Shown: piece by piece, positions 1 to 64,000 of the stretch | How the letters are laid out: the number at the start of each line of letters is the position of its first letter | How positions within the stretch are numbered: the first letter of the stretch is position 1 | Origin: Candidatus Buchananbacteria bacterium | GTDB lineage: Bacteria; Patescibacteriota; Patescibacteriia; Buchananbacterales; UBA6539 | Reading direction: 5' to 3' | DNA: 64,000 nucleotides | Assembly: GCA_013359225.1 (NCBI GenBank) | Contig: JABWCG010000001.1 | Span: 360,021-424,020 of the forward strand | Made by a program: the position numbers and the translations under genes | Notes under the pieces: generated by a model | The model's input: the letters and a program-made list of their open reading frames with translations, nothing else | Database searches by the model: none | What the model was told of the DNA's origin: nothing

Positions 1-81
1 ATGAATACTATTTTGTAACTTTTCATCCCATTACGACGTTATATTCACTGAGAGGTATTAAACAAATTGAAAGGATTAACT

Positions 82-663
82 ATGGAGAACCAAGAGTCTG
101 AGATTATTGGTCGTTGCCAGGCGGGCGATTCCCAAGCCTTTGGCCTGCTCTACGACCGATACGTCAAAAAAATCTACGATTTTATTTATTATAAAACCTG
201 GCACAAAGAAACGGCAGAAGATTTAACCAGCCAAACCTTTTTTAAGGCCTTAAATAAAATTAAAGATTTTAATGTGAATAAAGGCACCTTTCAAGCCTGG
301 ATTTACCAGATTGCCCGAAATACTGTTATTGATCACTACCGTTCCAGCAAGGCCGAATTGGCAATTGAGGATGTCTGGGGATTATCGGACGAGTCCGATA
401 TTGAACGCGATGTTGATACTGCCGCCAAGCTAGCCCAGGTTGAACAATATTTGCAAAAATTAAAACCACAGCAACGAGATATTATTATCTTGCGGTTGTG
501 GGAAAATAAAACATATCAAGAAATCAGCGAAATTACCGGATTAAGCCTAACAAACTGCAAAGTCACTTTTTCCCGCGTGATGTCGAAACTACGGGAAGAC
601 AAAGCCTTAATCGTCCTTTATTTAATAATTCTAAGCGAAAAATTACTATGGCTAACGAGATAA
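82..663 (+). CDS. RNA polymerase sigma-70 factor, ECF subfamily
   Basis: The ORF opens at TTG 67, but ATG 82 with AAAGGA 7 nt upstream is the likely start. Region-2-like (LLYDRYVKKIYDFIYY) and region-4 HTH (YQEISEITGLSLTNCKV) motifs are present. The 3' end overlaps the next ORF by 16 nt, as in sigma/anti-sigma coupling. Confidence 0.85.
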   Translation: MENQESEIIGRCQAGDSQAFGLLYDRYVKKIYDFIYYKTWHKETAEDLTSQTFFKALNKIKDFNVNKGTFQAWIYQIARNTVIDHYRSSKAELAIEDVWGLSDESDIERDVDTAAKLAQVEQYLQKLKPQQRDIIILRLWENKTYQEISEITGLSLTNCKVTFSRVMSKLREDKALIVLYLIILSEKLLWLTR

Positions 664-2234
664 AAACTATTTTGGCCGAACTCTACCAGCTTGATCCGGA
701 ACTTAAAAAGTACGAGCCGGATTTGATTAGAATTGTCAGTGAGATTATCAAGGTAAAGCCAAACACTAAATTTGACAAAAAATTCGCAGCGCAGCTACGT
801 AGTCAGCTGCTAAGCGAAACAAAAACCTCTCAATCTAATTCATTACGCGATTTATTTAATATGAAAAAACTAGCTTACGCGCTCGGTGGGGCGGTATTAG
901 CGGCATTAGTAATGATTCCGCTACTAAAAAACCCTCAAACCGGGCAAATGTTAAACCTTAACGCTCCAACCCCGGAAGTTTTGGACATGTCATTAAAAAT
1001 CAGCCGCCTTGGCAACGAAGCATTTGGCTCGCTTGTTAACCAGACCGTTGATCAGCTTGCCGCCGCTCCGCAGGCGATGGCCGACGGCACCGAGGCGACT
1101 AATGAACGGTCGCAGTCTGGTGGCGGCACCCCCGCTGCGCCGGTACCGATGGGATTTGGTGGCGGTGCGGGCGTTACTGGAGTAAGTATTGACGCCAAAA
1201 TGATTGCGCCAGCAGAAGGGTTTGTCACCTATAAATATGTCTATGCCGGTGATGAACTGACACTAGACGAATCAACTGTTGACGTCTTTAAAAGGGTAAA
1301 AGGCTTAAACAACCAATCTTCATTGAATAGCTTACTGTCCGGTTTTAATCTTGGCTTACTCAACCTCGGTTCATTTGGCCAGTCAACCATTGATAACATT
1401 ACCGTGACTGAAAGCGGACGTTATGGTTACATGATTAATATCCAGGCTAATGAAGGTTTTATCAGCATCAACAAAAACTGGTTAACCTGGCCGCAGGTTA
1501 CCTGTACCGATCCAAACTGTGAAAACTTGCGGATTCGCGAAAGTGATATTCCGGCTGACGACGTGCTCATCAAACTGGCTAATGATTTTATTGCCAAACA
1601 TAACATCAGTCTTGAAGGTTATGGCAGTCCAGAGGTTCAGACCAATTGGCGGCTTGCTTACGAGCAAACTCAAAACAAGTCAGAATATTGGTTCCCAGAT
1701 ACTGTTAATGTCATTTATCCTCTTGAGATCAACGGTCAGCAAGCGTATGAACAGTATGGTACCGATAAAGTCGGCTTGATCGTCAGTATCGACGTTCGCG
1801 AGAAGAAAGTTGCCGGTCTAAGCAACCTTACCAACCAAAATTACCAAAGCTCTTCCTATCAGTCCGAAACTTCCGCTGAAAAAATTCTAGCATTCGCCGA
1901 ACGCGGCGGCATTAATGCCGGCTGGTGGGCTCCAGAAGACAGCAAGGTTGTAGAGGTCACTCTTGGCACCCCAACCAAAGAACTTATCAGATATTACCGC
2001 TACCAGAATAATCAAACTGAAGAACTGCTGATTCCGGCCCTCATTTTCCCGGTTACTAAACGTCCGGACAACAGCGAATACTTCTACGCCCAGAGCGTTG
2101 TCGTACCATTGGTTAGCGAGCTGCTCAACCAGGATAACGGCGGCGGGCCAATCAGAATTATGCCGGCCGGCGAACCTGCTCAAATCAAAGCTGACGAACC
2201 AGCGGCTAATCCCGGAATCCAAGAACTAAAATAA
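648..2234 (+). CDS. membrane-anchored protein, putative anti-sigma factor with large extracytoplasmic domain
   Basis: Translationally coupled to the ECF sigma gene. About 75 aa of cytoplasmic N-terminus are followed by a single TM segment (LAYALGGAVLAALVMIPLL), a Gly-rich linker (GGGTPAAPVPMGFGGGAGVTG) and a roughly 400-aa C-terminal domain. The anti-sigma role is inferred from this architecture only. Confidence 0.5.
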   Translation: MANEIKTILAELYQLDPELKKYEPDLIRIVSEIIKVKPNTKFDKKFAAQLRSQLLSETKTSQSNSLRDLFNMKKLAYALGGAVLAALVMIPLLKNPQTGQMLNLNAPTPEVLDMSLKISRLGNEAFGSLVNQTVDQLAAAPQAMADGTEATNERSQSGGGTPAAPVPMGFGGGAGVTGVSIDAKMIAPAEGFVTYKYVYAGDELTLDESTVDVFKRVKGLNNQSSLNSLLSGFNLGLLNLGSFGQSTIDNITVTESGRYGYMINIQANEGFISINKNWLTWPQVTCTDPNCENLRIRESDIPADDVLIKLANDFIAKHNISLEGYGSPEVQTNWRLAYEQTQNKSEYWFPDTVNVIYPLEINGQQAYEQYGTDKVGLIVSIDVREKKVAGLSNLTNQNYQSSSYQSETSAEKILAFAERGGINAGWWAPEDSKVVEVTLGTPTKELIRYYRYQNNQTEELLIPALIFPVTKRPDNSEYFYAQSVVVPLVSELLNQDNGGGPIRIMPAGEPAQIKADEPAANPGIQELK

Positions 2235-2248
2235 AAATTAAACTCTTA

Positions 2249-2290
2249 CAGCCCGAAAATGCCCACTTGTTTTCGGGCTGTAACTTTTCT
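2249..2290. terminator. intrinsic terminator hairpin (CAGCCCGAAAA / TTTTCGGGCTG)
   Basis: An 11-bp perfect stem at 2249-2259 / 2270-2280. T-rich tracts follow on both strands, so it may act bidirectionally. Confidence 0.6.
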
Positions 2291-2370
2291 ACTAGTTCTT
2301 GCGTATTAATTAGTGAAAGGTAACATTTGTTCTTTCCACAACTTTAGTTCTCCAAAACCTCCTTTCAGCC

Positions 2371-2397
2371 AAAAAGCCCGTTTTTCGGGCCTTTTTG
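2371..2397 (+). terminator. short GC hairpin + T-run (GCCCG TTTTT CGGGC CTTTTT)
   Basis: A 5-bp GC stem flanked by an A-run and a T-run. It could function on either strand. Confidence 0.4.
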
Positions 2398-2405
2398 GTA
2401 TGATT

Positions 2406-2435
2406 TGACACGACTACTAGGGTAGTGATATCATT
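2406..2435 (+). promoter_or_regulatory. sigma-70-type promoter for the ArsR-family gene
   Basis: -35 TTGACA at 2406-2411, an 18-bp spacer, and an extended -10 TGaTATCAT at 2427-2435. Confidence 0.5.
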
Positions 2436-2467
2436 TGAATACTTGCTCAAATAATAAATCAATTACA

Positions 2468-2773
2468 ATGCTTAATAATCAGGAGATTCAAAAAAACAAG
2501 AATATTCTAGCCAAAAATGATCGACAGATTAAAAACCGATGTAATCTGCATTATTTGTCGTCAGACCCGACTCGCCTGAAAATCCTGTTATTGCTAAAAA
2601 AACACGAAGAGCTTTGTGTTAGCGATTTGGCAAAAATAATTAATGTTACTGTCAGTGCGGTTTCACATCAGTTAAAATTGCTGGAAAATTGCGGCATTGT
2701 CAAAGGATCAAAAACGGGAAAGACAGTCTGCTACTGTCTGACAGACAAAAACCTTGAACTCATTATTGAATAA
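2468..2773 (+). CDS. ArsR/SmtB-family metalloregulatory transcriptional repressor
   Basis: Winged-HTH signature (DPTRLKILLLL ... LAKIINVTVSAVSHQLKLLENCGIV). The start is moved from the track ORF at 2435 to ATG 2468 because the promoter -10 overlaps 2435. Confidence 0.8.
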   Translation: MLNNQEIQKNKNILAKNDRQIKNRCNLHYLSSDPTRLKILLLLKKHEELCVSDLAKIINVTVSAVSHQLKLLENCGIVKGSKTGKTVCYCLTDKNLELIIE

Positions 2774-2800
2774 AAATAATTTTAAAGAAAGGAAAAACAT

Positions 2801-2913
2801 ATGTGCGATCATTGCTCTTGCGGCCATAATCATGACCACAAAAAAACTACCAAAGCCGAAAATCAGGCTGAGACTACCAAGCAGCAACATGAAAACTGTG
2901 CCTGCTGTTCATA
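2801..2913 (+). CDS. 37-aa Cys/His-rich small protein (metallothionein-like candidate)
   Basis: Read directly: ATG 2801 with AAAGGA 7 nt upstream, ending at TAA 2911-2913. It translates to MCDHCSCGHNHDHKKTTKAENQAETTKQQHENCACCS (6 Cys, 5 His). It is absent from the ORF track because it is under 60 aa. It lies between the ArsR/SmtB gene and the glutaredoxin gene. Confidence 0.45.
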
Positions 2914-2928
2914 AATTAGTGAATAAAT

Positions 2929-3177
2929 ATGATCAACCTAACAATTTACACCACTCCGACTTGCGTCTACTGCAAAATGGCAAAGGAGTTTTTTACCAGT
3001 AATAACATCAACTATCAGGAAATCAATGTTGCTGCTGATCAGGCGGCAGCCCGGACCATGGTTCAAAAATCCGGCCAGCTCGGCGTTCCGGTTATTACCG
3101 TAGAAAAAGATGGCAAAGAGGAAATTATTATTGGATTTGACCGGCCACGACTCTCCCAGTTGTTGGACATCAAATAA
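2929..3177 (+). CDS. glutaredoxin-like protein (NrdH/Grx family, CVYC active site)
   Basis: CxxC motif TPTCVYCKMAKEFF followed by a thioredoxin-fold C-terminus (GVPVITV...IIGFD). Confidence 0.75.
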   Translation: MINLTIYTTPTCVYCKMAKEFFTSNNINYQEINVAADQAAARTMVQKSGQLGVPVITVEKDGKEEIIIGFDRPRLSQLLDIK

Positions 3178-3203
3178 AAAATAATCAATGAAAGGAGTAC
3201 ATT

Positions 3204-3821
3204 ATGAACAATAGCGGATACAAACTGCCTGCATTACCATACAGTTATGATGCGTTGGAACCATTTATCGACCAGCAAACAATGCAGCTGCATCACGACA
3301 AACATCACCAAACGTATGTTGACAAGCTCAACGCGGCGCTAACCGGACATGAAGAACTTAAAATGAAATCTCCCGAAGAGTTAATCAGTAATTTGGAATC
3401 ACTACCAGCTGAAATCAAAACCGCTGTTCAAAATCATGGCGGGGGACACATTAACCATTCGCTGTTTTGGAATATTCTTAAAAAAGATACTGCTATCACC
3501 GGCGAAATTAAAGAAGCCATCACTACCCAATTCGGCAGTTTTGATGCTTTTAAAGAACAATTCAGTAAAGCTGCCCTCAACCAATTCGGTAGCGGCTGGG
3601 CCTGGCTTGTTGTTAATCAGGCCGGAGCACTTGAAATAACTGCTACTGCCAACCAAAACTCGCCACTGTCAGATGGCAAAATGCCAATTCTGGCACTTGA
3701 TATCTGGGAACATGCCTATTATCTCAAATATCAAAACAAGCGTCCGGATTATATTGAAGCCTTCTTTAATATTATCAACTGGGACGAAGTCAATAATAAC
3801 TATCGCGCCGCCAAGAAATAA
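3204..3821 (+). CDS. sodA: superoxide dismutase, Fe/Mn family
   Basis: Hallmark motifs [10 protein letters not shown] and [20 protein letters not shown] strong SD (AAAGGAG) precedes the ATG. Confidence 0.95.
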
Positions 3822-3830
3822 ATAACTTCT

Positions 3831-5471
3831 ATGAAAGCTTCTGACCTACTCGTTCAAGCGCTCGAAAATGAGGGAGTAACCCATATTTTTGGCGTTCCAG
3901 GTGAAGAAAATTTGGATTTGATTGATTCCCTGAGAGATTCAAAAATCAAATTGATTGTCACTCGCCACGAACAAGCCGCCGGTTTTATGGCCGCCACCGT
4001 CGGCCGGCTGACTGGCGTACCCGGCGTTGCACTTTCAACGCTTGGACCGGGTGCCACAAATTTAATTACTGCGGCAGCGTACGCCAATCTTGGCGGCATG
4101 CCGTTGTTTCTATTGACTGGACAAAAACCGGTTAAACGTAGTAAGCAGGGAAAATTTCAAATGATTGATACGGTACAAATTATGAAACCGGTTACCAAAT
4201 TTTCCAAACAGATCGTCTATAGTGAAAGCATCCCTGCGCTGGTTCGCGAAGCATTCAAAAAAGCCGAGAGCGAGCGACCGGGTGCGGTCCACCTGGAATT
4301 GCCCGAAGATGTTGCCGCTGAAAAGGTGACCGAAAAACTTTTCGCAGTCACCCAAGTCCGACGGCCCGTCGCCGACAGCAAGGCAATCAGCCTCGCTGTT
4401 GAAATGATCAAGTCAGCAAAACTACCACTGTTGGTTATTGGCGCCGCTGCCAACCGTAAACAGACTGCTAAAATGCTCCAAGAATTCATAGACAAAACCG
4501 GCATTTACTTTATTGACACCCAAATGGGCAAAGGAGTAATCGATGAACGCCACGAAAAATATCTGGGCACAGCCGCACTATCGGCCAACGATTATGTTCA
4601 CTGTGCGCTTGATCGGGCCGATCTGATTATCAACGTCGGCCACGATATCATTGAAAAGCCGCCGTTTATTATGGCCCCGGATAAAAAACAAAAAGTCATA
4701 CATATCAATTTTTTTCCGGCGGAAATCGATCAAATTTATTTCCCGCAACTTGAGGTGGTTGGAGATATTGCCAACGCCGTTTGGCAAATAAAAGAGCAGC
4801 TCCCGTCGATTAATTGGAATTTTGATTACTACCAAAAAGTCAAAACTCTGTGCGCCGAACAAATGAAAATTGCATCAGAACAGAAGAATTTTCCGTTAAG
4901 TCCTCAATCGATCGTCGAACAAATCCGTCAGGCTATGCCCGACGATGGTATCGTGGCGCTTGATAACGGAATGTATAAAGTGTGGTTTGCCCGGCAGTAC
5001 CAAACATATCAACCAAATACCTTACTGCTTGATAACGCCCTTGCCACAATGGGGGCTGGACTGCCATCGGCAATCGCCGCAAAAATTGTACATCCAAGAA
5101 AAAAGGTGTTAGCCGTTGTTGGCGACGGTGGTTTTATGATGAATTCTCAAGAATTAGAAACAGCTGTCCGGCTGGGACTTAATATAACGATTGTTATTAT
5201 TAACGACAACGGGTTTGGAATGATAAAATGGAAACAACAGGCGATGAAATTTCAAGATTTTGGCTTGAGCTACCATAATCCCGATTTTGTTGCCTATGCT
5301 CAAAGCTACGGTGCCAGCGGTCACCGAATTGAAAACAACCACTCATTAAAAAATACCATTGATCAATGCCTTAATACTCCAGGCGTTCACGTTATTGAAG
5401 TGCCGGTTGATTACTCGTATAACCACAAAATTCTAACCGAAGAATTAGCTAAAAAAACCTGTAATCTATAA
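3831..5471 (+). CDS. thiamine-pyrophosphate enzyme, acetolactate synthase large-subunit-like
   Basis: TPP-enzyme N-terminal motifs (GVPGEENLDLIDSL) and central/C-terminal TPP-binding motifs (GDGGFMMNSQELETA). Confidence 0.8.
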   Translation: MKASDLLVQALENEGVTHIFGVPGEENLDLIDSLRDSKIKLIVTRHEQAAGFMAATVGRLTGVPGVALSTLGPGATNLITAAAYANLGGMPLFLLTGQKPVKRSKQGKFQMIDTVQIMKPVTKFSKQIVYSESIPALVREAFKKAESERPGAVHLELPEDVAAEKVTEKLFAVTQVRRPVADSKAISLAVEMIKSAKLPLLVIGAAANRKQTAKMLQEFIDKTGIYFIDTQMGKGVIDERHEKYLGTAALSANDYVHCALDRADLIINVGHDIIEKPPFIMAPDKKQKVIHINFFPAEIDQIYFPQLEVVGDIANAVWQIKEQLPSINWNFDYYQKVKTLCAEQMKIASEQKNFPLSPQSIVEQIRQAMPDDGIVALDNGMYKVWFARQYQTYQPNTLLLDNALATMGAGLPSAIAAKIVHPRKKVLAVVGDGGFMMNSQELETAVRLGLNITIVIINDNGFGMIKWKQQAMKFQDFGLSYHNPDFVAYAQSYGASGHRIENNHSLKNTIDQCLNTPGVHVIEVPVDYSYNHKILTEELAKKTCNL

Positions 5472-5475
5472 TTAT

Positions 5476-6840
5476 ATGGCTCTACAATCAATTAACCCGG
5501 CTACAGAAGAAATTTTTTCCAAAACCGAAGAATTAACCAATGAACAGATTAAAGAAAAAATTACTTTGGCGGATCATACTTTTGCCAAATGGAGGACCAC
5601 AACATTTGAAGACCGGGCAAAATTAATTAATGAGGTAGCTAAAATTTTAAGATCCGAAGCCCAGACGATTGGCGAAATTATGACCAAAGAAATGGGCAAA
5701 CCTATCAAACAAGCCATAGCCGAAGTCGAAAAGTGTGCTTGGGTTTGCGAATATTATGCTAAAGAAGCACCTAAATTTTTAACTCCGGAAAAAATTACCA
5801 CCGATGCCAGCGAAAGTCTGGTTCGATACGATCCGATCGGTATTGTGCTTGCAATTATGCCATGGAATTTCCCGTTTTGGCAGGTTATTCGTTTTGCCGC
5901 CCCGGCTCTTATGGCCGGAAATGTCGGACTGCTCAAGCATGCCTCCAATGTTCAGCTGGCGGCTAAAAAAATTGAAGAAATTTTTTTGCGTGCCGGCATT
6001 CCGGTTGGGGTATTTCAAAATCTTGCCATTAGTTCCGGAAAGGTTGAAACAATCATTCGCGATCCAAGGGTTAAGGCGGTCACTTTAACCGGCAGTGAAC
6101 ATGCTGGCGCTAAAGTTGCAGCTTTGGCCGCTTCAGAAATTAAAAAGTCTGTCTTAGAACTTGGGGGCAGCGATCCCTTTATCGTCCTGGAAGATGCGGA
6201 CATAGCAAATGCCTGTTCAGTCGCCGTTACCGCCCGCAATATCAATAACGGACAAAGCTGCATCGCCGCTAAACGGTTCATTGTGGTTTCAAGCGTTGCT
6301 GAAGAATTCAAAAAATTATTTAAAGAAAAGTTCGAAGCGTTAAAAATTGGCGACCCAATGGCTGAAACAACCGATATCGGCCCGGTTGTCAACAAGCAGG
6401 CTCTGGAAGAACTAGAAAATCAAATCAAAAAATCAGTTGCCGCCGGCGCCAAAATTCTAACTGGCGGAAAGCGGGTAGGAAACACCGGCTACTTCTTACA
6501 GCCAACCATTCTGACTGAGGTCGCACCGGGCATGCCAGCCTACCACGAAGAATTTTTTGGACCGGTTGCATCAGTTATTGTCGTTAAAGACGAGGCTGAA
6601 GCCGTTCAGGTTGCAAACGATACCCATTTTGGTTTAGGTGCCTCAATCTGGACAAGTAACATCAGCCGTGCCAAACAGCTTATTCCGCAAATTGACGCCG
6701 GCGCTGTCTTTGTTAACGGTCTGGTAAAATCCGATCCACGCTTGCCATTTGGCGGTGAAAAGCGTTCTGGTTTTGGTCGTGAATTATCACACCACGGCAT
6801 CAAAGAATTTGTTAATATAAAATCGGTCTGGATTAAATAA
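5476..6840 (+). CDS. NAD(P)-dependent aldehyde dehydrogenase family protein
   Basis: ALDH signatures: the catalytic-Cys region GQSCIAAKR and the Glu motif LELGGSDP. Confidence 0.85.
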   Translation: MALQSINPATEEIFSKTEELTNEQIKEKITLADHTFAKWRTTTFEDRAKLINEVAKILRSEAQTIGEIMTKEMGKPIKQAIAEVEKCAWVCEYYAKEAPKFLTPEKITTDASESLVRYDPIGIVLAIMPWNFPFWQVIRFAAPALMAGNVGLLKHASNVQLAAKKIEEIFLRAGIPVGVFQNLAISSGKVETIIRDPRVKAVTLTGSEHAGAKVAALAASEIKKSVLELGGSDPFIVLEDADIANACSVAVTARNINNGQSCIAAKRFIVVSSVAEEFKKLFKEKFEALKIGDPMAETTDIGPVVNKQALEELENQIKKSVAAGAKILTGGKRVGNTGYFLQPTILTEVAPGMPAYHEEFFGPVASVIVVKDEAEAVQVANDTHFGLGASIWTSNISRAKQLIPQIDAGAVFVNGLVKSDPRLPFGGEKRSGFGRELSHHGIKEFVNIKSVWIK

Positions 6841-6857
6841 TAAAACAGCCAAAAAAT

Positions 6858-7325
6858 ATGAAACTAAAAATTGGCCAAAAGGCTCCAGCTTTCTTATTGC
6901 CGGATCAAAATGGCACACTTCATAAACTTAGCCAATACGCCGGCGGCTGGCTACTGATCTATTTTTATCCCAAAGACGACACTCCCGGCTGTACTAAAGA
7001 AGCCTGCACCATTAAAGATAATTTTCCGGCATTTGGTGAGTTAAAAGCAAATGTGGTTGGCATCAGCGCCGATTCAGTCGCCAGCCATAAAAAATTTGCC
7101 GTTAAATATAAACTACCGTTTACCATTCTATCTGATGAAGAGAAAAAAATTATTACAGCTTATGGCGTCTACGGCAAAAAAAGTTTTATGGGAAAAACCT
7201 TTATGGGCATTAAAAGAACTTCATTTCTTATTGATCCTAAAGGCACAATCGTCAAAATTTATGAAAATGTCAAACCGCCACTTCATGCCAAAGAGGTAAT
7301 TGACGACCTTAAAGCCTTAAGCTAA
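6858..7325 (+). CDS. bcp: thioredoxin-dependent peroxiredoxin Bcp (PrxQ)
   Basis: The motif FYPKDDTPGCTKEAC contains the peroxidatic Cys of Bcp/PrxQ peroxiredoxins. Confidence 0.9.
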   Translation: MKLKIGQKAPAFLLPDQNGTLHKLSQYAGGWLLIYFYPKDDTPGCTKEACTIKDNFPAFGELKANVVGISADSVASHKKFAVKYKLPFTILSDEEKKIITAYGVYGKKSFMGKTFMGIKRTSFLIDPKGTIVKIYENVKPPLHAKEVIDDLKALS

Positions 7326-7338
7326 AAATTTGCCAAAT

Positions 7339-7375
7339 AATCCGCGCCGGTATTGTCGCGGATTATTTTTATTTA
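7339..7375 (+). terminator. intrinsic terminator after bcp (AATCCGCG ... CGCGGATT + T-run)
   Basis: An 8-bp GC-rich stem at 7339-7346 / 7357-7364, followed by TTATTTTTATTT. Confidence 0.7.
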
Positions 7376-7404
7376 ATTTTTTGGTATAATGAAATAACTG
7401 CCCT

Positions 7405-8940
7405 ATGATTGAAAAATTATTCAATAAATTTAGAAGAATAGTTGACTTGATTGAGAACTCCAATATCCATCTAGGGTATTTTATTTTTACCTTTTTATCA
7501 ATCATCACTATAAGAAATTTTTTAGAGCTCTTCTCTACCAAAATAGAGCTTAATACGGCTGTAGTTTTTTTTCATTTCTATATAGGATTTATTTCACTTG
7601 CCACACTATTAATTTTAACTTTTTATATTTTAACAAGAGAATCAATTGTTAAAAGTATTAAAATAGTTTTGATTGGTTTTTCGATCCTGCCACTACCACC
7701 AATAATAGATTTAATTGCTACCGGAGGGAGGGGATTCGCCATGACCTATCTGTTACCAGAATTTCATGATCATATCATATTGCGATTTTTTACATTTTTT
7801 GGACATTTTGAAGAACGGGGAGTGTCCTTAGGTATTAAAACTGAAATCTTTATTATTCTGGTGTTAACTTTTTTGTACTTTTTGGCAAAAAAACATGGCG
7901 TCTTTAGAAGTATCGCCAACGCCTTCATAGTTTATATCATAATTTTTGGTTTTTTTGCGATTCCTTTCATCTTAAAAGGAATTTTTCTATTGCTAGGCAT
8001 CAACTATGACTACTCCGTCGATGCATGGGAAATATTATCTTTCTTATTCCTGATGATGTTTTTCTGCGGAATAATTATTTTATATTTAATAGACAAAAAA
8101 AACTTTATCACTATTGCAAAAGATGCCAGATATTTGCGACTCTCATACTATTTAGGAATGTTTTTCTGCGGAATAATTGTGGCAAAATCAACGGCAACAC
8201 TTCCCATAACGGCGCAGAATTTATTTGACTTTTTATTCACTGCCATGGCAATAACCGCCGCCTGGTTGTTTTCAGTAACCACTAATAATATCGCTGATTA
8301 TCATATTGACAAAATTTCAAACAAAAATCGACCGCTAGTTCGCCGCACAATCGCTATTGAAGATTACAAAAAAATTTCCACCCTACTTTTAGTCTGGGCA
8401 ATAATATGTTCAACTGCCGTTGGACCGGACACCCTATTTCTAGTTATTTTATTTATTTCTAGTTATTTTATTTATTCCATGCCACCAATTAGGCTGAAGC
8501 GGGTTATAGTTTTATCAAAGCTGATAATTGCGTTAAATTCCTTAGTGCTGGTTTTATTAGGTTTTTTCACTATCACCAAAACTATCAAGAGTTTCCCGGG
8601 CATCTTATTTCCGACATTGCTTATTGGTATAACCATATTAGCTAATTTTATTGATATCAAAGATTACGAAGGGGATAGAAAGAATAACATTAAAACCCTA
8701 CCAACCGTCCTAGGATTAAAATTAACAAAAATAATCATTGGATTCTCCTTCGTATTTTTCTACACCATATTATATGTATTACTACCGTATTATAATTTAG
8801 GAAATTTTTGGAATTTTTTATTCATACCACTCGGATTGCTACAATTTTATTTTGTCAATCAAAAAAAATACCAAGACAGTTATATTATCGGAACCTGCGT
8901 TATAACGGTCTTCTTGTTTGCAATTTTAAATATCTTCTAA
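7405..8940 (+). CDS. polytopic membrane protein; C-terminal UbiA-family prenyltransferase domain fused to an N-terminal membrane domain
   Basis: Two Asp-rich motifs typical of UbiA-family prenyltransferases (NNIADYHIDK and DIKDYEGDRKNN) lie in the C-terminal half. The N-terminal 280 aa are hydrophobic with no recognisable motif. The gene is preceded by an extended -10 TGgTATAAT at 7381-7389. Confidence 0.5.
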   Translation: MIEKLFNKFRRIVDLIENSNIHLGYFIFTFLSIITIRNFLELFSTKIELNTAVVFFHFYIGFISLATLLILTFYILTRESIVKSIKIVLIGFSILPLPPIIDLIATGGRGFAMTYLLPEFHDHIILRFFTFFGHFEERGVSLGIKTEIFIILVLTFLYFLAKKHGVFRSIANAFIVYIIIFGFFAIPFILKGIFLLLGINYDYSVDAWEILSFLFLMMFFCGIIILYLIDKKNFITIAKDARYLRLSYYLGMFFCGIIVAKSTATLPITAQNLFDFLFTAMAITAAWLFSVTTNNIADYHIDKISNKNRPLVRRTIAIEDYKKISTLLLVWAIICSTAVGPDTLFLVILFISSYFIYSMPPIRLKRVIVLSKLIIALNSLVLVLLGFFTITKTIKSFPGILFPTLLIGITILANFIDIKDYEGDRKNNIKTLPTVLGLKLTKIIIGFSFVFFYTILYVLLPYYNLGNFWNFLFIPLGLLQFYFVNQKKYQDSYIIGTCVITVFLFAILNIF

Positions 8941-8958
8941 GCGCAAAAAATATAAATC

Positions 8959-8979
8959 AAGGGCTGGCAGCCTTTTTTT
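8959..8979 (+). terminator. possible short terminator (AAGGGCT GGC AGCCTT + T7)
   Basis: A 7-bp stem containing a G-T wobble, a 3-nt loop, then a T-run. Confidence 0.4.
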
Positions 8980-9007
8980 ATTGCTAATTTTTCAGTATAA
9001 TATATTC

Positions 9008-10447
9008 ATGTCAAACGCCAGTTTAACCAAGAACACTACGTACTATACCATTGCCTTAACTATCCAGAAAATTCTGGCTTTTGTTTATTTTTGGCTTATT
9101 TCAAATGCTTTATTCGCTGAACAGTTAGGCCAATATGTCTTTGCCCTGTCTTTTACCACCTTGTTTTCAATTTTCATTGACCTTGGCCTATCGCCAATCT
9201 TAACTCGAGAAGCCTCAAAGGATAAGCAGTCAGCCAATCAATATCTCCAAAATGTCTTAGGTATTAAGCTGCCGCTAACAATCATCACCCTAGCCGCAGC
9301 ATGGCTTGTCATCAATATTTCAAACAAACCAGACGACGTCCGACTTTTGGTCTACCTGGCCAGTTTCATTATGACGCTTGACTCGTTCTCTTTGAGTTTT
9401 TGGGTTATCTTTCGTGCCCGCCAGGTCTTAAAATATGAAAGCCTCACAACCGTTGCCGTACAAATAATTATCTTTACTCTTGGCGTCATTGCCCTTAAAA
9501 CCTCCGGCCAAGTCAAAGATTTAATTATTGCCTTACTGGTTGCCAGTATTTTTAACTTTTTAGTTTCTCTAGCATTACTTAAATTCAAACTTAAATTTTC
9601 AATTCGACCACGGTTTGACAAGACTATCGCTATTCACTTTCTTAAAATTGTCCCGGCTTTTGCCATTGCCGGAATTTTTGTCAAAATTTACAACACCTCA
9701 GATTCAGTTTTGCTTAGTTACCTTGACTCAGATGAAGCGGTTGGATTCTTTGCCGTCCCGGCCAAGGTGGTATATGCCTTACAACAAATTATCCCGGCTG
9801 CCTTTGCAGCCGTAATCTTTCCAGCGTTTAGTTATTATCACAAAAACTCTAAACCATTACTTGAAAAAACTTTTACTAAGGCCTTTAACTACCTAACAAT
9901 CATTAGTTTGCCGCTTACTGCCGGATTAATGGCAACCATTCCGGAAGTTACCCAAACAGTTTGGCCGGAATATACTGCCGTGGTTCCGACTTTTTATGTT
10001 ATGACGTTAGCCATTCCTTTTATATTTCTGGCGTTTCCCACTGGTTATTTATTAAACGCCTGCGATCGACAAAAAAACACCACCATCAACCGGGGCATTA
10101 TTACCTTTTTGGCCGTTACTCTTAATCTCATCTTAATTCCCAAGCTCAGTTATTTTGGCGCCGGAGTAACTTTTTTAATTACCAACTTTATTTTACTATT
10201 TCTTGACTTAATTTGGGTAAAACAAACCATCGTTTTGGAAACAAAAAAATTACTAAAGACCATTTTCAAATCATCATTAGCCGCCGCTCTGATGATTATT
10301 TTGGTTATCGCTATCAAATCATATTTTAATCTGCTGGTTATTATTCCGCTGGGTGCGCTGACATACTTTGGCGTACTACTGATGCTAAGGGGGATACAAA
10401 TCAAAGAACTAAATGAAATTTTTAACAAAGGTTTTCGCAATGGCTAA
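9008..10447 (+). CDS. polysaccharide/oligosaccharide flippase (Wzx-like, MOP superfamily)
   Basis: About 14 predicted TM helices arranged like an O-unit flippase. A -10 TATAAT at 8996-9001 lies 6 nt before ATG 9008, which suggests a leaderless transcript. The longer 8981 start in the track is less likely. Confidence 0.65.
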   Translation: MSNASLTKNTTYYTIALTIQKILAFVYFWLISNALFAEQLGQYVFALSFTTLFSIFIDLGLSPILTREASKDKQSANQYLQNVLGIKLPLTIITLAAAWLVINISNKPDDVRLLVYLASFIMTLDSFSLSFWVIFRARQVLKYESLTTVAVQIIIFTLGVIALKTSGQVKDLIIALLVASIFNFLVSLALLKFKLKFSIRPRFDKTIAIHFLKIVPAFAIAGIFVKIYNTSDSVLLSYLDSDEAVGFFAVPAKVVYALQQIIPAAFAAVIFPAFSYYHKNSKPLLEKTFTKAFNYLTIISLPLTAGLMATIPEVTQTVWPEYTAVVPTFYVMTLAIPFIFLAFPTGYLLNACDRQKNTTINRGIITFLAVTLNLILIPKLSYFGAGVTFLITNFILLFLDLIWVKQTIVLETKKLLKTIFKSSLAAALMIILVIAIKSYFNLLVIIPLGALTYFGVLLMLRGIQIKELNEIFNKGFRNG

Positions 10448-11630
10448 TGAAATCAAAAAAAGCTTACTAGTAACTTTGGATTTCCCGCCAAACAATGTCG
10501 GCGGCGTTGCTACTTTTTATTATAATGTTTGCAAAAATTTGCCCCCCGATAAAATTGTTGTCTTAGCCCCCGACCATCCAGACGCTAACAACTTTGACCA
10601 GAAGCAACATTTCACCATTATCAGAAAAAAATTGCTAAACCAATTTCCGCAAAAAATGCCAGCCGGGCTCGGAGGGATAATAAAAATCGCCGCGACTGTC
10701 CGTTGGCTTTCACTGATAAAAAATCTTAATGAAATTGTGAAAACCCACCAAATCAAGCTTATTCAAGTCGGTCAAGTATTACCGATCGGAACCTTGGCGT
10801 TGGTGCTCAAAAAAAGACTAAAAATCCCTTATATCTTTTATGCTCACGGTCTTGATATTTTATTGCCGCAAAAATTCATGCGCAAAAAGACAATATTAAA
10901 AAATATTATTAAAGAATCGTCAGGTATTGTCGCCAACAGTCACTTCACCAAAGATGAACTGTTAAAATTAGGAGCTAACAATGGCCAAGTTACCGTCGTT
11001 TATCCGGGAGCAAACATTAAAAATCATCATGTCGCCGACTCCGAAATTGCAGCACTAATCAAAAAACACCAACTGGAAAACAAAAAAATTCTTTTAACGG
11101 TTGGCCGGCTAGTCGAACGAAAAGGGCATGACGTTGTTATTAAATCATTGCCGGCAATCATAAAAAAAATCCCAAATATTACCTATCTTATCGTGGGCGA
11201 CGGTCCACGAAAAACTCAACTGGTCAACTTAGTACATCAGCTTCGACTGGGCCACTATGTCCAGTTTGTTGATCGCGTGGCAAACAGCATCTTGCCCGCT
11301 TACTATCAGCTGGCTGACGTCTTTATCATGCCATCGCGCCGGATCAACGGCTATGACGTTGAAGGCTTTGGCATTGTTTTCATTGAAGCCAATCTGTTTG
11401 GCAAACCGGTCATCGGCGGACGTAGCGGGGGAGTTGGCGAAGCAATTGTTGACGGTCAAACCGGCATACTTGTCAACCCAACAAGTGAAGAAGAAGTAAG
11501 CCGCTCGGTAATAAAATTACTCACCGATCCGGCCCTAGCCGAACGGCTAGGGCTCCAGGGTATGGAACGCGCATTGCGGGATTTTGATTGGCAAACTCAG
11601 ACTAAAAAAATAAAAGATTTATTAAGCTAA
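10440..11630 (+). CDS. glycosyltransferase family 4 (GT4, group 1)
   Basis: GT4 C-terminal signature EGFGIVFIEANLFGKPVIGGRSGGVGEAIVDGQTG. ATG 10440 overlaps the upstream stop (ATGGCTAATG). The track's alternative start at 10413 is possible. Confidence 0.85.
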   Translation: MANEIKKSLLVTLDFPPNNVGGVATFYYNVCKNLPPDKIVVLAPDHPDANNFDQKQHFTIIRKKLLNQFPQKMPAGLGGIIKIAATVRWLSLIKNLNEIVKTHQIKLIQVGQVLPIGTLALVLKKRLKIPYIFYAHGLDILLPQKFMRKKTILKNIIKESSGIVANSHFTKDELLKLGANNGQVTVVYPGANIKNHHVADSEIAALIKKHQLENKKILLTVGRLVERKGHDVVIKSLPAIIKKIPNITYLIVGDGPRKTQLVNLVHQLRLGHYVQFVDRVANSILPAYYQLADVFIMPSRRINGYDVEGFGIVFIEANLFGKPVIGGRSGGVGEAIVDGQTGILVNPTSEEEVSRSVIKLLTDPALAERLGLQGMERALRDFDWQTQTKKIKDLLS

Positions 11631-11635
11631 ACACT

Positions 11636-12313
11636 ATGGCTGAAATCAGCATTGTTATCCCGGTATATAATGCCCAAAAAACTCTACCAAATTGTCTGAA
11701 AAGTATTTTAAATCAAACATTTAAAAATTTTGAGATTATTGCCGTTAACGATGGTTCAACTGACGGCAGTCTGGCTGAATTAGAACAATATCGGAACAAA
11801 ATAACTATCATTAATCAACAAAATAAAGGTGCGGCTCACGCCCGAAACCAAGGTGCAAAAATTAGCCGTTCACCATTTATCATTTTTTGCGACGCCGATA
11901 TTATTATGTATCCAAAAATGCTTGAAACAATGATTAAAACGCTCAAGGTCAACCAAAACGCTTCGTACGCATATAGCTCATTTAAATTTGGCTTCAAAAA
12001 TTTTAAACTGTTTCCTTTTGACGGCGAAAAATTACGACAAATGCCGTACATCCACACCACGTCGCTTATTCGTCGCGAACATTTTCCCGGCTTTGACGAA
12101 AAACTAAAACGATTCCAGGACTGGGATTTATGGTTAACCATGTACAAACGGGGGTACGTCGGACACTTTATTCCTCAAGTTTTATTTGAGGTTGCTTCCG
12201 GCGGGACAATGAGCTCCTGGCTGCCGAAATTCATATACCGTTTTCCATTCTTAAAAAAGGTTAACGCCTATCAAGCCGCGAAAAAAATAATCCAGAAAAA
12301 ACATAACCTATGA
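11636..12313 (+). CDS. glycosyltransferase family 2
   Basis: GT2 N-terminal motif ISIVIPVYNAQKTL...IIAVNDGSTDGS and a DxD-like motif (CDADI). Confidence 0.85.
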   Translation: MAEISIVIPVYNAQKTLPNCLKSILNQTFKNFEIIAVNDGSTDGSLAELEQYRNKITIINQQNKGAAHARNQGAKISRSPFIIFCDADIIMYPKMLETMIKTLKVNQNASYAYSSFKFGFKNFKLFPFDGEKLRQMPYIHTTSLIRREHFPGFDEKLKRFQDWDLWLTMYKRGYVGHFIPQVLFEVASGGTMSSWLPKFIYRFPFLKKVNAYQAAKKIIQKKHNL

Positions 12314-12795
12314 TTGAAAAAGAAAAGAGCCAAGATCCGGAAAATTTTCAAGTATCATTAAAAATTTTACTTAAAAAAAATAATCAGTACCTACTTTTAA
12401 ATGTTGCTAAAACCGATCGGGTTGCCGGAATGGAAAAATTTGATTTACCCGGAGGACGGATCAATCGAGACGAACTCAACCTTCCTTTTCATCAGCTTGT
12501 TGACCGGGAAGTCAAAGAAGAGTTGGGGCCATTAATCACTTACAAACTAAGGCCAGACCCCGTTTCTCTCGGCCAGGCGATCATACCCGATTTCATTGAA
12601 ATTAAGCCAGGAGAAACCAGAAGCCGATTCTTTGTTCTGTTTGAGGCAGAATATCTTTCGGGAGAAATAGAAATATCGGATGAACATTCAGACTACCAAT
12701 GGACCGACTTGCAGCCAAATCACATTGAACAATTATTTACCCCATTACTATGGGATGTGCTAAAAAATTATTTTGATTGGAACACTAACATATGA
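12310..12795 (+). CDS. NUDIX-family hydrolase (atypical Nudix-box spacing)
   Basis: GGRINRDE ... REVKEELG resembles the Nudix box GX5EX7REUXEEXGU, but with 10 rather than 7 residues before RE. Its 4-nt overlaps with both neighbours place it in an operon. Confidence 0.55.
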   Translation: MIEKEKSQDPENFQVSLKILLKKNNQYLLLNVAKTDRVAGMEKFDLPGGRINRDELNLPFHQLVDREVKEELGPLITYKLRPDPVSLGQAIIPDFIEIKPGETRSRFFVLFEAEYLSGEIEISDEHSDYQWTDLQPNHIEQLFTPLLWDVLKNYFDWNTNI

Positions 12796-13469
12796 TGAGA
12801 TTACAAAAATTCTTGGCGAGCGCGGGAGTGGCTTCCAGACGGGCCGCCGAAGAATTAATTAGTGAAGGTAAAATTAAAATTAACGGCAAAGTTATTACTA
12901 AATTAGGAACAAGTATTGACGAAAATCTTGATGTTGTAGAATTTCAAAACAAAAAAATCACTCTGCCGCAGGATAAAATTTATATTGCGCTTCATAAGCC
13001 GGTTGGCTACATTTGCAGCACCAGCGACGAACAGGGCGAAACCGTACTTAGCTTAGTTAAATCAAAACAACGAATTTTTCCGGTCGGTCGACTCGATAAA
13101 GATTCCAGCGGTTTAATCATCCTAACCAACGACGGTGAATTTGCAAATCGCCTTACCCATCCGCGCTACGGCAGTGAAAAAGAATATTTTGTCACCCTCG
13201 ACCGAGATCTAAAGGAAGAAGACGTTAAGAAAATCCAGCGGGGAATGGTAATTGACGGCAAACGCTTACGTTCAGTTAAAGTTAACGATATTCGTAATAA
13301 AAGTGCCAAATTTATCCTACAGGAAGGCATTAACCGGCAAATCAGACGGATGCTTGGAAAACTTGGATATACTGTTATAAAATTAAAAAGAGTCAGGATC
13401 GGCAATTTGGAGCTGGGGGATTTAAAAATCGGCCAAAGTAAAAATATCCACAAAGAAGATGTCGGCTAA
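12792..13469 (+). CDS. rRNA pseudouridine synthase, RsuA/RluB family
   Basis: An N-terminal S4 domain (RLQKFLASAGVASRRAAEELI) and the catalytic motif VGRLDKDSSGLIILTNDG. Confidence 0.85.
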   Translation: MMRLQKFLASAGVASRRAAEELISEGKIKINGKVITKLGTSIDENLDVVEFQNKKITLPQDKIYIALHKPVGYICSTSDEQGETVLSLVKSKQRIFPVGRLDKDSSGLIILTNDGEFANRLTHPRYGSEKEYFVTLDRDLKEEDVKKIQRGMVIDGKRLRSVKVNDIRNKSAKFILQEGINRQIRRMLGKLGYTVIKLKRVRIGNLELGDLKIGQSKNIHKEDVG

Positions 13470-13481
13470 AAAAGTACCATT

Positions 13482-14264
13482 ATGAACAACCCGGAATTAT
13501 CAATCATTATTGTCAGCTGGAACGTTAAAGATTTGCTCAAGAAATGTCTCCAGTCAATTGAAAAATACCGAAACAAGCTGGCGGTTGAAATTATTGTTGT
13601 TGATAACGCCTCCAAAGACGGGACTGTTGAAATGCTCAAAACAGAATTTCCGGATGTTCGACTGATAACTAACAGTAATAATCTCGGTTTTGCCGCCGCC
13701 AATAACCAAGGCATCTTGCGTAGCCAAGGAGATTATATCTTATTGCTGAATCCCGATACTGAAGTCATTAAAGACACACTCAACAAAATGCTTAATTTTA
13801 TAAAAATCAGACCACAGATTGGCATTCTGGGTTGCAAGCATCTCAACCCTGACTGGACGCTCCAGCCGTCAGTCAGGCGTTTTCCGGCATTCTGGGCAAT
13901 ATTTTTTATTCTGACTAAATTGTACAAAATTTTTCCAAACATTCCTCCAATCTACTACTATTTTGCCGAGGACTTTAATTATAAAATTTCCCAACCAATT
14001 GATCAGGTTGCGGGCTCATGCATGATGATTCGTCGGCAGACCATTGAAGAAATCGGTTTGCTTGATGAGAGATTTTTTATCTGGTTTGAAGAAGTTGATC
14101 TCTGCAAACGCTCTAAAGATGCCGGCTGGGAAGTCTGGTACACACCAGACGCTGAACTGATTCATTACGGCGGACAAAGTTTTCGCCAGGTCGGAACCTG
14201 GAAAAAACAAAAAATATTCTTTCAAAGCGCCATTTATTACTTCCGCAAACACGGTCTACGCTAA
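13482..14264 (+). CDS. glycosyltransferase family 2
   Basis: LSIIIVSWNVKDLL...VVDNASKDGT, and a DxD region LLLNPDTE. Confidence 0.85.
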   Translation: MNNPELSIIIVSWNVKDLLKKCLQSIEKYRNKLAVEIIVVDNASKDGTVEMLKTEFPDVRLITNSNNLGFAAANNQGILRSQGDYILLLNPDTEVIKDTLNKMLNFIKIRPQIGILGCKHLNPDWTLQPSVRRFPAFWAIFFILTKLYKIFPNIPPIYYYFAEDFNYKISQPIDQVAGSCMMIRRQTIEEIGLLDERFFIWFEEVDLCKRSKDAGWEVWYTPDAELIHYGGQSFRQVGTWKKQKIFFQSAIYYFRKHGLR

Positions 14265-14270
14265 CAACCA

Positions 14271-14298
14271 AAAACGCCCCGCAGATGGGGCGTTTTTT
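14271..14298 (+). terminator. strong intrinsic terminator (AAAACGCCCC GCAGAT GGGGCGTTTT)
   Basis: A 10-bp perfect stem with a T-run. It closes the glycosyltransferase operon. Confidence 0.8.
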
Positions 14299-14326
14299 GA
14301 CAATATCAACAAAAAGAGGATAAAAT
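14297..14326 (+). promoter_or_regulatory. sigma-70-type promoter for the downstream leader/sRNA
   Basis: -35 TTGACA at 14297-14302, an 18-bp spacer, and -10 TAAAAT at 14321-14326. Confidence 0.5.
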
Positions 14327-14403
14327 CAAACTGTAACTTTACCCCGTGAGTTACCCTAACCGACGATCAGGCCGATCGTCAACCAGCCAAGGAGGGTAGG
14401 CTC

Positions 14404-14445
14404 ATGCGTCCGACAACTTGTTGGGCATGTACGGGAAGGAGGTGA
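14404..14445 (+). CDS. candidate leader micro-ORF (13 aa, MRPTTCWACTGRR)
   Basis: ATG 14404 lies 7 nt after AAGGAGGG (14389-14396). The TGA stop at 14443-14445 is embedded in the next SD-like element. It may be translated only as part of a regulatory mechanism. Confidence 0.2.
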   Translation: MRPTTCWACTGRR

Positions 14446-14500
14446 TCCGATCTAATCCCCAGGAAAGGAGGTGAACATCGGTTCACATTGCAGTTTGTAC

Positions 14501-14540
14501 GGGCTCCTGTGTCACTTGACGCAGGGCCCATTTTTATTTG
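14501..14540 (+). terminator. terminator-like hairpin inside the leader (GGGCtCCTG ... CAGGGCCC + ATTTTTATTTG)
   Basis: An 8-bp stem with one bulge and a 12-nt loop, followed by a T-rich tract. A -10-like TAGAAT at 14560-14565 follows, so the downstream gene may have its own weak promoter. Confidence 0.55.
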
Positions 14541-14578
14541 TCTTTTTAAGCCTGCTGGGCTAGAATAAAATTGCCAAT

Positions 14579-16555
14579 ATGAACGAAAATCTTTTTGAAA
14601 AAACTTTTATTGTTATCGTCGGTTTACTGTTAGCTACCGAAATAATGTCATTTCTTGGCCAACTATACCAACCACTCAACCTGGTTGGATTTTTTATCAT
14701 TATCATCGCCGCGGCCGTTGTTAGCTTCAAAAAATTGGAATATGGAATTTATCTCATACTCGCCGAACTCTGTATTGGCGGCAAGGGTTACCTTTTTAGT
14801 TTCGGCCTGAACAGCAGCGCCATATCCATTCGCATGGCGTTATTCCTGATATTATTTTCAGTCTGGACTGCCATAAAAATAAAAAATAAAAAAATTGGGT
14901 TTACCCTTAACAAAAAATTTCTCATACCATATAGCCTGCTGGCCCTAACTATCTGCTACGGCATCATAAACGGTTTTTTGCATAACCAAACCAGCAGTGT
15001 TATTTTTGATTTCAACGCCTGGATATTTTTTGCGTTACTTTTCATTTTTATCGACGCTCTCAACAGGCCCGATACCACCAGGGGTGCCATCAGAATTATT
15101 TTTGCCGCCACCAGCCTGCTGGCCGTAAAAACGATACTGACACTAGTGTTTTTTTCACACGGCTTAACGGAACTTGGCGACCCGTTCTATAAATGGATTC
15201 GCGACACCGGCGTAGGGGAGATTACCTATATTTCCGGAACATTATTTAGAGTCTTTTTTCAATCACAGCTCTACGTTTTAATCGGCCTGTTCATTGCATT
15301 AACGCTGGTGCTGCAAAAGAAAATCAGTCGGTCAAAAGAAGACATTCTTTTACTAATCTATATTTACCTAATGTCACTAACTTTAATTATCAGCCAATCG
15401 CGCAGTTTTTGGATAGGAGCAGCGTCAGCAATCATAGTTCTAATCGGATACCTTTGGTGGCGGTCGGAAAAGTCGTTTAAAAAAATTACTATTTTGATTA
15501 TCGCCATCATCGCCACTGTTGCGTCACAGATACTATTAATTCAAGTCCTGACCAACAATTTTTCCAGTAATCCGATTTCCGATCGTTTTAGGCACCTGTC
15601 AACCGATGCGGCCGGCAACAGCCGCCTCAACCAACTTGAACCTCTTTTATACAATATTTCTCAGCAATCCATTGTTGGTTATGGTTTCGGTAAGGAATTA
15701 ACCTATCAAAGTACTGACCCGCGGATTGTCGCATCAAATCCGGGCGGCATCTACACCACCTATGCCTTTGAGTGGGGATACTTAGACACTGTCTTAAAAC
15801 TAGGAATTTTAGGATTACTTGTCTATTTCTTTTTAGTCTATACCATTATCGTTTCTGGTCTCAAAAACCCGAGTCCAACGAATATTGGTTTATTAACGGG
15901 TTTAGTTGCCGTGCTTGCCACTAATATTTTTTCGCCTTATCTTAACCATCCGCTCGGTATTGGCTACTTATTATTATTATCAGCAATCTTTAATCAGGTC
16001 TCAATGCTGGAAAAAATCAAACAGTTTGTCCATCAATCATTTGCCCAAAGCCATTACCAAAAACAAAATACCCATTTCAAAAGAACTGAATATTGGTTTA
16101 AAAAATTAAATCCCAACTATGACGAAGCTGGCCAGATTGCTGCCTATGCTCATGATATCGAAAGGGCCTTTCGGAATAAAAACAGCGAAGAGACTTTTAA
16201 AAACATTGCTTTTAACAACCCTGAGTTTCTTAAACATCATGCCGAAACAGGAGCGGGTATTATCAGTAAATTTTTGGAAGGAAAATATGAGCCAACCGCC
16301 ATCACCAAAATTAACGAACTGATCAGACTTCACGAAATTGGTGGTACACCTGAAGCCGACCTACTGAAAGATGCTGATAGCATCAGCTATTTGGAGAATA
16401 ACGCGGCGCTTCACCTAAAGATGATTAATAAACTGGGCAAAGAAAAAGTTAAAGGAAAGATTGATTGGATGTACCAGCGCATCACTTCTAAAAAAGCCCG
16501 GGAAATTGCCCGGCCGCAGTATGAAAAAATTATCAAAATTTTAGAAAAAATCTAG
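14579..16555 (+). CDS. fusion protein: N-terminal O-antigen-ligase-like (Wzy_C) polytopic membrane domain + C-terminal HD-domain phosphohydrolase
   Basis: About 12 TM helices with a Wzy_C-like motif (LIISQSRSFWIGAAS). The C-terminal 170 aa carry HD-domain metal ligands (AAYAHDIER, LKHHAETG, RLHEIGG, LLKDADSISY). There is no SD; only a short 5' UTR. Confidence 0.6.
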   Translation: MNENLFEKTFIVIVGLLLATEIMSFLGQLYQPLNLVGFFIIIIAAAVVSFKKLEYGIYLILAELCIGGKGYLFSFGLNSSAISIRMALFLILFSVWTAIKIKNKKIGFTLNKKFLIPYSLLALTICYGIINGFLHNQTSSVIFDFNAWIFFALLFIFIDALNRPDTTRGAIRIIFAATSLLAVKTILTLVFFSHGLTELGDPFYKWIRDTGVGEITYISGTLFRVFFQSQLYVLIGLFIALTLVLQKKISRSKEDILLLIYIYLMSLTLIISQSRSFWIGAASAIIVLIGYLWWRSEKSFKKITILIIAIIATVASQILLIQVLTNNFSSNPISDRFRHLSTDAAGNSRLNQLEPLLYNISQQSIVGYGFGKELTYQSTDPRIVASNPGGIYTTYAFEWGYLDTVLKLGILGLLVYFFLVYTIIVSGLKNPSPTNIGLLTGLVAVLATNIFSPYLNHPLGIGYLLLLSAIFNQVSMLEKIKQFVHQSFAQSHYQKQNTHFKRTEYWFKKLNPNYDEAGQIAAYAHDIERAFRNKNSEETFKNIAFNNPEFLKHHAETGAGIISKFLEGKYEPTAITKINELIRLHEIGGTPEADLLKDADSISYLENNAALHLKMINKLGKEKVKGKIDWMYQRITSKKAREIARPQYEKIIKILEKI

Positions 16556-17502
16556 CCCAACCTCTTACCAACAATTTCGGGATACCCTTTCAAAAACTCC
16601 GGAGCCAAAACGCCTTTTTTCCCCTCCAGTTGAACCGTTATTAGAGTAATAGCCCCGTTGTCACATTTAACCGCGAGTTTCTTTTTAGGCGTTAAAAAAA
16701 CAGTGCCATTAGACAAATCTTTGCTTAAATCACCCTCTAAAACGCTTAAATTTAAGATTTTAAGGCGTTTATTATCAAAATAGGTAAATACCCCCGGCCA
16801 AGGAGTAAAAGCCCGAAATTGGTTAAATATTTCAAGGGGAGTCTTGTTCCAGTCAACCAGCCCATCTTCGCGCCGAATTAAGCTGGTATAGGTTGCCTGG
16901 GAATCGTCTTGATCAATCAGCTCGGCTTTCCCGGCCAAATAATTTGGCAAAACCGAAACCAGCAGCTCACCGCCAAGCTGTGCCAATGCGTCATGAAGTT
17001 TGGCGGCGTTTCTAGAACCGATGTCAAATGTCTGACGGCCAATAATCGGTCCGGCGTCAACCCTCTGAGTTAGTTTAATAATTGTCACTCCTGTTTGCAG
17101 ATCACCATGCAACAGTGCAGCCTGAATCGGCGAGGATCCACGATATTTTGGCAATAAAGAAGGATGAATATTCAAAAAACCATATGCTGGCTTTTTTAAA
17201 ATTTCATCGGGAATAATCATACCGTAAGCAACAACTACTGCTACTTGGCAACTTTCTTTCGCAAAAATCTGTGCAAGTTCTTTTTTATTCTTTGGCTGGA
17301 TAACCCTGATGCCATATTTTTCTGCCACTACCTTAACCGGCGAGCTGGATAACTTCTGATGGCGGCCGAGAGGCTGATCTGGCTGAGTGATAACCAGCTT
17401 CGGCTTAAAATCGTTTTCAACCAATGCCTTAAGAGCCGGCAAAGCAAATTCCGGCGTCCCTAAAAAAATAAGATCTGGCTTCTTAGTATTCATAGTCACC
17501 AA
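16552..17502 (-). CDS. fmt: methionyl-tRNA formyltransferase
   Basis: N-terminal formyltransferase fold (IFLGTPEFALPALKAL ... PKNKKE) plus a C-terminal domain. It forms a def-fmt operon with a 20-nt overlap. Confidence 0.9.
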   Translation of the reverse strand: MVTMNTKKPDLIFLGTPEFALPALKALVENDFKPKLVITQPDQPLGRHQKLSSSPVKVVAEKYGIRVIQPKNKKELAQIFAKESCQVAVVVAYGMIIPDEILKKPAYGFLNIHPSLLPKYRGSSPIQAALLHGDLQTGVTIIKLTQRVDAGPIIGRQTFDIGSRNAAKLHDALAQLGGELLVSVLPNYLAGKAELIDQDDSQATYTSLIRREDGLVDWNKTPLEIFNQFRAFTPWPGVFTYFDNKRLKILNLSVLEGDLSKDLSNGTVFLTPKKKLAVKCDNGAITLITVQLEGKKGVLAPEFLKGYPEIVGKRLG

Positions 17503-18001
17503 GTGGCAACGATTTCAGACGATCTAACTCTTTTTGTCCCTGAGTAATATCGTTAGTCTTGTCAATAAATAAAACACCATCAAGATGGTCAATCTCATGC
17601 TGGATCACCCGGGCGAAATAGCCAACGGCCTCAAACTTTACTTTTTTGCCATCCTTATTGAAAGCGATCAATTTTATTGTTTGCGGGCGCTTTACCATTC
17701 CAAAGATATTCGGCAAACTTAGGCAGCCTTCTTCCAAAATTTCTTTTTTCCAGCTTTTGCGTAAAATTTTTGGATTAACTAAAGCGATCGTACCGTCCTG
17801 AGTACTAATAACAATTATTCGCAAGCTTTGGCCAACCTGCGGTGCAGCTAAGCCAATGCCGTCACGGGCTTTCATTGTTGCTTCCATATTCAAAATAAGC
17901 TGCTTAATCTCCTGAGATTGCAGCTCTTCGGTTTTCAATTCCCGCGCCTTTTGGCGTAAAACCGGGCAAGGGTAAATTTTTATGGGTAAAACTTTCGCCA
18001 T
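17483..18001 (-). CDS. def: peptide deformylase
   Basis: All three PDF motifs are present: GIGLAAPQVG, EGCLSLP, HEIDHLDG. Confidence 0.9.
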   Translation of the reverse strand: MAKVLPIKIYPCPVLRQKARELKTEELQSQEIKQLILNMEATMKARDGIGLAAPQVGQSLRIIVISTQDGTIALVNPKILRKSWKKEILEEGCLSLPNIFGMVKRPQTIKLIAFNKDGKKVKFEAVGYFARVIQHEIDHLDGVLFIDKTNDITQGQKELDRLKSLPLGDYEY

Positions 18002-18028
18002 ACTACTATCTAACAGTATAGCACATTA

Positions 18029-18223
18029 TCATATTTTTTTCTCTAAATCAAGTATTTTTTTCTCCAGCGAACTATAGCGGTCCATATCGCTTTGATGATA
18101 GGCCTCAAGTTGCAGTGTTAAATAAAATTTTAATTCTTCGACTACTGAGTCGAAATCCTTCTGCATGATTTTTTGATTTTGATTTATTAATTTTTGTTCA
18201 AGAAATGAAAATCCCCCAAGCAA
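18029..18223 (-). CDS. hypothetical small coiled-coil protein (64 aa)
   Basis: The ORF lies directly upstream of def on the same strand and has heptad-like, Lys/Glu-rich composition. Coding status is uncertain. Confidence 0.25.
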   Translation of the reverse strand: MLGGFSFLEQKLINQNQKIMQKDFDSVVEELKFYLTLQLEAYHQSDMDRYSSLEKKILDLEKKI

Positions 18224-18393
18224 CTGGGAGAAAGTATCAACAGGAAAACTATATTATACAGCTAAGTAATAATGCTGTCAAACCAACAATTTTATTAATT
18301 TTCTGCCATGGTGTGGATAAATTGACTTAAAAAAATAAATCATCTACCCTATAATCTAGCTGGACACAGACATTTACCCGGAGGAAAGCCACC

Positions 18394-18603
18394 ATGGAAT
18401 GGTATCACGAAGCGATCGTTGGATTAGCGGCAGTTTATCTGCTCTATCTTTTCGCCGGAGTTGTCATCTCTGGCTACATTCCGCCGTGTGAATCGGGGAT
18501 TTGGGCATATTGCAAGAACGTTCACCTTATGCCTTTTATCATCACGTTGATCTTTTATTCTGAGTTAACCGAGGAAAAACCCCGCCCCGAAGGCTGGGAT
18601 TAG
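18394..18603 (+). CDS. small membrane protein (69 aa), hypothetical
   Basis: GGAGGAAAG SD 8 nt upstream, two TM segments and a conserved-looking Cys pair (PPCESGIWAYCKN). Confidence 0.5.
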   Translation: MEWYHEAIVGLAAVYLLYLFAGVVISGYIPPCESGIWAYCKNVHLMPFIITLIFYSELTEEKPRPEGWD

Positions 18604-18612
18604 GAACAAACC

Positions 18613-18795
18613 ATGCATTGGACTTTAATCATCCTAATCGCGGTAGTCGGCGGACTACTCTTGATTGCCTTGGCAATCAAATTAATCCGGTTTACCGGCG
18701 AAATCCTACTTGAACTACTTCTTGTCTTCACTCAAATTGAGGAAGATGAATTTCCCAACCGACCTGAAACCAGCCTGGACGGCCACGAACTATGA
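18613..18795 (+). CDS. small membrane protein (60 aa), hypothetical
   Basis: Starts 10 nt after the upstream gene. One TM helix and an acidic tail. A terminator follows. Confidence 0.45.
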   Translation: MHWTLIILIAVVGGLLLIALAIKLIRFTGEILLELLLVFTQIEEDEFPNRPETSLDGHEL

Positions 18796-18805
18796 TCTTT
18801 GTCTG

Positions 18806-18839
18806 TCCGCCGCGCAATTGCTCGTGGGCGGATTTTTTA
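18806..18839 (+). terminator. intrinsic terminator (TCCGCC ... GGCGGA + T7)
   Basis: A GC-rich stem at 18806-18811 / 18827-18832 followed by TTTTTTATTT. Confidence 0.7.
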
Positions 18840-18870
18840 TTTAACAATTTTTTGATACAATAATAACAAT

Positions 18871-19179
18871 ATGATTAACGACGGACCAGTCAATTTTAAA
18901 GACATTCTAAAAAATAAACAGGCTCTTAAACCGCCGGCACACCCCTGGCAAGATTTAGCATTACGCATTATTGACGAACTAGGCATTCCCAGTTTTAAGC
19001 GTAACTCCGTTTTTAAAGTCTGTAAGGAGCTGCCGCGACCGATGGTTGAAAAGGCTTTAAATGACACCAAAGAATTAGTTAAAGATGGCGAAAACTGGAA
19101 ATACTTCTTCAAAATTATTGGTACTATTCAAAACAAAAAAACGGCCTTTGAGCCGAAAAATTCACCAAAAAATAAATAA
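18871..19179 (+). CDS. hypothetical Lys-rich protein (102 aa)
   Basis: Only an ORF. It has no SD and no recognisable motif, and is convergent with the downstream minus-strand gene. Confidence 0.35.
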   Translation: MINDGPVNFKDILKNKQALKPPAHPWQDLALRIIDELGIPSFKRNSVFKVCKELPRPMVEKALNDTKELVKDGENWKYFFKIIGTIQNKKTAFEPKNSPKNK

Positions 19180-19182
19180 TTT

Positions 19183-19980
19183 TTAAAGCAGTTTAAAATT
19201 GCTCACCAAATATCCAACGCCAAAAGGCCCTTCATACGACAGAATTTCTGGCTCAATATTGAGAGACTCCAAAACTCCGCTCAAAATAATCAAAGACCGT
19301 AAACCATCCTCTTTAACTTCGGCGGCTTCAGCCGGACTGATTTTTTGCAGAGCAGCAAAATCTTTTTTCTTAATAGCCGTCACCACCTTTTGATCAAACT
19401 CCTTGGCTTTTTCCGAATAACCGCCCGGAGCGTCTTTAGTCAGCGTGTGGGCAAGGTCGGCAGAAGCAATCACTGCAAATCGCTTATTAATTCGTGAAAG
19501 TTCGCGATACAAAAAATTGCCAAATTTAAAATGCTGCTGATAGTCAAGCCCGGAGTGGGTGATAGGGATAATCGGAATGTTCTTCAAATGCTGAGTTAAA
19601 AAATAAAGCGGCACTGAAAAACCGTAATCAAGCTCCTCGGGGCTAGTCATGACTACCGGCGCTTCCTGATTACTTTCATCGGCGGCGCGAATTTCCTGAA
19701 TTGACATATAGTCGCTTTTAAAGGAAAGCTCCAGCTCAAAATCACCAAAATCTTTAAAATTAGACTTATACTCAGCGCTAAAATTAATATTAAAAGACTC
19801 GTCAAAAACCTGGCCGTGCGGAGAAACAATCAAAATACTTTCCGGTTTTGCCGCATACAACTGCTGCTCCAAGCTTTTCATTGCTTCTTCAGTTTTCTTT
19901 AATTTTTTGAGATTATCCTTGCCGATTTTTGGTATTAATACCGGCGGATGAGGAGTAATCGCCGCAAAAACGATTGGCAT
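19183..19980 (-). CDS. LigB-type (class III extradiol dioxygenase subunit B / Memo-like) family protein
   Basis: Motifs AITPHPPVLIP, SPHG and IASADLAHT match the metal-binding His pattern of the LigB/MEMO1/AmmeMemoRadiSam-B superfamily. Function is uncertain. Confidence 0.5.
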   Translation of the reverse strand: MPIVFAAITPHPPVLIPKIGKDNLKKLKKTEEAMKSLEQQLYAAKPESILIVSPHGQVFDESFNINFSAEYKSNFKDFGDFELELSFKSDYMSIQEIRAADESNQEAPVVMTSPEELDYGFSVPLYFLTQHLKNIPIIPITHSGLDYQQHFKFGNFLYRELSRINKRFAVIASADLAHTLTKDAPGGYSEKAKEFDQKVVTAIKKKDFAALQKISPAEAAEVKEDGLRSLIILSGVLESLNIEPEILSYEGPFGVGYLVSNFKLL

Positions 19981-19990
19981 ATATATAAAT

Positions 19991-21328
19991 TTATTCTACA
20001 TCTTCGCCTAACGGATGAACAGTCAAGGCTTGAGCAGAGGTAGTAATAATATTATCCCATTTATAGCTAAATTTGGCAAATGCCGCCTCAGTTTTAACCC
20101 ACCGCCGATAACCTCCGGCGACAACATACACTTTCGAATCTCCCTGGGCCTGAATCAACTCGCCATCACGGAATTTAACCGGGTCGCCAGTTTGATATTG
20201 ATCAAGAATTTCTGGCGCCACCTGTGTTAAAACTTTTTTTGGAAACCGTGATTCCATAATTTCACGAGCGTAAATCGGATGTTTTAATCCAGCCTCAACA
20301 AAATAAACGCCCCCTGTTTTATTATCCTGAAGCAGTGCTCCGGTCGGATAGGCTGTTTCTACCGTAATATCTTTTCCGTATTTATACCCGGCTAAGTCAG
20401 AAAATTCTACCACTTCAATTTCTTCTGGATTAAAACCAATTACCCGAAAAACTTCCGGCGAGGTGATGTGCCGAAGTTCATCGTCAACTAATAAATACAC
20501 TTTACCGTCCGGATCCTGGAGTAGGGAATAGTTATGAAATTGAATACTCGGGCCAATTTCGTACTTTTCAAGATCAAGCTTGCTAATGGTTAATATTTTT
20601 TTGGGATCAAACCGCGAAAGCAAGGCTCCCCAGGAAGTAATTAAACGCCTGGTACCGTACTGAATCAGCCACACTGCCGGACTGTCATTAGTTTTAACCA
20701 GTGAGCCATCCGGAAAATCGCGGCCCCAATAATTTTGCCATAATTGCCAAAACCGATTGTTGCCGGAATAGTGCGGGGTATAGTTGTACAATCCCGCGGT
20801 TGCTTTCGTCAGCGGCGTCACCAACCAACCGTCGATGGCGTAGTCGTTGCCAGCTTGATAATGCCAGTCACCGGGATTATCCATATATTGTCTAAACTGC
20901 CAGGCAGCACCGTCAACCTGCTTGCCAAAACCTAAAGCTTTTGGACTGCACGAACCGCTATCCGGACAACGATATCCCATCGCCTTATCAAGTTGATTTT
21001 GGCTCGGCGATGAATCGCCAATCAAACTTTGCTCTTTTTGCAATGTCACCAACAAAACCTTAGGGCTAATTTTACTTTCAATCGCCGCCTGCCAGATGAT
21101 CTCGGCAGCAGGACGATTCACCCCTAAATAATCGGGAAAAGAACGCCAGGCAAGAGAACTGCCTTTTTCCTCAAGAAATTGCTGAATTTCAGCGAGATTT
21201 AAAGATAAGTGGTCAGTCATTTCCTCATCACTAATAACAAAACTGGGATTAAAAAAAATCTCGGCCTGGGCGGCGATTGGGAAAATAATTAACTCTAAAA
21301 TTATGAGTAGCAATACTGCTCTTTTCAT
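19991..21328 (-). CDS. secreted hypothetical protein (signal peptide)
   Basis: Start set at the Met of MKRAVLLLIILELIIFPIAAQA, a Sec signal peptide. The 445-aa product has no recognised domain and is Trp/Tyr-rich (YNYTPHYSGNNRFWQLWQNYWG). Confidence 0.55.
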   Translation of the reverse strand: MKRAVLLLIILELIIFPIAAQAEIFFNPSFVISDEEMTDHLSLNLAEIQQFLEEKGSSLAWRSFPDYLGVNRPAAEIIWQAAIESKISPKVLLVTLQKEQSLIGDSSPSQNQLDKAMGYRCPDSGSCSPKALGFGKQVDGAAWQFRQYMDNPGDWHYQAGNDYAIDGWLVTPLTKATAGLYNYTPHYSGNNRFWQLWQNYWGRDFPDGSLVKTNDSPAVWLIQYGTRRLITSWGALLSRFDPKKILTISKLDLEKYEIGPSIQFHNYSLLQDPDGKVYLLVDDELRHITSPEVFRVIGFNPEEIEVVEFSDLAGYKYGKDITVETAYPTGALLQDNKTGGVYFVEAGLKHPIYAREIMESRFPKKVLTQVAPEILDQYQTGDPVKFRDGELIQAQGDSKVYVVAGGYRRWVKTEAAFAKFSYKWDNIITTSAQALTVHPLGEDVE

Positions 21329-21408
21329 CTTTTTATTATAGCATAAATCATGATCATTCTCATAGTGAAAAACTGGCTTGAAAGCCAAAATTTTGCTAAA
21401 ATATAACT

Positions 21409-21978
21409 ATGAAAAAACGAGTTTTTATTGCTATCAATCTACCGACCGAAACGAAAGATGAGCTTGGTCAGTTATTAAAAAAACTAAAAAAAATAAACCC
21501 TCAGCAACAAATTCGTTACGTGAAGGCAGATAGCCTACACCTGACCTTACATTTTTTAGGTGATCGTGGCGCCGAGGAAATTTCAACTATAAAAAAAGTT
21601 ATGCGCGACATTGCCAGCAGTCATTCACCATCAACTATTATCACTGGCGATATTGATGCATTTCCTAATTTGCAATCACCAAAAGTTGTTTATTTGTCAA
21701 TTATGGAAAAGCCTAAATCAAGTATCTCCAGCCTACAAAAAAAATTAGGATTTACGCTTGAACAAGCGGGTATTGATGTCGACCATCGCGCTTGGCAGCC
21801 TCATCTAACACTTGCACGAATTAACAGTCCGACTGTTTTTAAAACACAAAATGCTTTTCCGCCAATAATTGAAATTCCAGCTACTCACATTACCTTAATG
21901 GAAAGTAACTTAACGTCATACGGTGCGCAGTATACCGTGCTTGAATCATTTAGTTTTTCTAATCATGGACAAAATTGA
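21409..21978 (+). CDS. thpR: RNA 2',3'-cyclic phosphodiesterase (2H phosphoesterase, LigT/ThpR)
   Basis: Two H-x-T/S-x motifs (HLTLHFLGD and HLTLARI) at the spacing typical of the 2H family. Confidence 0.8.
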   Translation: MKKRVFIAINLPTETKDELGQLLKKLKKINPQQQIRYVKADSLHLTLHFLGDRGAEEISTIKKVMRDIASSHSPSTIITGDIDAFPNLQSPKVVYLSIMEKPKSSISSLQKKLGFTLEQAGIDVDHRAWQPHLTLARINSPTVFKTQNAFPPIIEIPATHITLMESNLTSYGAQYTVLESFSFSNHGQN

Positions 21979-22750
21979 AATTCTGGGAATCAAAATTGAT
22001 AATTTATCACTGCAAGAAGTTTTAGAAAAAATAAAACGCTTTTTAGATTCAGATCAACAGCACTATGTTGTCACACCAAATCCCGAGTTTATTGTTGCCA
22101 GTCAAACCGATGGACATTTTAAAGAAATTTTAAACTATGCCGACATCGCCGTTGCTGACGGCATCGGTTTGGTAAAGGCGGCAAAATTTTCAGGCAAAAG
22201 ACTTCAGCGGGTCACCGGTGTTGATTTGGTCTGGGCGGTGTGCGAATTAGCTGAACAAATTAATTGTTCAGTTTATTTACTTGGCGCTAAAGGAACTGTT
22301 GCACGTCGCGCCGGAACTGTCCTACAAGAAAATTTTAAAAATTTAACCATTGCCGGCGCCGAAAGCGGGGGAGAGATTAACGACCCCAAAGAAATTAATT
22401 TTGACATTGTTAATAAAATTAACGCCAGCCAAGCAAAAATTTTATTTGTGGCGCTGGGCCACGTCAAACAAGAAAAATGGATCTTTTACCATTTAGATAG
22501 ATTAAAAAATGTTAAAGTGGCAATTGGCGTTGGCGGCGCCTTTGATTATATCTCCGGCGAAGTCGTACGAGCGCCGCTATTTTTAAGGCGCCTTGGACTG
22601 GAATGGCTCTTTCGTCTGGTCACTCAACCGCAGCGCTTTAAAAGAATTTTTAACGCCACAATAGTTTTTACCTTTTTGCTGATCAAAAAAAAATTTTTAG
22701 ACTTTTTTCGAAAAGAAAATAACGATATCTCAACTCCCGATAAGCCTTAA
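21965..22750 (+). CDS. WecB/TagA/CpsF-family glycosyltransferase
   Basis: The ILGIKIDNLSLQEVLEKI ... YVVTPNPEFI N-terminus and overall length fit the family. The start is moved to ATG 21965 (MDKIEILG), giving a 14-nt overlap with thpR. Confidence 0.8.
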   Translation: MDKIEILGIKIDNLSLQEVLEKIKRFLDSDQQHYVVTPNPEFIVASQTDGHFKEILNYADIAVADGIGLVKAAKFSGKRLQRVTGVDLVWAVCELAEQINCSVYLLGAKGTVARRAGTVLQENFKNLTIAGAESGGEINDPKEINFDIVNKINASQAKILFVALGHVKQEKWIFYHLDRLKNVKVAIGVGGAFDYISGEVVRAPLFLRRLGLEWLFRLVTQPQRFKRIFNATIVFTFLLIKKKFLDFFRKENNDISTPDKP

Positions 22751-22816
22751 AATTAGGCCTGTTTTAAGCTATTTGGCCTATTTGTAAAAAAAACATAAAC
22801 CTAGTAAGATAACCCT

Positions 22817-24244
22817 ATGACTAAAAAGATAATAACCAGATTCGCACCCAGTCCGACCGGATTTGTCCACGTTGGCAGTTTGCGCACCGCTTTATATAAC
22901 TATCTATTTACCCGAGCTAACAAGGGTAAATTTTATTTACGAATTGAAGACACCGACCAGGAACGAAAAGTCGATGGAGCCGTTGAAAACCTACTGTCAA
23001 CGCTAAAAATTTTTGATTTGCTTTGGGACAACAAAAAAATTATGGTTCAGTCTGAACGGCTGGAAATGTATAAACAGGCAGCGGATCAACTTGTTAAATC
23101 AGGACACGCTTATTATTGTTTTTGTTCTAAAGAACGGCTGGAAAACCTGCGCCAGATTCAATCCAAAAAAGGCTTGCCGACAATGTATGACGGAAACTGC
23201 GCCAATTTGGACCAAGCCGAGATTGCGGCTAGCCTGAAAGAAAAACCGTTTGTAATCAGATTTAAAGTTCCGAAAACCGGCCAAACAGAATTTCATGATT
23301 TAATTCGGGGCAAAATCAGTTTTGACAATAAAATTTTAGATGACCCGATTATCCTGAAATCCGACGGATTTCCAACCTACCATTTAGCATCGGTTGTTGA
23401 CGATCATGAAATGGAGATTAGCCATGTTATCAGAGGAGAGGAGTGGTTGCCCTCAACACCAAAACATTTACTGCTTTATAAAGCGTTTGACTGGCAGGCA
23501 CCGGCATTTGCTCACTTGCCGCTTTTATTAAATCCGGACAAATCAAAATTATCAAAACGACAAGGTGATGTCGCCGTGGAAGATTACCTCAAAAAAGGCT
23601 ACCTGCCCGAAGCCTTGGTCAACTTTGTTTTACTGCTCGGCTGGAACCCTGGTACCGATCAAGAGATATTCAACCTAGATGAGATGATTAAACATTTTCA
23701 GCTTGAAAAAGTTAACAAATCAGGAGCAGTGTTCAACACTCAAAAATTGGACTGGCTTAATGGTTATTACCTGCGAAAAAAATCCAGCGCTGAATTTGCC
23801 AAACTTTGCCAGCCGTTTTTCGAACAAGCCGGGATTAAAACTGAATTAAAACAATTAGAAAAAATTGTTGCAACCGAGCAAGAAAGAATTAAACACCTTG
23901 ATGAAATCGTTGAGGCGACTAAATTTTTCTTTACCTCAGAACCGTACGATCCGGAATTACTGATTTGGAAAAAATCAACCAGACAGCAAACCATTGCCAA
24001 CCTCAAAACTATTTTAGCCAGACTGGCTCAAATTGACGAAAAAAATTGGAACCAAAAAAATCTGGAGGAAGAGATTATGACATTTTTGAAAGAAAATGAT
24101 TATGCTACCGGCGATATGCTCTGGCCAATGCGCGTGGCGTTAACTGGACGCAAATCAAGTCCGGGAAATTTTGAAGTAGCCCAGGCGCTTGGTAAAACCG
24201 AAAGCCTTAAAAGAATTGACCAGGCCATTAAAATTTTAGCGTAA
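22817..24244 (+). CDS. gltX: glutamyl-tRNA synthetase
   Basis: Class-I HIGH-type motif (PSPTGFVHVGSLRTAL) and KMSKS-type motif (KLSKRQG). Confidence 0.9.
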   Translation: MTKKIITRFAPSPTGFVHVGSLRTALYNYLFTRANKGKFYLRIEDTDQERKVDGAVENLLSTLKIFDLLWDNKKIMVQSERLEMYKQAADQLVKSGHAYYCFCSKERLENLRQIQSKKGLPTMYDGNCANLDQAEIAASLKEKPFVIRFKVPKTGQTEFHDLIRGKISFDNKILDDPIILKSDGFPTYHLASVVDDHEMEISHVIRGEEWLPSTPKHLLLYKAFDWQAPAFAHLPLLLNPDKSKLSKRQGDVAVEDYLKKGYLPEALVNFVLLLGWNPGTDQEIFNLDEMIKHFQLEKVNKSGAVFNTQKLDWLNGYYLRKKSSAEFAKLCQPFFEQAGIKTELKQLEKIVATEQERIKHLDEIVEATKFFFTSEPYDPELLIWKKSTRQQTIANLKTILARLAQIDEKNWNQKNLEEEIMTFLKENDYATGDMLWPMRVALTGRKSSPGNFEVAQALGKTESLKRIDQAIKILA

Positions 24245-24283
24245 ACTTGATTTTATCAAAATTTTATGCTATAATGATAGATA

Positions 24284-25534
24284 ATGAAAGAAAATAAAAA
24301 GAAAAATTCCACATCAAAAAATATTTTAGCAAAGAGCCTGATTATCACCTTTGTGCTGGCTCTTATTTTTATTAACCCAGGACCAGGTAAGGCTGAGGAA
24401 GATATCGGCGAATTAAACCGCTCAATTGAAAGCAAGCGCCGAGAAATCGATGCTATTCAAAAACAAATTGATGAATACGCCCAGCAAATCAAAGCAAAAA
24501 AACAGGAGGCGAGGGGACTGCAAAATCAGATTGCTATTTTAGACAACCAAATTGCCAAGGTTAACCTGGATGTTGAGGCAACTCAAAAACTTATTGAACA
24601 AACTAATTTAGAAATTCAAGCGACTAATATCCAAATTCAGGAACTTGAAGTTAAAATTGATAAACAAAAAGAAAAGATTGTTGAATATTTAAGATTAATT
24701 TACAAAGCGGATCAGGTTAGTTATTTTGAAATCTTACTGGTAAACAATTCATTCTCTGATTTTTTTGACCAAATCAAATATTCCGAACAGATTAATACTG
24801 ACCTCAAAGAAAGTCTGGACGAGTTAAAAACCGATAAAACGGATTTTGAAACTCAAAAACTAAATCTTGAGGCAAAAGTTACGCTTGAAGAAGAATTAAA
24901 ACAAAAACTCCAGGAGCAAAAGTCAGAGCTAGAAGAACGCAATGCAGCTAAGGGTATTTTATTAGTACAGACAAACTTAACTCAACGACAATACCAAAAC
25001 CAACAATATCAGCTGCAGCTTGAACAGCAGCAAATCAACTCCGATATTCTGGGACTTGAAAAAACTGTCCGAAAAAAACTTGAAGATCAGGCGGCTGAAG
25101 AAAAATTCAAAAATTTTGGGCCGGCCCGATTAGCTTGGCCAGTTGATCCATCACGGGGGATTAGCGCTTATTTTCATGATCCTGATTATCCTTTCCGCTA
25201 TATCTTTGAACATCCAGCTATTGATGTTCGAGCTTCTCAAGGTACTGCCATTAAGGCCCCTGAGGCTGGCTATGTTGCCAGAGTAAAATTTGCCGGCGAT
25301 ACTAGTTATGCATACGTGATGTTGATTCATAACGATGGTCTTTCAACAGTCTTTGGTCATATCTCGAAACCGCTGGTAAAAGAAGATGAATATGTCAGTA
25401 AGGGGCAAGTTATTGCTCTGTCCGGCGGAATGCCGGGCGGTATCGGTTCCGGCAATTTAAGTACCGGCGCCCATCTTCATTTCGAAGTGCGTTTGGATGG
25501 TATCCCAGTAAACCCGTTAGAATACCTGCCATAA
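24284..25534 (+). CDS. M23-family peptidase with N-terminal coiled-coil (EnvC-like murein hydrolase activator/peptidase)
   Basis: A long coiled-coil N-terminus and a C-terminal LytM/M23 domain (HPAIDV...GAHLHFEVRLDGIPVNP). Confidence 0.8.
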   Translation: MKENKKKNSTSKNILAKSLIITFVLALIFINPGPGKAEEDIGELNRSIESKRREIDAIQKQIDEYAQQIKAKKQEARGLQNQIAILDNQIAKVNLDVEATQKLIEQTNLEIQATNIQIQELEVKIDKQKEKIVEYLRLIYKADQVSYFEILLVNNSFSDFFDQIKYSEQINTDLKESLDELKTDKTDFETQKLNLEAKVTLEEELKQKLQEQKSELEERNAAKGILLVQTNLTQRQYQNQQYQLQLEQQQINSDILGLEKTVRKKLEDQAAEEKFKNFGPARLAWPVDPSRGISAYFHDPDYPFRYIFEHPAIDVRASQGTAIKAPEAGYVARVKFAGDTSYAYVMLIHNDGLSTVFGHISKPLVKEDEYVSKGQVIALSGGMPGGIGSGNLSTGAHLHFEVRLDGIPVNPLEYLP

Positions 25535-25537
25535 AAA

Positions 25538-25942
25538 ATGAGTGATAATCTTAACAGTAAAATCAGCTCGCTTGTTATTTGGACTCTGTTTGCCGGGCTG
25601 GTTTTTTTATATATTCGATTCTTTCCACACCTTAAAACGATTGGGGAAATTGTAATTTCAGCCTTACCGTCGATTATCTTTTTTACCATTGGTATTTTTA
25701 TTTCCCGACGAGATCAAGATCGCATTACACAAGCCAGAAAAAAAGATTCAACACAAATTTCTCTAACCACCACCCTTGAACAGGCTTTAAAACACGATTT
25801 ATTAACCTATTTAGTACCGGTAATAATCTTAGCAACGCCTTTTTTATTTGATCAAATCCCAAACGTTACTACCGTCATTCAGGCAGGAACTGCTTTTCTC
25901 GTGCTCGCGTACTTAAAGTTGATATACTGGGGCGAATTATAA
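25538..25942 (+). CDS. hypothetical membrane protein (134 aa)
   Basis: About 4 TM helices. It starts 4 nt after the M23 peptidase gene. Confidence 0.4.
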   Translation: MSDNLNSKISSLVIWTLFAGLVFLYIRFFPHLKTIGEIVISALPSIIFFTIGIFISRRDQDRITQARKKDSTQISLTTTLEQALKHDLLTYLVPVIILATPFLFDQIPNVTTVIQAGTAFLVLAYLKLIYWGEL

Positions 25943-25945
25943 AAT

Positions 25946-26001
25946 TTGACAAAGATATTTTTTTATCTTACTATTTAGATAGTTGTCTAAATATCTAAAT
26001 A
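25946..26001 (+). promoter_or_regulatory. promoter with overlapping palindromic operator upstream of the ArsR/SdpR-like gene
   Basis: -35 TTGACA at 25946-25951, a 17-bp spacer, and -10 TACTAT at 25969-25974. An 8-bp perfect inverted repeat TATTTAGA-n6-TCTAAATA (25972-25993) overlaps the -10, with an extra tandem TCTAAATA at 25994-26001. Confidence 0.6.
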
Positions 26002-26041
26002 TTTTAGCCTTAAATAACCGCCAAAAAGGGGATACTAGATT

Positions 26042-26308
26042 ATGAGCTTAAACAAAACCTTTAGCGCCCTTTCTGATCCAACAAGACGTAAAATTTTAGA
26101 ATTACTCAAAAAGAAAGATCTATCGGTAAATGATATTGCGCTTAATTTTTCAATATCATTACCGTCCTTATCTCATCACCTTACAATCTTAAAAAACGCT
26201 CAATTAGTCACGTCACAGCGCCGGGGACAACAAATGATTTATTCTTTAAATCTAAGCGTATTTGAAGAAATTGCCAAACAATTATACGGCTTTTTTAATA
26301 AAAAATAA
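26042..26308 (+). CDS. ArsR-family transcriptional regulator, SdpR-like
   Basis: ALSDPTRRKILELLKKKDLSVNDIALNFSISLPSLSHHLTILKNAQLV matches the ArsR-family winged HTH and the SdpR subgroup pattern. It is directly followed by an SdpI-family gene. Confidence 0.8.
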   Translation: MSLNKTFSALSDPTRRKILELLKKKDLSVNDIALNFSISLPSLSHHLTILKNAQLVTSQRRGQQMIYSLNLSVFEEIAKQLYGFFNKK

Positions 26309-26324
26309 ACTTACAATAAATAAT

Positions 26325-26987
26325 ATGAAACATCCATTAACCCCAAACATTAAAACTGAAATTATGCCAGTTATCACTCTAATTCTCCTGGCAGTTATCA
26401 GCGTCTATTTTTATAATAATTTTCCTAATCAAGTACCGACTCATTGGAATTATCGAGGAGAAGTAGATGGATATTCAGGCAAAGCCTTTGGAGCTTTTGG
26501 AATTCCGGTAATCATCGTCGTAATGTATGTAATGTTTTTACTGTTCCCATTGCTAGACCCAAAAAAAGACCGTTACCAACAATTCAAAAAGACATACCAC
26601 GTCTTCAAAACTATGATCATAGTTGTGATGGGGTTGATATATTTCTACAGCGGTTTGGCGGCTTTAGGGTATCCTGTGTCAATCAACATTGCTGTTCCAG
26701 CAACAATTGGATTATTATTCATAGTGATGGGTAACTACATGTCTAAAATAAAAAGCAACTGGTTTATTGGTATTAGGACTCCATGGACATTATCCAATGA
26801 AGAAGTTTGGAACAAAACTCATCGGGTTGGCGGAAAAATCTTTATCGCCCTAGGTGCCTTTATGATTATTGGGATATTTTTGCCAGACAAGATCTACTGG
26901 CAGGGTTTTATAGTAAGCCTTTTAGCATCGGTAGTCGGCATGATGGGGTATTCGTACTGGATATTCAAAAAGATTAATAAAAATTAA
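26325..26987 (+). CDS. SdpI/YhfL-family membrane immunity-type protein (DUF1648 + SdpI domains)
   Basis: VPTHWNYRGEVDGYSGKAFGAF matches the DUF1648 motif, and NWFIGIRTPWTLSNEEVWNKTHR matches the SdpI/YhfL signature. Six TM segments. The start is set at ATG 26325 (MKHPLTPN). Confidence 0.8.
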   Translation: MKHPLTPNIKTEIMPVITLILLAVISVYFYNNFPNQVPTHWNYRGEVDGYSGKAFGAFGIPVIIVVMYVMFLLFPLLDPKKDRYQQFKKTYHVFKTMIIVVMGLIYFYSGLAALGYPVSINIAVPATIGLLFIVMGNYMSKIKSNWFIGIRTPWTLSNEEVWNKTHRVGGKIFIALGAFMIIGIFLPDKIYWQGFIVSLLASVVGMMGYSYWIFKKINKN

Positions 26988-27082
26988 CGCTAAATAAAGT
27001 TTTACTATCTTTTAACCCCGCCTCCACACACGAGAGGAGGGGTTAAAAATTACTTTATTTATTAATCTTTTTGAAATATATA

Positions 27083-27445
27083 GCGTCGCACAATATATCT
27101 TATGCGACACTATAGGGATATATTTATCCACAAGCAAACAACTAATACAAATAGCTGCTAAAGCTATAAGATAAGCATTTAAATATAGTTTTAGACATTA
27201 ATGGACAACAAGGCCCTTAGGTAAATAAAACTTTTAAAATCAAGCAACTTACATATTACGTACTGATAAATTTTGTTTAATCAATCAAGATATGAATTTA
27301 TTAGCGCGGATGCTAATGAGAGATTAAATCATTTAAAAAGAAAGCTAGACGCCTAACCTTCTTTTTAAATGATTTAATTTGATATATTTTTCTCTAACCC
27401 CTCTTCCCTATTTGCCATTAAAAAAAGATTTATATTGTGCGACGC
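27083..27445. repeat. inverted-repeat-bounded 363-bp non-coding element (MITE-like / structured spacer)
   Basis: GCGTCGCACAATATA (27083-27097) is the exact reverse complement of TATATTGTGCGACGC (27431-27445). The flanks are TA-rich (..TATA | ATAC..). The interior is AT-rich, has no ORF, and contains a perfect 20-bp hairpin and one perfect DnaA-box 9-mer. Confidence 0.35.
27323..27378. other. perfect 20-bp stem / 16-nt loop hairpin (ATTAAATCATTTAAAAAGAA ... TTCTTTTTAAATGATTTAAT)
   Basis: Exact reverse-complement arms at 27323-27342 and 27359-27378 around the loop AGCTAGACGCCTAACC. A T-rich tract follows on the + strand. Confidence 0.6.
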
Positions 27446-27450
27446 ATACA

Positions 27451-28311
27451 CTAACTACCAAATAATTTATTGATTTCCTGATATAGCTGCTGTATTTGCC
27501 GACCGTGAAAACCAAGGCGACTCAGTAAAGTATCTTGGTTGATCAACTGTTTACATAAAACGATATTATGATGAAGTAAATCCCGAACCTGCTGATGATT
27601 CAGGCTAATCAAAACAGTAATTGGGTATAACCCCCTATTTTCAATAAGTTCCTGAAGATTATCACCCTCACTGGCGTAATCCCAGCCAATTGCTTTAATC
27701 CCAACACAGCCGCAATAAATTTTTACTTCACCAGTCACTTTGGTGTTTGTTACCAGCCAACTTTGTAGCGTGGCTTCACGCGGTTTGGCGCCCTTATTTT
27801 TTTTAATATTCCAAGCCTCTTTAATATCTAAAAACCGAGCGTACGTGTACAACGCATCCTTACTGCCGGTTTTACCACCGCCATGAGAATGAAATTTAGC
27901 CTCAATGATAGCGTGAATATTTTTTTCATACTTTTCAGCAATCACGTCCACCTCATGAGAAATACATTTACCTCTAACAATAACATTGGTTTTTGTTTCA
28001 TACCCTTGTTCCTCCAATAAAGCCGCAAAATACTTTTCAAACGGAAAACCATCGGGGCCAAGACGCATAATTGCCTTTTTAAGATTATAACGAGCCGCAT
28101 AACTCTTGTCCTCTGATTTTAAAAGATCAAAAGCCAACCGATGAATCTGGGCCGTTGTAGTGCCTGGCTTTATTTTTGGTCTTATCTGGCTGATTACTCT
28201 TTTTGCTACCCCGCTAGCCACACCAGAAGACATCATTGATTTCTTTAATTTTATAATTGAAAAAATTTCTTTTTCTCCACTTGCTTTTTTAATTAAAATT
28301 TTTTTTGCCAT
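27451..28311 (-). CDS. ATP-cone domain protein fused to Mrr-like PD-(D/E)xK restriction-endonuclease-fold nuclease domain
   Basis: The N-terminal 90 aa (KILIKKASGEKEIFSIIKLKKSM...AARYNLKKAIMRL) resemble an NrdR/RNR ATP-cone. The central region (FEKYFAALLEEQGYE...HEVDVIAEK...IIEAKF) matches the Mrr_cat D...(D/E)xK core. The last 100 aa are unassigned. The start is set at ATG 28311 (MAKKIL), 10 nt after the ftsQ stop. Confidence 0.6.
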   Translation of the reverse strand: MAKKILIKKASGEKEIFSIIKLKKSMMSSGVASGVAKRVISQIRPKIKPGTTTAQIHRLAFDLLKSEDKSYAARYNLKKAIMRLGPDGFPFEKYFAALLEEQGYETKTNVIVRGKCISHEVDVIAEKYEKNIHAIIEAKFHSHGGGKTGSKDALYTYARFLDIKEAWNIKKNKGAKPREATLQSWLVTNTKVTGEVKIYCGCVGIKAIGWDYASEGDNLQELIENRGLYPITVLISLNHQQVRDLLHHNIVLCKQLINQDTLLSRLGFHGRQIQQLYQEINKLFGS

Positions 28312-28321
28312 ATATAAAATA

Positions 28322-29188
28322 TTACTTCCAAAACACCTTCTCGCCAAACCGCAAATCAATATAATCAAGTTTTGACCGGTCATTAGCGCGCTGTTTTAAA
28401 ACAATGGCTAATGAATTAATTTGAGATGTAACAGAATTTTGAAGGCTAAATTTTACCAGCCAGCCTTCTTGGGTAACGAGCGTAATATCTTGTGCGGCCG
28501 GTCGATTAATCTCATAATGTGCAATTTCAAAATCCGCCTCGGTCCTCAGGCGACTTGTCAACTCAAGAATGAAAGCAACCGTTTCGGGCGACAATATCGA
28601 TTCACCAACGTTCACTTCTCTATTGCTCAAATCTTTTATTAAAGGGTATTGACTTGCATTAACGCCAGAACGTATCACATTGCTACCGCTTTCTGTGTTC
28701 ATTACCAATGATTGGGGGTCAATCAGCTTGGTCGCCCTTCCTTCTAAATCAAGGTAGTATTGATTATTGGCGTTAGCCCAAATCACGCCCGAATTATTTC
28801 TTTGCAAATCAACTTCAATCTGATTAAAATATTTTTTCTTAATTTTAAAATCGTTCAATAAATAAGTTTGTTGGATTCTTTCTTCAGCCTGTTTCTTGTT
28901 AAAGAAAAAAATATTTGATTGATGAAACAATAACCAACGGCGTTCATCTAACTGGTCAGCAATCAGATTTTTTATTTCTTGATCATTTATAAACTCAACC
29001 CCTTTAACCGTAACGGACGTAATCTTGAAGTATTTCAACGTATCAAAAAAATAAGCACTCAATACCACTGCCAATAAAACTCCCACGAACACCAAGCGCT
29101 TTTTCTTTTTTAATGCAGTTTGACCGTCTTTTTTAGAAAAAAAAGGGTTATTAAGTTTTTTTCTCTGATAATCTATTCTTCTAGCCAT
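28322..29188 (-). CDS. ftsQ: cell division protein FtsQ/DivIB
   Basis: A single N-terminal TM segment, a POTRA-like region and a beta domain. It sits immediately downstream of ddl, as in dcw clusters. Confidence 0.65.
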   Translation of the reverse strand: MARRIDYQRKKLNNPFFSKKDGQTALKKKKRLVFVGVLLAVVLSAYFFDTLKYFKITSVTVKGVEFINDQEIKNLIADQLDERRWLLFHQSNIFFFNKKQAEERIQQTYLLNDFKIKKKYFNQIEVDLQRNNSGVIWANANNQYYLDLEGRATKLIDPQSLVMNTESGSNVIRSGVNASQYPLIKDLSNREVNVGESILSPETVAFILELTSRLRTEADFEIAHYEINRPAAQDITLVTQEGWLVKFSLQNSVTSQINSLAIVLKQRANDRSKLDYIDLRFGEKVFWK

Positions 29189-29191
29189 AAA

Positions 29192-30343
29192 TTATTTATA
29201 CCAGTCTTCTTTTGGCTGATAAGAAGTGGCAAGACTATTCTTTTCGCGATGTCGTTCAAGCGCTAAATCAATCAGTTGATCAAGTAATTTAGAATAGCTA
29301 AGTCCGGAAGCCTCCCAAAGTTTTGGATACATTGAGATAGAGGTGAAACCTGGAATTGTATTGACTTCATTTAGGTAGACTTTATGATTTTTCTTTTTTA
29401 CCAAAAAATCAACCCTGGCTAGTCCGGAAAGGTTCAAGGCTCTAAACGCCATTTCGGCGATTAATCTGATTTCTTTAATGGTCTTTTTCGGCAACCGAGC
29501 CGGTATTACTGCTTGAGATTTGCCGTCAACATATTTAGCATCGTAATCATAAAATTCGTTGGAAGAAATAATCTCACCAGGCACCGACGCTTTTGGTTTA
29601 TCATTGCCCAAAACCGAAACTTCAATTTCTCTAATATCTTCTATCCCCTGCTCAACAATAATTTTTCGGTCATATTTTAATGCATCAATAATTCCATTGA
29701 TCAACTCTTTTCGATTATGGCATTTACCGATACCAACGCTTGAACCAAGATTGGCCGGTTTTGTAAACATCGGGTACCCCAACTTTTTTTCCAAACGACT
29801 AATTATTTTTGATCGATTATTTTTGAATTCCTTTTTAAAAAACCAATCATACCTAACGCTCGGCAATCCCGCTAGATCAGTTAATTGTTTTTGGACAACC
29901 TTATCCATTGCCAAAGCCGACCCCAAAACCTCTGAACCAACGTAGGCAATATTTGCCATTTCCAATAAGCCTTGCAACTTACCGTCTTCGCCGTAAGTAC
30001 CATGAACCAACGGAAAAACAACATCAATTTCGGTCATTGTTGGCTTGAAATTTGAAGTTGATTTCAAACTGCTTGTTTTAATATTCATCAAACTTTTTTC
30101 GGTTGGGTCAGGCGCAAAAATTGATTTAAAAGGGAGCTGCCTCATCCCCTCTTTTAAAAAATAAACTGCTTGGTTACCACTAATCCAGCGGCCTTCTTTG
30201 GTGATACCAATAGGAATAACTTGGTACTTTTTTTTGTCCAAAGCCTTCATTACGGAAACGGCTGAAACAATAGAAACTTCGTGTTCGCCGGAACGACCGC
30301 CAAAAATTACCCCAACCTTTATTTTTTTACTAATTTTAGCCAT
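29192..30343 (-). CDS. ddl: D-alanine--D-alanine ligase
   Basis: The N-terminal domain ([16 protein letters not shown]), an ATP-grasp core and the C-terminal motifs ([11 protein letters not shown]) are present. Confidence 0.9.
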
Positions 30344-30359
30344 TTTTTTACTATACTAA

Positions 30360-31607
30360 TTACTTTTTCTCAATTTTCTTAAACCCACAATATTTTTGCA
30401 GCGGTTTAGGAATATTCACGCTGCCATCTTCATTTTGAAACTGTTCTAAAATTGCCGGGAACAATCGACTGGTTGCTAACCCCGAAGCGTTTAAAGTATG
30501 AACGAACTCATTCTTACCGGTCTCTGGATTTTTGAACCGAATGTTTCCTCTTCGAGCCTGATAATCAAGGGCGTTAGAAACGCTGCTAACTTCTTTATAA
30601 ATCTCCATACTTGGTATCCAAACTTCAACATCAATTGTTTTAGCCATTGCCGATGAAGCGTCACCAGCTGCCAGTTGCACCGTTTGATAATGCAAACCCA
30701 ATCCTTCAACTAAGCTGGAGGCATTCTCAATCAATTCATCAAAAGATTCCCATGATTGTTCTGGCTTAGCATAATGAAACATTTCAATTTTATTAAATTG
30801 ATGACCACGAATCATCCCCCGCTCTTCCTTGCGGTACCCCCCGGCTTCACGCCGAAAACAAGTTGAATATGCCGCGTATTTTATCGGCAAGTCGTCAATG
30901 GCCAAAATTTCATCACGGTGATAATTACCAAGCATCATTTCACTAGTGGCATTAAGGCAAGTTTTGTCCTGAGTCCAAAACAAGTCATCGCGGAATTTAG
31001 GCAAATGGCCAGAAGTATAGGCCGATTCTTCAGTTAATAAAAACGGCGGAATCATAAAAATATAGCCATTCTTCTGGTGAAATCCAATAAAATAATTAAG
31101 TAATGCCCATTCTAAAATTGCCCCCTGGCCACGATACACCCAAAAACCAGTACCAGACATTTTGACCGCTCGCTCATAATCAATAATGCCTAAATCGGTT
31201 GCCAGCTGGTAGTGATCTTTTGGCGTAAATTTAAAGTCGGGTTTTTTACCAAAACTTTTTAAAACTTTATTATTCTCCTTCCCACCAGCCAAAACATCAT
31301 CAGCCGGTAGATTTGGCAGGGCAGAAAGTTTCTCTTTAAATTCAGCCTCTACTTCCCTAACTTTATCATCTAATTTTTTAATCTGATCGCCGACCGATTT
31401 CATTTTTGCAATGACTTCCGGACTTGGTTTAGTCTTAGAAAATTTATTTCGTTCAGCCTTAAGGTTTTCGGATTCTTGTAATAATTTTCGACGCTGATCG
31501 TCAATGGCCAAAATTTCATCAAGTTGCAAATCTTTTTTATCCAGGCGCTTCAGCAAAGCTGCTTCTACTTCCGCTCGCGACTCCCTAATTTTATTAATGT
31601 CTAACAT
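30360..31607 (-). CDS. serS: seryl-tRNA synthetase
   Basis: An N-terminal coiled-coil arm plus class-II motifs (FRREAGG..., GLATSR). Confidence 0.9.
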   Translation of the reverse strand: MLDINKIRESRAEVEAALLKRLDKKDLQLDEILAIDDQRRKLLQESENLKAERNKFSKTKPSPEVIAKMKSVGDQIKKLDDKVREVEAEFKEKLSALPNLPADDVLAGGKENNKVLKSFGKKPDFKFTPKDHYQLATDLGIIDYERAVKMSGTGFWVYRGQGAILEWALLNYFIGFHQKNGYIFMIPPFLLTEESAYTSGHLPKFRDDLFWTQDKTCLNATSEMMLGNYHRDEILAIDDLPIKYAAYSTCFRREAGGYRKEERGMIRGHQFNKIEMFHYAKPEQSWESFDELIENASSLVEGLGLHYQTVQLAAGDASSAMAKTIDVEVWIPSMEIYKEVSSVSNALDYQARRGNIRFKNPETGKNEFVHTLNASGLATSRLFPAILEQFQNEDGSVNIPKPLQKYCGFKKIEKK

Positions 31608-31613
31608 ACGTGA

Positions 31614-32009
31614 TTATTTTTTAGCTTTAAGTTTCGAAGATTTATAGATCTCTGGTTGATATGCTTCCAATCGAACAATATTGATTTCTGGAAATTTAGC
31701 CGCTAAATTTCCAGTAAATACCTCTTGATCATACCCCAGACAAATAACCTGCGGCCGTTTTGTCCTGATAATTTCATGCGGGTCACCCTCACCACCCAAA
31801 ATCACCTCATCGGCGACACCGGCTTCCTGCACCGCCACCAAACGTTCATCTTCTGAAAAGTCTGGCTTTTTACCCTTAATCGTTTCAACATTTCTGTCCC
31901 GAGCAACAACCACAATTAAATAATCACCATAGGCTCTGGCTTGCCGAAAAAAATCAAGATGGCCATCGTGCAAGATATCAAAAGTTCCAAAAACCATTAC
32001 ACGCTTCAT
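31614..32009 (-). CDS. cytidylyl/adenylyl-transferase-like nucleotidyltransferase (HxGH family)
   Basis: VFGTFDILHDGHLDFF carries the HxGH nucleotidyltransferase motif, as in FAD synthase RibL or glycerol-3-phosphate cytidylyltransferase-type proteins. The substrate is unknown. Confidence 0.7.
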   Translation of the reverse strand: MKRVMVFGTFDILHDGHLDFFRQARAYGDYLIVVVARDRNVETIKGKKPDFSEDERLVAVQEAGVADEVILGGEGDPHEIIRTKRPQVICLGYDQEVFTGNLAAKFPEINIVRLEAYQPEIYKSSKLKAKK

Positions 32010-32019
32010 AGCGATTAAA

Positions 32020-32436
32020 TTACTTATCTAATTTGAAAAATTTTCTTAAAAATTCGTCGCTGAAGAAATATAATGTCATCAATGAGATTGCCACAGTTAC
32101 TACCGCCGGTAAATAGTATCCAGCACCTACAGCTAAGCCAATAGCTGAAACAACCCAAACCATCGCCGCGGTAGTAATTCCATGAACTTCACTGCGACCA
32201 TGAATAATCAATCCACCGCCGATAAAACCAATACCCGTCACCACTCCGGCAGCGATTCGCGCCGAATCAAAATCAAACATAAGAGAAATTATCATCACCA
32301 AAGCTGAACCCGTTCCAACAAGAATATTTGTTCTCAATCCGGCTGGTTTGTCCTTAAATTCTCGTTCAATACCCAGCAAAGCCGACAAAAATGCTGCCAG
32401 CAGCAGGCGGATAATAATATCGTTTGTTTCAATCAT
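32020..32436 (-). CDS. MgtC/SapB-family membrane protein
   Basis: IIRLLLAAFLSALLGIEREFKDKPAGLRTNILVGTGSALV matches the MgtC N-terminal domain. Confidence 0.8.
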   Translation of the reverse strand: MIETNDIIIRLLLAAFLSALLGIEREFKDKPAGLRTNILVGTGSALVMIISLMFDFDSARIAAGVVTGIGFIGGGLIIHGRSEVHGITTAAMVWVVSAIGLAVGAGYYLPAVVTVAISLMTLYFFSDEFLRKFFKLDK

Positions 32437-32440
32437 ATAT

Positions 32441-33919
32441 TTATTTTTCCGGACGTAGTAATGGGAATAATACTACATCTCGTAAATTATCTTGTTGACT
32501 TAAAAGCGTGATTAGGCGATCGACGCCCATTCCCCAGCCGGACATCGGCGGTGCGCCGTGTTCCAAAGCCCGCACAAAGTCATCATCCTTGCCGTGAGCC
32601 TCGTCGTCTCCCTGAGCTTTGGCCTTGGCTTGAGTTTCAAAGCGGTTTTTCTGATCAACCGGATCAACCAATTCAGAATAAGCATTAACCACTTCCCAGG
32701 TATTGATCACCAGCTGGAAGCGGTCGACGATAGCAGGGTTTTGATCGTTACGCCGCGCCAGAGGCGAAACGTCCACCGGATGATTAATAACGAACGTTGG
32801 CTGAATAATCTTTGGCCGCGATACCTCTTTATAAAGCGCATCAATCAAATTGCCGCGGCCGAGATTCTCAACGTTTTCCAAAGCAATCTTTTTCTTTTTG
32901 ATTTGGGTGCGTAATTCCGTAACGGTTTTACAGGCGTCAATATCAATACCCGAATCTTTCAAAATCAGATCACGAAATGACACAGTCTTAAACGGCGGTT
33001 TAAAATCAACCTTAACTGCTTGGCCGGTCCGGTCTTTAATAGTAACAGTGGTAGTGCCAAACAATTTTTTAAGCAGAGTGCCAAACAATTTTTCGGTGAA
33101 ACGCATGTTATCTTCATAGTTCCAATAGGCAACATAATGCTCAACCGAGGTGTAATCCTGAAGATGCGACGGATCAATGCCTTCGTTTCGAAACAAACGG
33201 CCGAGCTCAAACACCTTTTCAAATCCGCCAACAACCGCTTCCTTTAAATAGGTTTCGGGTGCGATGCGCAGGTAAACGTCAATATCAAGAGCGTTATGAT
33301 GAGTTTTGAATGGCTTGGCCAGGGCGCCGGAAGCAGTATTGGTCAAGATTGGCGTTTCTAGTTCAATAAAACCTTCCTGCCAATAAAACTCCCGCAAAGC
33401 TCTGATAAAGTTACTACGAAAAACAAATCGATCATACGTCGTTTTATCTGAAATCAAATCCAAATAGCGTTGGCGATATTTTAATTCCTGATCTTTTATA
33501 CCGTGCCACTTTTCTGGCAAGGGCCGTAAAGCCTTAGCCAACATCACAAAAGTTTTAACCAAAATGGAAATTTCACCTTTTTGGGTCTTAAAAATTTCAC
33601 CCTCAACACCGATAAAATCTCCCGGGTCAAAAATCTTCAAAAAACTTTTAAATTCTTCTTTGCCAATTTCATCCTGTTTTAAAACAATTTGAATTTTTCC
33701 CGAGGCGTCCTGAATATGCCCAAAAGATATTTTACCCATATCGCGCAGGGTTAAAATACGCCCCGCTGTTTTAACCTTTGCCCCAAGCCTTGATGTCAGG
33801 GCATCCGAAATGGAGTGGGTTTTATCAAACTTATCCGGAAAGGGGTTTATGCCCTGTTCGGCAATTTTTTTTAATTTTTGAAGACGAGTCTGATACTCGT
33901 CATTTAGCATTTCAGGCAT
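32441..33919 (-). CDS. lysS: lysyl-tRNA synthetase, class II
   Basis: An OB-fold anticodon-binding N-terminus and class-II motifs 1-3 (e.g. GMGVDRLITLL...LFP). Confidence 0.9.
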   Translation of the reverse strand: MPEMLNDEYQTRLQKLKKIAEQGINPFPDKFDKTHSISDALTSRLGAKVKTAGRILTLRDMGKISFGHIQDASGKIQIVLKQDEIGKEEFKSFLKIFDPGDFIGVEGEIFKTQKGEISILVKTFVMLAKALRPLPEKWHGIKDQELKYRQRYLDLISDKTTYDRFVFRSNFIRALREFYWQEGFIELETPILTNTASGALAKPFKTHHNALDIDVYLRIAPETYLKEAVVGGFEKVFELGRLFRNEGIDPSHLQDYTSVEHYVAYWNYEDNMRFTEKLFGTLLKKLFGTTTVTIKDRTGQAVKVDFKPPFKTVSFRDLILKDSGIDIDACKTVTELRTQIKKKKIALENVENLGRGNLIDALYKEVSRPKIIQPTFVINHPVDVSPLARRNDQNPAIVDRFQLVINTWEVVNAYSELVDPVDQKNRFETQAKAKAQGDDEAHGKDDDFVRALEHGAPPMSGWGMGVDRLITLLSQQDNLRDVVLFPLLRPEK

Positions 33920-33978
33920 AGATATAATGATATTTTATAGAGTAATTTTACTAAAAAAACCAATTTTAGTCAAAAACA

Positions 33979-34004
33979 AAAATGCCGCTTTAAAGCGGCA
34001 TTTT
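33979..34004 (-). terminator. palindromic terminator after greA (AAAATGCCGCTT TA AAGCGGCATTTT)
   Basis: A perfect palindrome with A- and T-runs on both sides. It lies 17 nt downstream of the greA stop on the minus strand. Confidence 0.75.
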
Positions 34005-34021
34005 AAGCTAAAAATTAGCTA

Positions 34022-34480
34022 TTATTCAATTTCTAAAACTTCACATTCCATTTCACCCCGAGGCACCCGCACTTTGACCTTATCGCCTTTCTTTCTGCCA
34101 AGAAAACTACGGCCAATCGGCGATTCATTCGAAATCAAACCCTGGGCCGGATCAGCTTCATTCGAACCGACGATTGTGTATGTAAACTTATTGCCATCGC
34201 AGGTGACTTTAATAGTACTGCCGATATCAACGTAATCTCGATTATTCTTTTGTTCAATCACATGAGATTTATTAATCAAATGCTCAAGCTCCGCGATCCG
34301 TCCGGCAATAAAGCCCTGTTCATCTTTAGCATCTTGATATTCGGCGTTCTCTGATAAATCACCAAGTTCTTTAGCCCGCGCAATCCTCTCAATTACTTCA
34401 GGCATCTTGGTTTTTTTAAGAAGCTCTAGCTCTTCTTTTAGCTTCTCCAAACCGTTTTTAGTAATATAGTTCTGACCCAT
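34022..34480 (-). CDS. greA: transcription elongation factor GreA
   Basis: An N-terminal coiled-coil (ITKNGLEKLKEELELLK) and a C-terminal FKBP-like domain. Confidence 0.9.
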   Translation of the reverse strand: MGQNYITKNGLEKLKEELELLKKTKMPEVIERIARAKELGDLSENAEYQDAKDEQGFIAGRIAELEHLINKSHVIEQKNNRDYVDIGSTIKVTCDGNKFTYTIVGSNEADPAQGLISNESPIGRSFLGRKKGDKVKVRVPRGEMECEVLEIE

Positions 34481-34685
34481 AATTTTAAATTGAATTTATA
34501 TAAAAAATACAGTCAATTTCCTGTATTTAACCGACAACTCTTATTTAATTAGTCTCGGTATTTAGAAGAATTGTATTCTGATTAACTCTCATTGTCAAGC
34601 GTTATAAAAATACTTATCCACAATACAAAAAGAAAGACGGTATTCCTTACTATACAAGATGGCCAAAAACAAGTCAACCTAAATG

Positions 34686-35060
34686 CTACAATTGGCAACC
34701 GGTCTTTTCTGATAATGCCTGCAACGACATCACCCCAACCTGTCGCTGACCGTTAAATTCCCAGGTTGGATATGATTCAATTTTAGCCTGCTGACAAACA
34801 ATGGTTTGACTCTGGCCATTTGAACTTGAACACTCAACATACGGCAATAATCGTTCTGAGCGGCCAAACAGGTCTTTTTGACTATTGCAAGCGCTACACC
34901 AAAACGCGCCGTAAAATTTTGCGCCACTATCGCTAATGCATCGAGCAAACGAGTCAAGCTCGCCCGGACGGTTATTGTTGATAATTAATACTACAAACAA
35001 AATAATAACCAAAACAATCACGCCAATCCATGGCAACTTCTTTTTTATTTTTTGATTCAT
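34686..35060 (-). CDS. membrane-anchored thioredoxin-like protein (CSAC active site)
   Basis: An N-terminal TM anchor followed by FYGAFWCSACNSQK, a thioredoxin-fold CxxC motif as found in VKOR-associated Trx domains. Confidence 0.55.
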   Translation of the reverse strand: MNQKIKKKLPWIGVIVLVIILFVVLIINNNRPGELDSFARCISDSGAKFYGAFWCSACNSQKDLFGRSERLLPYVECSSSNGQSQTIVCQQAKIESYPTWEFNGQRQVGVMSLQALSEKTGCQL

Positions 35061-35102
35061 ACGTATATTATTTATTTAATAGTTATATCTAATTATATAT
35101 GA

Positions 35103-37055
35103 TTATCTATTTTCTGACCACCATTTTAGTATATCATACACTACCGGGATTGCTACTCGACTACCCTCGCCACTTTCTTCAGCCAACACTGTTAAAACAA
35201 TTTGGGGGTTTTCATATGGTGCAAATGCCGTTGCCCAAGCATGATTCTCTTTGTTGCTTGACCATTGCGCCGTACCGGTTTTAGCTGCAGCAGCGATAGG
35301 CAACCCCGATAAATAACGAGCACTACCACTGGTCACCCCTTGGCGCAAGCCGGCGCTAATGGCTGCAATATTTTTTTGACTGATGAAGTTTTGATTAATC
35401 ACTCTTGGCTTTGCCGTTTCAATTAAGTTATTTTCTGAGTCAAGGATCTCTTTAACAAGATACGGCTGATACAAAATGCCACTATTGGCAAATACCGAGG
35501 TCCAGGCCGCTACCTGCAGAGGTGTAACTAGAATATCTCCTTGGCCAATTGATATGTTATATGTATCACCAATATACCAAATTTCATTTTTGGTTTTTTC
35601 TTTCCATTCCGGGTCAGGGAAAAAACCGTCTGCTTCATTTGGTAAATCAATGCCAAGCGGCTTGGTTAAACCAAAAGCTTGCGCATACTTTTTAATCCTA
35701 TTAACACCAAGTCCCTCAAAATCGTTATAGCCGCCACCAACCATATAAAAATAGGTATTAACCGATTCGGCAATTGCTTTATAAATTGTGGTCCAGCCAT
35801 GACCACCGGCTTTCCAATCGGGAAAAAACCACTTGCCCACCGCCACGCCGCCGACGCTGTTAAATCCGGTATTGACGTTTGCAACCCCTTCTTCTAAGGC
35901 CGCGGCGCCGACCACCAGCTTAAACGTTGATCCGGACGGATACTCGCCGCTGATCGCCCGCGGGAATAAAGGTTTATCAGGATCATTAATCAGATTCGAG
36001 AAATCTTCCTGTTTAATGCCGCGCGTGAATAAATTATTATCATATGCCGGTAAACTCACCATAATCAAAACTTCGCCTGATTTTGGATCTAAGCCGATGA
36101 CTGCTCCCCGATTTTTATTGTTAGCCTTTAAATTCTTACGTAAACTTTCTTCAGCCACTTTCTGCAGCTCTGAATCAATCGTCAAAACCAAATTATTTCC
36201 GGGCAAAGCTTTTTGATAGGCTAAAATTTCTTTTGTTTCACCCAAGGCGTCAACCTCAACCTGCTCCTTGCCGTTTACTCCCTTTAACTTTTTCTCATAC
36301 GACATTTCTAAACCGGCTTTTCCAATATAATCATCAATAAGATACCCGTTGGCCAAGTATTCTTGAAGCTTGCTTTCTTCAATTTTTCCAGTATACCCCA
36401 AAATATGAGACAGACTAGGCTGGTTTGGCGTTGTCAGATAATGACGATAACTATTTGAATATAATGTTACTCCAGGGTAACGGCTGCTGATAATTTCTGT
36501 AACAATTGCCTGATCATCGGTTAAATTCTCGCGTAATACCAACGGTTGATACGAATACGGCGACTGCTCCTTCATTAAATTGTAGATTTCCTCGCCTGAT
36601 TTCTCGGCAATCGGCGACAACTCTTCAGCCAGCCTTCGACGCTCATCTTCATCGTGCGGCAAGTCAACCGGAATAACCGCCAAAGAAAAGGCTGAAATAT
36701 TTTCAACAAGTAGATTGCGGTGGCGGTCGTAAATCACTCCACGACTGGCTTTAATGTCTCTAATTCGAATTCGATTCCCCTCAGCAACGGTACTAAAATG
36801 ATTACCCTGAGAAATTTGCAAATAAGCGGCCCGCCCAAGCAAAATTAACAATCCAAACATGATTAAAACTAGCCACAAGTTTATCGCTTGTACATTAACC
36901 AAAGAACCCAGTGAAGTGGTATTGTTCGGATTTGATTTTCTTGAGGCAAACGAGTCTACCTCAAGCCATTTGCCGTTGGCCCGGCGGCTCACTCGATAGT
37001 CTTTTGAGCCGCTATCTACACTAATGACAAACGGATTACGGTTATGGTATATCAT
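35103..37055 (-). CDS. mrdA: peptidoglycan D,D-transpeptidase PBP2 (elongasome)
   Basis: A TM anchor, a dimerisation domain, and a transpeptidase domain with SxxK (STFK), SxN and KTG (KTGTA) motifs. Adjacent to mreBCD. Confidence 0.85.
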   Translation of the reverse strand: MIYHNRNPFVISVDSGSKDYRVSRRANGKWLEVDSFASRKSNPNNTTSLGSLVNVQAINLWLVLIMFGLLILLGRAAYLQISQGNHFSTVAEGNRIRIRDIKASRGVIYDRHRNLLVENISAFSLAVIPVDLPHDEDERRRLAEELSPIAEKSGEEIYNLMKEQSPYSYQPLVLRENLTDDQAIVTEIISSRYPGVTLYSNSYRHYLTTPNQPSLSHILGYTGKIEESKLQEYLANGYLIDDYIGKAGLEMSYEKKLKGVNGKEQVEVDALGETKEILAYQKALPGNNLVLTIDSELQKVAEESLRKNLKANNKNRGAVIGLDPKSGEVLIMVSLPAYDNNLFTRGIKQEDFSNLINDPDKPLFPRAISGEYPSGSTFKLVVGAAALEEGVANVNTGFNSVGGVAVGKWFFPDWKAGGHGWTTIYKAIAESVNTYFYMVGGGYNDFEGLGVNRIKKYAQAFGLTKPLGIDLPNEADGFFPDPEWKEKTKNEIWYIGDTYNISIGQGDILVTPLQVAAWTSVFANSGILYQPYLVKEILDSENNLIETAKPRVINQNFISQKNIAAISAGLRQGVTSGSARYLSGLPIAAAAKTGTAQWSSNKENHAWATAFAPYENPQIVLTVLAEESGEGSRVAIPVVYDILKWWSENR

Positions 37056-37067
37056 TATGATAAAACA

Positions 37068-37589
37068 CTAGGACTGAAAAAATAAAACATTGCGCAACCG
37101 CCCAGTAGAAAAATTAAAAGTAAAAAAGATAATGCCTAAAATAAGGACGTTCAAGATTGGCTGCCAAAAGAATGTTGAAACAAAATCAAAATTAAACAAA
37201 TATACCGCGTTGAAAGCCACAACGCCGACAAGACTGAATAAAAAAATTAACAAATTATAGATAACCGATACCACAAATCCCAACAAGATCAGGGAATAAA
37301 GAGAACGGTTCGTAAAAAAATTACTAAATAAAAAATTAATTGCAATAACTGAAAAAATGAGGCTTAAGCTAGTTACCCCGAATGGTAGCGCCGTATATAA
37401 TTCAAAGAAAAGTCCGGAAACAAATGCCCAGATCAATGCTTGGCGGTACGAAACAATTACTGCCAAAAAAGTAATTAAGCTTAACATTAGGTTAAGACTG
37501 CTGATTGGTCGCGGCCAAGTCGTCAAAAAACTTACCTGTACCATGCCAACCAAAATTACCACGAATATATTAATCAGTATTCGGTTCAT
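37068..37589 (-). CDS. mreD: rod shape-determining protein MreD
   Basis: A 173-aa polytopic membrane protein between mreC and mrdA. Assigned by position and hydropathy. Confidence 0.55.
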   Translation of the reverse strand: MNRILINIFVVILVGMVQVSFLTTWPRPISSLNLMLSLITFLAVIVSYRQALIWAFVSGLFFELYTALPFGVTSLSLIFSVIAINFLFSNFFTNRSLYSLILLGFVVSVIYNLLIFLFSLVGVVAFNAVYLFNFDFVSTFFWQPILNVLILGIIFFTFNFSTGRLRNVLFFQS

Positions 37590-38397
37590 CGGTACGATTA
37601 ATTAACACTGAAACGATGGTTATATTATCAATCCTGACGAATGGCTGGATATACGCCGTTTGAAAGAGGCCATTTGGTTCTGATTCGATTCGACTTATTT
37701 TACCAATTACCAACCCCCTGGTAATGCCCGGCTCTAAACCGGATGTTACCACCAAATCTCCTTGCACCACACTCTCATTTTGCGGTATAAGTTCCATTCG
37801 TAAGCTCAAACCATGTTCGCCAACCACCACTCCCTGCGAAGCGGTTTGATTTTGAATCACTGCCGCAATTCGACTACGGGAATCATTAATCAAAATAGCC
37901 TGCGAACTATTATCAGTAACGCTAAAAATTTTTCCGACTAAAATACCCTGACCGGTAATTAGCGGCGCATCGAGGCGAATTCCGTCTTTGGCGCCTTTAT
38001 TGAGGACAATGGACTGAAAATTAGCCTCGGGGTTTTTCCCGATTACCCGGGCCGTTACTGATTCAAGACCAAGATAATCAATAAAAGTCCTTTGTTCTGC
38101 CAGTTCCTGGCTTTCTTGGATTAAAACTTTTAACTGAGCATTCTCTGTTGCGAGCGATGCAACCTCTTGTTTTAATTTCTCATTGTCTTTTACCAAAGTA
38201 TCACGCGAGGTTAACCCGGAATAAATATTATTAAAACCGGAACCGAAAGAATAGATTCGGTGTTGAATCGGCGAAAAGACTCTGAAAAATACATTTTCAA
38301 AAAAACCTAAGACACCAAGATAATGCAAAAAAATTAGCAGTACAATAACTACTAATAAAATGAAAGATAATGGTTTGGTTCTAAGAAATCTAAACAT
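37570..38397 (-). CDS. mreC: rod shape-determining protein MreC
   Basis: An N-terminal TM segment, a coiled-coil and a beta-rich C-terminal domain (GDLVVTSGL...GLVIGKI). Confidence 0.8.
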   Translation of the reverse strand: MFRFLRTKPLSFILLVVIVLLIFLHYLGVLGFFENVFFRVFSPIQHRIYSFGSGFNNIYSGLTSRDTLVKDNEKLKQEVASLATENAQLKVLIQESQELAEQRTFIDYLGLESVTARVIGKNPEANFQSIVLNKGAKDGIRLDAPLITGQGILVGKIFSVTDNSSQAILINDSRSRIAAVIQNQTASQGVVVGEHGLSLRMELIPQNESVVQGDLVVTSGLEPGITRGLVIGKISRIESEPNGLFQTAYIQPFVRIDNITIVSVLINRTDEPNTD

Positions 38398-38403
38398 ACA
38401 CGA

Positions 38404-39462
38404 TTACCGTGAGGCTTTTTCTTCACGAGTTGAAGAAGGAATCGCCACTTCCCGCAACAAATTATCATCTTCAAGAATTAAGCCCATTCCGCGAACAGCA
38501 CAAGTCAAAGGGTCTTCAATCACTTTGACTGGAATTTTAGTAGCCTGGGAAATAATCCGTTCTAGTCCCGCCAGTAATGCGCCACCGCCTGCCAACACAA
38601 TGCCGCGCTGGTAAATATCGGCGACCAATTCCGGCGGAGTAATTTCAATGGTACTTTTAATACCGTCAATAATTAAGGCTACTGACCGCTGTAGTGCGAA
38701 TTTAATTTGATCCGCCGAAACGGTTATCTCTTTAGGTAGTCCGGTGATTAAATCTCGGCCTCTCATTTTAAGCTCAATCGTTTCATCAGTATCAATAATT
38801 TTTCCGGCCCGATTCTTGGCATCTTCAGCCACTCGTTCACCAATCAATAGATTAAATTCTTGGCGAGCAAAATTGATAATATCCTGATTCAAACGAGCAC
38901 CAGCAGTTCGTAAAGATTTCCAAGCAACAACCCCGGATAATGAAATAACGGCAATTTCCGTTACGCCGCCGCCCAAGTCCACCACCATATTGCCGGAAGG
39001 ATCTTGAATCGGTAGTCGGGCGCCAACAGCTGTAGCAATGACATTTTCAACCAGGTAAACTTCCCGCGCGCCGGCAGACAAGACCACATCTTCAACTGCT
39101 TTTTTTTCAACTTCAGTAACATCAAGCGGCACGCCAATAACAACTCGCGGTCGCGGCGCCAAACCAAACCGTTCTTGATAAATCCGATCAATAAAATATT
39201 TCAACATTTTTTCCGTTACTTCAAAATCGGAAATAATACCGTCAACCAACGGTCGGGAAATGGTGATATGAGGTGGCGTTCGGCCCAACATTTTTTGAGC
39301 CTCTTCCCCTACTGCCAAAATCTGATCATTCCGATTGTTGATGGCAACAATTGACGCTTCGTTCACCACAATTCCACGATCCTTAACGTAAATCAAAGTA
39401 TTGGCCGTACCTAAATCAATACCGACATCTCGTGAAAATTTTTTAAATAATTTATTAATCAT
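38404..39462 (-). CDS. mreB: rod shape-determining protein MreB
   Basis: Actin-fold motifs DLGTANTLIYV, DLGGGVTEIAV, LAGGGALL. The start is set at MINKLF (ATG 39462) rather than the upstream in-frame Met. Confidence 0.85.
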   Translation of the reverse strand: MINKLFKKFSRDVGIDLGTANTLIYVKDRGIVVNEASIVAINNRNDQILAVGEEAQKMLGRTPPHITISRPLVDGIISDFEVTEKMLKYFIDRIYQERFGLAPRPRVVIGVPLDVTEVEKKAVEDVVLSAGAREVYLVENVIATAVGARLPIQDPSGNMVVDLGGGVTEIAVISLSGVVAWKSLRTAGARLNQDIINFARQEFNLLIGERVAEDAKNRAGKIIDTDETIELKMRGRDLITGLPKEITVSADQIKFALQRSVALIIDGIKSTIEITPPELVADIYQRGIVLAGGGALLAGLERIISQATKIPVKVIEDPLTCAVRGMGLILEDDNLLREVAIPSSTREEKASR

Positions 39463-39547
39463 AATTAGGTGTAGATGACATAAAACCGGCTCATCAAACC
39501 GCAACGTGTGCCGGTGGATTTTTACGGTTTTTGTTTTTTTACTGCCC

Positions 39548-40789
39548 CTACTCTAAAATCTTAATCAAGGCTGGCAAATCAACTATCTGGCTCTGCGTTT
39601 CTGATCGTTTTTTGACTTCAATTTTATTTTTCGTTTTATTAGAAACCACTAGTCGGTATGGCACTCCGATCAAATCGGAATCGGCAAACTTTTGCCCGGC
39701 AGTCACTTCGGCCCGGTCATCAAACAATACCTCAACGCCACGATCCAATAACTGTTTATATACCGCTTCGGCGGCGGCCATTACTTCGGCGTCTTCCCCT
39801 AATCTGATCAAATGAGCTTTAAACGGAGCTACATTTCCCGGCCACACAATGCCTTTATCGTCATTATATACTTCAACGATCGAACCCATGACCCGGCTCG
39901 GACCAATACCATAGCAGCCCATTATAACCGGACGCTTTTTACCGGTTTCGTCGACATACTCTAATTTAAACGGTTCTGAATATTTGGTCTTGAGTTGAAA
40001 AATATTTCCGACTTCAATCGCTTTTCCTTCTTGAATTTTTCCTGTCGCACACTTAGGACAAACGTTTCCTTGAGCTACTTCAGCAACTTCTTTATTTTGG
40101 CAATAGCGGCACTGGTTGCAATAATAAACCGTATCTTCGCCATATGGAGTTAAAACCTGAAACTCGTGGGAATATTTTGAAAAACTGCCTCCCGAAGCCT
40201 CCGTAACCAGCGCATCTAGCCCGCAGCGGCTAAACACCCGCTGATAGGCCGCTAACGCTTTTTCATAGTAGGCAACCAAATCGGCTTCGTCTTTATGAAA
40301 ACTATACAAATCTTTCATTGAAAACTCAATGCCGCGCATCAGACCCGATTTTGCCCGCGGTTCATTACGAAATTTATCCTGAATTTGATACAAATATAAT
40401 GGTAAATCTTTATACGAATTGACAAACTTTTTAACTAGCGGCGTGACTACCTCTTCATGAGTCCAGCCTAAACCGAATTCTTTCTTGCCACGCCCCTCAA
40501 ATTGAAACATCACCTCAGTGCCAGGATCCGTCCAACGACCGGTCTTTTCCCAAACTTCTTTAGGGTGAAGTGCCGGCATTAAAATTTCTTGTCCATCAAT
40601 ACCATCCATTTCTTCGCGAACAATTTTTTTAATTTTGTCCAGCACCCGCAACCCCAGCGGCAAATAAGTATACACTCCAGCCGTTAACTTATCAATAAAG
40701 CCGGCGCGGGTAAGCAATGTCGCATTAAGACTCACTTCGTCTTTTGGGGTTTCTTTTCTTGTTTTTCCAAATAGTTTAGATTGTCTCAT
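39548..40789 (-). CDS. proS: prolyl-tRNA synthetase (short form without editing insertion)
   Basis: Class-II core plus a C-terminal zinc-binding Cys cluster (YYCNQCRYCQN...CPKC). Its 413-aa length fits the archaeal/eukaryote-like ProRS type. Confidence 0.85.
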   Translation of the reverse strand: MRQSKLFGKTRKETPKDEVSLNATLLTRAGFIDKLTAGVYTYLPLGLRVLDKIKKIVREEMDGIDGQEILMPALHPKEVWEKTGRWTDPGTEVMFQFEGRGKKEFGLGWTHEEVVTPLVKKFVNSYKDLPLYLYQIQDKFRNEPRAKSGLMRGIEFSMKDLYSFHKDEADLVAYYEKALAAYQRVFSRCGLDALVTEASGGSFSKYSHEFQVLTPYGEDTVYYCNQCRYCQNKEVAEVAQGNVCPKCATGKIQEGKAIEVGNIFQLKTKYSEPFKLEYVDETGKKRPVIMGCYGIGPSRVMGSIVEVYNDDKGIVWPGNVAPFKAHLIRLGEDAEVMAAAEAVYKQLLDRGVEVLFDDRAEVTAGQKFADSDLIGVPYRLVVSNKTKNKIEVKKRSETQSQIVDLPALIKILE

Positions 40790-40795
40790 GATAGT

Positions 40796-41164
40796 TTATT
40801 TACCAAATAATTTTGTCAGCCAACTTTTTGGTTTTTCCGCAACCTGCGCCCGATTATCAAGTTGATTTTTCATTAATCCCTCTAACCGATTTGCTTCTTT
40901 TTCAACCACCTCGCCGTCATATTCTCCGTTATGAGCCGACGACCCCGCATAAGAAGGTTTCTTTTGATCCAAGTGAAGATTAATATACGTCTTTAAATCA
41001 GAATCTTCATTTAGATAAGCGTGAAACCGGGGGTAAAAATCTCTGCTGAATCGCTTAGTGTAACTGGTAATACCGGTGTTTGGATCATTAAACTCCGCAT
41101 ACCCCGAGCGGCGCATAAAATTTCTGGGCGACTCCGGAAAGTTAAACGGGAAATATATCTTCAT
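40796..41164 (-). CDS. hypothetical protein (122 aa)
   Basis: An ORF in operon context between rseP and proS. No motif recognised. Confidence 0.4.
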   Translation of the reverse strand: MKIYFPFNFPESPRNFMRRSGYAEFNDPNTGITSYTKRFSRDFYPRFHAYLNEDSDLKTYINLHLDQKKPSYAGSSAHNGEYDGEVVEKEANRLEGLMKNQLDNRAQVAEKPKSWLTKLFGK

Positions 41165-41167
41165 ATC

Positions 41168-42337
41168 CTAGAACATTCCGCCTAAACTGTTCCACCAGTT
41201 CAAAAATCCCGCCGACACTCTGGCAATATCACGAAAAGTCACAATTACCACCAAAATCATCAACAAAGCAAAACCAATATTGTGCATCAATGCCTCCAAT
41301 TTTGGATTAACCGGCTTTTTACGAACAGCTTCAAGTAGCAAAAAAGCAACTCGACCGCCATCAAGCGCCGGAAACGGCAGAAAGTTAATTACTGCAATAA
41401 TAACTGACAAAGCTGCAGTAAACTGCATTAAGTACAAGAAACCAAGCCGTGCAGCGTCACCAACTAATCCGGCGATACCGACCGGACCATAGACATCACC
41501 GATCAACTCTTGCGATACTACCAGACTCTTAATGATCAAGAAAAAACCAAAGATAACACCACCAATCATTTTTAAGGTTTCCCAAACACCAAAAACCGGC
41601 GCCAAATACCACGGATACGAAACCAGACCGGTTTCTAACAATGCAACACCCATCCCAGCACGTTGAGTTTCAGCTAAAATTTGAGGAACCACTTGCTTTT
41701 CCAAAACTTCGGACTTGCGTTCAATTTTCAAATTGACTGTCTGACCAACTTTCTGATCAAAATATTCCTGAAATTCTGCGATTTTGGTAAATGTCTGGTC
41801 ATCAACTGCTAAAATTGTATCAGCTACTTCAATCCCCGACTGAGCCGCTGGGGAACCTTCAAGCACCTGAAAAATTTTGATTTCAACGTTACTTACTTTG
41901 GCAAATCCAGAAAGCTTACCATCGTCAATAACCTGCGGCGACCCGATTGCCAAACTAATACTCAAGATCACAGCCGCTAAAATGACATTCATCGTCACCC
42001 CGGCAGAAAGCACCATAATTCGCTGCCAAATACTCTTACTACCAAAACTATCCGGCTCAACTACTTCGCTACCATCTTCGCCTTTAATTTTGACAAAGCC
42101 ACCTAGCGGGATCCAGTTCAACGACCAAATTGTCCCCGGGGCTTCTTTGGCTCGCAAACCAACGGCGCGCCAGTTACCTTCAGCTGATTTATAAAACCCA
42201 AACATTCTTGGGGGCAACCCAAGTCCGAACTCTTCAACTTTGATTCCGGCTCGTCGAGCAGTAATAAAATGTCCGAGCTCATGGACTAAAACCAAAATCC
42301 CTAAAACCGCAAAAAAAGCTATAAGTGTTATAAGCAT
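41168..42337 (-). CDS. rseP: RIP zinc metalloprotease RseP (site-2 protease)
   Basis: HELGHF zinc motif, a PDZ domain, and the LDG motif (FLPFPALDGGR). Confidence 0.85.
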   Translation of the reverse strand: MLITLIAFFAVLGILVLVHELGHFITARRAGIKVEEFGLGLPPRMFGFYKSAEGNWRAVGLRAKEAPGTIWSLNWIPLGGFVKIKGEDGSEVVEPDSFGSKSIWQRIMVLSAGVTMNVILAAVILSISLAIGSPQVIDDGKLSGFAKVSNVEIKIFQVLEGSPAAQSGIEVADTILAVDDQTFTKIAEFQEYFDQKVGQTVNLKIERKSEVLEKQVVPQILAETQRAGMGVALLETGLVSYPWYLAPVFGVWETLKMIGGVIFGFFLIIKSLVVSQELIGDVYGPVGIAGLVGDAARLGFLYLMQFTAALSVIIAVINFLPFPALDGGRVAFLLLEAVRKKPVNPKLEALMHNIGFALLMILVVIVTFRDIARVSAGFLNWWNSLGGMF

Positions 42338-42343
42338 AAAAGT

Positions 42344-42922
42344 TTAAATCGTCATTATTTCTTTTTCTTTTTTTTCTCCGACCAATTTTATTTTTTCGTT
42401 ATACTCCTTAACTAGATCATCAAGCTTCTTTTGTAAGGCATACTTATCATCCTCGGTAATTTCTTTGTTCTTTTCCTGCTTGGCAATATCATCACGAACC
42501 TTATCGCGGATCTGACGGATAGCGATCTTAGCTTTTTCCATTTTTTCACCAACCGCTTTCACCAACTCCTTGCGGCTTTCTTCAGTCAACGGCGGAACGC
42601 TTAAACGAATCTGAGCGCCCTCATTAACCGGGTTAATACCAATATTCGCCAGCACAATTCCCTTTTCAATGTCTTTTGAAATAGTTTTGTCCCAGGGCTG
42701 AATTAAAATAGTCCGGGCCTCTGGCACTGAAATTGAGGCAAGCTGTTTAAGCGGCGTTTTGGCGCCATAGGCTTCAATCAATATGTTCTCAACAATCATC
42801 GGATTAGCTCGACCGACACGCATGGTTGCCAAATCATTATTCAAATTCTCTAATGATTTATCAAGTTCTTTTTTATGAATATCTAATAGTGGTTCCATAA
42901 TTTTATCTTTTGGGATTAGCAA
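42344..42922 (-). CDS. frr: ribosome recycling factor
   Basis: An Frr-like three-helix bundle with conserved residues (GRANPMIVENI ... IRDKVRDD). The true start may instead be the Met of MEPLLD, which would end the CDS at 42898. Confidence 0.9.
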   Translation of the reverse strand: MLIPKDKIMEPLLDIHKKELDKSLENLNNDLATMRVGRANPMIVENILIEAYGAKTPLKQLASISVPEARTILIQPWDKTISKDIEKGIVLANIGINPVNEGAQIRLSVPPLTEESRKELVKAVGEKMEKAKIAIRQIRDKVRDDIAKQEKNKEITEDDKYALQKKLDDLVKEYNEKIKLVGEKKEKEIMTI

Positions 42923-43952
42923 AACTTAAATAAATAACATTTGGATCAACCGGATCAATTTTTAATTCACTTGCCACTGCCGATGAAGGTAGGCGCCGCG
43001 TAATCCAGTTCTGTCCGCCATCGGTAGTTTTATAAAATGTAGAAGCGGTTGCATAATAGATTTCCTGGTTATTTTGCGATCCAATGGCGACAGCAAAAAT
43101 ATCAGTTGTCGCCGGCGGAGTAATTAATGTGATAGGCTGCCAGGATCCACCGCCGTCCTCAGTCTTTAACAAACCATATTTAGCAACCAATAGTAACGAA
43201 TTAGCCTTGGTCGGATCAAAAATTAAATCTCGGTATTCAAATGATCCGGAATACTGTTTTAGCCCTTCGTTTATCTCCAACCAATCAGAACCACTACTAA
43301 TTGTCTTAAAAATTCCCTTACCCTGAGTTGCCGCATATGCAACCCGTGAATCGTTAGGATCTATCAGAATTTTACGAATCGGGCTGTTTAATCGTCCAAT
43401 CACCCGCCAGTTACCACCACCATCAACACTCTTTAAAATATCACCTGCCGAATTACCAGCATAAACTACTAAGTTATCAAACCAATCTACCGCCAACGCC
43501 GTCAACGACTTATCAGTTCTGGTATCAATATAAACTTCTGACCAAGTACGACTGCAATCAGTGGTCTTTAAAAGCGTATTGGCATATGTAGCGTAAATAA
43601 CGCACTTATTTTTAGGATCAATTGCCACCGACTCAATTTTGCCATTCCCGATCTGATTAACTTTCATCCAGCTTTCACCGCCGTCATATGTATAAAACAA
43701 ACCGTCGGCTTCAGTGGTCATATAAATTGCGCCTCGGTCCTGAGGATCAAATGTCAAATCAATGACATTAACTCCCGCAATGTTACCGACACCCCCGGAA
43801 TATAGAAACAAATTTTTCTCTGTCCAGTCGTCACCCTTGTTAAAAGATTTAAAAACGCCGGCCACGCCTTGCGGTGCCGTATTACCAAATTTAATAACAC
43901 AACCACTGACAAAAACTGACACTAATAACAGAGAACATAAAATTTTTTTCAT
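42903..43952 (-). CDS. BNR/Asp-box repeat lipoprotein (beta-propeller, Ycf48/sialidase-like)
   Basis: A lipoprotein signal peptide (LLLVSVFVSGC) and at least five S/TxDxGxxW Asp-box repeats (TYDGGESW, SVDGGGNW, TEDGGGSW, TTDGGQNW, ISSGSDW). Confidence 0.65.
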   Translation of the reverse strand: MKKILCSLLLVSVFVSGCVIKFGNTAPQGVAGVFKSFNKGDDWTEKNLFLYSGGVGNIAGVNVIDLTFDPQDRGAIYMTTEADGLFYTYDGGESWMKVNQIGNGKIESVAIDPKNKCVIYATYANTLLKTTDCSRTWSEVYIDTRTDKSLTALAVDWFDNLVVYAGNSAGDILKSVDGGGNWRVIGRLNSPIRKILIDPNDSRVAYAATQGKGIFKTISSGSDWLEINEGLKQYSGSFEYRDLIFDPTKANSLLLVAKYGLLKTEDGGGSWQPITLITPPATTDIFAVAIGSQNNQEIYYATASTFYKTTDGGQNWITRRLPSSAVASELKIDPVDPNVIYLSFANPKR

Positions 43953-43963
43953 AAAGTTTTAAA

Positions 43964-44989
43964 TTAAAATTTTAAAACTAGATTTTCTAAAGTTAATTTG
44001 GGGCCAACATTGCTGTCCAAATATCTTTTTGCTAAATCAATTTCATTAATCATTGCAGTAATATCACCGGCTTCAAAGCGAGCGGCTAGACGCTCCAGAT
44101 CATTTGCTACCAAACCATTACTGATCAAATTAGGCACACTATTTTTTATTAACAGCACATCACGCAAAATTTTGCGCCAGGTTAATAACACTTCTTTTGT
44201 TTCATCAACGTCATTGCTGACCAGTTCACTAATAAACTTAAACCGACTTGAAATGTCTTGATTTATAAGGGCGAGAAACATCCGAACCGTTTCCTGAAAA
44301 TCAAGGTAGCCATCATGGTCTTCATAATACCGCAAAGCAAGGCCCGGCAGACCAAAAGATACTGCTGTTAATGTTTTAGCTTTCTTGCGTTCAACTTTTA
44401 TAGAAGTCAGATAATCAATAATTTCTTTGTCGGAAACTGGACGAAATTTAATGACCTGACAGCGGGAAACAATCGTTTTTGGCAATCGGCTTGACGTATT
44501 ACTCAAAAGAATCAAAACTGTTTTTGCCGAAGGCTCTTCCAAGCCTTTCAATAAAGCATTTGCCGCTTCGAGGCTTAATGTCTGAGCATCACTGATAACG
44601 GCAACTTTATAAGAGTTTAAAAAGGATCGCAAATTCAATTTTGACTGTAGTTCCCTGATCTGTTCAATACTGATATTCTTTTTTAACTTGCCGGTTTTTT
44701 CGTTTATTTCTCGTTTAAGCCAATAAATGTCGGGATGAATTTCCTGAATCGCCTGCCGGCACCCCGGACACTCGCCGCACGGCAAACTGCCTTTATGCTG
44801 ATCAAAATTATGGCAGACCAAGGCGTGAGTAAACAATTTTGCAACTGTTGCCTTACCAAGATGATCCGGTCCCACAAATAAATACGCGTGGGCTAAATTC
44901 TTATTGGCTAAACTATTTTGTAGATAAGTAACAATATTAGAGTGGCCGATTATAGGCCACCTTAGATGATTACTTGCCTCTTTTGACAT
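43964..44989 (-). CDS. holB: DNA polymerase III subunit delta'
   Basis: AAA+ clamp-loader Walker A-like motif (GPDHLGKAT), the zinc module CGECPGCRQ, and an SRC-like SRCQ motif. Confidence 0.75.
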   Translation of the reverse strand: MSKEASNHLRWPIIGHSNIVTYLQNSLANKNLAHAYLFVGPDHLGKATVAKLFTHALVCHNFDQHKGSLPCGECPGCRQAIQEIHPDIYWLKREINEKTGKLKKNISIEQIRELQSKLNLRSFLNSYKVAVISDAQTLSLEAANALLKGLEEPSAKTVLILLSNTSSRLPKTIVSRCQVIKFRPVSDKEIIDYLTSIKVERKKAKTLTAVSFGLPGLALRYYEDHDGYLDFQETVRMFLALINQDISSRFKFISELVSNDVDETKEVLLTWRKILRDVLLIKNSVPNLISNGLVANDLERLAARFEAGDITAMINEIDLAKRYLDSNVGPKLTLENLVLKF

Positions 44990-45091
44990 GGTTACATTTT
45001 AACACAAAATTAGCTTTTGGCAAGTATTAATTAGACCACAAAATAGCAAAAATAAAAAGGATTAAATTTGCCTAAATTTTTAATCCTATAT

Positions 45092-46105
45092 TTAGTCCTG
45101 CCAAAGCTTTTTTGCCTCATTCCAAATCTCCGGCCGACCCTGCTGTTTTGCCCAGTACCAGTATTCAACACCCCAAAGATACACTTCATTAAACCCTGCC
45201 TGCCGGACATATGAAATATTGTTTTTAAAACGATTCAAATCAAACGACCGAGCCTGCTGTGCCTCAGTCAACTCAATCATCCTTTTGTCAAGCGTCCACG
45301 GCTCCATTTGTAATTCTGTGACCAAAACTCCTTTTAAATTGCCGTTCAAAAATCCGGTGATGTCTGCCTTAAAGCGATATGCTGCCGGCGGCACGAAAAA
45401 ATAATCCCAAAAACCCAAATATTTATTCCAAACGATGCGATACAACGTAATACCAAGTTTGTCCGCCAGACCAGCCGCTGTTTGCCAGTGGTTGAGCTCA
45501 CCACTATCAGTAATAATAATGTCGCGGCTATCAAGCGCCCGAACAGCATCAACTTCCTGCCGCAAAAACTGCTTATCCGGTTTCGGACACTTCCCAAACC
45601 AGGAGAATAAAGGTTCGTTTTCTATCTGCCAGCTTTTAACTACCTGACGATCACGATACCGATTAATTGTCTCCTTAACAAATTCCAATTGATGCTGCTG
45701 GACTGCCAGCTTCGCTAAATCATTGATCCAGGCCGGATCATGACACTCCGGCCAGCGCGGTGCGCGACGGCCAACTGTCAGTATAACCTCAACATCGCGC
45801 CGCTCGGCCTCGGCTAATTGCCAATCAAGCTTCGAAAAATCAAATTGATCCTGAATTGCCTCAATGTCGTCCCAATAGGCAATTAATCGAATTTTATCGA
45901 CCCCTAAATCGTCTAAGATTGCCAAATAGCTTTCTTGCCAGTTTAATTCTAAATCACTAGCATATTTATCGCTGAATGTAACCCCAAAATTCACTTCCTG
46001 CTGTCCAAAATCAAGACTAAATAAAAAAAGCCAGCCAATGGCCAAAATTGCCGCAACTGTCAAAAAAATAACCAATCTTTTAACGATTTTATAAGATTTA
46101 TACAT
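45092..46105 (-). CDS. GH5-like (clan GH-A) glycoside hydrolase, membrane-anchored/secreted
   Basis: An N-terminal TM/signal segment. The WQIENEP motif matches the GH-A acid/base NEP signature and VLVTELQ is a candidate nucleophile region. GC content is visibly higher than in neighbouring genes. Confidence 0.55.
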   Translation of the reverse strand: MYKSYKIVKRLVIFLTVAAILAIGWLFLFSLDFGQQEVNFGVTFSDKYASDLELNWQESYLAILDDLGVDKIRLIAYWDDIEAIQDQFDFSKLDWQLAEAERRDVEVILTVGRRAPRWPECHDPAWINDLAKLAVQQHQLEFVKETINRYRDRQVVKSWQIENEPLFSWFGKCPKPDKQFLRQEVDAVRALDSRDIIITDSGELNHWQTAAGLADKLGITLYRIVWNKYLGFWDYFFVPPAAYRFKADITGFLNGNLKGVLVTELQMEPWTLDKRMIELTEAQQARSFDLNRFKNNISYVRQAGFNEVYLWGVEYWYWAKQQGRPEIWNEAKKLWQD

Positions 46106-46133
46106 ATTTTAATTATAACAATTTAAAACAGCC

Positions 46134-46162
46134 TTGACAAAGAAACTAAAATCATTTATAGT
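46134..46162 (+). promoter_or_regulatory. near-consensus sigma-70 promoter (-35 TTGACA, 17 bp, -10 TATAGT)
   Basis: TTGACA at 46134-46139 and TATAGT at 46157-46162 with an exact 17-bp spacer. It drives the GC-rich small-ORF cassette. Confidence 0.65.
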
Positions 46163-46264
46163 GTTATACATAATTTCTCCTTTTTCCGGGGGATTTTATT
46201 GTTCATTCGGCGAGACCATCAGGTCTCATAACCCTCTAAAAGAAGAGGAAGTGGAGGCAGGACA

Positions 46265-46444
46265 TTGAAGCAGTGTTCCGACAAGCAGAATGATGGCGGT
46301 TTTCATGCCGGTGTGGGCGTACAACGTCACCTCATCGTCCCCGACGATGCTTCTGGCGATCAACGCGAAATGACCTCACAACAGGGTATGACCCTGAGTG
46401 AAGCATACCGCGCTGTTGCCCAGCACCTGGCATTTGCCCGTTAA
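46265..46444 (+). CDS. orphan small protein (59 aa) in GC-rich cassette
   Basis: TTG start 7 nt after GGAGG (46253-46257), stop TAA at 46442-46444. It translates to MKQCSDKQNDGGFHAGVGVQRHLIVPDDASGDQREMTSQQGMTLSEAYRAVAQHLAFAR. Its codon usage (CTG, GCG, CGC) is unlike the host genes. It is bracketed by a consensus promoter and a terminator. Confidence 0.35.
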   Translation: MKQCSDKQNDGGFHAGVGVQRHLIVPDDASGDQREMTSQQGMTLSEAYRAVAQHLAFAR

Positions 46445-46463
46445 TCCTGCTTAATCCGTCCCC

Positions 46464-46520
46464 GACGAGGCGCAACTCAACCCTACAAGGTTGTTTTGCT
46501 CCTCGTCTCTTTTTTTAAAT
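46464..46520 (+). terminator. compound stem-loop + T-run (GACGAGG ... CCTCGTC TCTTTTTTT)
   Basis: A 7-bp outer stem (46464-46470 / 46501-46507) enclosing an inner hairpin CAACC-ctacaa-GGTTG, followed by T7. A weaker opposite-strand hairpin (46526-46549) immediately follows. Confidence 0.55.
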
Positions 46521-46547
46521 AAAAAGACTCTCGTTAAAAAACGACAG

Positions 46548-46763
46548 TCAAAGGATATCGCTATCCCACGTATGCTTGCCGGCTTTAATTTCGGCAACAA
46601 TTGAATCCTCCTCAGCTCGTGATGAAGCATTCCACAACTTCATCAAAATCCGAAATGGCACTTTCTGCAGAAGCGCCCAAGAATACAAAAAGTCTTTTCG
46701 GCACGCATGCGCCAACTCTGGACGAAGATAGCCGTCCGATGACGGCTTGCCATTATCAGACAT
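46548..46763 (-). CDS. hypothetical small protein (71 aa) downstream of mreB paralog
   Basis: ATG 46763 with GGAGG 7 nt upstream on the minus strand, 31 nt after the stop of the preceding gene. It translates to MSDNGKPSSDGYLRPELAHACRKDFLYSWALLQKVPFRILMKLWNASSRAEEDSIVAEIKAGKHTWDSDIL. The track's longer 114-aa ORF extends antisense into the mreB paralog and is rejected. Confidence 0.4.
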   Translation of the reverse strand: MSDNGKPSSDGYLRPELAHACRKDFLYSWALLQKVPFRILMKLWNASSRAEEDSIVAEIKAGKHTWDSDIL

Positions 46764-46794
46764 ACCCCAACCTCCTGTCGGGTGGTGAAAGGAA

Positions 46795-47802
46795 CTACTT
46801 AATTGCCAAGATGCTTCGTTTGTACGACTCAAGATTTTCCAGCGCGATGCCGGTACCTTTTGCCACACAAAACAAAGCTTCATCGGCAACATAAGCCGGA
46901 ACGCCTGTTACTTGGGTAATCAGTTGGTCGATATTACGAAGCAAACTTGAACCACCAGACATAATAATTCCCTTATCGATCACGTCTGCCGAAAGCTCTG
47001 GCGGGGTTTTATGCAATACATCTTTTACTGCCTGAATAATGCCTTCAAGCTCAGCCTGAATAGCATCGGTAATGTCATCGGAAGTTACTGTAATCGTTCG
47101 CGGCAAACCACTTACCACATCACGACCGCGAACTTCTTCAGTCAAACGTTCTTCTAAATACATCGCTGAACCGATATCAATTTTGATTCGTTCAGCGCTG
47201 CGCTCACCAATCGCCAAATTGTAGCGACGACGAATATGTTCAGCAATTGCACTGTCAAAACGGTTACCACCAATTCGTACCGATGTTGAGGCCACGATAC
47301 CGCCCAAAGAAATAACTGCCATTTCTGAAGTGCCGCCACCAATATCAATAATCATATGGCCAGACGGCGAACCAATCGGAATATCAGCGCCAATTGCCGC
47401 TACAATCGGCTCCTTAATGATATACGCCGCCTTCGCACCAGCAGCAATAGTTGCGTCAATCACCGCACGACGCTCAGTTGAAGTGATACCAGCCGGTACG
47501 GCAACCATCACTTCAGGACGAAATAATCGTACACCACCCAATGCCTTATTGACGAAATATCTCAACATCGCAGCGGTTGTTTTATAATCAGCAATTACAC
47601 CATCTTTCATCGGCCGCACGGCAATGATCGTGTCAGGAGTGCGTCCCAACATTTCTTTTGCCTCTGCTCCAACGGCCAAAATTTTCTTATCAACAACAGA
47701 AACTGCCACCACGGACGGTTCATTAATAACGATTCCTCGCTTTGGTACATATACTAGCGAATTCGTAGTTCCCAGATCAATTCCGATCTTCTTTATCAAC
47801 AT
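46795..47802 (-). CDS. MreB-like actin homolog, second paralog (Mbl/MreBH-like)
   Basis: A full actin-fold motif set (IDLGTTNSLVYV, IDIGGGTSEMAVISL, MSGGSSLL). It is divergent from the mreB at 38404-39462. Confidence 0.85.
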   Translation of the reverse strand: MLIKKIGIDLGTTNSLVYVPKRGIVINEPSVVAVSVVDKKILAVGAEAKEMLGRTPDTIIAVRPMKDGVIADYKTTAAMLRYFVNKALGGVRLFRPEVMVAVPAGITSTERRAVIDATIAAGAKAAYIIKEPIVAAIGADIPIGSPSGHMIIDIGGGTSEMAVISLGGIVASTSVRIGGNRFDSAIAEHIRRRYNLAIGERSAERIKIDIGSAMYLEERLTEEVRGRDVVSGLPRTITVTSDDITDAIQAELEGIIQAVKDVLHKTPPELSADVIDKGIIMSGGSSLLRNIDQLITQVTGVPAYVADEALFCVAKGTGIALENLESYKRSILAIK

Positions 47803-47863
47803 TGAAAAAATAGTTAATTTTGTTCCTTAATAGTAGTAGAAAAGCCTTTTTTTGTCCAGCCAG

Positions 47864-48730
47864 TTAACGATTCGGCAACCTGGCTCCCAAATATTTAACA
47901 AAATATTTAATACCTGAAATAATGTGAATCCGCCCCCCTCTGCTGAATACACCCAACACCCCACTGCGCTCGGCGGAAAGGCGCTGGTGGTAATGTACCA
48001 TTTCCACTTCAGTAAAATAAATGACTTGATAGCCCGCTGTCCAACATCGCCGGCACAAATCCAAATCTTCAAAATACATAAAAAATCTTTCATCAAGCAG
48101 ACCAATCTTATCAAGTACTGGCCGGCTAATCAGCAGACAAGCACCAAACAGCCAATCAACTTCTTGGTTTAACTGGTGTGTCAGGTCTTTCATCAAATAG
48201 CTGTCAACCGATCGTCTGGCCCACGGTAACCGACCCACTAATGTCCGGCGATACAATGGCGTCAAAAAATTAGGAAACCGCCTGGCGGAATATTGGACTG
48301 AACCATCAGGATTAATCAATTTCGGCCCGATAATACCGGTAGCCGGGTGTGACCTCATATAATCAACCATTTTTTCCAAAGCACCAGGGACTACGGCGAT
48401 ATCGGGATTAAGGACCATGATATACTCCCCCGCAGCCGCTTTAATGCCCAAATTATTGCCAACCGCAAAGCCCCCATTGGTCTTAGCGGCAATAGTTTTA
48501 ATTGGCGGAATAACTAAATTATTTCCCAACGGTAGCGTTTGCTGCTGATTTCGGGCAGAACTTTGCGCTAGAAACATATTTTGGACCATCTCTAAAACAC
48601 CGTCGCCGGAATTATTATCTACCACGATAATTTCATATGACAACTGGGGCTGCGCTGTCACAATACCTTTAACACATTGTTTAACCAGCCCCTTTTGTTT
48701 GTAATTTAAAATGACAATTGATAAATCCAT
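47864..48730 (-). CDS. glycosyltransferase family 2
   Basis: LSIVILNYKQKGL...VVDNNSGDG, and a DxD region (LNPDIA). Confidence 0.85.
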   Translation of the reverse strand: MDLSIVILNYKQKGLVKQCVKGIVTAQPQLSYEIIVVDNNSGDGVLEMVQNMFLAQSSARNQQQTLPLGNNLVIPPIKTIAAKTNGGFAVGNNLGIKAAAGEYIMVLNPDIAVVPGALEKMVDYMRSHPATGIIGPKLINPDGSVQYSARRFPNFLTPLYRRTLVGRLPWARRSVDSYLMKDLTHQLNQEVDWLFGACLLISRPVLDKIGLLDERFFMYFEDLDLCRRCWTAGYQVIYFTEVEMVHYHQRLSAERSGVLGVFSRGGRIHIISGIKYFVKYLGARLPNR

Positions 48731-48734
48731 ACGT

Positions 48735-49763
48735 TTAGATGAACCATCTTCTAATTTCTCGCGGTTGAACTTTCTTGTGTGACATTGTAATCCGGCGCTT
48801 TAGAAACATTTTTGGTGCCAACCGGAAAAATTCAACAAAACTTTTCAACTGAAAATGTTCAAAAAATAGCGCATAAAAAACAATTCGCATTTCCCGTCCG
48901 ACAAACCACGGCAATGCCAAAAATATATTCAACCACTGGTCATTTTTTAGGATCATCAAATGATGATTTCTAAAAGAATATTGGCGTAACATTTTTGAAA
49001 CCGCCTTACGTGACTGCATCACTTTCTTGATTGCATGTTCAGTCGTAACTGACAGCCGACGATGATGATAACAAATCGCACTTGGAACATACCAAGAACT
49101 AAAACCATATAGTCGAAGCCTCCAGGCTAAATCAATATCTTCTTTATAGGCGAAAAAATCATTATCAAAATATTCATTTTTTACCATCACCTCATCTAAT
49201 GCCGTCCGACGATATAACACGCAAGCACCGGTCAAGCCAAACACTTCCTCTGTCCGGTCAAATTGCCCCTGATCTTTCTGGCCTTCGCCGCGATTAATTA
49301 CTTTACGGCTTTTAAACACCAGCAGTCCGGTTGAATCAATAACGTTTGATTTAACCGTTTCCCGTAAGCCTTCCTGATCATTTTCGTCATACGCTTCCGT
49401 GCTCATTTTTAAAATCTTACCGCCAAAGCTGCCCGCCTCCGGATGCGCCTCGGCGAAGTTGATTATTGTTTGCAAAAAATTGTCGGCTAAAACCACATCC
49501 GGATTCATCACTAACACATACTCCGACTTAGACAGCTGGATTCCCTGGTTATTGGCCTTAGAAAAACCAAAATTTTTAAAGTTTTGTAAAATAGAAACCG
49601 TCGGATAATTAGAGCGAACAAACTCAACCGTGCCGTCGTCAGAGCCGTTATCAATTACCATTACTGAAAAATCCCGAAAATTCTGGCGCATCAATGATTC
49701 AAGGCAATCAAAGATATACCTCATTGAATTCCAGGTGACAATTTGAATGGAAATTTTATTCAT
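48735..49763 (-). CDS. glycosyltransferase family 2
   Basis: ISIQIVTWNSMRYI...VIDNGSDDGT, and a DxD (MNPDV). Confidence 0.85.
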   Translation of the reverse strand: MNKISIQIVTWNSMRYIFDCLESLMRQNFRDFSVMVIDNGSDDGTVEFVRSNYPTVSILQNFKNFGFSKANNQGIQLSKSEYVLVMNPDVVLADNFLQTIINFAEAHPEAGSFGGKILKMSTEAYDENDQEGLRETVKSNVIDSTGLLVFKSRKVINRGEGQKDQGQFDRTEEVFGLTGACVLYRRTALDEVMVKNEYFDNDFFAYKEDIDLAWRLRLYGFSSWYVPSAICYHHRRLSVTTEHAIKKVMQSRKAVSKMLRQYSFRNHHLMILKNDQWLNIFLALPWFVGREMRIVFYALFFEHFQLKSFVEFFRLAPKMFLKRRITMSHKKVQPREIRRWFI

Positions 49764-49766
49764 AGA

Positions 49767-51260
49767 TTATTTTTTTTCTGTTACCCAAAAACCGAGCCGA
49801 AACTTTCCACCAAGCATCAGTCTGGTTTGAGCGTCAGTAGCAGGCAACGAACCAAAAAGAATTAGAGTAACCGGAACCATAATCCACTGTAATAACATAA
49901 CTAATTGATGATACCGGCTATGGGTCTGCGGCCGGCGGGGCAACATAATTGTATACAGTACCGCAATGATAATCAAACCAACCATCGACGCTCTCATTAA
50001 AAGAGATAGAATATGAGGTGCATTCTGAAATAACGCCGTGGTTCGATCCTGTGTTCCGGCCAACCACAGCGGAAGATGTCCGGCAATCAAAATAATAATT
50101 GGCGCTGTTGCCCAGGAATACACACCCTCGGTCTGGTTCCATAAATAATATATCTTTTTTAAAAACGGCACGCTTCTGCCTTCGCCAGACTTAAACCAAA
50201 ACTGTTTTACCATCCAGGGAAAATGCTCCACTCCCCAAGCCCAGCGCCTCATTTGTTTATACTGATTTTTCAAGCTACGCCAAAACTGACCGATATCAAC
50301 CGTGTTCATATAGACTGGAATATACATCGGGACTGTTTCATAATCACCATTATACCGAACTAACCCCTGAAGAAAAATCCGAGAATCTTCAGTCACAATT
50401 GTCTTATCCCAAAAACCAACATCGACCAACGCTCGAAAACTCATTGAATGGGAAGAGAAAGTAAACAACCGTTCTGATCGTGACAAATCAGTGAATAGCC
50501 AAAACGTTGTTGAAGAAGCAACCACTCGCACCACCGGGTTTGATTCCCAAATATTATTATTGTAGATTGCCACTGGCTGATAGCTTGCCCGAGTCGGTTT
50601 CGGATGAGTTAAATATTTGTATGTCAGGCAAGCAAAATACTGCGTATGAACACAGGTATCAATGTCAAAATTTGAAACGATGACTTTGTCATAGTCAACT
50701 CCCAATTGATCAATATACTGTTGGGCTTGCCGACCGGCATAATGGGTATTTGATCCTTTGCCCGGCAATTCATCAGGGAGATTTTTTGGATGAACAGTTA
50801 TTAAGAGATTAAAAAATTTATCAGCATACTGTTTTTTGATTTCCTCAGCAATCAATAAAAAATTTTCCTGATCGCGCTCTTCACCAGCTAACACCACAAT
50901 AAACTTTTTTAAATCATAGTTAGATTGAATCAAGGCCTTAAAAGGCTTTTCAACAATCTGATATGGTTCTTTATAGGTTGGTAAAAAAATTAGATGGTAA
51001 TAATCCAAGTAATTTTTGTCTAGTTGTTTTACTTTATCAAACCAATCAACCTTGCTGTCATGTCTAAATCTTTTCCAGGAAGCCAGTAAATGAATTAACA
51101 TATACGAAATCCGCAGCAGCCAATAGACGTCAAAAGCGATAATGAAATAAATCGCCCAAAGTGGCTTAAATAAAGAAAGGCTGATTGTAAAAATGAAAGT
51201 CAGCCAGACTAAAAAACCTGGAATAATCTCCAGAATTCTGTATTTAGCTTTATCTGTCAT
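49767..51260 (-). CDS. membrane-integrated processive family-2 glycosyltransferase (cellulose/chitin/hyaluronan-synthase-like)
   Basis: Multiple TM helices flank a GT2 core that carries the TED motif (TEDSRIF) and the QxxRW motif (QMRRWAWG), which are diagnostic of processive beta-glycan synthases. Confidence 0.7.
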   Translation of the reverse strand: MTDKAKYRILEIIPGFLVWLTFIFTISLSLFKPLWAIYFIIAFDVYWLLRISYMLIHLLASWKRFRHDSKVDWFDKVKQLDKNYLDYYHLIFLPTYKEPYQIVEKPFKALIQSNYDLKKFIVVLAGEERDQENFLLIAEEIKKQYADKFFNLLITVHPKNLPDELPGKGSNTHYAGRQAQQYIDQLGVDYDKVIVSNFDIDTCVHTQYFACLTYKYLTHPKPTRASYQPVAIYNNNIWESNPVVRVVASSTTFWLFTDLSRSERLFTFSSHSMSFRALVDVGFWDKTIVTEDSRIFLQGLVRYNGDYETVPMYIPVYMNTVDIGQFWRSLKNQYKQMRRWAWGVEHFPWMVKQFWFKSGEGRSVPFLKKIYYLWNQTEGVYSWATAPIIILIAGHLPLWLAGTQDRTTALFQNAPHILSLLMRASMVGLIIIAVLYTIMLPRRPQTHSRYHQLVMLLQWIMVPVTLILFGSLPATDAQTRLMLGGKFRLGFWVTEKK

Positions 51261-51290
51261 ACTCTAATTTAACCAAAAAAGACTTGATTT

Positions 51291-51324
51291 GGCAAATTAA
51301 AAAACCGGCAACACTTAACCGGTT
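51291..51324 (-). terminator. terminator after gpmI copy 1 (AACCGG ... CCGGTT + T-run on minus strand)
   Basis: A 6-bp stem at 51303-51308 / 51319-51324 with TTTTTAATTT on the minus strand. Confidence 0.5.
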
Positions 51325-51330
51325 TAATGG

Positions 51331-52917
51331 CTATATCAATGGACTGCCTGTCATATCTTCCGGCTGATCAATTTCCAGCAGCTTAAGCAGGGTCGGTGAG
51401 ATATCGGCCAGGATGCCGGCAGGCGTCAACACACTTAAATCGCCGTTAGCACTGTCTAGTCCGGATACTAACGTTTTTCCCTTCCAGCGGTCGCCAACAA
51501 CAATAAACGGCACGGGATTAGTACTATGTTCTTTAGAGACCTCGCCCGTTTGCAAGTTAATCATTTCGTCGCAATTACCATGATCCGCTGTAATAATAAT
51601 TGAACCTCCGCTGGCCATCACGGCATCCGCAATCTGCCCTAAGCAACGGTCACAGGTTTCAACCGCTTTTACTGCCGCCGGAATTACACCAGTATGCCCC
51701 ACCATGTCGGGGTTGGCAAAATTAACGACATAAAAATCATTCTGACCTTCCTTAATACTTTTAACTAGCTTTTCAGTCAGCTCAACCACACTCATTTCCG
51801 GCTTTTGGTCATAGCTTGGAACAGCTGGTGATGGCACTAAAATTCGGCTTTCTCCTGGAAAAGGATCTTCGCGCCGGCCGTTAAAAAAGAAGGTGACATG
51901 TGCATACTTCTCAGTTTCAGCCGCATGCATCTGCTTTAAATTCTTGTCGGAAATAATTTTAGCAATCGGCGTTTGGATGTTCTCGTCCGGGAATGCAATA
52001 TCAACCGGTAAATCTTTTTCATATTCCGTAAAAGCCGTGAACTGCAAATCTTTAACTGGCTTGCGTTTAAATTTATCAAAACCCGGCAATGAAAAAATTG
52101 CTGTCATTTGTCGGGCACGGTCCGCTCGAAAATTAAAAAATATCATTGCATCTTTATCATCAACCGGTGCTACTGGTTTACCGCTGGATATAATTGCCGT
52201 CGGGACAAATTCTTCATCAAAAACATTCTTGGCGTATGACGCCTCAATAGCTTTAATTGGATCATCGAAAGCGACTTCAGCGGCACCTTCCGCAATAGCA
52301 CGATATGCCCGCTCCTCGCGATCCCAATGGTTGTCTCGATCCATGGCGTAAAATCGTCCGCTCAAACTGGCAATTTTACCAATGCCCACTTCTTTAATTT
52401 TATTCTGCAGTAGTTTAATAAAACCAATCGCCCCGTCTTTTGCTGTATCCCGGCCGTCCAAAAAAGCATGAATATATACATCTTTAAAATCATGCTTCTT
52501 GCACAAATCAAGCAAAGCATACAAATGATCTTGGTGGGAATGCACTCCGCCATTGGAGACTAGCCCCATTAGATGTAGCTTAGTTTTATTCTTCTTTGCA
52601 TATTTAACCGAAGCCACCAGTTTTTCATTAGTCAAAAAAGTGCCGTCTTCAATTGATTTGTTAATTTTCGGCAACGTCTGATAGATAATTTGACCAGAGC
52701 CCAAGTTAAGGTGACAGACTTCAGAATTTCCCATTTCACCCCACGACAAACCAACGGCTTCGCCCGATGCCTGCAGAGTCAAAGTTGGATAGTCACTAAT
52801 AAAACTGTTTAATACCGGTTTTTTTGCTAAAGCTACAGCATTGCCATTACCGGGAGCGGCAATGCCAAAACCGTCTAAAATTAAAAGCATTACTGGTTTT
52901 GGTCTGGTTTGGGCCAT
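51331..52917 (-). CDS. gpmI: 2,3-bisphosphoglycerate-independent phosphoglycerate mutase
   Basis: The phosphoserine loop GNSEVCHLNLGSG and a C-terminal metal-binding domain (ITADHGN). LILDGFGI is at the N-terminus. Confidence 0.9.
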   Translation of the reverse strand: MAQTRPKPVMLLILDGFGIAAPGNGNAVALAKKPVLNSFISDYPTLTLQASGEAVGLSWGEMGNSEVCHLNLGSGQIIYQTLPKINKSIEDGTFLTNEKLVASVKYAKKNKTKLHLMGLVSNGGVHSHQDHLYALLDLCKKHDFKDVYIHAFLDGRDTAKDGAIGFIKLLQNKIKEVGIGKIASLSGRFYAMDRDNHWDREERAYRAIAEGAAEVAFDDPIKAIEASYAKNVFDEEFVPTAIISSGKPVAPVDDKDAMIFFNFRADRARQMTAIFSLPGFDKFKRKPVKDLQFTAFTEYEKDLPVDIAFPDENIQTPIAKIISDKNLKQMHAAETEKYAHVTFFFNGRREDPFPGESRILVPSPAVPSYDQKPEMSVVELTEKLVKSIKEGQNDFYVVNFANPDMVGHTGVIPAAVKAVETCDRCLGQIADAVMASGGSIIITADHGNCDEMINLQTGEVSKEHSTNPVPFIVVGDRWKGKTLVSGLDSANGDLSVLTPAGILADISPTLLKLLEIDQPEDMTGSPLI

Positions 52918-52918
52918 A

Positions 52919-54499
52919 TTAAATTAAACTTTTACCCGTCATTTCTTTCGGTTTTTTAGCATTCAATAACTTTAAAATAGTTGGGGCGATGTCTCCCAAC
53001 TTTCCTTTTTTCAATTTTCTTTTCTTGTCAGACTTCTCAATTAATATAAAGGGAACCGGATTGGTCGTGTGCTCAGTATACATCTCTCGCGTCTCTAAGT
53101 CCAGCATTTTCTCAGCATTACCGTGGTCCGCCGTAATAATAAATATCCCGTTTCGTTTAAGCACTGCCGCAGCGATTTTACCGATTGATTCATCAATTGC
53201 CTCAACTGCCTTAATGCAAGCCTGAATGTTTCCGGTATGAGCAATCATATCGGCGGCGGCAAAATTAATGACAATAAAATCATAACTATCAAGCGATTTT
53301 AAAACCCTGCTGGTGATTTTACGAGTTGACATTTCCGGAACCTGATCATAAGAATCAACCGGCGGCGAGTCAAGCACTACTCGATCTTCCCCATTAACCG
53401 GGTCGGCATAACCGCCATTAAAGAAGTATGTTACGTGAGCATACTTTTCCTTCTCGGCAATATAAAGCTGCTTCCTGTCTTTTAATACCATCGGTAACGT
53501 TCCAGTAATATCTTCAGAAGGAAAAGCAGTTAAAATGGCTCCCAGGTCAGGACCAAAATCAGTCATAGCGGTAAACAAAATATCTTTCAAAACTTTTTTT
53601 CTTTTGAACGAACCAGGATTTAATTCATTAAACCCGTCTTGAACAAACGATTTTGCCAGTTGCCTTGCCCGATCAGACCGTAAATTAAAAAAGATTATTG
53701 CATCCTTATCTTTGATTTTAGCAATTGGTTTATCCTGGCGACAAATCACATAGGGCCTAATAAATTCATCTGTTTCACCGCGGTTATACGACTGAGTTAT
53801 TGCCGCCTGCGGACTTTTTATTTTTATTCCTTTCGCCATCACCATCGCGTCATACGCGGCTTCAGTTCTTGACCATTCTTTCTTTCGATCCATAGCATAA
53901 AATCGCCCCATAATCGTTGCAATCCACTCACCCGTCCTGACACCATTTTTAGTTTCTTTATTCTTTAGTGACCGCATCAGTGCCTCAACCATTTTTAACG
54001 CACCGTGCGGCACCGAATCTCGACCATCGGTAAAGATATGCAAATATACATTTTTAATCTTTTTTTTCCTGGTCCAACTTAACAGCGCCAACAAATGATC
54101 CGGGTCGCTATGAGCGCTGCCGCCGTCAGACAACATTCCCATCAAATGCAGGTCAGAATTATTTTTTTGCGTATGAACATACGCCGCCTCAAAGGCTGGA
54201 TTCTTAAAGAATTTACCAGTACTAATTGCCTTAGAAATATAAACCGAATCCTGATCAACAACCCGGCCAGCGCCGATATTCATGTGTCCAGCTTCTGAAT
54301 TTCCAGGTTGGTCGGCCGGTAAACCGACCTCCCTGCCGTGAGCAACCAACTCGGTATGAGAATATTTTTTCAGCAACGCGTCATAATTTGGTTTCTTTGC
54401 TAATTCAATCGCGTTTGCGTCCGACTTGGGCGCGATACCAAAGCCGTCTAAAACCAACAGCACTAACGGTTTTTTTGTTTTGGAAAGATTCTTATTCAT
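52919..54499 (-). CDS. 2,3-bisphosphoglycerate-independent phosphoglycerate mutase, divergent tandem paralog
   Basis: Same architecture: LVLDGFGIA, GNSEAGHMNIGAGR, ITADHGN. Only about one third identical to copy 1 by eye. Confidence 0.85.
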   Translation of the reverse strand: MNKNLSKTKKPLVLLVLDGFGIAPKSDANAIELAKKPNYDALLKKYSHTELVAHGREVGLPADQPGNSEAGHMNIGAGRVVDQDSVYISKAISTGKFFKNPAFEAAYVHTQKNNSDLHLMGMLSDGGSAHSDPDHLLALLSWTRKKKIKNVYLHIFTDGRDSVPHGALKMVEALMRSLKNKETKNGVRTGEWIATIMGRFYAMDRKKEWSRTEAAYDAMVMAKGIKIKSPQAAITQSYNRGETDEFIRPYVICRQDKPIAKIKDKDAIIFFNLRSDRARQLAKSFVQDGFNELNPGSFKRKKVLKDILFTAMTDFGPDLGAILTAFPSEDITGTLPMVLKDRKQLYIAEKEKYAHVTYFFNGGYADPVNGEDRVVLDSPPVDSYDQVPEMSTRKITSRVLKSLDSYDFIVINFAAADMIAHTGNIQACIKAVEAIDESIGKIAAAVLKRNGIFIITADHGNAEKMLDLETREMYTEHTTNPVPFILIEKSDKKRKLKKGKLGDIAPTILKLLNAKKPKEMTGKSLI

Positions 54500-54501
54500 T
54501 G

Positions 54502-56563
<2,062 letters not shown>

Positions 56564-56581
56564 ACGTTTTTTATTTAATTA

Positions 56582-57814
56582 TTATTTTTTAATAATTGAT
56601 TTTAATGCTGGCAACTCCTTGCCGGATAAAAAGACTAAACTGGCGCCGCCGCCGGTTGAGACATGGGTAAATTTTCCTTCCAGATGATACTTCTGCAAAA
56701 CCATTTCAGTATCGCCGCCGCCAACCACTGTAATCGCCTGACGATTACGACTGATTGCTTCGGCAATTTTCTTAGTGCCAAACGCAAATTTGTCAATTTC
56801 AAAGACACCCATCGGACCATTGAAAAAAATAGTTTTAGCTTTTTTAATTTCTGCTAGATATCGGGCAATAGTGGCCGGACCAATATCCAAAAATTTCCAA
56901 CGCTTATTGATAGTTTGTTTTTGTGATACGTCAACAATCTCAATCAACGCCTGCTGATCCATTTTATTTCCGGCGATTAAATCTGTCGGTAAAATAATTT
57001 TATCTTTGTTCTTACGGTAAATCGTCCGGGCCAAAGATACAAAATTAACTTTTTTTCGTTTGGCTTTGTCGACAAACACATCTTCCACAAAAGAATCTCC
57101 GATTGGCGTACCATCAGCTTTCAAAAAAATATTAGCCAAACCGCCGCCGATTAAAATTTTGTCGGCGATTTTTACTAACTCCTGCAAAACGTCTACCTTA
57201 TCAGAAATTTTGGCGCCACCCAAAACAATTACCAACGGCTTTTTAGGTTTTTTATTAATTTTACTTAGTTGCGTAATTTCTTTTTCCAATAACAGCCCAG
57301 CATAGGTGGGTAATAGTTTCGTGATCCCTACCGTTGAAGAGTGGACTCGGTGCGACTGTGCAAAGGCGTCAAATACAACTAAATCAAAGCCGTGAGCCAA
57401 AAGTGCGGAAAATAATTTATTATTTTTTTCTTCTTCCGCATAAAACCGGACATTTTCCAGCATAATAAGTTCGCCATTTTTCATCCGGCTTACGGCCTCA
57501 TATACTTTTGGTCCGACGCAGTCATCAAGTTTTTTAACCGGTTTCTTTATCAATGTTGCCAAACGTTTTGCCACCGGATCCATTTTATACTTATCAACCA
57601 CTTTGCCTTCTGGTCTTTTAAGCCAAGATAAAAGAACAATTTTGCAATTGTTCTTCAGTAAATATTTTATCGTTGGTAAAGTTTCGGTGATCCGTCGGTC
57701 ATCGGCTACAACATAATTCGCACCTTTTTTTGTCAGCGGCAAATCATAGGCCACTCGCAGTAAAACCTTTTTTCCGCTAAGGTCTTTGACGCTGGTAATT
57801 GATTTTAGCTTCAT
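56582..57814 (-). CDS. pgk: phosphoglycerate kinase
   Basis: N- and C-domain motifs (RVAYDLPL, GGGDTEMV ... GGGASL). Confidence 0.9.
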   Translation of the reverse strand: MKLKSITSVKDLSGKKVLLRVAYDLPLTKKGANYVVADDRRITETLPTIKYLLKNNCKIVLLSWLKRPEGKVVDKYKMDPVAKRLATLIKKPVKKLDDCVGPKVYEAVSRMKNGELIMLENVRFYAEEEKNNKLFSALLAHGFDLVVFDAFAQSHRVHSSTVGITKLLPTYAGLLLEKEITQLSKINKKPKKPLVIVLGGAKISDKVDVLQELVKIADKILIGGGLANIFLKADGTPIGDSFVEDVFVDKAKRKKVNFVSLARTIYRKNKDKIILPTDLIAGNKMDQQALIEIVDVSQKQTINKRWKFLDIGPATIARYLAEIKKAKTIFFNGPMGVFEIDKFAFGTKKIAEAISRNRQAITVVGGGDTEMVLQKYHLEGKFTHVSTGGGASLVFLSGKELPALKSIIKK

Positions 57815-57905
57815 TAATTAAAAAATTTTAGATAAAGATAACTAGCTCTTCATCTAAAATTATACCACAGTAATCAATTTTTAACTAGGGCGCAACCTGC
57901 CCGAC

Positions 57906-58298
57906 TTACTTACTGACGGTAAACTTCTCGTACATTACCTGCTGTTCCTGATCACCCTTTAAATAAACCACCTTAATTTCATAATCACCGGGTTTAATAC
58001 CGGTAATTTCAGCGGCAAATTTTTGGCTGCAGCGCTGGTCGGTTTCATTGCCCTGCAAAGTCAGGATAAAGGTATTCATCTCCCGCTTTAGTACCCCCTT
58101 TACGTTTGCCACGTCACAGCTAAAGTCAGCAAATGGAATTTCCAATTTAAGTCCAGTACCAGTCGGCTCAACTTTAGTTACCGTTGAAAGCTCATTAATA
58201 AAACTGTACTGAACAGCGTATTCTTCTTTCAGATGGCAAGCGCTGAAAAACAGTGTTCCAAATAGCAGGGTAATAAAAAAGTAAATTCTTGGTTTCAT
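57906..58298 (-). CDS. hypothetical lipoprotein (130 aa)
   Basis: A signal peptide with lipobox FFSAC. Confidence 0.45.
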   Translation of the reverse strand: MKPRIYFFITLLFGTLFFSACHLKEEYAVQYSFINELSTVTKVEPTGTGLKLEIPFADFSCDVANVKGVLKREMNTFILTLQGNETDQRCSQKFAAEITGIKPGDYEIKVVYLKGDQEQQVMYEKFTVSK

Positions 58299-58326
58299 AT
58301 ATAAAAGTATAGCATAAAAATAAAAA

Positions 58327-58354
58327 GCGGGAAAAACCTGACGGATTTTCCCGC
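58327..58354 (-). terminator. terminator after thrC (GCGGGAAAA ... TTTTCCCGC)
   Basis: A 9-bp stem. The T-run lies on the minus strand (TTTTTATTTTTAT). Confidence 0.7.
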
Positions 58355-58371
58355 ATCTAACCCTTAATGAA

Positions 58372-59748
58372 CTAAAGCTTCATCAGCCGGGCCACTGTGT
58401 CCGGCTGGCAATCGTCGGCCAAAACCGGCTGAGTACCCTTTGGTTCCAGGAAGGGCTGACTGAATTTGAGTCCGTCGGCAGTGCAAATGACCACAACGGT
58501 TTCGCCTTCATGCACCAACCCTCGACTGACCGCTTTTTTCAGACCGGCCAACGCGACGCCGCTTTGCGGACAAACGAAATGGCCGTCTTTAGCGCAGGCC
58601 AGCACTGCCGGGTAAGCTTCCTGGTCAGAAGCGTCCAGAATCGCGCCGTTAGAGGCGATGATTTCCCGCATCACCTTGCGCTTAGACACCGGGTCGCCGA
58701 TTCTCATCGCCGTTGCCATTGTTTCGCCAACCTTAACCGGTTGGTAAATTTCAAGCCACTGCCGGACCAGTGCCGCCTGTTCATCGGCCGATAAATCCGG
58801 CCTGATGGCAATGTTCGGCCATGATATTGCCAGAGGGTTTGCAGCATTTGACTGGCAGCCAATAATCCGGGTCTGATGTTCAAACCCAAGGCTGGTCAGC
58901 AACCGTAAGGCCTTACCCACCGAACTGGCATTACTGCCATTACCAATCGGCACGAAAACGACATCAAGAGATTTCCAGCCGAACTGGCGAATCGCTTGAA
59001 AGACCGTTGTCTGATGTCCTTGAATCCGCGCCGGATTCAGACTGTTGCCAGGGTAAACCCCGCGCTTGACTAACTCACGAAATACTCGCATACAATCATC
59101 AAACGTTCCGGGCAGCAGGATCACTTGCGCGCCAAACAGCCTGACTTGCATCAGTTGCTCGGGCGTAATCTTGCCAGCCGGCAAGATGACTGTGCACTTA
59201 ATTCCGGCGTGGGCGCAAAATGCCGCCAGCGAAGCTGAGGTGTCACCCGTTGAAACACAGGCAATAAATTCGACACCGCCGGCTTTGGCGATGGAAACCA
59301 AGACGGTCATGCCATCGTCCTTGAAACTGCCGGTCGGATTTTTACCGCGAAGCGAAAGCCACAGCTTCAACGGCATGCCGATATATTCCTTAAGATGCCG
59401 TCCGGCCTCAACCAGCGGCACCAAGCCTTCACCAATCGAAACGATGTTGTCCGCCGATAAATCAGGCGCTACCCAGGGTTTGAAATCCCACACCCCGGAG
59501 TTAAAGTCTGACTTCCTGGCGAATAACGCCTTCCAATCGGCCGGGCGGTGATGTAGTGGTACCGGCACGATCATATCGTACAGATTGCCACAATCCGGGC
59601 ATGAAAAGGCCCGTTCAGTGAGCACGTCGGCTTTTCGGCCGCAGCCGATACATGACAGAAAAGACGTTTCTAATTCGTTCATATGTCCTCCCGGTCCGGT
59701 TAGGTTGGTTGTGAAAGGGACAAAAATAAGGTTTGAGACATTATTCAA
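58372..59748 (-). CDS. thrC: threonine synthase (with N-terminal zinc-ribbon)
   Basis: The PLP-lysine motif NPTGSFKDDG, an N-terminal C4 ribbon (CIGCGRK...CPDCGN) and a strong GGGAGGA SD. It lies in a high-GC block. Confidence 0.8.
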   Translation of the reverse strand: MNNVSNLIFVPFTTNLTGPGGHMNELETSFLSCIGCGRKADVLTERAFSCPDCGNLYDMIVPVPLHHRPADWKALFARKSDFNSGVWDFKPWVAPDLSADNIVSIGEGLVPLVEAGRHLKEYIGMPLKLWLSLRGKNPTGSFKDDGMTVLVSIAKAGGVEFIACVSTGDTSASLAAFCAHAGIKCTVILPAGKITPEQLMQVRLFGAQVILLPGTFDDCMRVFRELVKRGVYPGNSLNPARIQGHQTTVFQAIRQFGWKSLDVVFVPIGNGSNASSVGKALRLLTSLGFEHQTRIIGCQSNAANPLAISWPNIAIRPDLSADEQAALVRQWLEIYQPVKVGETMATAMRIGDPVSKRKVMREIIASNGAILDASDQEAYPAVLACAKDGHFVCPQSGVALAGLKKAVSRGLVHEGETVVVICTADGLKFSQPFLEPKGTQPVLADDCQPDTVARLMKL

Positions 59749-59828
59749 GCCTCAAAACACCTTAGACAAAAAATGCCGTTGCGTCAAGAAAAAACGAGCC
59801 TTGCAACCACAAGACTCGTCAAAAACCC

Positions 59829-60743
59829 TTAACGAACAAACAGACTGATTGGCACAACCACGATAGCGGTTGCGCCAGCCGCCTTCAATTCGGGGATCAG
59901 GCGCTCTACTGCCGACTCCTCAACAACCGCCTCCAAGGCAAAGCCTCCCGACTTCGAAAGATCCGACCTCGTCGGCTCGTCCGCCGACGGCAGAATTCGG
60001 CAGACATCACTGCAGTTTCTAGCCGCCACATTGCACTTGACAAGGACTTTGGTTCGCGCAGCAATCACGGCATTTAACAGCAGCCGAAATTCGGCGATGA
60101 TGTTTGCCTGAACCTTATTTTCCAGCGCCGCCGGATAAGTAATCAGACACGTCTGCGATTCCAGCGCCTGTTCAACAATGCGCCAGCCGCCGACTTTCAG
60201 CGAAAGCCCCGTTTCGGTGTTCTCAAAAATCGCGTCGGCCAAGCCATGAAACGCCTCAAGCGAACCATGAACATGAATGATATCGGGACTGACTCTCTTG
60301 CCATCAAGCCAGCGCCTGGCAAATGATGGATATTCGGTCGCCACCTCATGCTCTGGCATCAAATCAGTCACCGACTGGATCGGCGAATTTTCCGGCACCG
60401 CCAACACCAACTTAGTTGACCCGTACCCGCCACGCGACAACGGATACCTGTCTAAGACCACTACCTGGTCTTCAACGCCGGCCTCCGCAATCAAATCCTG
60501 AGCGGTAAACGCCAGTTCCGCCAAACCGCGGGCCACTACTTTAGGCGAATCCCACGGCCGCATTCGGCGAACAACATCAAACGGTGGCGCAAACAAACGC
60601 TTGTTGGCGATAATACCACGATACGATCGATCACCCCCCGGATAACTAACCGCACAATGGGCATCGGCAAGTAACCGGTGAATCACTTCCTTTAGTGATC
60701 CGTCCGGAACTACCAAGCGACATCCCTCACGACCCTCGTTCAA
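59829..60743 (-). CDS. hisG: ATP phosphoribosyltransferase, long form with C-terminal regulatory domain
   Basis: The periplasmic-binding-like catalytic fold and a C-terminal HisG_C-like segment (AAGATAIVVVPISLF). It overlaps hisI by 17 nt. Assignment is moderately confident. Confidence 0.65.
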   Translation of the reverse strand: MNEGREGCRLVVPDGSLKEVIHRLLADAHCAVSYPGGDRSYRGIIANKRLFAPPFDVVRRMRPWDSPKVVARGLAELAFTAQDLIAEAGVEDQVVVLDRYPLSRGGYGSTKLVLAVPENSPIQSVTDLMPEHEVATEYPSFARRWLDGKRVSPDIIHVHGSLEAFHGLADAIFENTETGLSLKVGGWRIVEQALESQTCLITYPAALENKVQANIIAEFRLLLNAVIAARTKVLVKCNVAARNCSDVCRILPSADEPTRSDLSKSGGFALEAVVEESAVERLIPELKAAGATAIVVVPISLFVR

Positions 60744-61125
60744 ATACGTATCCTCCTTCCTGCACTACACCATCAAGCTTAGTGAAAAAACAGCTTGGTT
60801 TACCAAAATGGCAGGCATACCCGTCGCCTGACACTTCAACCAAAAGTAGCACACAGTCTTTGTCGCAGTCAAGATAAGCGTCCCGGATTTTCATTGTGTT
60901 ACCGGATTCACCACCCTTATACCAAAGCAAATGGCGCGAAGTTGACCACAGCCAAACCTCGCCAGTCGCTTTAGTGTTTGACCAGGCTTCCTGATCAATA
61001 AAGCCGTGCATCAGTACCTCCTTTGTCCGGTAGTCCTGGACAATCGCCAGTACCAAACCGCCGCGCTGATTCAGCGACAAATCCAGTCGTGCTGAAAAAT
61101 CAGGAGCAAGCTCTTCTTTTTCCAT
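60727..61125 (-). CDS. hisI: phosphoribosyl-AMP cyclohydrolase (HisI domain only)
   Basis: LVLAIVQD ... the Cys-rich metal site (DCDKDCVLLLVE...GYACH). At 132 aa there is no HisE domain. Confidence 0.8.
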   Translation of the reverse strand: MEKEELAPDFSARLDLSLNQRGGLVLAIVQDYRTKEVLMHGFIDQEAWSNTKATGEVWLWSTSRHLLWYKGGESGNTMKIRDAYLDCDKDCVLLLVEVSGDGYACHFGKPSCFFTKLDGVVQEGGYVFERGS

Positions 61126-61186
61126 GTTCGTTCCCTCGCTTCTTGTGTTAAAAGATCAAAAAAACTTTTCTTACCCATAAGAAAAG

Positions 61187-61203
61187 CCCCGCCGAAGGCG
61201 GGG
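61187..61203 (-). terminator. terminator after yerC-like gene (CCCCGCC GAA GGCGGGG)
   Basis: A 7-bp GC stem with a moderately T-rich tract on the minus strand. Confidence 0.5.
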
Positions 61204-61294
61204 TAAGCTGACATTATCAAAAAATATCAAATTACCTCGACTCCGGCGAGTTTATTTGATGATGATTAAATTTTTGATTTATTACTGCAACCAT

Positions 61295-61588
61295 TTATTT
61301 ATCAATCCTTTTTAGGGCAAGATTATAGCCTCCCTCGCCGCGGTACAGCCAATGGGCCACGCGCGCTACTGTCGTAGTGCTTAAACCGGTTTGTCGCGCT
61401 ACTTCGCGGTATGACTTGTTTTGATTAAGTAACCGTACTGCCTGCCACCGTTTTGAAAATTCAGTGATTTCTTCAATCGTCAATAAATCGCGAAAAAACC
61501 GTCGGCAATCTTGAGTGGTTTTCAGACTTAAAATAGCACGATATAGCGCGTCAATCTGACTATGGTGCCCCTGGTGAGTTCCTTTCAT
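61295..61588 (-). CDS. TrpR-related YerC/YecD-family DNA-binding protein
   Basis: A 97-aa protein with a C-terminal HTH (YREVARQTGLSTTTVARVAHWL) and the YerC/YecD pattern. Confidence 0.7.
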   Translation of the reverse strand: MKGTHQGHHSQIDALYRAILSLKTTQDCRRFFRDLLTIEEITEFSKRWQAVRLLNQNKSYREVARQTGLSTTTVARVAHWLYRGEGGYNLALKRIDK

Positions 61589-61611
61589 ATTAGTGGTGAT
61601 TAGTTCTGTAT

Positions 61612-61637
61612 TACTGTATTAATATATTAATACAGTA
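61612..61637. promoter_or_regulatory. 26-bp perfect palindrome TACTGTATTAATATATTAATACAGTA upstream of yerC-like gene (candidate operator)
   Basis: An exact reverse-complement palindrome centred about 36 bp upstream of the yerC-like start. It has CTGT/ACAG arms like LexA/SOS boxes, but a 14-bp rather than 8-bp spacer. Confidence 0.5.
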
Positions 61638-61684
61638 GCATAAGACAAAAAAACTGTCAAGCGGGCGCCTTATTTAATAATCAT

Positions 61685-61710
61685 AAAACCCGAAACATGT
61701 TTCGGGTTTT
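61685..61710. terminator. palindromic bidirectional terminator AAAACCCGAAACATGTTTCGGGTTTT
   Basis: A perfect palindrome 10 nt downstream of the Cys-rich peptide stop. It terminates the gap-peptide transcript on the minus strand. Confidence 0.7.
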
Positions 61711-61720
61711 ATGATATTTT

Positions 61721-61837
61721 TTAATTACAGTCGCAAGTACAGCCCGGTTCGTGATCACAGCAATTTTTGCAAACGTCGCTCTGACAGCTGCAACGGATAT
61801 CATTGGTGATTTCCTCACCGCAATGTTGACACTCCAT
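61721..61837 (-). CDS. 38-aa Cys-rich small protein (10 Cys; metallothionein-like / zinc-ribbon-like)
   Basis: Read directly on the minus strand: ATG at 61837, TAA at 61721-61723. It translates to MECQHCGEEITNDIRCSCQSDVCKNCCDHEPGCTCDCN. It lies 26 nt downstream of the gap stop and shares CxHC / CSC / NCxC motifs with the peptide at 2801-2913. The 270-aa + strand ORF covering it is antisense to gap and is rejected. Confidence 0.4.
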   Translation of the reverse strand: MECQHCGEEITNDIRCSCQSDVCKNCCDHEPGCTCDCN

Positions 61838-61863
61838 ACTTTACTTTTTTATTTTTTATTTAA

Positions 61864-62886
61864 TTATTTTATTAGTTTACCAATTTGTCCGGCGATGTCA
61901 ATAAGTCTGGTGCTATATCCCCATTCATTATCATACCACGCTAAAATTTTTACCATATTACCGCCAACCACCCTCGTAAATTCCAAGTCCACAATTGAAG
62001 AATACGGACTTTTTACAAAGTCTGAAGAAACTAAAGGTTTGTCGGAAACCGCCAAAACATTTTTGAAGGCCGGATTTTTGACAGCTTGTTTAAACTCGTC
62101 ATTAATTTCCTCAACAGTAACTGTCTTTTTCTTTAATACTGCCGTAATATCAGACACTGATCCGGTAATCACCGGCACCCGCAACGCAATACCGTCAAAC
62201 AAATTATTTAAGCTCTTGACTACCTTCGTGGTCGCAATCGCCGCGCCGGTTGAAGTAGGGATAATGTTTTGTGCCGCTGCGCGCGCTCGACGCAAATCTT
62301 TACTGGGGCCATCAACTAAATTCTGGGTTGAAGTATATGCATGCACAGTAGTCATCATGGCCTTTTCAATACCAAACTTTGATTCTAAAACCTGCATCAC
62401 TGGCGAAATACAGTTGGTAGTGCAAGATGCCATGGAAACAATTTTTTCGTGCTTGCCGGTTTTAACCCGCTCATTTGAATCTTTGGTTCCCAAAACCATT
62501 GTTTGGGTTTCATCTTTAGCTGGCGCAGAAATTACCACTCGCTTGGCTCCGGCACGCAAATGAGCCGATGCAGCTTCAGTGGTTTTAAATATACCGGTAC
62601 ACTCTAAAACGACATCAACCCGATGGGCTGCCCATGGTAACTGTGAAGGGTCTTTCTGATTAAACACCGGGTACAATCTACCATCAACCTTAATACCTTC
62701 TTTAGTGCCCTGAATTACTCCCGGCTGCTCGCCGTAGACAGTATCATATTTCAATAAATGAGCTAAAGTCTTATTGTCCATTAGATCATTGATGGCGACA
62801 ACCTCAATGTCCTTTCGCGTCAATGCGATTTTAAATGCAGCCCGGCCAATTCGGCCAAAACCATTAATAGCTATTCGTGTTGGCAT
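61864..62886 (-). CDS. gap: glyceraldehyde-3-phosphate dehydrogenase
   Basis: The NAD motif INGFGRIGR and the catalytic ASCTTNC motif. Confidence 0.95.
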   Translation of the reverse strand: MPTRIAINGFGRIGRAAFKIALTRKDIEVVAINDLMDNKTLAHLLKYDTVYGEQPGVIQGTKEGIKVDGRLYPVFNQKDPSQLPWAAHRVDVVLECTGIFKTTEAASAHLRAGAKRVVISAPAKDETQTMVLGTKDSNERVKTGKHEKIVSMASCTTNCISPVMQVLESKFGIEKAMMTTVHAYTSTQNLVDGPSKDLRRARAAAQNIIPTSTGAAIATTKVVKSLNNLFDGIALRVPVITGSVSDITAVLKKKTVTVEEINDEFKQAVKNPAFKNVLAVSDKPLVSSDFVKSPYSSIVDLEFTRVVGGNMVKILAWYDNEWGYSTRLIDIAGQIGKLIK

Positions 62887-62936
62887 ATGGAAAAAAATTA
62901 GTAGTAATTAGTTACAGTATATCACAAACAAAAAAA

Positions 62937-62959
62937 CCGCCCAAGGCGGGCGGCCTTTT
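62937..62959 (-). terminator. terminator after GerMN-like gene (CCGCCC ... GGGCGG + T7 on minus strand)
   Basis: A GC stem with GGTTTTTTTG on the minus strand. Confidence 0.7.
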
Positions 62960-62967
62960 AAATTCGC

Positions 62968-63819
62968 TTAGGGTTGCAAAATCGTTTCTGTTTCACCATC
63001 AATAGATATCACCACCTGTTTAACCGTATCAAACTGCTTTAGAGTCTCAGTAATCTGCGATCTAATCGCCGTCACCCGGCACGATCCGCCGACACCTGCC
63101 TGCAATGCCTGATCAAAATCAACATTCAGGACGCCGTCTTTTAGTTCAATCTTTTGGACTTTAACGTCTTCGGGCAGGCTGTCTACAAATCCATTTTTCA
63201 TTTCTTCTTCGGTTGTACCGGCTAAAAGCTGGTCAAGGGCTCCGGCAATCGGATTAACGTCAAATTGAATTTCCCGAACAGTCGGATATACCTTTGAACA
63301 ATCTTTTACTTCCGGGTCCTCTTTAATATTAGTAAAAAAAACTTTCACTGTCGGATTTTTATAATCGGCAAATACAATCGGCAGCTTAATCACATTTTGT
63401 ACCGATCCGTCATCCTTATTAACACTAAAAACTTCCAGCCAACCCCGAGGAGATGTCGGGGTGCCAAATGCCAATTCAGCGGAGAAAGAACCAAACGACA
63501 CCTCACTGTTATTAACCGTAATAGTGGTGGTGGCCATTGGATTATTAAGCGCATTTAATAGCCTTACTTGAATCTCCCCCAGACTGGCTACTGCCCGGCC
63601 TTGAATCATCAACGGGCTAGTAACCTGATCAAAGCTTAACGGCTTGTTAACTATAATATTACTGTCTAAAACCGCAACTTCACCCGGCTGCACGCTTGAA
63701 TTGGTGACCGCTGCATTATTTTGATTTATGTCTGTTTTCGATTGGCGAAAACAACCGGAAACAAAAAACGAACTAAACAAAATCAGGCCTAAGAAAAAAA
63801 TCCTTTTATGATGAAGCAT
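62968..63819 (-). CDS. GerMN-domain lipoprotein (Gmad2-like N-terminus)
   Basis: The lipobox FFVSGC and a C-terminal GerMN-like segment (GGSCRVTAIRSQITETLKQFDTVKQVVISIDGE). Confidence 0.55.
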   Translation of the reverse strand: MLHHKRIFFLGLILFSSFFVSGCFRQSKTDINQNNAAVTNSSVQPGEVAVLDSNIIVNKPLSFDQVTSPLMIQGRAVASLGEIQVRLLNALNNPMATTTITVNNSEVSFGSFSAELAFGTPTSPRGWLEVFSVNKDDGSVQNVIKLPIVFADYKNPTVKVFFTNIKEDPEVKDCSKVYPTVREIQFDVNPIAGALDQLLAGTTEEEMKNGFVDSLPEDVKVQKIELKDGVLNVDFDQALQAGVGGSCRVTAIRSQITETLKQFDTVKQVVISIDGETETILQP

Positions 63820-63830
63820 ATATCAATAAA

Positions 63831-64000
63831 TTATTGACTAATGACTTTGAGTTCAAAACTCTTTTTTGCTTCAAGTGGCTTAGTTGGCATAACATAGCTG
63901 AATTGCAGTTGAGTTTCTCCTGCCTCTTGAACCTTAAGCCACCACTCATCAGTGAACTTTCCGCCCAAAACATTCGGGTCGTCAATACCAACAACTTTGT
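63831..64000 (-). CDS. 3' end of an unidentified gene extending beyond the window (partial)
   Basis: The reading frame runs open from the window edge to TAA at 63831-63833 on the minus strand (..KVVGIDDPNVLGGKFTDEWWLKVQEAGETQLQFSYVMPTKPLEAKKSFELKVISQ). The 62-aa track ORF 63806..63994 in another frame is rejected. Confidence 0.35.
   Translation of the reverse strand, partial: KVVGIDDPNVLGGKFTDEWWLKVQEAGETQLQFSYVMPTKPLEAKKSFELKVISQ

What the first reader, a model, noticed from the sequence alone, without database searches (positions are those of the whole stretch)
46134..46520. Self-contained GC-rich mini-cassette: consensus promoter, SD, 59-aa TTG-initiated ORF and terminator, all with foreign codon usage
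The promoter has TTGACA-17-TATAGT. GGAGG lies 7 nt before a TTG start, and the ORF ends before a compound terminator at 46464-46520. The 59-aa ORF sits just under the track cutoff. Its GC content is about 55 percent and it is rich in CTG/GCG/CGC codons, in sharp contrast to flanking host genes. It lies next to a GH5-like hydrolase gene that also shows elevated GC content. It is convergent with the mreB-paralog operon. The layout suggests a recently acquired small gene, possibly an addiction or regulatory module. Alternatively it could be a roughly 340-nt non-coding RNA, in which case the ORF would be fortuitous.
Basis: seen in the sequence. Interest (0 to 1): 0.5.

Follow-up and report, generated by a model that had tools for sequence, protein, structure and literature searches.

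The report
Orphan small gene with folded mRNA
This is a real, self-contained transcription unit in an uncultured Buchananbacteria (Patescibacteria) genome that most likely encodes a species-restricted 59-residue protein from an unusually tightly folded mRNA, and it is of modest interest because no family, known function or conserved structure can be tied to it.

Summary

The RNA folds more stably than any other part of the 64 kb window (z about -5.6). It matches no Rfam family, and ARAGORN finds no tRNA or tmRNA.

The ORF product has no relatives in 5.8 billion clustered proteins, 1.84 billion representatives, Pfam, PHROGs, PADLOC or PDB. The DNA is absent from 75 syntenic Patescibacteria loci and from JGI and viral contigs.

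One sister lineage (L001, L082) has a cassette at the same site. It sits between a conserved bidirectional promoter and a conserved back-to-back terminator, with a strong SD and a 49-52-codon ORF. Between those two genomes the ORF evolves like a protein: no indels in the ORF, indels in both UTRs, and 5 synonymous to 2 non-synonymous changes in the C-terminal half.

By analogy, and because ORF plus SD arises in only 0.09% of shuffles, I read the window unit as an unannotated, fast-evolving small-protein gene.

"Recently acquired" and "addiction module" are not supported. A non-coding or dual-function RNA is not excluded.

The parts
46112..46140 (-). Promoter of the GH-like gene (TTGTCA-17-TATAAT with an extended TG). 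Its -35 overlaps the -35 of the cassette promoter back-to-back. The -10 ends 6 nt before the ATG at 46105, so this mRNA is probably leaderless.
   Evidence: The palindromic arrangement of the two promoters is repeat I2. Leaderless status is inferred from spacing.
46134..46162 (+). Sigma-70-type promoter of the cassette (TTGACA-17-TATAGT). The inferred transcription start is about 46168-46170.
   Evidence: 11/12 matches. The core CTTGACAAAGAAA is identical in L001 and L082. The start site is inferred.
46170..46264 (+). 5' UTR of about 95 nt with three hairpins (46176-46193, 46212-46227, 46233-46248). UCUCC at 46176-46180 can pair with the SD in alternative folds.
46253..46257 (+). Shine-Dalgarno sequence GGAGG, 7 nt upstream of the start codon.
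   Evidence: Its chance co-occurrence with the ORF is 0.09%. SDs are rare in host genes, 3 of 55.
46260..46278 (+). 8-bp hairpin that holds the UUG start codon. Pairing probability is 0.94-0.98 and the energy is -5.8 kcal/mol.
46265..46444 (+). ORF59 (TTG start, TAA stop): MKQCSDKQNDGGFHAGVGVQRHLIVPDDASGDQREMTSQQGMTLSEAYRAVAQHLAFAR.
   Evidence: Coding-like codon-position GC and frame preference. Orphan in all searches. AlphaFold2 predicts only a C-terminal helix, residues 44-57.
46283..46452 (+). 170-nt rod with a three-way junction inside the coding region (62 predicted pairs). It includes the perfect hairpins CAUCGUC-CCC-GACGAUG and CAGGGU-AUG-ACCCUG.
   Evidence: z -4.9. It folds at least as well on the minus strand. 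No related structure was found in 74 loci.
46336..46350 (+). First copy of a 15-nt direct repeat, CGTCCCCGACGAUGC. The second copy, at 46457-46471, forms the 5' flank of the terminator stem.
   Evidence: Its significance is unknown.
46464..46517 (+). Intrinsic terminator: a 44-nt interrupted hairpin (-24.4 kcal/mol) plus UCUUUUUUU. It starts 19 nt after the stop codon.
46522..46555 (-). Intrinsic terminator of the mreB-small71 operon, back-to-back with the cassette terminator. The junction TTTTTTTAAA(T)AAAAAGAC is also present in L001.
46548..46763 (-). Convergent 71-aa gene (AGGAGG SD) downstream of mreB, annotated in NCBI as hypothetical protein HUU49_02205. It is the only demonstrably conserved partner of the cassette.

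Best explanation
The unit is an unannotated, lineage-restricted small-protein gene.

Proposed mechanism:
- RNA polymerase starts at about 46169 from a near-consensus sigma-70 promoter. That promoter shares its -35 region back-to-back with the promoter of the leaderless GH-like gene.
- The roughly 340-nt mRNA has a 95-nt hairpin-rich 5' UTR.
- Ribosomes are recruited by a canonical GGAGG and initiate at UUG 46265, which sits in a modest 8-bp hairpin.
- The product is a 59-residue soluble protein with a disordered N-terminal part and a C-terminal amphipathic helix.
- Transcription stops at a strong intrinsic terminator 19 nt after the stop codon.
- The GC-rich coding region folds into a 170-nt rod. 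This probably stabilises the mRNA and damps translation rather than acting as a separate RNA machine.

Status of each step:
- Shown: the sequence signals, the thermodynamic fold, the orphan status, and the protein-like evolution of the positional counterpart in L001/L082.
- Inferred: transcription, translation, any equivalence of ORF59 with that counterpart, and the role of the fold.
- The protein's biochemical function is not known.
For: - Promoter 11/12 and terminator -24.4 kcal/mol.
- An ORF of at least 59 aa preceded by GGAGG occurs in 0.09% of dinucleotide shuffles of the transcript body.
- ORF-frame GC1/2/3 is 0.70/0.42/0.53, the same rank order as host genes (0.50/0.35/0.40). Codon log-odds are -0.11 in frame against -0.84 in the other two plus-strand frames.
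- The stop codon lies 19 nt before the terminator.
- L001 and L082 carry a unit at the same site with the same promoter core, AGGAG(G) SD, a GTG start, a 49-52-codon ORF and the same terminator junction.
- Between L001 and L082 (86.5% nt identity) the ORF has no indels while both UTRs do. Segment identities are: 5' UTR 0.65, ORF C-terminal half 0.90, 3' UTR 0.47.
- In that comparison the C-terminal half has 5 synonymous and 2 non-synonymous changes (dN/dS about 0.1, Fisher p 0.007). For the whole ORF p is 0.01.
- The convergent neighbour, small71, is a conserved protein shared with that lineage.
- All four small ORFs in this gap in the two lineages carry strong SDs, although only 3 of 55 host genes do.
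- No RNA family fits.
Against: - ORF59 has no detectable similarity to the L001/L082 protein. BLASTP finds nothing, hhalign gives probability 0.1%, and the local-alignment shuffle gives p 0.11. Only a post-hoc C-terminal match, G-[MF]-x-L-S-[ED]-x-x-R, reaches p 0.012.
- ORF59 has no homologues anywhere.
- AlphaFold2 gives pLDDT 65 with a single helix.
- Codon log-odds fall below the 5th percentile of host gene segments.
- The NCBI annotation apparently does not call the ORF. Its exact sequence is on record only from Logan contigs, while the neighbour has an NCBI entry. This is an inference.
- An ORF of this length alone is expected in 22% of shuffles.
- The fold is the strongest in the window. 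It is more stable than 298 of 300 synonymous-codon permutations (z -2.7), which fits selection at the RNA level.
- The only population variants, 46320 U>C in a bulge and 46378 A>G turning A-U into G-U, are compatible with both the structure and coding.
Confidence: 0.55

Rival explanations
1. The unit is a stand-alone structured non-coding RNA of about 340 nt, or a dual-function RNA whose main activity is at the RNA level. On this reading the ORF and SD are fortuitous or secondary.
For: - Fold z is -5.8 for the full unit, -3.9 without the terminator and -4.9 for the 176-nt core. This is the most extreme in the window against a background of -0.86 +/- 1.55.
- The unit is a GC-rich island in an AT-rich genome with its own promoter and terminator. 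Surveys of GC-rich intergenic regions use this signature to find structured RNAs (PMC6429828, PMC11109978).
- The structure is stronger than in synonymous-codon permutations.
- Both known SNPs preserve the structure.
- The ORF product is an orphan and mostly disordered.
Against: - No Rfam family matches, even at E up to 10, and ARAGORN finds nothing.
- There are no GNRA or UNCG loops or other tertiary-motif hallmarks. The helices are mostly perfect Watson-Crick palindromes that fold equally well or better on the opposite strand.
- A covariance model of the core finds nothing in 74 related loci.
- The positional counterpart in L001 is not significantly structured (z -1.35) and evolves as a coding sequence.
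- SD plus ORF has p of about 0.001 under the non-coding null.
Confidence: 0.22
2. The unit is a recently acquired foreign cassette, such as an addiction or toxin-antitoxin-like module or a relic of a mobile element, inserted between mreB and the GH gene.
For: - GC is 12-14 points above the window mean.
- It has a strong SD and a TTG start, like the GC-rich, probably transferred hisG gene 14 kb away, and unlike host genes.
- The island-versus-host codon log-ratio is +0.08, about 2 sd above host segments.
- The mreB-GH gap is a variable spot, 196-2089 bp with different contents, among relatives.
Against: - The promoter core, the terminator junction and the partner gene are shared with a lineage whose GH protein is only 65% identical. 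The site is therefore old.
- There are no hits in phage, plasmid or E. coli collections, viral contigs, PHROGs or PADLOC.
- The weak HEC-02B and DUF5845 hits of the neighbour are not reproduced by its homologues.
- There are no flanking repeats, integrase or transposase, and no second copy in the window.
- ORF59 is not hydrophobic, and no antisense promoter was found.
- The two genes are convergent, not an operon.
Confidence: 0.1
3. The unit is a DNA-level palindromic element, such as a MITE-like or recombination-prone inverted repeat, or is otherwise non-functional sequence. On this reading the promoter-like, SD-like and ORF features are incidental.
For: - The core helices are near-perfect DNA palindromes.
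- The minus strand folds even better: -81.7 against -70.9 kcal/mol for the core.
- Relatives carry GC-rich hairpin repeats in the same gap.
Against: - The unit is single-copy in 64 kb and absent from 75 loci.
- It has no terminal inverted repeats with target-site duplication.
- Promoter, SD, start, stop and terminator occur together in the correct order and spacing.
- The sequence is nearly identical in six sequencing runs from at least three run series.
Confidence: 0.08

Closest known systems
Lineage-restricted small ORF (sORF) genes found in long GC-rich intergenic regions of AT-rich bacterial genomes (category defined in PMC11109978; approach in PMC6429828)
   Same: It is a long, GC-rich intergenic island with its own promoter, SD, start, stop and terminator, and standard annotation did not call it. 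[quoted passage not shown]
   Different: For ORF59 itself the defining conservation pattern cannot be shown, because only near-identical copies exist. The fold is far stronger than expected for an ordinary mRNA.
Type I toxin mRNAs such as hok/sok (own knowledge of the family)
   Same: It is a short (300-400 nt), highly structured, stable mRNA with its own promoter and terminator. The start codon is buried in a hairpin, and 5' and 3' sequences are able to pair with the SD.
   Different: The product is hydrophilic with no membrane helix. No antisense RNA promoter was detected. There is no family match and no overlap with the convergent transcript unless the terminators are read through.
Dual-function RNAs that are both regulators and mRNAs, such as SgrS/SgrT and RNAIII/hld (own knowledge)
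   Same: It is a stand-alone transcript that combines a small ORF with extensive stable structure outside and inside the ORF.
   Different: No target-pairing region, no conservation and no regulator-type context are known here. This is only a formal possibility.
Housekeeping structured RNAs of similar size that form GC-rich islands (RNase P RNA, tmRNA, 6S RNA, large SRP RNA)
   Same: Size of about 340 nt, GC enrichment, own promoter and terminator, and a strong fold.
   Different: Rfam covariance models give no hit even at E up to 10, and ARAGORN finds no tmRNA. The unit is absent from the syntenic site of most relatives.

Membership tests
Any Rfam 15 RNA family (including RNase P, tmRNA, 6S, SRP, riboswitches, OLE/GOLLD/ROOL/raiA-type large RNAs) | A covariance-model score at or above the family's gathering threshold | tested here: not met
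   No hits at the gathering threshold over the whole window. In E-value mode on 901 nt and on 356 nt, the only hits are chance-level ones of 13-18 bits to plastid, microRNA and snoRNA models.
tmRNA / tRNA-like | A tRNA-like domain and a tag reading frame detectable by ARAGORN | tested here: not met
   no tRNA or tmRNA genes in the window.
Protein-coding small ORF (sORF criteria of PMC11109978) | [quoted passage not shown] | tested here: inconclusive
   For ORF59 only two SNPs are known, one conservative non-synonymous and one synonymous. For the cassette at the same site in L001/L082 the criterion is met: the frame is kept, there are no indels, and the C-terminal half has 5 synonymous and 2 non-synonymous changes, p 0.007. 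Homology between the two ORFs is not demonstrable.
Protein-coding small ORF | A translation initiation signal correctly spaced from the first start codon | tested here: met
   GGAGG, 7 nt, then TTG. This occurs in 0.09% of shuffles.
Type I toxin-antitoxin (hok/sok, txpA/RatA-like) | A small hydrophobic, membrane-inserting toxin peptide | tested here: not met
   The ORF59 sequence has no hydrophobic stretch of transmembrane length. The alternative-frame 27-aa ORF has only an 11-residue hydrophobic start and no SD.
Type I toxin-antitoxin | A cis- or trans-encoded antisense RNA with its own promoter that overlaps the toxin mRNA | tested here: not met
   The promoter scan finds no minus-strand promoter inside 46170-46520. 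The convergent operon has its own terminator at 46522-46555. Read-through was not testable.
Type II toxin-antitoxin / addiction module or known defence system | Two adjacent co-transcribed genes with recognisable toxin and antitoxin (or defence) domains | tested here: not met
   ORF59 has no Pfam or PADLOC hits, and only one chance-level PHROGs hit (E 0.12, unknown function). The weak hits of small71 (E 0.003-0.05) are not reproduced by its homologues. The two genes are convergent.
MITE / repeated palindromic element | Multiple dispersed copies with terminal inverted repeats and target-site duplications | tested here: not met
   There is no second copy in 64 kb or in 75 related loci, and no duplication flanks the 46283/46452 arms. 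The rest of the 601-kb contig was not available.
Beta-propeller / Asp-box repeat proteins (hits P0004 and P0005) | Significant similarity of a single repeat unit | tested here: not met
   The full-sequence E-values of 1e-4 and 6e-4 come from summing 7-8 near-identical repeats. Each repeat scores only -1.6 to 6.6 bits, with independent E-values of at least 1.7e6.

The most novel reading that the evidence does not exclude
The roughly 340-nt transcript could be a new, CPR-lineage-specific structured RNA, or a dual-function RNA, whose 170-nt rod is the functional part. Alternatively, ORF59 and the convergent 71-aa gene could form a previously undescribed two-small-protein module. Such a module would be tied to the mreB locus, held between a conserved bidirectional promoter and a conserved bidirectional terminator, with an interior that is replaced or diverges extremely fast between lineages.
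Probability: 0.12. Interest if true: 0.5.

Novelty: new member of a known kind. Interest (0 to 1): 0.25.

Why it matters
If it is translated, this adds one more unannotated, species-restricted small protein to a Patescibacteria genome. It also illustrates two points useful to annotators of CPR genomes:
- In a genome where most genes lack an SD and many appear leaderless, the few SD-led genes are small orphan ORFs and GC-rich, probably transferred genes.
- A gap between conserved genes can keep its promoter and terminator while the coding interior changes beyond recognition.

It does not open a long-standing question. Without expression data or more diverged copies, nothing can be said about its function.

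Tried and rejected
RNA identity:
- RNase P, tmRNA, SRP and 6S were considered because of the size, the GC island and some motif look-alikes (GAGGAAGU, AAUCCUGCUUA). They were rejected because Rfam shows nothing even at E up to 10 and ARAGORN finds nothing.

Origin of the DNA:
- An enterobacterial or plasmid/phage origin was suggested by the E. coli-like look of the sequence. blastn in distant mode against E. coli genomes, plasmids and phages found no match.

Relatives of the element itself:
- nhmmer against 75 syntenic loci found nothing.
- A covariance model of the core found nothing.
- Peptide-pattern scans with ORF59 of viral and JGI metagenome contigs found nothing.
- Searching for more cassettes through the partner protein found only the window, L001 and L082.

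Protein-level leads:
- phmmer hits to the repeat proteins P0004 and P0005 are an artefact of summed repeats.
- A ribbon-helix-helix or HTH reading of the C-terminal G-x-T-L-S-E-x-x-R motif has no Pfam support even at E up to 10.
- A weak tblastn match of the L001 ORF to an ECF sigma factor in L033 is not significant.
- A type I toxin in an alternative frame (27 aa, MMAVFMPVWAY...) has no SD and no transmembrane-length segment.

Other attempts:
- Strand assignment from G-U pairs was uninformative, because the minus strand folds as well.
- A literature search for SD use or leaderless mRNAs in Patescibacteria found no papers.
Full report
**1. Observation**

All the sequence features in the finding are present.
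- The promoter scan reports TTGACA-17-TATAGT at 46134-46162, 11 of 12 matches.
- GGAGG lies at 46253-46257, seven bases before TTG 46265. That TTG is the first start codon after an in-frame TAA at 46229.
- The ORF runs to TAA at 46442-46444 and encodes 59 aa.
- Nineteen bases later a 44-nt interrupted hairpin begins (46464-46507, -24.4 kcal/mol, z -7.0), followed by UCUUUUUUU.
- GC is 0.53-0.555 across 46200-46500, against 0.41 for the window.

Some details needed correcting.
- In frame the ORF has two CTG, two CGC and no GCG codons.
- The neighbouring hydrolase has only weak GH42/GH10 Pfam matches.
- The GC-richest stretch of the window is a thrC/hisG/hisI block at 58.3-61.1 kb.

**2. Context**

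The window comes from a Candidatus Buchananbacteria (Patescibacteria) MAG. The neighbouring 71-aa protein is NCBI's HUU49_02205, from a 601-kb contig.

All surrounding genes are on the minus strand, in this order: BNR-repeat protein, holB, GH-like gene (45092-46105), then the gap, then a 71-aa gene (46548-46763), mreB (46795-47802) and glycosyltransferases.

The cassette is the only plus-strand unit here.
- Its -35 box overlaps, back-to-back, the -35 of a minus-strand promoter (TTGTCA-17-TATAAT). That promoter's -10 ends six bases before the GH start codon, so the GH mRNA is probably leaderless.
- Its terminator abuts the terminator of the mreB-small71 operon (46522-46555).

**3. It is not a known RNA**

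- Rfam 15 gives no hit at gathering thresholds in the whole window.
- In E-value mode it gives only chance-level matches of 13-18 bits, on 901 nt and on 356 nt.
- ARAGORN finds no tRNA or tmRNA.
- I had suspected RNase P, tmRNA or SRP from the size and a few motif look-alikes. These tests do not support that.

**4. The fold is real in the thermodynamic sense**

- The 356-nt unit folds at -132.5 kcal/mol, z -5.8.
- Without the terminator z is -3.9.
- The 176-nt core (46280-46455) has z -4.9.
- Among 106 windows of the same length across the 64 kb, the mean z is -0.86 with sd 1.55. This locus is the most extreme.
- The core is a long interrupted rod closed by AAGCAG/CUGCUU, with a three-way junction and several perfect short palindromes.
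- Permuting synonymous codons within ORF59 weakens the fold (z -2.7; 2 of 300 permutations fold as well as the native sequence). The structure is therefore not just a by-product of the amino-acid sequence.

There are caveats.
- The opposite strand folds as well or better.
- None of the hairpin loops in the predicted fold is a GNRA or UNCG tetraloop.
- Nothing can be said about covariation.

**5. The ORF product is an orphan**

- The word-indexed search of 5.8 billion clustered proteins finds only one cluster, at 98% identity.
- Full phmmer against 1.84 billion representatives finds that same cluster plus two repeat proteins. Their scores are sums of 7-8 near-identical repeats, each worth -1.6 to 6.6 bits, so this is an artefact.
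- Pfam, PADLOC and PDB sequences give nothing, and PHROGs gives one chance-level hit at E 0.12.
- Peptide-pattern scans of viral contigs and JGI metagenomes find no relative.
- blastn against E. coli genomes, plasmids and phages finds nothing.
- The exact ORF occurs on short Logan contigs from SRR10914234-6. Its C-terminal 48 codons lie on a contig from SRR25608322 that is identical in DNA.
- SRR20608312 differs at two positions in the element. 46320 U>C lies in a bulge and gives V19A. 46378 A>G turns an A-U pair into G-U and is synonymous. These fit both coding and structure and decide nothing.
- AlphaFold2 without an alignment gives pLDDT 65 and only a C-terminal helix.

**6. Signals of coding within the window**

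- An ORF of this length alone is unremarkable, appearing in 22% of shuffles.
- An ORF led by GGAGG at 5-10 nt occurs in 0.09% of shuffles, and one led by any 4-mer SD in 1.3%.
- The ORF frame has GC1/2/3 of 0.70/0.42/0.53. This is the same rank order as host genes (0.50/0.35/0.40).
- It has the best codon log-odds of the six frames, -0.11 against -0.84 for the other plus-strand frames. That is still below the 5th percentile of host gene segments.
- Host genes almost never have an SD (3 of 55), and many have a -10 box directly before the ATG.
- The SD-led genes in the window are ORF59, the 71-aa neighbour, a superoxide-dismutase-like gene, a 69-aa hydrophobic ORF, and the GC-rich thrC and hisG genes.

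**7. The key comparison**

The order GT-GT-mreB-gap-GH-holB-BNR is conserved in a dozen Buchananbacteria-like genomes. The gap varies from 196 to 2089 bp and holds different things.

Neither nhmmer nor a covariance model of the core finds the element in 75 loci.

One genome, L001, has the same layout.
- A 58-aa gene after mreB is homologous to the 71-aa gene (33% identity, E 2e-9).
- A plus-strand-equivalent unit has the same promoter core (CTTGACAAAGAAA), AGGAGG, a GTG start, a 49-codon GC-rich ORF, a terminator, and the same T-run/A-run/GAC junction with the opposing terminator.

A third genome, L082, is 86.5% identical to L001 in DNA and carries the same unit. Comparing these two gives a coding signature.
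- Promoter identity is 0.89.
- Distal 5' UTR identity is 0.65, with an indel.
- ORF N-terminal half identity is 0.75 and C-terminal half 0.90, with no indels in the ORF.
- 3' UTR identity is 0.47, with a 5-nt indel.
- Terminator identity is 0.91.
- In the C-terminal half there are five synonymous and two conservative non-synonymous changes (dN/dS about 0.1, Fisher p 0.007). Over the whole ORF p is 0.01.

The unit at this site in the sister lineage is therefore a genuine small-protein gene.

**8. Same gene or replaced gene?**

- ORF59 and the L001/L082 protein show no significant similarity. BLASTP finds none. The local-alignment shuffle gives p 0.11. hhalign gives probability 0.1% but picks GFDLSD/GMTLSE.
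- Both proteins have a disordered N-terminal part and a C-terminal helix that starts with G-[MF]-x-L-S-[ED]-x-x-R about 19 residues from the end. That match was chosen post hoc (p 0.012).
- The well-conserved neighbour drops to 33% identity over the same evolutionary distance. A 20-residue conserved segment at about 30% identity would be undetectable, so divergent orthology is plausible but unproven. In-situ replacement between conserved flanks is equally possible.
- The L001 unit is not notably structured (z -1.35). The strong fold is therefore specific to the window's version.

**9. 'Foreign' and 'addiction module'**

- Codon usage of ORF59, and of the 71-aa gene, lies between that of host genes and that of the GC-rich thrC/his island. 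The log-ratio is +0.08, against -0.23 +/- 0.14 for host segments and +0.23 +/- 0.11 for the island.
- The shared flanks and partner gene show that the locus predates the split from L001. 'Recently acquired' is not supported for the locus as a whole.
- No toxin, antitoxin or defence family matches ORF59.
- The weak HEC-02B and DUF5845 hits of the 71-aa protein are not reproduced by its homologues.
- The two genes are convergent. ORF59 has no membrane segment, and no antisense promoter is seen.

**10. Mechanism proposed**

- Transcription starts near 46169 from the shared bidirectional promoter region.
- The 5' UTR has three hairpins.
- Initiation is SD-dependent at UUG 46265. The start codon is held in a modest 8-bp hairpin (-5.8 kcal/mol, pairing probability 0.94-0.98).
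- The SD has several weak alternative partners, including UCUCC near the 5' end.
- A 59-aa soluble protein is translated.
- Transcription terminates at 46464-46517.
- The GC-rich rod probably lengthens mRNA life and limits translation.
- Shown: the signals, the fold energetics, and the coding behaviour of the positional counterpart.
- Inferred: expression, translation, and the role of the fold.

**11. Comparison and verdict**

The closest known kind is the lineage-restricted small ORF found in long GC-rich intergenic regions of AT-rich genomes, the 'sORF' category of PMC11109978 (approach in PMC6429828).

The unit resembles type I toxin mRNAs in size, stability and the buried start codon. It fails their defining features, which are a hydrophobic toxin and an antisense RNA.

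It is not a member of any Rfam family.

My estimates are about 0.55 for a small-protein gene, about 0.22 for an ncRNA or mainly RNA-level function, about 0.1 for a foreign or addiction cassette, and under 0.1 for an incidental palindromic sequence.

Novelty is that of a new member of a known kind, and interest is low to moderate.

Noticed in passing
window 58372-61125 (minus strand): Threonine synthase-like (458 aa), hisG-like (304 aa, TTG start) and hisI-like (132 aa) genes have 55-59% GC against a 41% window mean. thrC and hisG have strong GGAGG SDs that host genes lack. This looks like a horizontally acquired biosynthetic block in a Patescibacteria genome.
   Followed up: partly
window, whole; for example starts at 5476, 9008, 21328, 24284, 46105: Only 3 of 55 long ORFs have a 5-mer SD near a candidate start. 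Many have a TATAAT-like box 6-9 nt before the ATG, which suggests widespread leaderless or near-leaderless mRNAs in this organism.
   Followed up: partly
window 27010-27445: An AT-rich convergent intergenic region has a fold z of -6.4, the second strongest in the window. It contains nested inverted repeats, including a perfect 15-nt pair (27083-27097 / 27431-27445) 333 nt apart and a 26-nt-arm hairpin at 27323-27378. It may be a MITE-like element.
   Followed up: partly
window 46548-46763 (minus strand): A 71-aa gene with an AGGAGG SD lies 31 nt after the mreB stop codon (HUU49_02205). Its family has only three known sequences (window, L001, L082). The shared motif is LM[KQ][LI]WNA[SK]S. No family or structure match is reproducible.
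   Followed up: yes
loci L002-L010, L029, L070, between mreB and the GH gene: The gap is a hot spot of turnover. L009, L010, L029 and L070 carry a small basic protein (MGQNSALKARLKHAKKNT...). L004 and L005 carry a 313-357-aa ORF. L010 carries a 551-aa ORF. L002, L004 and L005 carry GC-rich hairpin repeats.
   Followed up: partly
window 18394-18603 (plus strand): An SD-led (GGAGG, 9 nt) 69-aa hydrophobic ORF, another candidate small-protein gene.
   Followed up: no
L001 5905-5930 and the corresponding part of L082 (minus strand of both loci): The 5'-terminal hairpin of the sister-lineage cassette mRNA keeps its pairing through a C-G to U-A double change (AUCCAC/GUGGAU versus AUCUA/UAGAU). This suggests a conserved 5' stem-loop.
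   Followed up: no
window 46336-46350 and 46457-46471: A 15-nt direct repeat, CGTCCCCGACGA(T/G)GC, occurs twice. Each copy can form a CGUC-CCC-GACG mini-hairpin. The second copy overlaps the 5' arm of the terminator, so alternative pairings with the terminator 3' arm are possible.
   Followed up: partly

Follow-up and report, generated by a model that had tools for sequence, protein, structure and literature searches.

Background

The systems closest to the locus described here are the enterobacterial hisL attenuator, the HisR (YerC) regulons, the actinobacterial-type hisE-hisG pairs, the HisI and long-form HisG of Methanothermobacter, the plant-type threonine synthase and, at the level of composition, the classical genomic island. 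As for the regulator, YerC has been described as HisR, a histidine-dependent repressor, and histidine has been demonstrated as its co-repressor for the R. gnavus HisR only (PMC9413887). Patescibacteria, or CPR, are a group that is thought to be host-dependent and without amino-acid biosynthesis; the latter is reported to be consistently lacking (PMC12455944), which makes it improbable from the outset that the histidine pathway is complete. Yet the lineage treated here keeps two histidine enzymes and a threonine synthase.

The window is the whole stretch of DNA that was analysed, 64 kb in length. A preliminary description, made from the letters alone, had singled out positions 58372-61125 as a high-GC island of orphan genes. 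We favour, at roughly even confidence, a different reading: a histidine-controlled hisR-leader-hisI-hisG operon with an adjoining thrC, whose enzymes serve the first and third steps in making histidine, and a block allele that came from a GC-richer relative.

The GC-rich block

Three enzyme genes make up the block:

58372..59682, minus strand: thrC, threonine synthase, 436 aa (PF00291, TIGR00260)
59829..60743, minus strand: hisG, long-form ATP phosphoribosyltransferase, 304 aa (PF01634 and PF08029, TIGR00070 and TIGR03455)
60727..61125, minus strand: hisI, monofunctional phosphoribosyl-AMP cyclohydrolase, 132 aa (PF01502, NF000768)

All three are intact, and they rank as the top three by GC among the 60 ORFs of the window. 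The GC of thrC, hisG and hisI is 0.546, 0.549 and 0.486 (z = 4.7, 4.8 and 2.7), where the remaining 57 ORFs have 0.408 +/- 0.029, and their GC3 is 0.60, 0.58 and 0.48 (z = 5.7, 5.0 and 2.4), as against 0.39 +/- 0.037. In 1-kb windows GC reaches 0.50-0.53 at 58-61 kb, where the mean of the whole window is 0.41 and all remaining windows stay at or below 0.486; at 200-nt resolution the edges fall near 58,350 and 61,150. The tetranucleotide distance between the segment and the window is 0.431, where size-matched windows give 0.197 +/- 0.045. The flanking genes pgk and gap have GC of 0.39 and 0.43, so the claim of a GC island amid glycolytic genes of about 40% GC stands on both the windowed GC and the tetranucleotide checks. 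The supposition of a streamlined host is also correct: it is Candidatus Buchananbacteria, a member of the CPR (proteins NUM25429-31).

Could the patch be an artefact, a higher-GC fragment joined to a low-GC contig during assembly or binning? The abrupt change of GC is the sole point in favour of a chimera, and we give it hardly any credence. Positions 60199-61511 are reproduced with 100% identity by three independent Logan assemblies, which means that the junction of yerC (hisR), hisI and hisG, where the rise in GC starts, is not an assembly chimera. Moreover, the gene order recurs in many independent metagenomes, and a related locus, L109, is colinear over hisI-hisG-thrC. The GC-rich patch of 2.75 kb carrying three enzyme genes is confirmed as real.

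The encoded enzymes

The identities proposed for HisG and HisI are borne out, with family scores at or above the cut-offs. HisG has a catalytic domain (PF01634 93.8 bits against 25.5; TIGR00070 103.8 against 75.75) and a C-terminal histidine-binding regulatory domain (PF08029 69.2 bits against 23.5; TIGR03455 79.4 against 40.05), and the combination of PF01634 and PF08029 makes it a long form. It is identical to the deposited NUM25430.1, and its best solved structure is 2VD3 (E = 2e-31). The gene shares 17 nt with hisI and starts at a TTG preceded by GGAGGA. Its PRPP loop reads E-N-T-E-T-G-L-S-L where the pattern is D-x-x-[ST]-[ST]-G-x-T-[LM]; the changes of D to E and of T to S are conservative. 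HisI (PF01502 87 bits against 27; NF000768 126 bits against a cut-off of 126) is closest among solved structures to the Methanothermobacter HisI 1ZPS (E = 3e-24), to which its DCDKD, ACH and SCF align, with conservation of the DCDxD, CH and C motifs.

HisI is a single-domain protein that carries PF01502 alone and no HisE (PRA-PH) domain. None of the scanned ORFs of the window has a PRA-PH/MazG-type domain, and tblastn with E. coli HisE gave no match, in agreement with the preliminary description. That a HisI without HisE would be an oddity is a different matter: among its 150 nearest representatives 88 are at most 175 aa long, so the stand-alone protein is the majority form and not unusual.

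ThrC, too, was correctly named, although narrowly, since TIGR00260 gives 173.3 bits against a cut-off of 167.1. It keeps the SFKD motif with the PLP lysine, STGDTSAS and NSLNPxRIxG (here NSLNPARIQG) when aligned to 1E5X, 2D1F and 1UIM; 1E5X is its best solved structure (E = 6e-62), and its N-terminus has a zinc-ribbon-like CxxC...CxxC segment. Its best matches are from Patescibacteria, within a phylum-wide family at about 50% identity. The TTG start at 59748 given by the ORF list makes the gene too long; the ATG at 59682 behind GGAGGA fits the deposited protein of 436 aa.

The thrC gene appears to be a transcription unit of its own, set off by the following elements:

59793..59820, minus strand: intrinsic terminator after hisG, a 12-bp stem followed by TTTTTCTT
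59759..59787, minus strand: promoter-like site of thrC, TTGACG-17 nt-TAAGGT
58330..58352, minus strand: intrinsic terminator after thrC, where the GC-rich block ends downstream

The terminator after hisG is also kept in L109, which has TTGACT-17 nt-TAAGGT at the equivalent position before thrC. Neither hom nor thrB occurs in the 64-kb window or beside ThrC in four other Patescibacteria contexts.

Promoter, operator and repressor

The hisR operon starts about 500 bp upstream of the segment of the preliminary description, with these elements:

61655..61660, minus strand: -35 hexamer of the hisR operon promoter, TTGACA
61632-61637, minus strand: -10 hexamer, TACTGT, after a 17-nt spacer
61615..61634, no strand: candidate HisR operator, perfect 20-bp palindrome TGTATTAATATATTAATACA, overlapping the -10 hexamer
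61607-61626, no strand: second candidate operator site, shifted by 8 bp and overlapping the first palindrome
61295..61588, minus strand: hisR, TrpR-like repressor of the YerC/YecD family, 97 aa (PF01371, 78.7 bits)

A comparable promoter, TTGAC[AG]-17 nt-TAATGT/TAATAT, lies upstream of yerC in eight related loci (L004, L005, L008, L017, L018, L019, L087 and L094). The palindrome at 61615-61634 is unique within the 64 kb, where 0.02 matches are expected by chance, and it fits the HisR/TrpR-type consensus TGTAnTAr-nnnn-y..TACA (PMC9413887). Operator-like palindromes are found at the equivalent position in nine other loci (ten with the window), often as two or three sites with a phasing of 8 bp, and nowhere else in the flanks of those nine. 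The protein itself scores 80.6 bits with TIGR02531 against a cut-off of 42.2 and aligns over its full length with the solved structures 3G1C and 3FRW (E = 1e-15 to 2e-16). By analogy with its family, it is predicted to be a histidine-responsive repressor of the HisR type.

Leader and attenuator

Between hisR and hisI lies a second set of elements:

61232..61294, minus strand: leader ORF of 20 codons, MVAVINQKFNHHQINSPESR and a stop, with two adjacent His codons at 61259-61264
61179..61250, minus strand: attenuator RNA of four regions, from fold and covariation
61187-61203, minus strand: attenuator terminator proper (3:4), 94.6% paired
61165..61186, minus strand: second hairpin, CUUUUCUUAUGGGUAAGAAAAG, with the terminator U-tract as its 5' arm

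The ATG of the leader abuts the stop codon of hisR (TAAATG). Leader ORFs are also present in nine relatives (L004, L005, L008, L017, L018, L019, L085, L087 and L094), and in nine of ten lineages the His codons are adjacent (HH or HHH); the probability of HH in a random 19-mer is 0.005. All of these leaders hold just one to three His codons, an observation that speaks against the reading favoured here.

In the attenuator, region 1 is CUCGCCGGAG, region 2, inside which the leader stop codon falls, is CGAGGUAAUUUGAUAU, region 3 is AUGUCAGCUUACCCCG(CC), and region 4 is GGCGGGG followed by the U-tract. The fold has a z of -3.9, and its alifold consensus includes 5 compensatory pairs. The long hairpin is 92.6% paired with 6 compensatory pairs among 8 sequences; slid controls reach 36-50%. 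In L018 the design is the same although the sequence is unrelated, and a counterpart of the second hairpin, UUGCUU...AAGCAA, is found in L005, L017, L019, L087 and L094. The attenuator had no match in Rfam, RF00514 included, either at the gathering threshold or at E <= 10. As judged from its sequence, the leader region probably works like a hisL attenuator, yet it lies outside the RNA family RF00514.

Taken in order, the layout shows a promoter with its operator, hisR, a His leader, a terminator/antiterminator switch, hisI-hisG and a terminator, with thrC as a separate unit. From this anatomy and from the known behaviour of the families, we infer how the operon may be controlled. When histidine is plentiful, HisR bound to histidine would occupy the operator, which reaches into the -10 hexamer, and the ribosome would reach the leader stop in region 2, so that the 3:4 terminator forms. 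When tRNA-His is poorly charged, the ribosome would stall at the His codons and mask region 1; pairing of 2 with 3 would then sequester the 5' arm of the terminator and allow read-through into hisI-hisG. HisG would convert ATP and PRPP to PR-ATP, the first step of histidine biosynthesis, and HisI would open the ring of PR-AMP, the third. Step 2 (HisE) and the later steps would be encoded outside the window, or done by another enzyme.

As for the ZTP-related moonlighting that had been put forward, it found no footing, because there is no match to a ZTP or other riboswitch and the control elements are histidine-specific.

Distribution among relatives

The unit hisR-leader-(hisI)-hisG occupies the gap-pgk interval in at least 10 related lineages of Patescibacteria, and so is not specific to this genome. 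The order across related loci is germane-gap-hisR-[hisI]-hisG-[slot]-lipoprotein-pgk-SIMPL-eno-iPGM-iPGM, where the slot after hisG, variable in content, holds thrC in the window. The succession hisI-hisG-thrC recurs in L109, whose HisG and ThrC are each 79% identical to those of the window at the amino-acid level. The hisR-hisI-hisG unit would thus be a fixed occupant of the gap/pgk slot in a small group of Buchananbacteria-like Patescibacteria. A search of the 64 kb, and of the DNA up to 10 kb away from hisG in every clade locus, gave no hisE, hisA, hisF, hisH, hisB, hisC or hisD; the same neighbourhood search detected hisE beside hisG in high-GC control loci. In short, the picture of an isolated orphan island holds for the lack of any other his or thr gene in the 64 kb, and it fails for the isolation, since the genes belong to an operon with hisR, operator and leader that is syntenic in at least 10 lineages.

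The locus varies in its content. Four lineages (L005-7, L017/L088, L094 and L085) have no hisI at this place and keep hisG with its control elements; in L017 a radical-SAM-like ORF replaces hisI under the same leader. In the PRPP loop of one subclade (P0004, P0007, P0009 and P0011), to which the hisI-less L005 lineage belongs, E-W/R-G stands where the others read E-T-G. The absence of other his genes near hisG, the loss of hisI in the four lineages and the altered loop of the subclade are observations that sit badly with a biosynthetic role.

Are these, then, true orphans? One can imagine bacteria with no histidine pathway in which HisG, with HisI optional, is an enzyme induced by histidine starvation that has a non-biosynthetic role: it might drain or convert ATP and PRPP, produce nucleotides of the PR-ATP type that serve as a signal or as a brake on growth, or function by binding histidine. 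This alternative, unlikely in our judgement, draws on the persistence of hisG, operator and His leader where hisI is gone, on more than 10 loci without another his gene near hisG, on the subclade with the altered loop, on the radical-SAM-like ORF of L017 and on the report that the phylum generally does without amino-acid biosynthesis (PMC12455944). However, the literature searched gave no precedent for such a role, the two domains of HisG look canonical, and the control logic is that of biosynthetic his operons. Scattered his genes are also a feature of many genomes, and hisG stands alone in the nearest outgroup loci as well. Its stronger form is unlikely too: a small clade of ultra-small, histidine-auxotrophic Patescibacteria in which two histidine sensors, the HisR operator and the His-codon attenuator, control a long-form HisG (HisI being optional) for a non-biosynthetic purpose, possibly a PR-ATP-type starvation signal or growth brake during host attachment, or HisG as a histidine-binding regulator.

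Selection and decay

The preliminary description had also considered a pathway in decay. A remnant of an ancestral or acquired histidine gene set, functionless now, would account for the repeated loss of hisI from the locus, for the substituted P-loop of one subclade and for the local lack of HisE and the later steps. The genes themselves tell another story. The HisG clade comprises about 16 clusters at 41-78% identity, all full length, and every hisG examined was free of frameshifts and internal stops. Compared with L109, hisG and thrC have dN of 0.14-0.17 and pS of 0.72-0.78; dN/dS is well below 1, with dS saturated, and both genes are under strong purifying selection. Operator, leader and attenuator pairings are conserved, the latter with compensatory changes, which at this divergence is not expected for dead genes. 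The losses of hisI and the altered loop are the part of the claim that stands, and we consider a functionless remnant improbable.

Origin of the high GC

Where does the composition come from? GC3 of hisG is 0.52-0.63, against flanks of about 0.40, in the window, L004, L017, L018 and L108, and it is not raised in L005, L008 and L019. In neighbour-joining trees of 8 taxa with bootstraps, HisG groups the window with L004 (93%) and then with L005 (92%), whereas gap plus yerC groups the window with L018 (90%) and L005 with L017 (100%). The two trees disagree, and neither they nor the composition identified a donor of the GC-rich allele.

That the island recently reached this genome alone, from a donor of high GC that is not one of the Patescibacteria, is very improbable and, in our view, largely refuted. 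The compositional z-scores would agree with it, as would the fact that the closest HisG beyond the clade come from contigs of GC 0.59-0.70. These outgroup proteins, however, are merely 37-40% identical, the best matches of ThrC are in Patescibacteria, and the module is syntenic in at least 10 relatives. There is no tRNA, no integrase and no clear flanking repeat, the sole one seen being an imperfect 17-nt repeat around thrC. In addition, hisR and the leader, both of native GC, are functionally tied to the GC-rich genes.

Gene transfer of Patescibacteria is reported to be mostly among themselves (PMC12455944). A raised GC3 in spite of saturated synonymous sites, together with the incongruent trees, suggests that alleles were exchanged among related Patescibacteria, and the hisI-hisG-thrC block is best read as a probable replacement by the allele of a GC-richer relative, not as a foreign island from outside. 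Horizontal acquisition, one of the origins first offered, is retained only in this narrow sense, and an outside donor is not, given the distance of the nearest HisG and the missing marks of mobility.

Comparison with known systems

Like enterobacterial hisL (RF00514), the leader has a short ORF with adjacent His codons, mutually exclusive terminator and antiterminator hairpins, and a stop codon placed so that a ribosome that does not stall blocks the antiterminator. Unlike hisL, it has one to three His codons instead of 7, matches RF00514 neither by covariance model nor by sequence, is translationally coupled to the preceding repressor gene, controls hisI-hisG only and reuses its U-tract in a second hairpin.

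With the HisR regulons of Firmicutes, Proteobacteria and others (PMC9413887), it shares a TrpR-family protein of fewer than 100 aa (TIGR02531) and autoregulation. It differs in that Patescibacteria are absent from the phyla of that study and just two his genes are regulated. Its operator is AT-rich and proteobacterial/TrpR-like, not of the cacTTTA...TAAAgtg type of Firmicutes. In that study leader attenuators were confined to HisR-less lineages (PMC9413887), whereas here the two occur together. Two separate putative histidine-sensing devices are invested in one two-gene operon. If the remaining pathway is present, this would be a rare case of histidine prototrophy within the CPR, with an attenuator family not described before and, per the literature searched, the first HisR regulon of its phylum. 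If it is absent, HisG would have a starvation-linked role not known for this enzyme.

As for the enzymes, the actinobacterial-type hisE-hisG arrangement, seen in the high-GC loci L099, L100, L102 and L106, likewise separates a long hisG from the rest of the his genes and joins it to a single gene for an early step; here the partner is hisI (step 3) and not hisE (step 2), it comes first, and the frames overlap. The Methanothermobacter proteins have the same build, a single-domain HisI (1ZPS) and a HisG with a C-terminal regulatory domain (2VD3), but they are distant (E = 3e-24 for HisI, 2e-31 for HisG), and their HisG has D-L-S-S-T-G-T-T-L in place of E-N-T-E-T-G-L-S-L. ThrC shares the SFKD, STGDTSAS and NSLNxxRxxG core of the class I plant-type enzyme 1E5X, with CxxC...CxxC at its N-terminus instead of the plant SAM-binding extension; in the contexts examined, the thrC of Patescibacteria stands alone, without hom or thrB as neighbours.

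Finally, the block resembles a classical genomic island in its sharp deviation of GC, GC3 and tetranucleotides, and it departs from one in having no integrase, tRNA target or clear repeats, in its conserved position and in a cargo that is wired to control elements of native GC. What looks like a GC "island" in a streamlined genome can thus turn out to be a conserved locus with alleles that pass between related genomes.

Organization and conservation of the locus

The GC-rich block at 58372-61125 is read here, at roughly even chances, as the enzyme part of a working histidine-controlled operon, hisR-leader-hisI-hisG, together with an independently transcribed, bona fide thrC; its GC content would stem from alleles imported from a relative. 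The architecture itself (operator, leader, attenuator and synteny) is well supported.

Family scans bear out the gene identities proposed in the preliminary description. All three genes lie on the minus strand and encode a threonine synthase, a long-form HisG with catalytic and C-terminal regulatory domains, and a single-domain HisI cyclohydrolase, and the products are identical to NUM25429.1 (ThrC), NUM25430.1 (HisG) and NUM25431.1 (HisI) of Candidatus Buchananbacteria, a Patescibacteria (CPR) metagenome-assembled genome. The start of thrC is the ATG at 59682, with GGAGGA upstream, the start in the ORF list being too long. The three proteins are ordinary members of their families. As for HisI, 88 of its 150 nearest representatives in an exhaustive phmmer search have at most 175 aa (a word-indexed search returned two homologues), and its nearest solved structure is a monofunctional archaeal enzyme; HisI without HisE is therefore not odd in itself.

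The HisG of the window belongs to a clade of about 16 clusters with 41-78% identity, every other HisG standing at 40% or less. Where the related metagenome loci have sufficient flank for gene order to be scored, the order is a Germane-domain gene, gap, hisR, leader, hisI (where present), hisG, a variable slot, a 130-aa lipoprotein-like gene, pgk, SIMPL, eno and two iPGM genes. It was found in L004/L015, L005-7/L016, L008-10, L017/L088, L018, L019, L087, L089, L094, L095 and L108, so that hisI-hisG is not an insertion peculiar to the window genome; that a foreign island entered from beyond the CPR is very improbable. The slot between hisG and the lipoprotein-like gene holds thrC in the window, nothing in L018, hydrogenase-related genes in L004, L005, L017, L019 and L085, and a 150-aa protein of no assigned kind in L004 and L008.

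Some further features of these loci deserve mention. L019 (CAZCCC010000012.1) is labelled "uncultured Gammaproteobacteria"; it has full Patescibacteria-type synteny and a GC content of 0.35, its gap protein shares 71% identity with that of the window, and its label is probably wrong. The two tandem iPGM paralogues of the window (51331-54499) share about 42-45% identity, and the pair is kept in L008 and L018. MreB, too, is represented by two paralogues in the window, at 38404-39504 and 46795-47802.

The control region

The preliminary description had presented the block as an isolated island. The three GC-rich genes are indeed there, but the control region just upstream had been overlooked.

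Control elements upstream of hisI
61615-61634: candidate HisR operator, the perfect palindrome TGTATTAATATATTAATACA, overlapping the -10 hexamer
61295-61588, minus strand: hisR, 97 aa, YerC/YecD TrpR-like (TIGR02531, 80.6 bits against a cut-off of 42.2)
61232-61294: leader ORF MVAVINQKFNHHQINSPESR, 20 codons, its ATG abutting the hisR stop codon
Attenuator region 1: CUCGCCGGAG, the last sense codons of the leader
Attenuator region 2: CGAGGUAAUUUGAUAU, with the leader stop codon inside
Attenuator region 3: AUGUCAGCUUACCCCGCC
Attenuator region 4: GGCGGGG, then CUUUUCUU

The HisR protein aligns over its full length with 3G1C and 3FRW. YerC is HisR, which represses histidine genes and requires histidine for binding its 20-bp palindromic operator (PMC9413887). 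The hisR promoter consists of TTGACA, a 17-nt spacer and TACTGT. The palindrome occurs once in the 64 kb, where 0.02 chance matches are expected, and it fits the TGTAnTAr...TACA type of proteobacterial HisR and TrpR (PMC9413887). An operator lies upstream of hisR in all syntenic clade loci, often as 2-3 sites in 8-bp phase, and no copies were found elsewhere in the flanks of these loci; likewise, a PWM scan returned no HisR operator beyond the hisR promoter, for example before a transporter. The phased half-sites make 2-3 overlapping 20-mers in L004, L005, L017, L018, L019, L087, L094 and the window (61607-61634). This arrangement recalls tandem TrpR binding and suggests that several HisR dimers may bind cooperatively.

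Between gap and the terminator ahead of the hisR promoter there is a very Cys-rich ORF of 38 aa, MECQHCGEEITNDIRCSCQSDVCKNCCDHEPGCTCDCN (61739-61855, minus strand), of metallothionein- or ranthipeptide-like appearance; ahead of its hisI, L019 carries a Cys-rich ORF of 87 aa that is unrelated to it.

Behind the leader ORF come alternative hairpins and then a U-tract, and this anatomy points to attenuation. A ribosome stalled on the His codons would cover region 1, regions 2 and 3 would pair, and the 5' arm of the terminator, CCCCG, would be sequestered; a ribosome reaching the leader stop codon would cover region 2, and regions 3 and 4 (61187-61203) would form the terminator. In naked RNA, the predicted fold is a long 1:4 plus 2:3 hairpin (z = -3.9), which also has the U-tract at its end. 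Over eight lineages this hairpin is 92.6% paired, with compensatory changes at six pairs, against 36-50% for slid controls. The terminator is 94.6% paired and nearly invariant, hence it yields no covariation signal. In L018 both the leader (MNYLFSIFGHHYALP) and the stems are unrelated, and the three-state logic is the same. A His leader is present in ten lineages, nine of them with HH or HHH; a random 19-mer of this proteome's composition would contain HH with a probability of 0.005. No Rfam family, RF00514, T-box and ZTP included, matched the whole window at the gathering threshold or 61050-61800 at E <= 10, which leaves the earlier suggestion of ZTP-related moonlighting unsupported.

Two smaller elements lie nearby. 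A second hairpin (61165-61186) takes the U-tract of the terminator for its own 5' arm and has counterparts in L005, L017, L019, L087 and L094 with a compensatory C/G change, and a conserved GATCTTTGAAA-like box at about 61140-61155 directly precedes the RBS of the first regulated gene.

The rest of the pathways

Are HisG and HisI then orphans? The preliminary description had noted that no HisE was in view, and this held. When essentially all ORFs of the 64 kb were scanned with Pfam and NCBIfam models, no other his or thr genes and no MazG/PRA-PH domain came up. Searched by tblastn with E. coli HisD, HisC, HisB, HisH, HisA, HisF and HisIE, plus HisE by itself, the window and every clade locus yielded hisI only; in the high-GC control loci L099, L100, L102 and L106 the same search detects a hisE immediately ahead of hisG. 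The nearest outgroup hisG genes likewise stand alone. A search of the literature returned nothing relevant on hisG, ATP phosphoribosyltransferase or threonine synthase in CPR/Parcubacteria.

Two observations in relatives favor the orphan reading. Four lineages lack hisI at the locus while keeping hisG, operator and leader, and one HisG subclade, which includes the hisI-less L005 lineage (cluster P0011), has Trp or Arg instead of Thr before the glycine of the PRPP-binding P-loop. At about residues 169-182 of the window's HisG, E-T-G is replaced by E-W-G in clusters P0004, P0009 and P0011 and by E-R-G in P0007, and transferase activity may be changed or lost in this subclade. The main rival to a histidine operon is framed around HisG: a starvation-linked role outside histidine synthesis, in organisms without the pathway. 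We consider it unlikely, and a remnant of a decaying pathway less likely still; purifying selection on hisG and thrC is described below.

In L017 a radical-SAM-like ORF takes the place of hisI. It encodes 293 aa (9127-10008) with CxxxCxxC and a SPASM-like C-terminus, lies between the His leader and hisG, overlaps the hisG start, and weakly matches the radical-SAM maturase family TIGR04317 (E = 2e-6). Elsewhere in the window, the 413-aa class II aaRS at 39548-40789, at first guessed to be HisRS, is ProRS. The sole nucleotide pyrophosphohydrolase-type protein seen there is a NUDIX hydrolase (12310-12795; 25.1 bits against a cut-off of 21.1), and it is pure speculation to see in it a stand-in for the missing HisE step. 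An acetolactate-synthase-large-subunit-type TPP enzyme (3831-6840; NF006187, 868 bits against a cut-off of 509), adjoining an aldehyde dehydrogenase, is a further biosynthesis-type enzyme without pathway partners in view in this streamlined genome.

Base composition and origin of the block

The compositional anomaly reported earlier is real. In 1-kb windows GC reaches 0.50-0.53 at 58-61 kb against a window mean of 0.41, the highest value elsewhere being at most 0.486. The three genes rank as the top three in GC among 60 ORFs (z of 4.7 for thrC, 4.8 for hisG and 2.7 for hisI; for GC3, 5.7, 5.0 and 2.4), and in tetranucleotide usage the segment lies at a distance of 0.431, versus 0.197 +/- 0.045 for equally sized segments. 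Stretch 60199-61511 is 100% identical in three independent Logan assemblies, so the junction where GC starts rising is not a chimera, and an assembly artefact is scarcely credible. SRR10914234, SRR10914236 and SRR25608322, from the source sites, contain an identical copy of the locus.

Where does the GC come from? In the window the GC3 of hisG is 0.58 (vs 0.39 in the flanks), and it is also well above the flanks in L004 (0.63), L017 (0.545), L018 (0.52) and L108 (0.63). There is no such rise in L005, L008 and L019, which rules out an enrichment intrinsic to hisG as the sole cause. Even in the comparison with L109, the closest relative, saturation is reached at synonymous sites (pS 0.72-0.78), so under vertical inheritance a donor signature should have been lost; dN is just 0.14-0.17, which indicates purifying selection. 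The NJ trees are incongruent: HisG joins the window with L004 (93%) and next L005 (92%), and gap plus hisR joins the window with L018 (90%), L005 with L017 (100%) and L004 with L019 (76%).

The horizontal acquisition proposed at first thus stands in part: composition and incongruent trees fit an exchange among relatives, whereas hisI-hisG is syntenic in those relatives and searches for tRNA genes and mobile-element marks were negative. The best fit would be a conserved locus in which alleles of hisG, or of hisI-hisG-thrC, were swapped among related Patescibacteria differing in GC; GC-biased conversion is another possible source of the raised GC. Overall, the initial observation is confirmed and its orphan-island interpretation only partly supported.

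The sole repeat is a 17-nt imperfect direct repeat, TT[T/A]GTTC[G/A]TTAAGGGTT, whose two copies, at 58359-58375 and 59824-59840, are 1465 bp apart and sit at the 3' end of thrC and that of hisG, respectively; L109 has none at its hisG end. It could mark the junctions of a thrC cassette insertion, or be due to chance.

The thrC gene

A large family, at about 50% identity, extends through Paceibacteria, Kaiser-, Azam-, Nealson- and Niyogibacteria and includes the ThrC of the window, whose catalytic motifs agree with those of solved threonine synthases. In four other Patescibacteria contexts thrC is alone, with no hom or thrB beside it. The gene is served by a promoter-like site (TTGACG-17-TAAGGT) and a terminator of its own, and the PWM scan found no HisR operator in front of it. 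L109 carries the 3' end of hisI, hisG and thrC in an arrangement colinear with that of the window and 71% identical in nucleotides (79% in amino acids for both HisG and ThrC), with the intergenic terminator and promoter in common, and L098, a distant clade member, has hisG, a 100-aa ORF and then a thrC-like gene. The adjacency of hisG and thrC thus recurs, and nothing in the sequence speaks for co-regulation.

A conserved ORF of 79-100 aa, without family match, precedes the thrC-like gene in L098 (392-697) and directly follows hisG in the P0016 lineage (L108 5178-5417). In the window, the 5' leader of thrC contains, directly after the promoter-like site, a stable hairpin (59727-59764, minus strand) with AUUUUUG behind it; no conserved leader ORF was found at this hairpin, which might act as another attenuator or as a riboregulator.

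Comparison with known systems

Set beside the HisR survey (PMC9413887), the regulator of the window is a HisR-family member from a phylum outside its coverage. One operon of the window pairs HisR with a leader attenuator, an arrangement that the survey did not encounter. Although not a member of RF00514, the predicted attenuator would work in a way like that of hisL.

Follow-up and report, generated by a model that had tools for sequence, protein, structure and literature searches.

A minus-strand open reading frame (ORF) in the analysed window, a 64,000-nucleotide stretch of Candidatus Buchananbacteria DNA, encodes a microprotein of 38 amino acids with 10 Cys (MECQHCGEEITNDIRCSCQSDVCKNCCDHEPGCTCDCN), reads from ATG to TAA and is almost certainly a translated, selected gene of a conserved family. 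By sequence comparison, this family is large and previously undescribed, and it is known so far only from the Candidate Phyla Radiation (CPR)/Patescibacteria. Its eleven invariant Cys/His positions probably bind metal, because a ligand swap at position 29, the amino acid composition and an operon under a Cu-sensing repressor all point in that direction. A metallothionein-like Cu(I)/Zn(II) buffer or store is the physiological role that we favour, with moderate confidence.

The coordinates of the features discussed are collected in Table 1. A sequence-only reading of this DNA had put the start of the 38-residue, 10-Cys ORF 26 nt past the stop codon of gap, which the sequence and the ORF reading confirmed. 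The gap protein of the window was 100% identical to a Candidatus Buchananbacteria MAG protein, and gap is the probable upstream cistron of the microprotein transcript. The palindromic terminator that had been described downstream is present and is a perfect palindrome, but it begins 5 nt past the microprotein TAA instead of 10 nt, which is a minor correction. As RNA, the palindrome had a folding energy of −21.3 kcal/mol (z = −5.9 against shuffles). The Cys count of 10 in 38 residues was the highest among all stop-to-stop segments of the window (the runner-up had 6), and the ORF exceeds chance, since the maximum Cys count per segment reached only 5 to 8 in 40 whole-window shuffles. The 270-aa ORF that had been pointed out on the opposite strand does exist and is an antisense shadow of gap.

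Table 1. Coordinates of the features discussed. Positions are those of the window unless a contig handle is given
Feature	Location	Strand	Basis or remark
Cys-rich microprotein CDS	61721..61837	-	Stop codon 61721..61723; ORF reading, synteny, dN/dS, family alignment
Putative metal ligands of the microprotein	C3, C6, C16, C18, C23, C26, C27, H29, C33, C35, C37		
Syntenic orthologues of the microprotein ORF	L001 4014..4130; L004 4115..4237		
A-rich spacer, gap stop to microprotein ATG, 26 nt	61838..61863	-	Without Shine-Dalgarno motif, without hairpin
gap, type I glyceraldehyde-3-phosphate dehydrogenase	61864..62886	-	Pfam Gp_dh_N E 3e-36, Gp_dh_C E 1e-56
Perfect 36-nt palindrome, intrinsic-terminator-like hairpin (16-bp stem, 4-nt loop)	61680..61715	.	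Downstream of microprotein gene
Sigma-70-like promoter match, TTGACA-16-TG-TAAACT, in 3' end of gap	61874..61901	-	Consensus scan, 10/12 matches plus TG
270-aa ORF, antisense shadow of gap	61751..62563	+	ORF list
trpR-like gene	61295..61588	-	PF01371
Promoter of trpR-like gene	61616..61660	-	TTGACA, 17-nt spacer with extended -10 TG, TACTGT
Palindrome GTATTAATATATTAATAC	61633..61616		Overlaps -10 of trpR-like gene
GC-rich region	58000..61200		GC 0.50-0.53 against ~0.40 elsewhere
PLP-dependent enzyme, in GC-rich region downstream of trpR-like gene	58374..59682		
HisG, in the same region	59832..60743		
HisI/PRA-CH, in the same region	60730..61125		
Second small metal-type cluster	2435..3821	+	ArsR-family regulator, peptide, glutaredoxin
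Peptide of that cluster, 37 aa	2801..2914	+	6 Cys, 6 His
ORF of 205 aa, presumed superoxide dismutase	3204..3821	+	Judged from sequence
Public gene call, 70-aa ORF	L004 4146..4358		Other frame, overlaps Cys-rich ORF
Mis-annotation case	L004 4115..4358		
Long spacers before trpR-like gene	L003 4021..4620; L004 4359..5095		600-740 bp
csoR-microprotein operon	L224 8218..10850	-	Operator ATACACCCCCCATAGGGGGGTAT

Co-transcription of the microprotein gene with gap is plausible because the 26-nt spacer holds no hairpin and because gap and the peptide gene adjoin each other in 9 loci of the family. The promoter match in the 3' end of gap could, with some uncertainty, be an internal promoter for the microprotein; its conservation in a close relative (L001, below) is uninformative because it lies inside coding sequence. 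The spacer was likewise conserved in L001. The missing Shine-Dalgarno motif is no argument against translation, since an SD-like motif was found within 20 nt upstream of the first ATG in only 3 of the 44 long ORFs of the window. Judging from these 44 ORFs across the whole window, most translation in this genome seems to begin at A/T-rich leaders that lack the motif. An Rfam scan of positions 61200..62000 returned no family above the gathering score and only sub-threshold hairpin matches.

Contigs encoding close gap orthologues were examined, and the ORFs on two of them, L001 and L004, were located by synteny and not by peptide sequence. A 38-codon ORF (MDCEYCGNEITDDIKCSCQGNICKNCCDHEPGCNCECN) occupies the same site in L001, where gap is 88% identical, and a Cys-rich ORF (MECTKCSMSIDDNSVCSCESGVCCHCCGCDSGCTCGCKEK) occupies it in L004, where gap is 75% identical. 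Both preserve the reading frame and its length together with every one of the 10 Cys. Frame-disrupting indels in relatives, which had been named as a possible refutation, were sought and none were found. The comparison of dN/dS that had been proposed alongside indicated purifying selection, with a value of 0.15 (dS ~1.0) for the window microprotein against L001 and 0.04 for gap itself. Third codon positions took 13 of the 23 nucleotide differences between the window and L001 ORFs, three to four Cys codons switched between TGT and TGC with none lost, and the Ser17 codon, AGC in the window, was TCT in L004. A different hairpin lies downstream of the ORF in L001; because this terminator differs from that of the window, the ORF has outlasted a turnover of its flank. 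In L002 and L003 (gap 79–80% identical, with the gap-trpR synteny in common), the ORF was absent and no remnant was found, so that its presence at the gap site is patchy. The spacers leading to the trpR-like gene from gap in L003 or from the peptide gene in L004 were unusually long, and neither a convincing ORF nor an Rfam family reaching the gathering threshold was found in them.

The sequence-only reading had expected the antisense ORF to mislead automated annotation, and annotation does miss the microprotein gene. Neither the window peptide nor its orthologues in L001 and L004 occur in a collection of 15 billion proteins in which the adjacent gap protein of the same record is present. A phmmer search of the window peptide against 1.84 billion representative proteins gave no match, and neither did an exact-sequence look-up of the peptide among contigs. 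In L004, the public gene call is an ORF in another frame that overlaps the Cys-rich ORF, and this stretch is a concrete case of mis-annotation for the microprotein family.

Further members were collected by using degenerate-codon DNA patterns. A loose 8-Cys pattern was dominated by TGY simple repeats and gave two true matches in genome contigs, L005 and the Candidatus Paceibacterota contig L096. A tighter pattern, to which VAN, RTN and GRN codons were added, was applied to metagenome contigs and gave at least 120 loci; a DNA scan of viral contigs returned one repeat and no family member. A profile search recovered 10 database proteins of the family among 5.8 billion protein clusters. The metagenome loci, L005, L096 and the 10 database proteins amounted to at least 119 distinct peptides. 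Nearly all matches were compact ATG-to-stop ORFs of 38–75 codons, with a family median of 46 aa, and two copies per locus were present in L126 and L151. Among the matches listed, all taxonomically placeable members belonged to CPR/Patescibacteria (Buchananbacteria, Portnoybacteria, Paceibacterota and Patescibacteria group); with at least 120 loci, the distribution and the restriction to CPR are lower-bound statements. The L005 contig (CAZUFD010000003.1) is labelled as an uncultured Gammaproteobacteria, and its AtpD was 95–96% identical to Candidatus Magasanikbacteria proteins; it is probably mis-binned or mislabelled.

The family consensus is xxKCxKCGMPLxxxxxCSCxxxVCxHCCxCxxxCxCGCxxKx, and the Cys pattern is C-x(1,2)-C-x(9,10)-CxC-x4-CxxCCxC-x3-CxCxC. 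All 11 ligand positions were invariant across the 119 members, with a fixed core spacing and no indels, a result that carries an ascertainment bias in that 8 of the 11 invariant Cys were demanded by the DNA pattern that gathered most members. Several features were not imposed by that pattern. The N-terminal Cys pair was present in 119/119 members (CxxC in 76, CxC in 43). Position 29 was Cys in 116 members and His in three, the window copy included, and nothing else; this Cys/His exchange has the appearance of a classic metal-ligand swap. A G-M-P-L/I motif follows the first Cys pair, for which the window copy has GEEI instead, and V/I22 and G36 are the other conserved non-Cys residues. In addition, several of the proteins found by profile lie outside the DNA pattern and yet kept every Cys. 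The CxxC-x16-CxxC spacing that had been noticed in the window peptide (C3/C6 and C23/C26), along with its CxC and CC pairs, is present, but the plain zinc-ribbon reading drawn from it proved too narrow, given that the first pair is CxC and not CxxC in 43 of the 119 members.

Cys made up 10 of the 38 residues (26%) of the window protein and 23.5% of residues across the family. The family was also rich in Glu (13.7%) and Lys (10.9%), L, V, I, F, M and W together contributed about 12%, and the median net charge was −4. Aromatic residues were absent from the window protein, and the family median was one. CxC, CC and CxCxC motifs are present in the core CxC-x4-CxxCCxC-x3-CxCxC, and the C-terminal tails of some members contained extra Cys motifs or long acidic stretches. 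The peptides share these operational traits of metallothioneins: a size below 10 kDa, a very high Cys content with CxC, CxxC and CC motifs, and few aromatic or hydrophobic residues.

No significant match was obtained when 46 members were compared to Pfam, NCBIfam, PHROGs and PADLOC. The best Pfam score was to Metallothio_5 (E 0.12, 3/46 members), and the single marginal NCBIfam match was to ndhI (E 0.54, 1/46). The family profile matched no PDB chain at E values up to 10, and hhalign returned 2% for SmtA and 1% for human MT2. The AlphaFold2 pLDDT was 54 (window peptide) and 52 (P0122), and these low-confidence models, which give no usable structure, showed only short beta bridges; the low pLDDT is indirect evidence, consistent with a fold that might depend on metal. 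No description of the family was found in curated libraries or the searchable literature, and a search of that literature for a metallothionein or Cys-rich small protein of CPR/Patescibacteria returned nothing relevant.

Genomic context was surveyed over 111 non-redundant loci. Of 95 nearest upstream ORFs, 84 were co-oriented, the median distance being 79 bp, and a hairpin of −12 kcal/mol or lower was found within 70 nt downstream at 74/110 loci as opposed to 20/111 upstream. Because of these co-oriented upstream ORFs and downstream hairpins, the gene can be said to end its transcription unit in most cases. The recurring upstream neighbours were an M23 peptidase (11 loci), gap (9 loci) and the ATP synthase epsilon subunit, atpC (9 loci). 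About 90% of the family loci, including that of the window, had no metal-related neighbour, and radical-SAM, lanthipeptide and peptidase-exporter families were absent from the 25 most shared Pfam families of 150 non-redundant immediate neighbours.

A link to metal was seen in a few lineages. In L214, L224 and L226, the microprotein gene lies 7–42 bp after a CsoR-family gene (PF02583) whose product has Cys33, His58 and Cys62. We take this spacing to be that of the Cu(I) ligands C36/H61/C65 of M. tuberculosis CsoR. The csoR operon starts with TTGACA-17-TATAAT, followed immediately by ATACCCCCC-N3-GGGGGGTAT, in agreement with ATATACCCCTNAGGGGTATAT, the published CsoR operator of type 2, and with the TAC-X9-GTA G-tract rule for it (PMC3902906). 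L199 carries the same operator box. The L224 operon comprises the promoter, the CsoR operator, csoR, the peptide gene, a membrane-anchored CPHC glutaredoxin/thioredoxin-like protein and a ZIP transporter, and no CopA-type ATPase was seen in it or in L214, L226 and L199. Clusters of this type form a putative compact copper-responsive operon in CPR. The CsoR-linked loci come from one closely related lineage and were counted as a single evolutionary event. ZIP genes were found within 0.1–3.6 kb of the peptide gene in three separate peptide lineages, and ArsR-family genes follow it in two. These ArsR neighbours were considered as SmtB-like sensors and rejected, as they lack both Cys and an alpha-5 His/Asp site. 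The window copy had no CsoR gene or operator nearby.

The metal-binding reading that was originally offered for the window peptide fits all of the family evidence. Under the buffer reading, the gene would be transcribed with gap, or from a promoter within the end of gap, and the transcript would stop at the downstream hairpin; translation would begin from the A-rich leader without a Shine-Dalgarno motif, like that of most genes of this genome. The apo-peptide, lacking a hydrophobic core, would fold only around several metal ions, with the ten Cys thiolates and His29 wrapping these metals in metallothionein-type thiolate clusters. By analogy with other eleven-ligand proteins, its capacity might be around 3–4 Zn(II)/Cd(II) or a larger number of Cu(I), and one tetrahedral site may arise from the N-terminal CxxCG knuckle together with C23xxC26. 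The protein would then buffer or store Cu(I)/Zn(II) in the cytosol, being made constitutively here with a housekeeping gene and de-repressed by a Cu(I)-sensing CsoR in some relatives. Against this stand the roughly 90% of loci without metal neighbours and a metal link that is based on few lineages.

The main rival to the buffer reading is a structural multi-zinc microprotein, similar to a zinc ribbon or treble clef, that binds a partner protein or nucleic acid and does not buffer metal. The CxxCG knuckle with a CxxC 16 residues on fits a zinc ribbon, and the majority of copies close a housekeeping operon (gap, ftsEX-M23 peptidase, atp) at its 3' end, away from any metal genes; the invariant core spacing and the conserved GMP[LI], V/I22 and G36 would suit a partner-binding module equally well. 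We nevertheless consider this role unlikely. The CxC form of the first pair in 43/119 members and the variable extra Cys motifs in the tails of some members are at odds with it, and eleven ligands in about 35 residues far exceed the needs of a fold. Furthermore, there was no Pfam zinc-ribbon match and no single conserved neighbour as a candidate partner, and in one subclade the gene belongs to an operon under CsoR control that also encodes a ZIP transporter.

A redox-active thiol or Fe-S protein, possibly serving as a thiol buffer in organisms without glutathione, is improbable. The very high Cys content could be read in this way, as could the thioredoxin- or glutaredoxin-like CPHC proteins encoded directly downstream in 5 loci and the desulfoferrodoxin gene in one locus. 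However, these thioredoxin-like neighbours are N-terminally membrane-anchored and so probably located outside the cytoplasm, the Cys-to-His swap at position 29 suits Zn/Cu ligation better than disulfides, and the peptides have no ferredoxin-type CxxCxxCxxxCP motif, with the ndhI hit as the one marginal match.

We regard as very improbable a RiPP or secreted Cys-rich precursor (sactipeptide, ranthipeptide, lanthipeptide or bacteriocin). Small size, Cys richness, the lack of annotation and the double copies of L126 and L151 would agree with such a product, but the first Cys pair begins at a median of residue 5, leaving no leader region, and the peptides lack both a signal peptide and any hydrophobic stretch. 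They are acidic, their tails are rich in Lys and Glu, NCBIfam gave no SCIFF or RiPP match, and no radical-SAM, lanthipeptide-synthetase or C39-peptidase family was among the shared neighbour families described above. It is scarcely credible that the ORF is a functionless Cys-codon leader peptide at which stalling sets the terminator hairpin and thereby trpR-like and his expression: Cys takes 10 of the 38 codons, the stop lies 5 nt before a strong hairpin, a same-strand gene follows and most family members have a hairpin downstream, but the non-Cys positions are under purifying selection (dN/dS 0.15) and the Cys spacing is invariant, the downstream genes are heterogeneous (with a convergent integrase in 8 loci), the fold shows a single hairpin and no alternative anti-terminator pairing, and past the hairpin the trpR-like gene is served by a conserved promoter and operator of its own.

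The family lies outside every known metallothionein sequence family and yet, if the buffer reading is correct, would be metallothionein-like in behaviour. To our knowledge, few bacterial metallothionein families have been recognised: SmtA/BmtA, MymT and a few others. SmtA of Synechococcus is well folded: it binds 4 Zn and adopts a GATA-type zinc-finger fold (PMC10612145). Like SmtA/BmtA, the microproteins are small bacterial proteins, presumably cytosolic, with about 11 Cys/His ligand positions, an occasional His ligand and a fixed spacing that implies a defined metal-dependent fold, and the gene sometimes adjoins that of a metal sensor. They differ in having no detectable sequence relationship (no profile match to PF02069, the SmtA/BmtA family, and no match to the solved SmtA structure), another Cys pattern and other taxa, the family being so far CPR. 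Their ArsR neighbours are also without an obvious SmtB-type metal site, unlike in the SmtA system. MymT is a mycobacterial Cu metallothionein that is controlled by the CsoR paralogue RicR and confined to pathogenic mycobacteria (PMC3944814). It is likewise tiny and Cys-rich, and one microprotein subclade is predicted to be under a CsoR-family Cu(I) sensor via a G-tract palindromic operator; by its description, however, MymT is set apart as an unrelated sequence family, and the window copy is without CsoR.

Similarities to other small metal-binding proteins were also only partial. The alpha-domain of vertebrate metallothionein has 11 Cys around an M4S11 cluster. It shares with the microproteins eleven ligands in about 30–35 residues, the CC, CxC and CxxC motifs, the lack of a hydrophobic core and an unfolded apo form, but homology is absent (hhalign 1%, human MT2), and only the microproteins have conserved non-Cys residues, a CxxCG knuckle and an aromatic residue or His before CC. 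The archaeal CPxCG zinc-ribbon/rubredoxin-knuckle micro-proteins are comparable in their N-terminal CxxCG, in the second CxxC 16 residues on, in very small size and in usually being missed by annotation, whereas the present family has seven further invariant ligands and a first knuckle of CxC in 36% of members. CopZ is a Cu chaperone of about 70 aa with a ferredoxin fold and a single MxCxxC site, which follows csoR in Firmicute csoR-copZ-copA loci. The CsoR-linked microprotein occupies the same slot, as a small gene after csoR behind a CsoR operator, although its operon (L224) has a ZIP transporter and no CopA P-type ATPase.

The CPR makes up a very large share of bacterial diversity; its members have tiny genomes, and how they handle metals is poorly understood. 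We tentatively entertain a broader possibility, that the microproteins are a CPR-wide metallothionein family with a cluster architecture of its own (about 3–4 M(II) or more Cu(I) on Cys10-11/His0-1) and the main cytosolic Cu/Zn buffer of these ultra-small bacteria, with the window copy as the first member to be recognised; the family would have gone unnoticed since ORFs of 38–50 codons are dropped by gene callers and protein databases. Such genes are systematically missing from annotations and databases, as is evident from the contrast between 10 proteins among 5.8 billion protein clusters and at least 120 DNA loci. A conserved and widespread protein of 40–50 residues with eleven invariant ligands would be an easily synthesised target for work on Cu/Zn buffering in CPR, and the family may turn out to have a metal-cluster fold of a new kind.

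A second small metal-type cluster is located near the start of the window and consists of an ArsR-family regulator (PF01022, ELCVSDL motif), a Cys- and His-containing peptide, a glutaredoxin (PF00462) and an ORF that presumably encodes superoxide dismutase. The protein collection contained one further exact copy of this peptide, from a Logan contig. The sequence-only reading had regarded it as kin to the microprotein, which did not hold: hhalign gave a probability of 0.7% over 4 aligned columns, the context (ArsR-glutaredoxin-SOD) is different, and a relaxed regular expression for the family matched the window only at 61727..61831, so that the supposed second copy is not a family member.

On the other side of the terminator, the promoter of the trpR-like gene was conserved in L001 (~4183..4225) and L002 (~1745..1785). 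The perfect palindrome GTATTAATATATTAATAC that overlaps its -10 element was conserved in relatives, and the trpR-like gene probably uses it as an operator for autoregulation. The genes downstream of it fall within a region of elevated GC, and the synteny from trpR-like to his genes was also found in L002 and L003.
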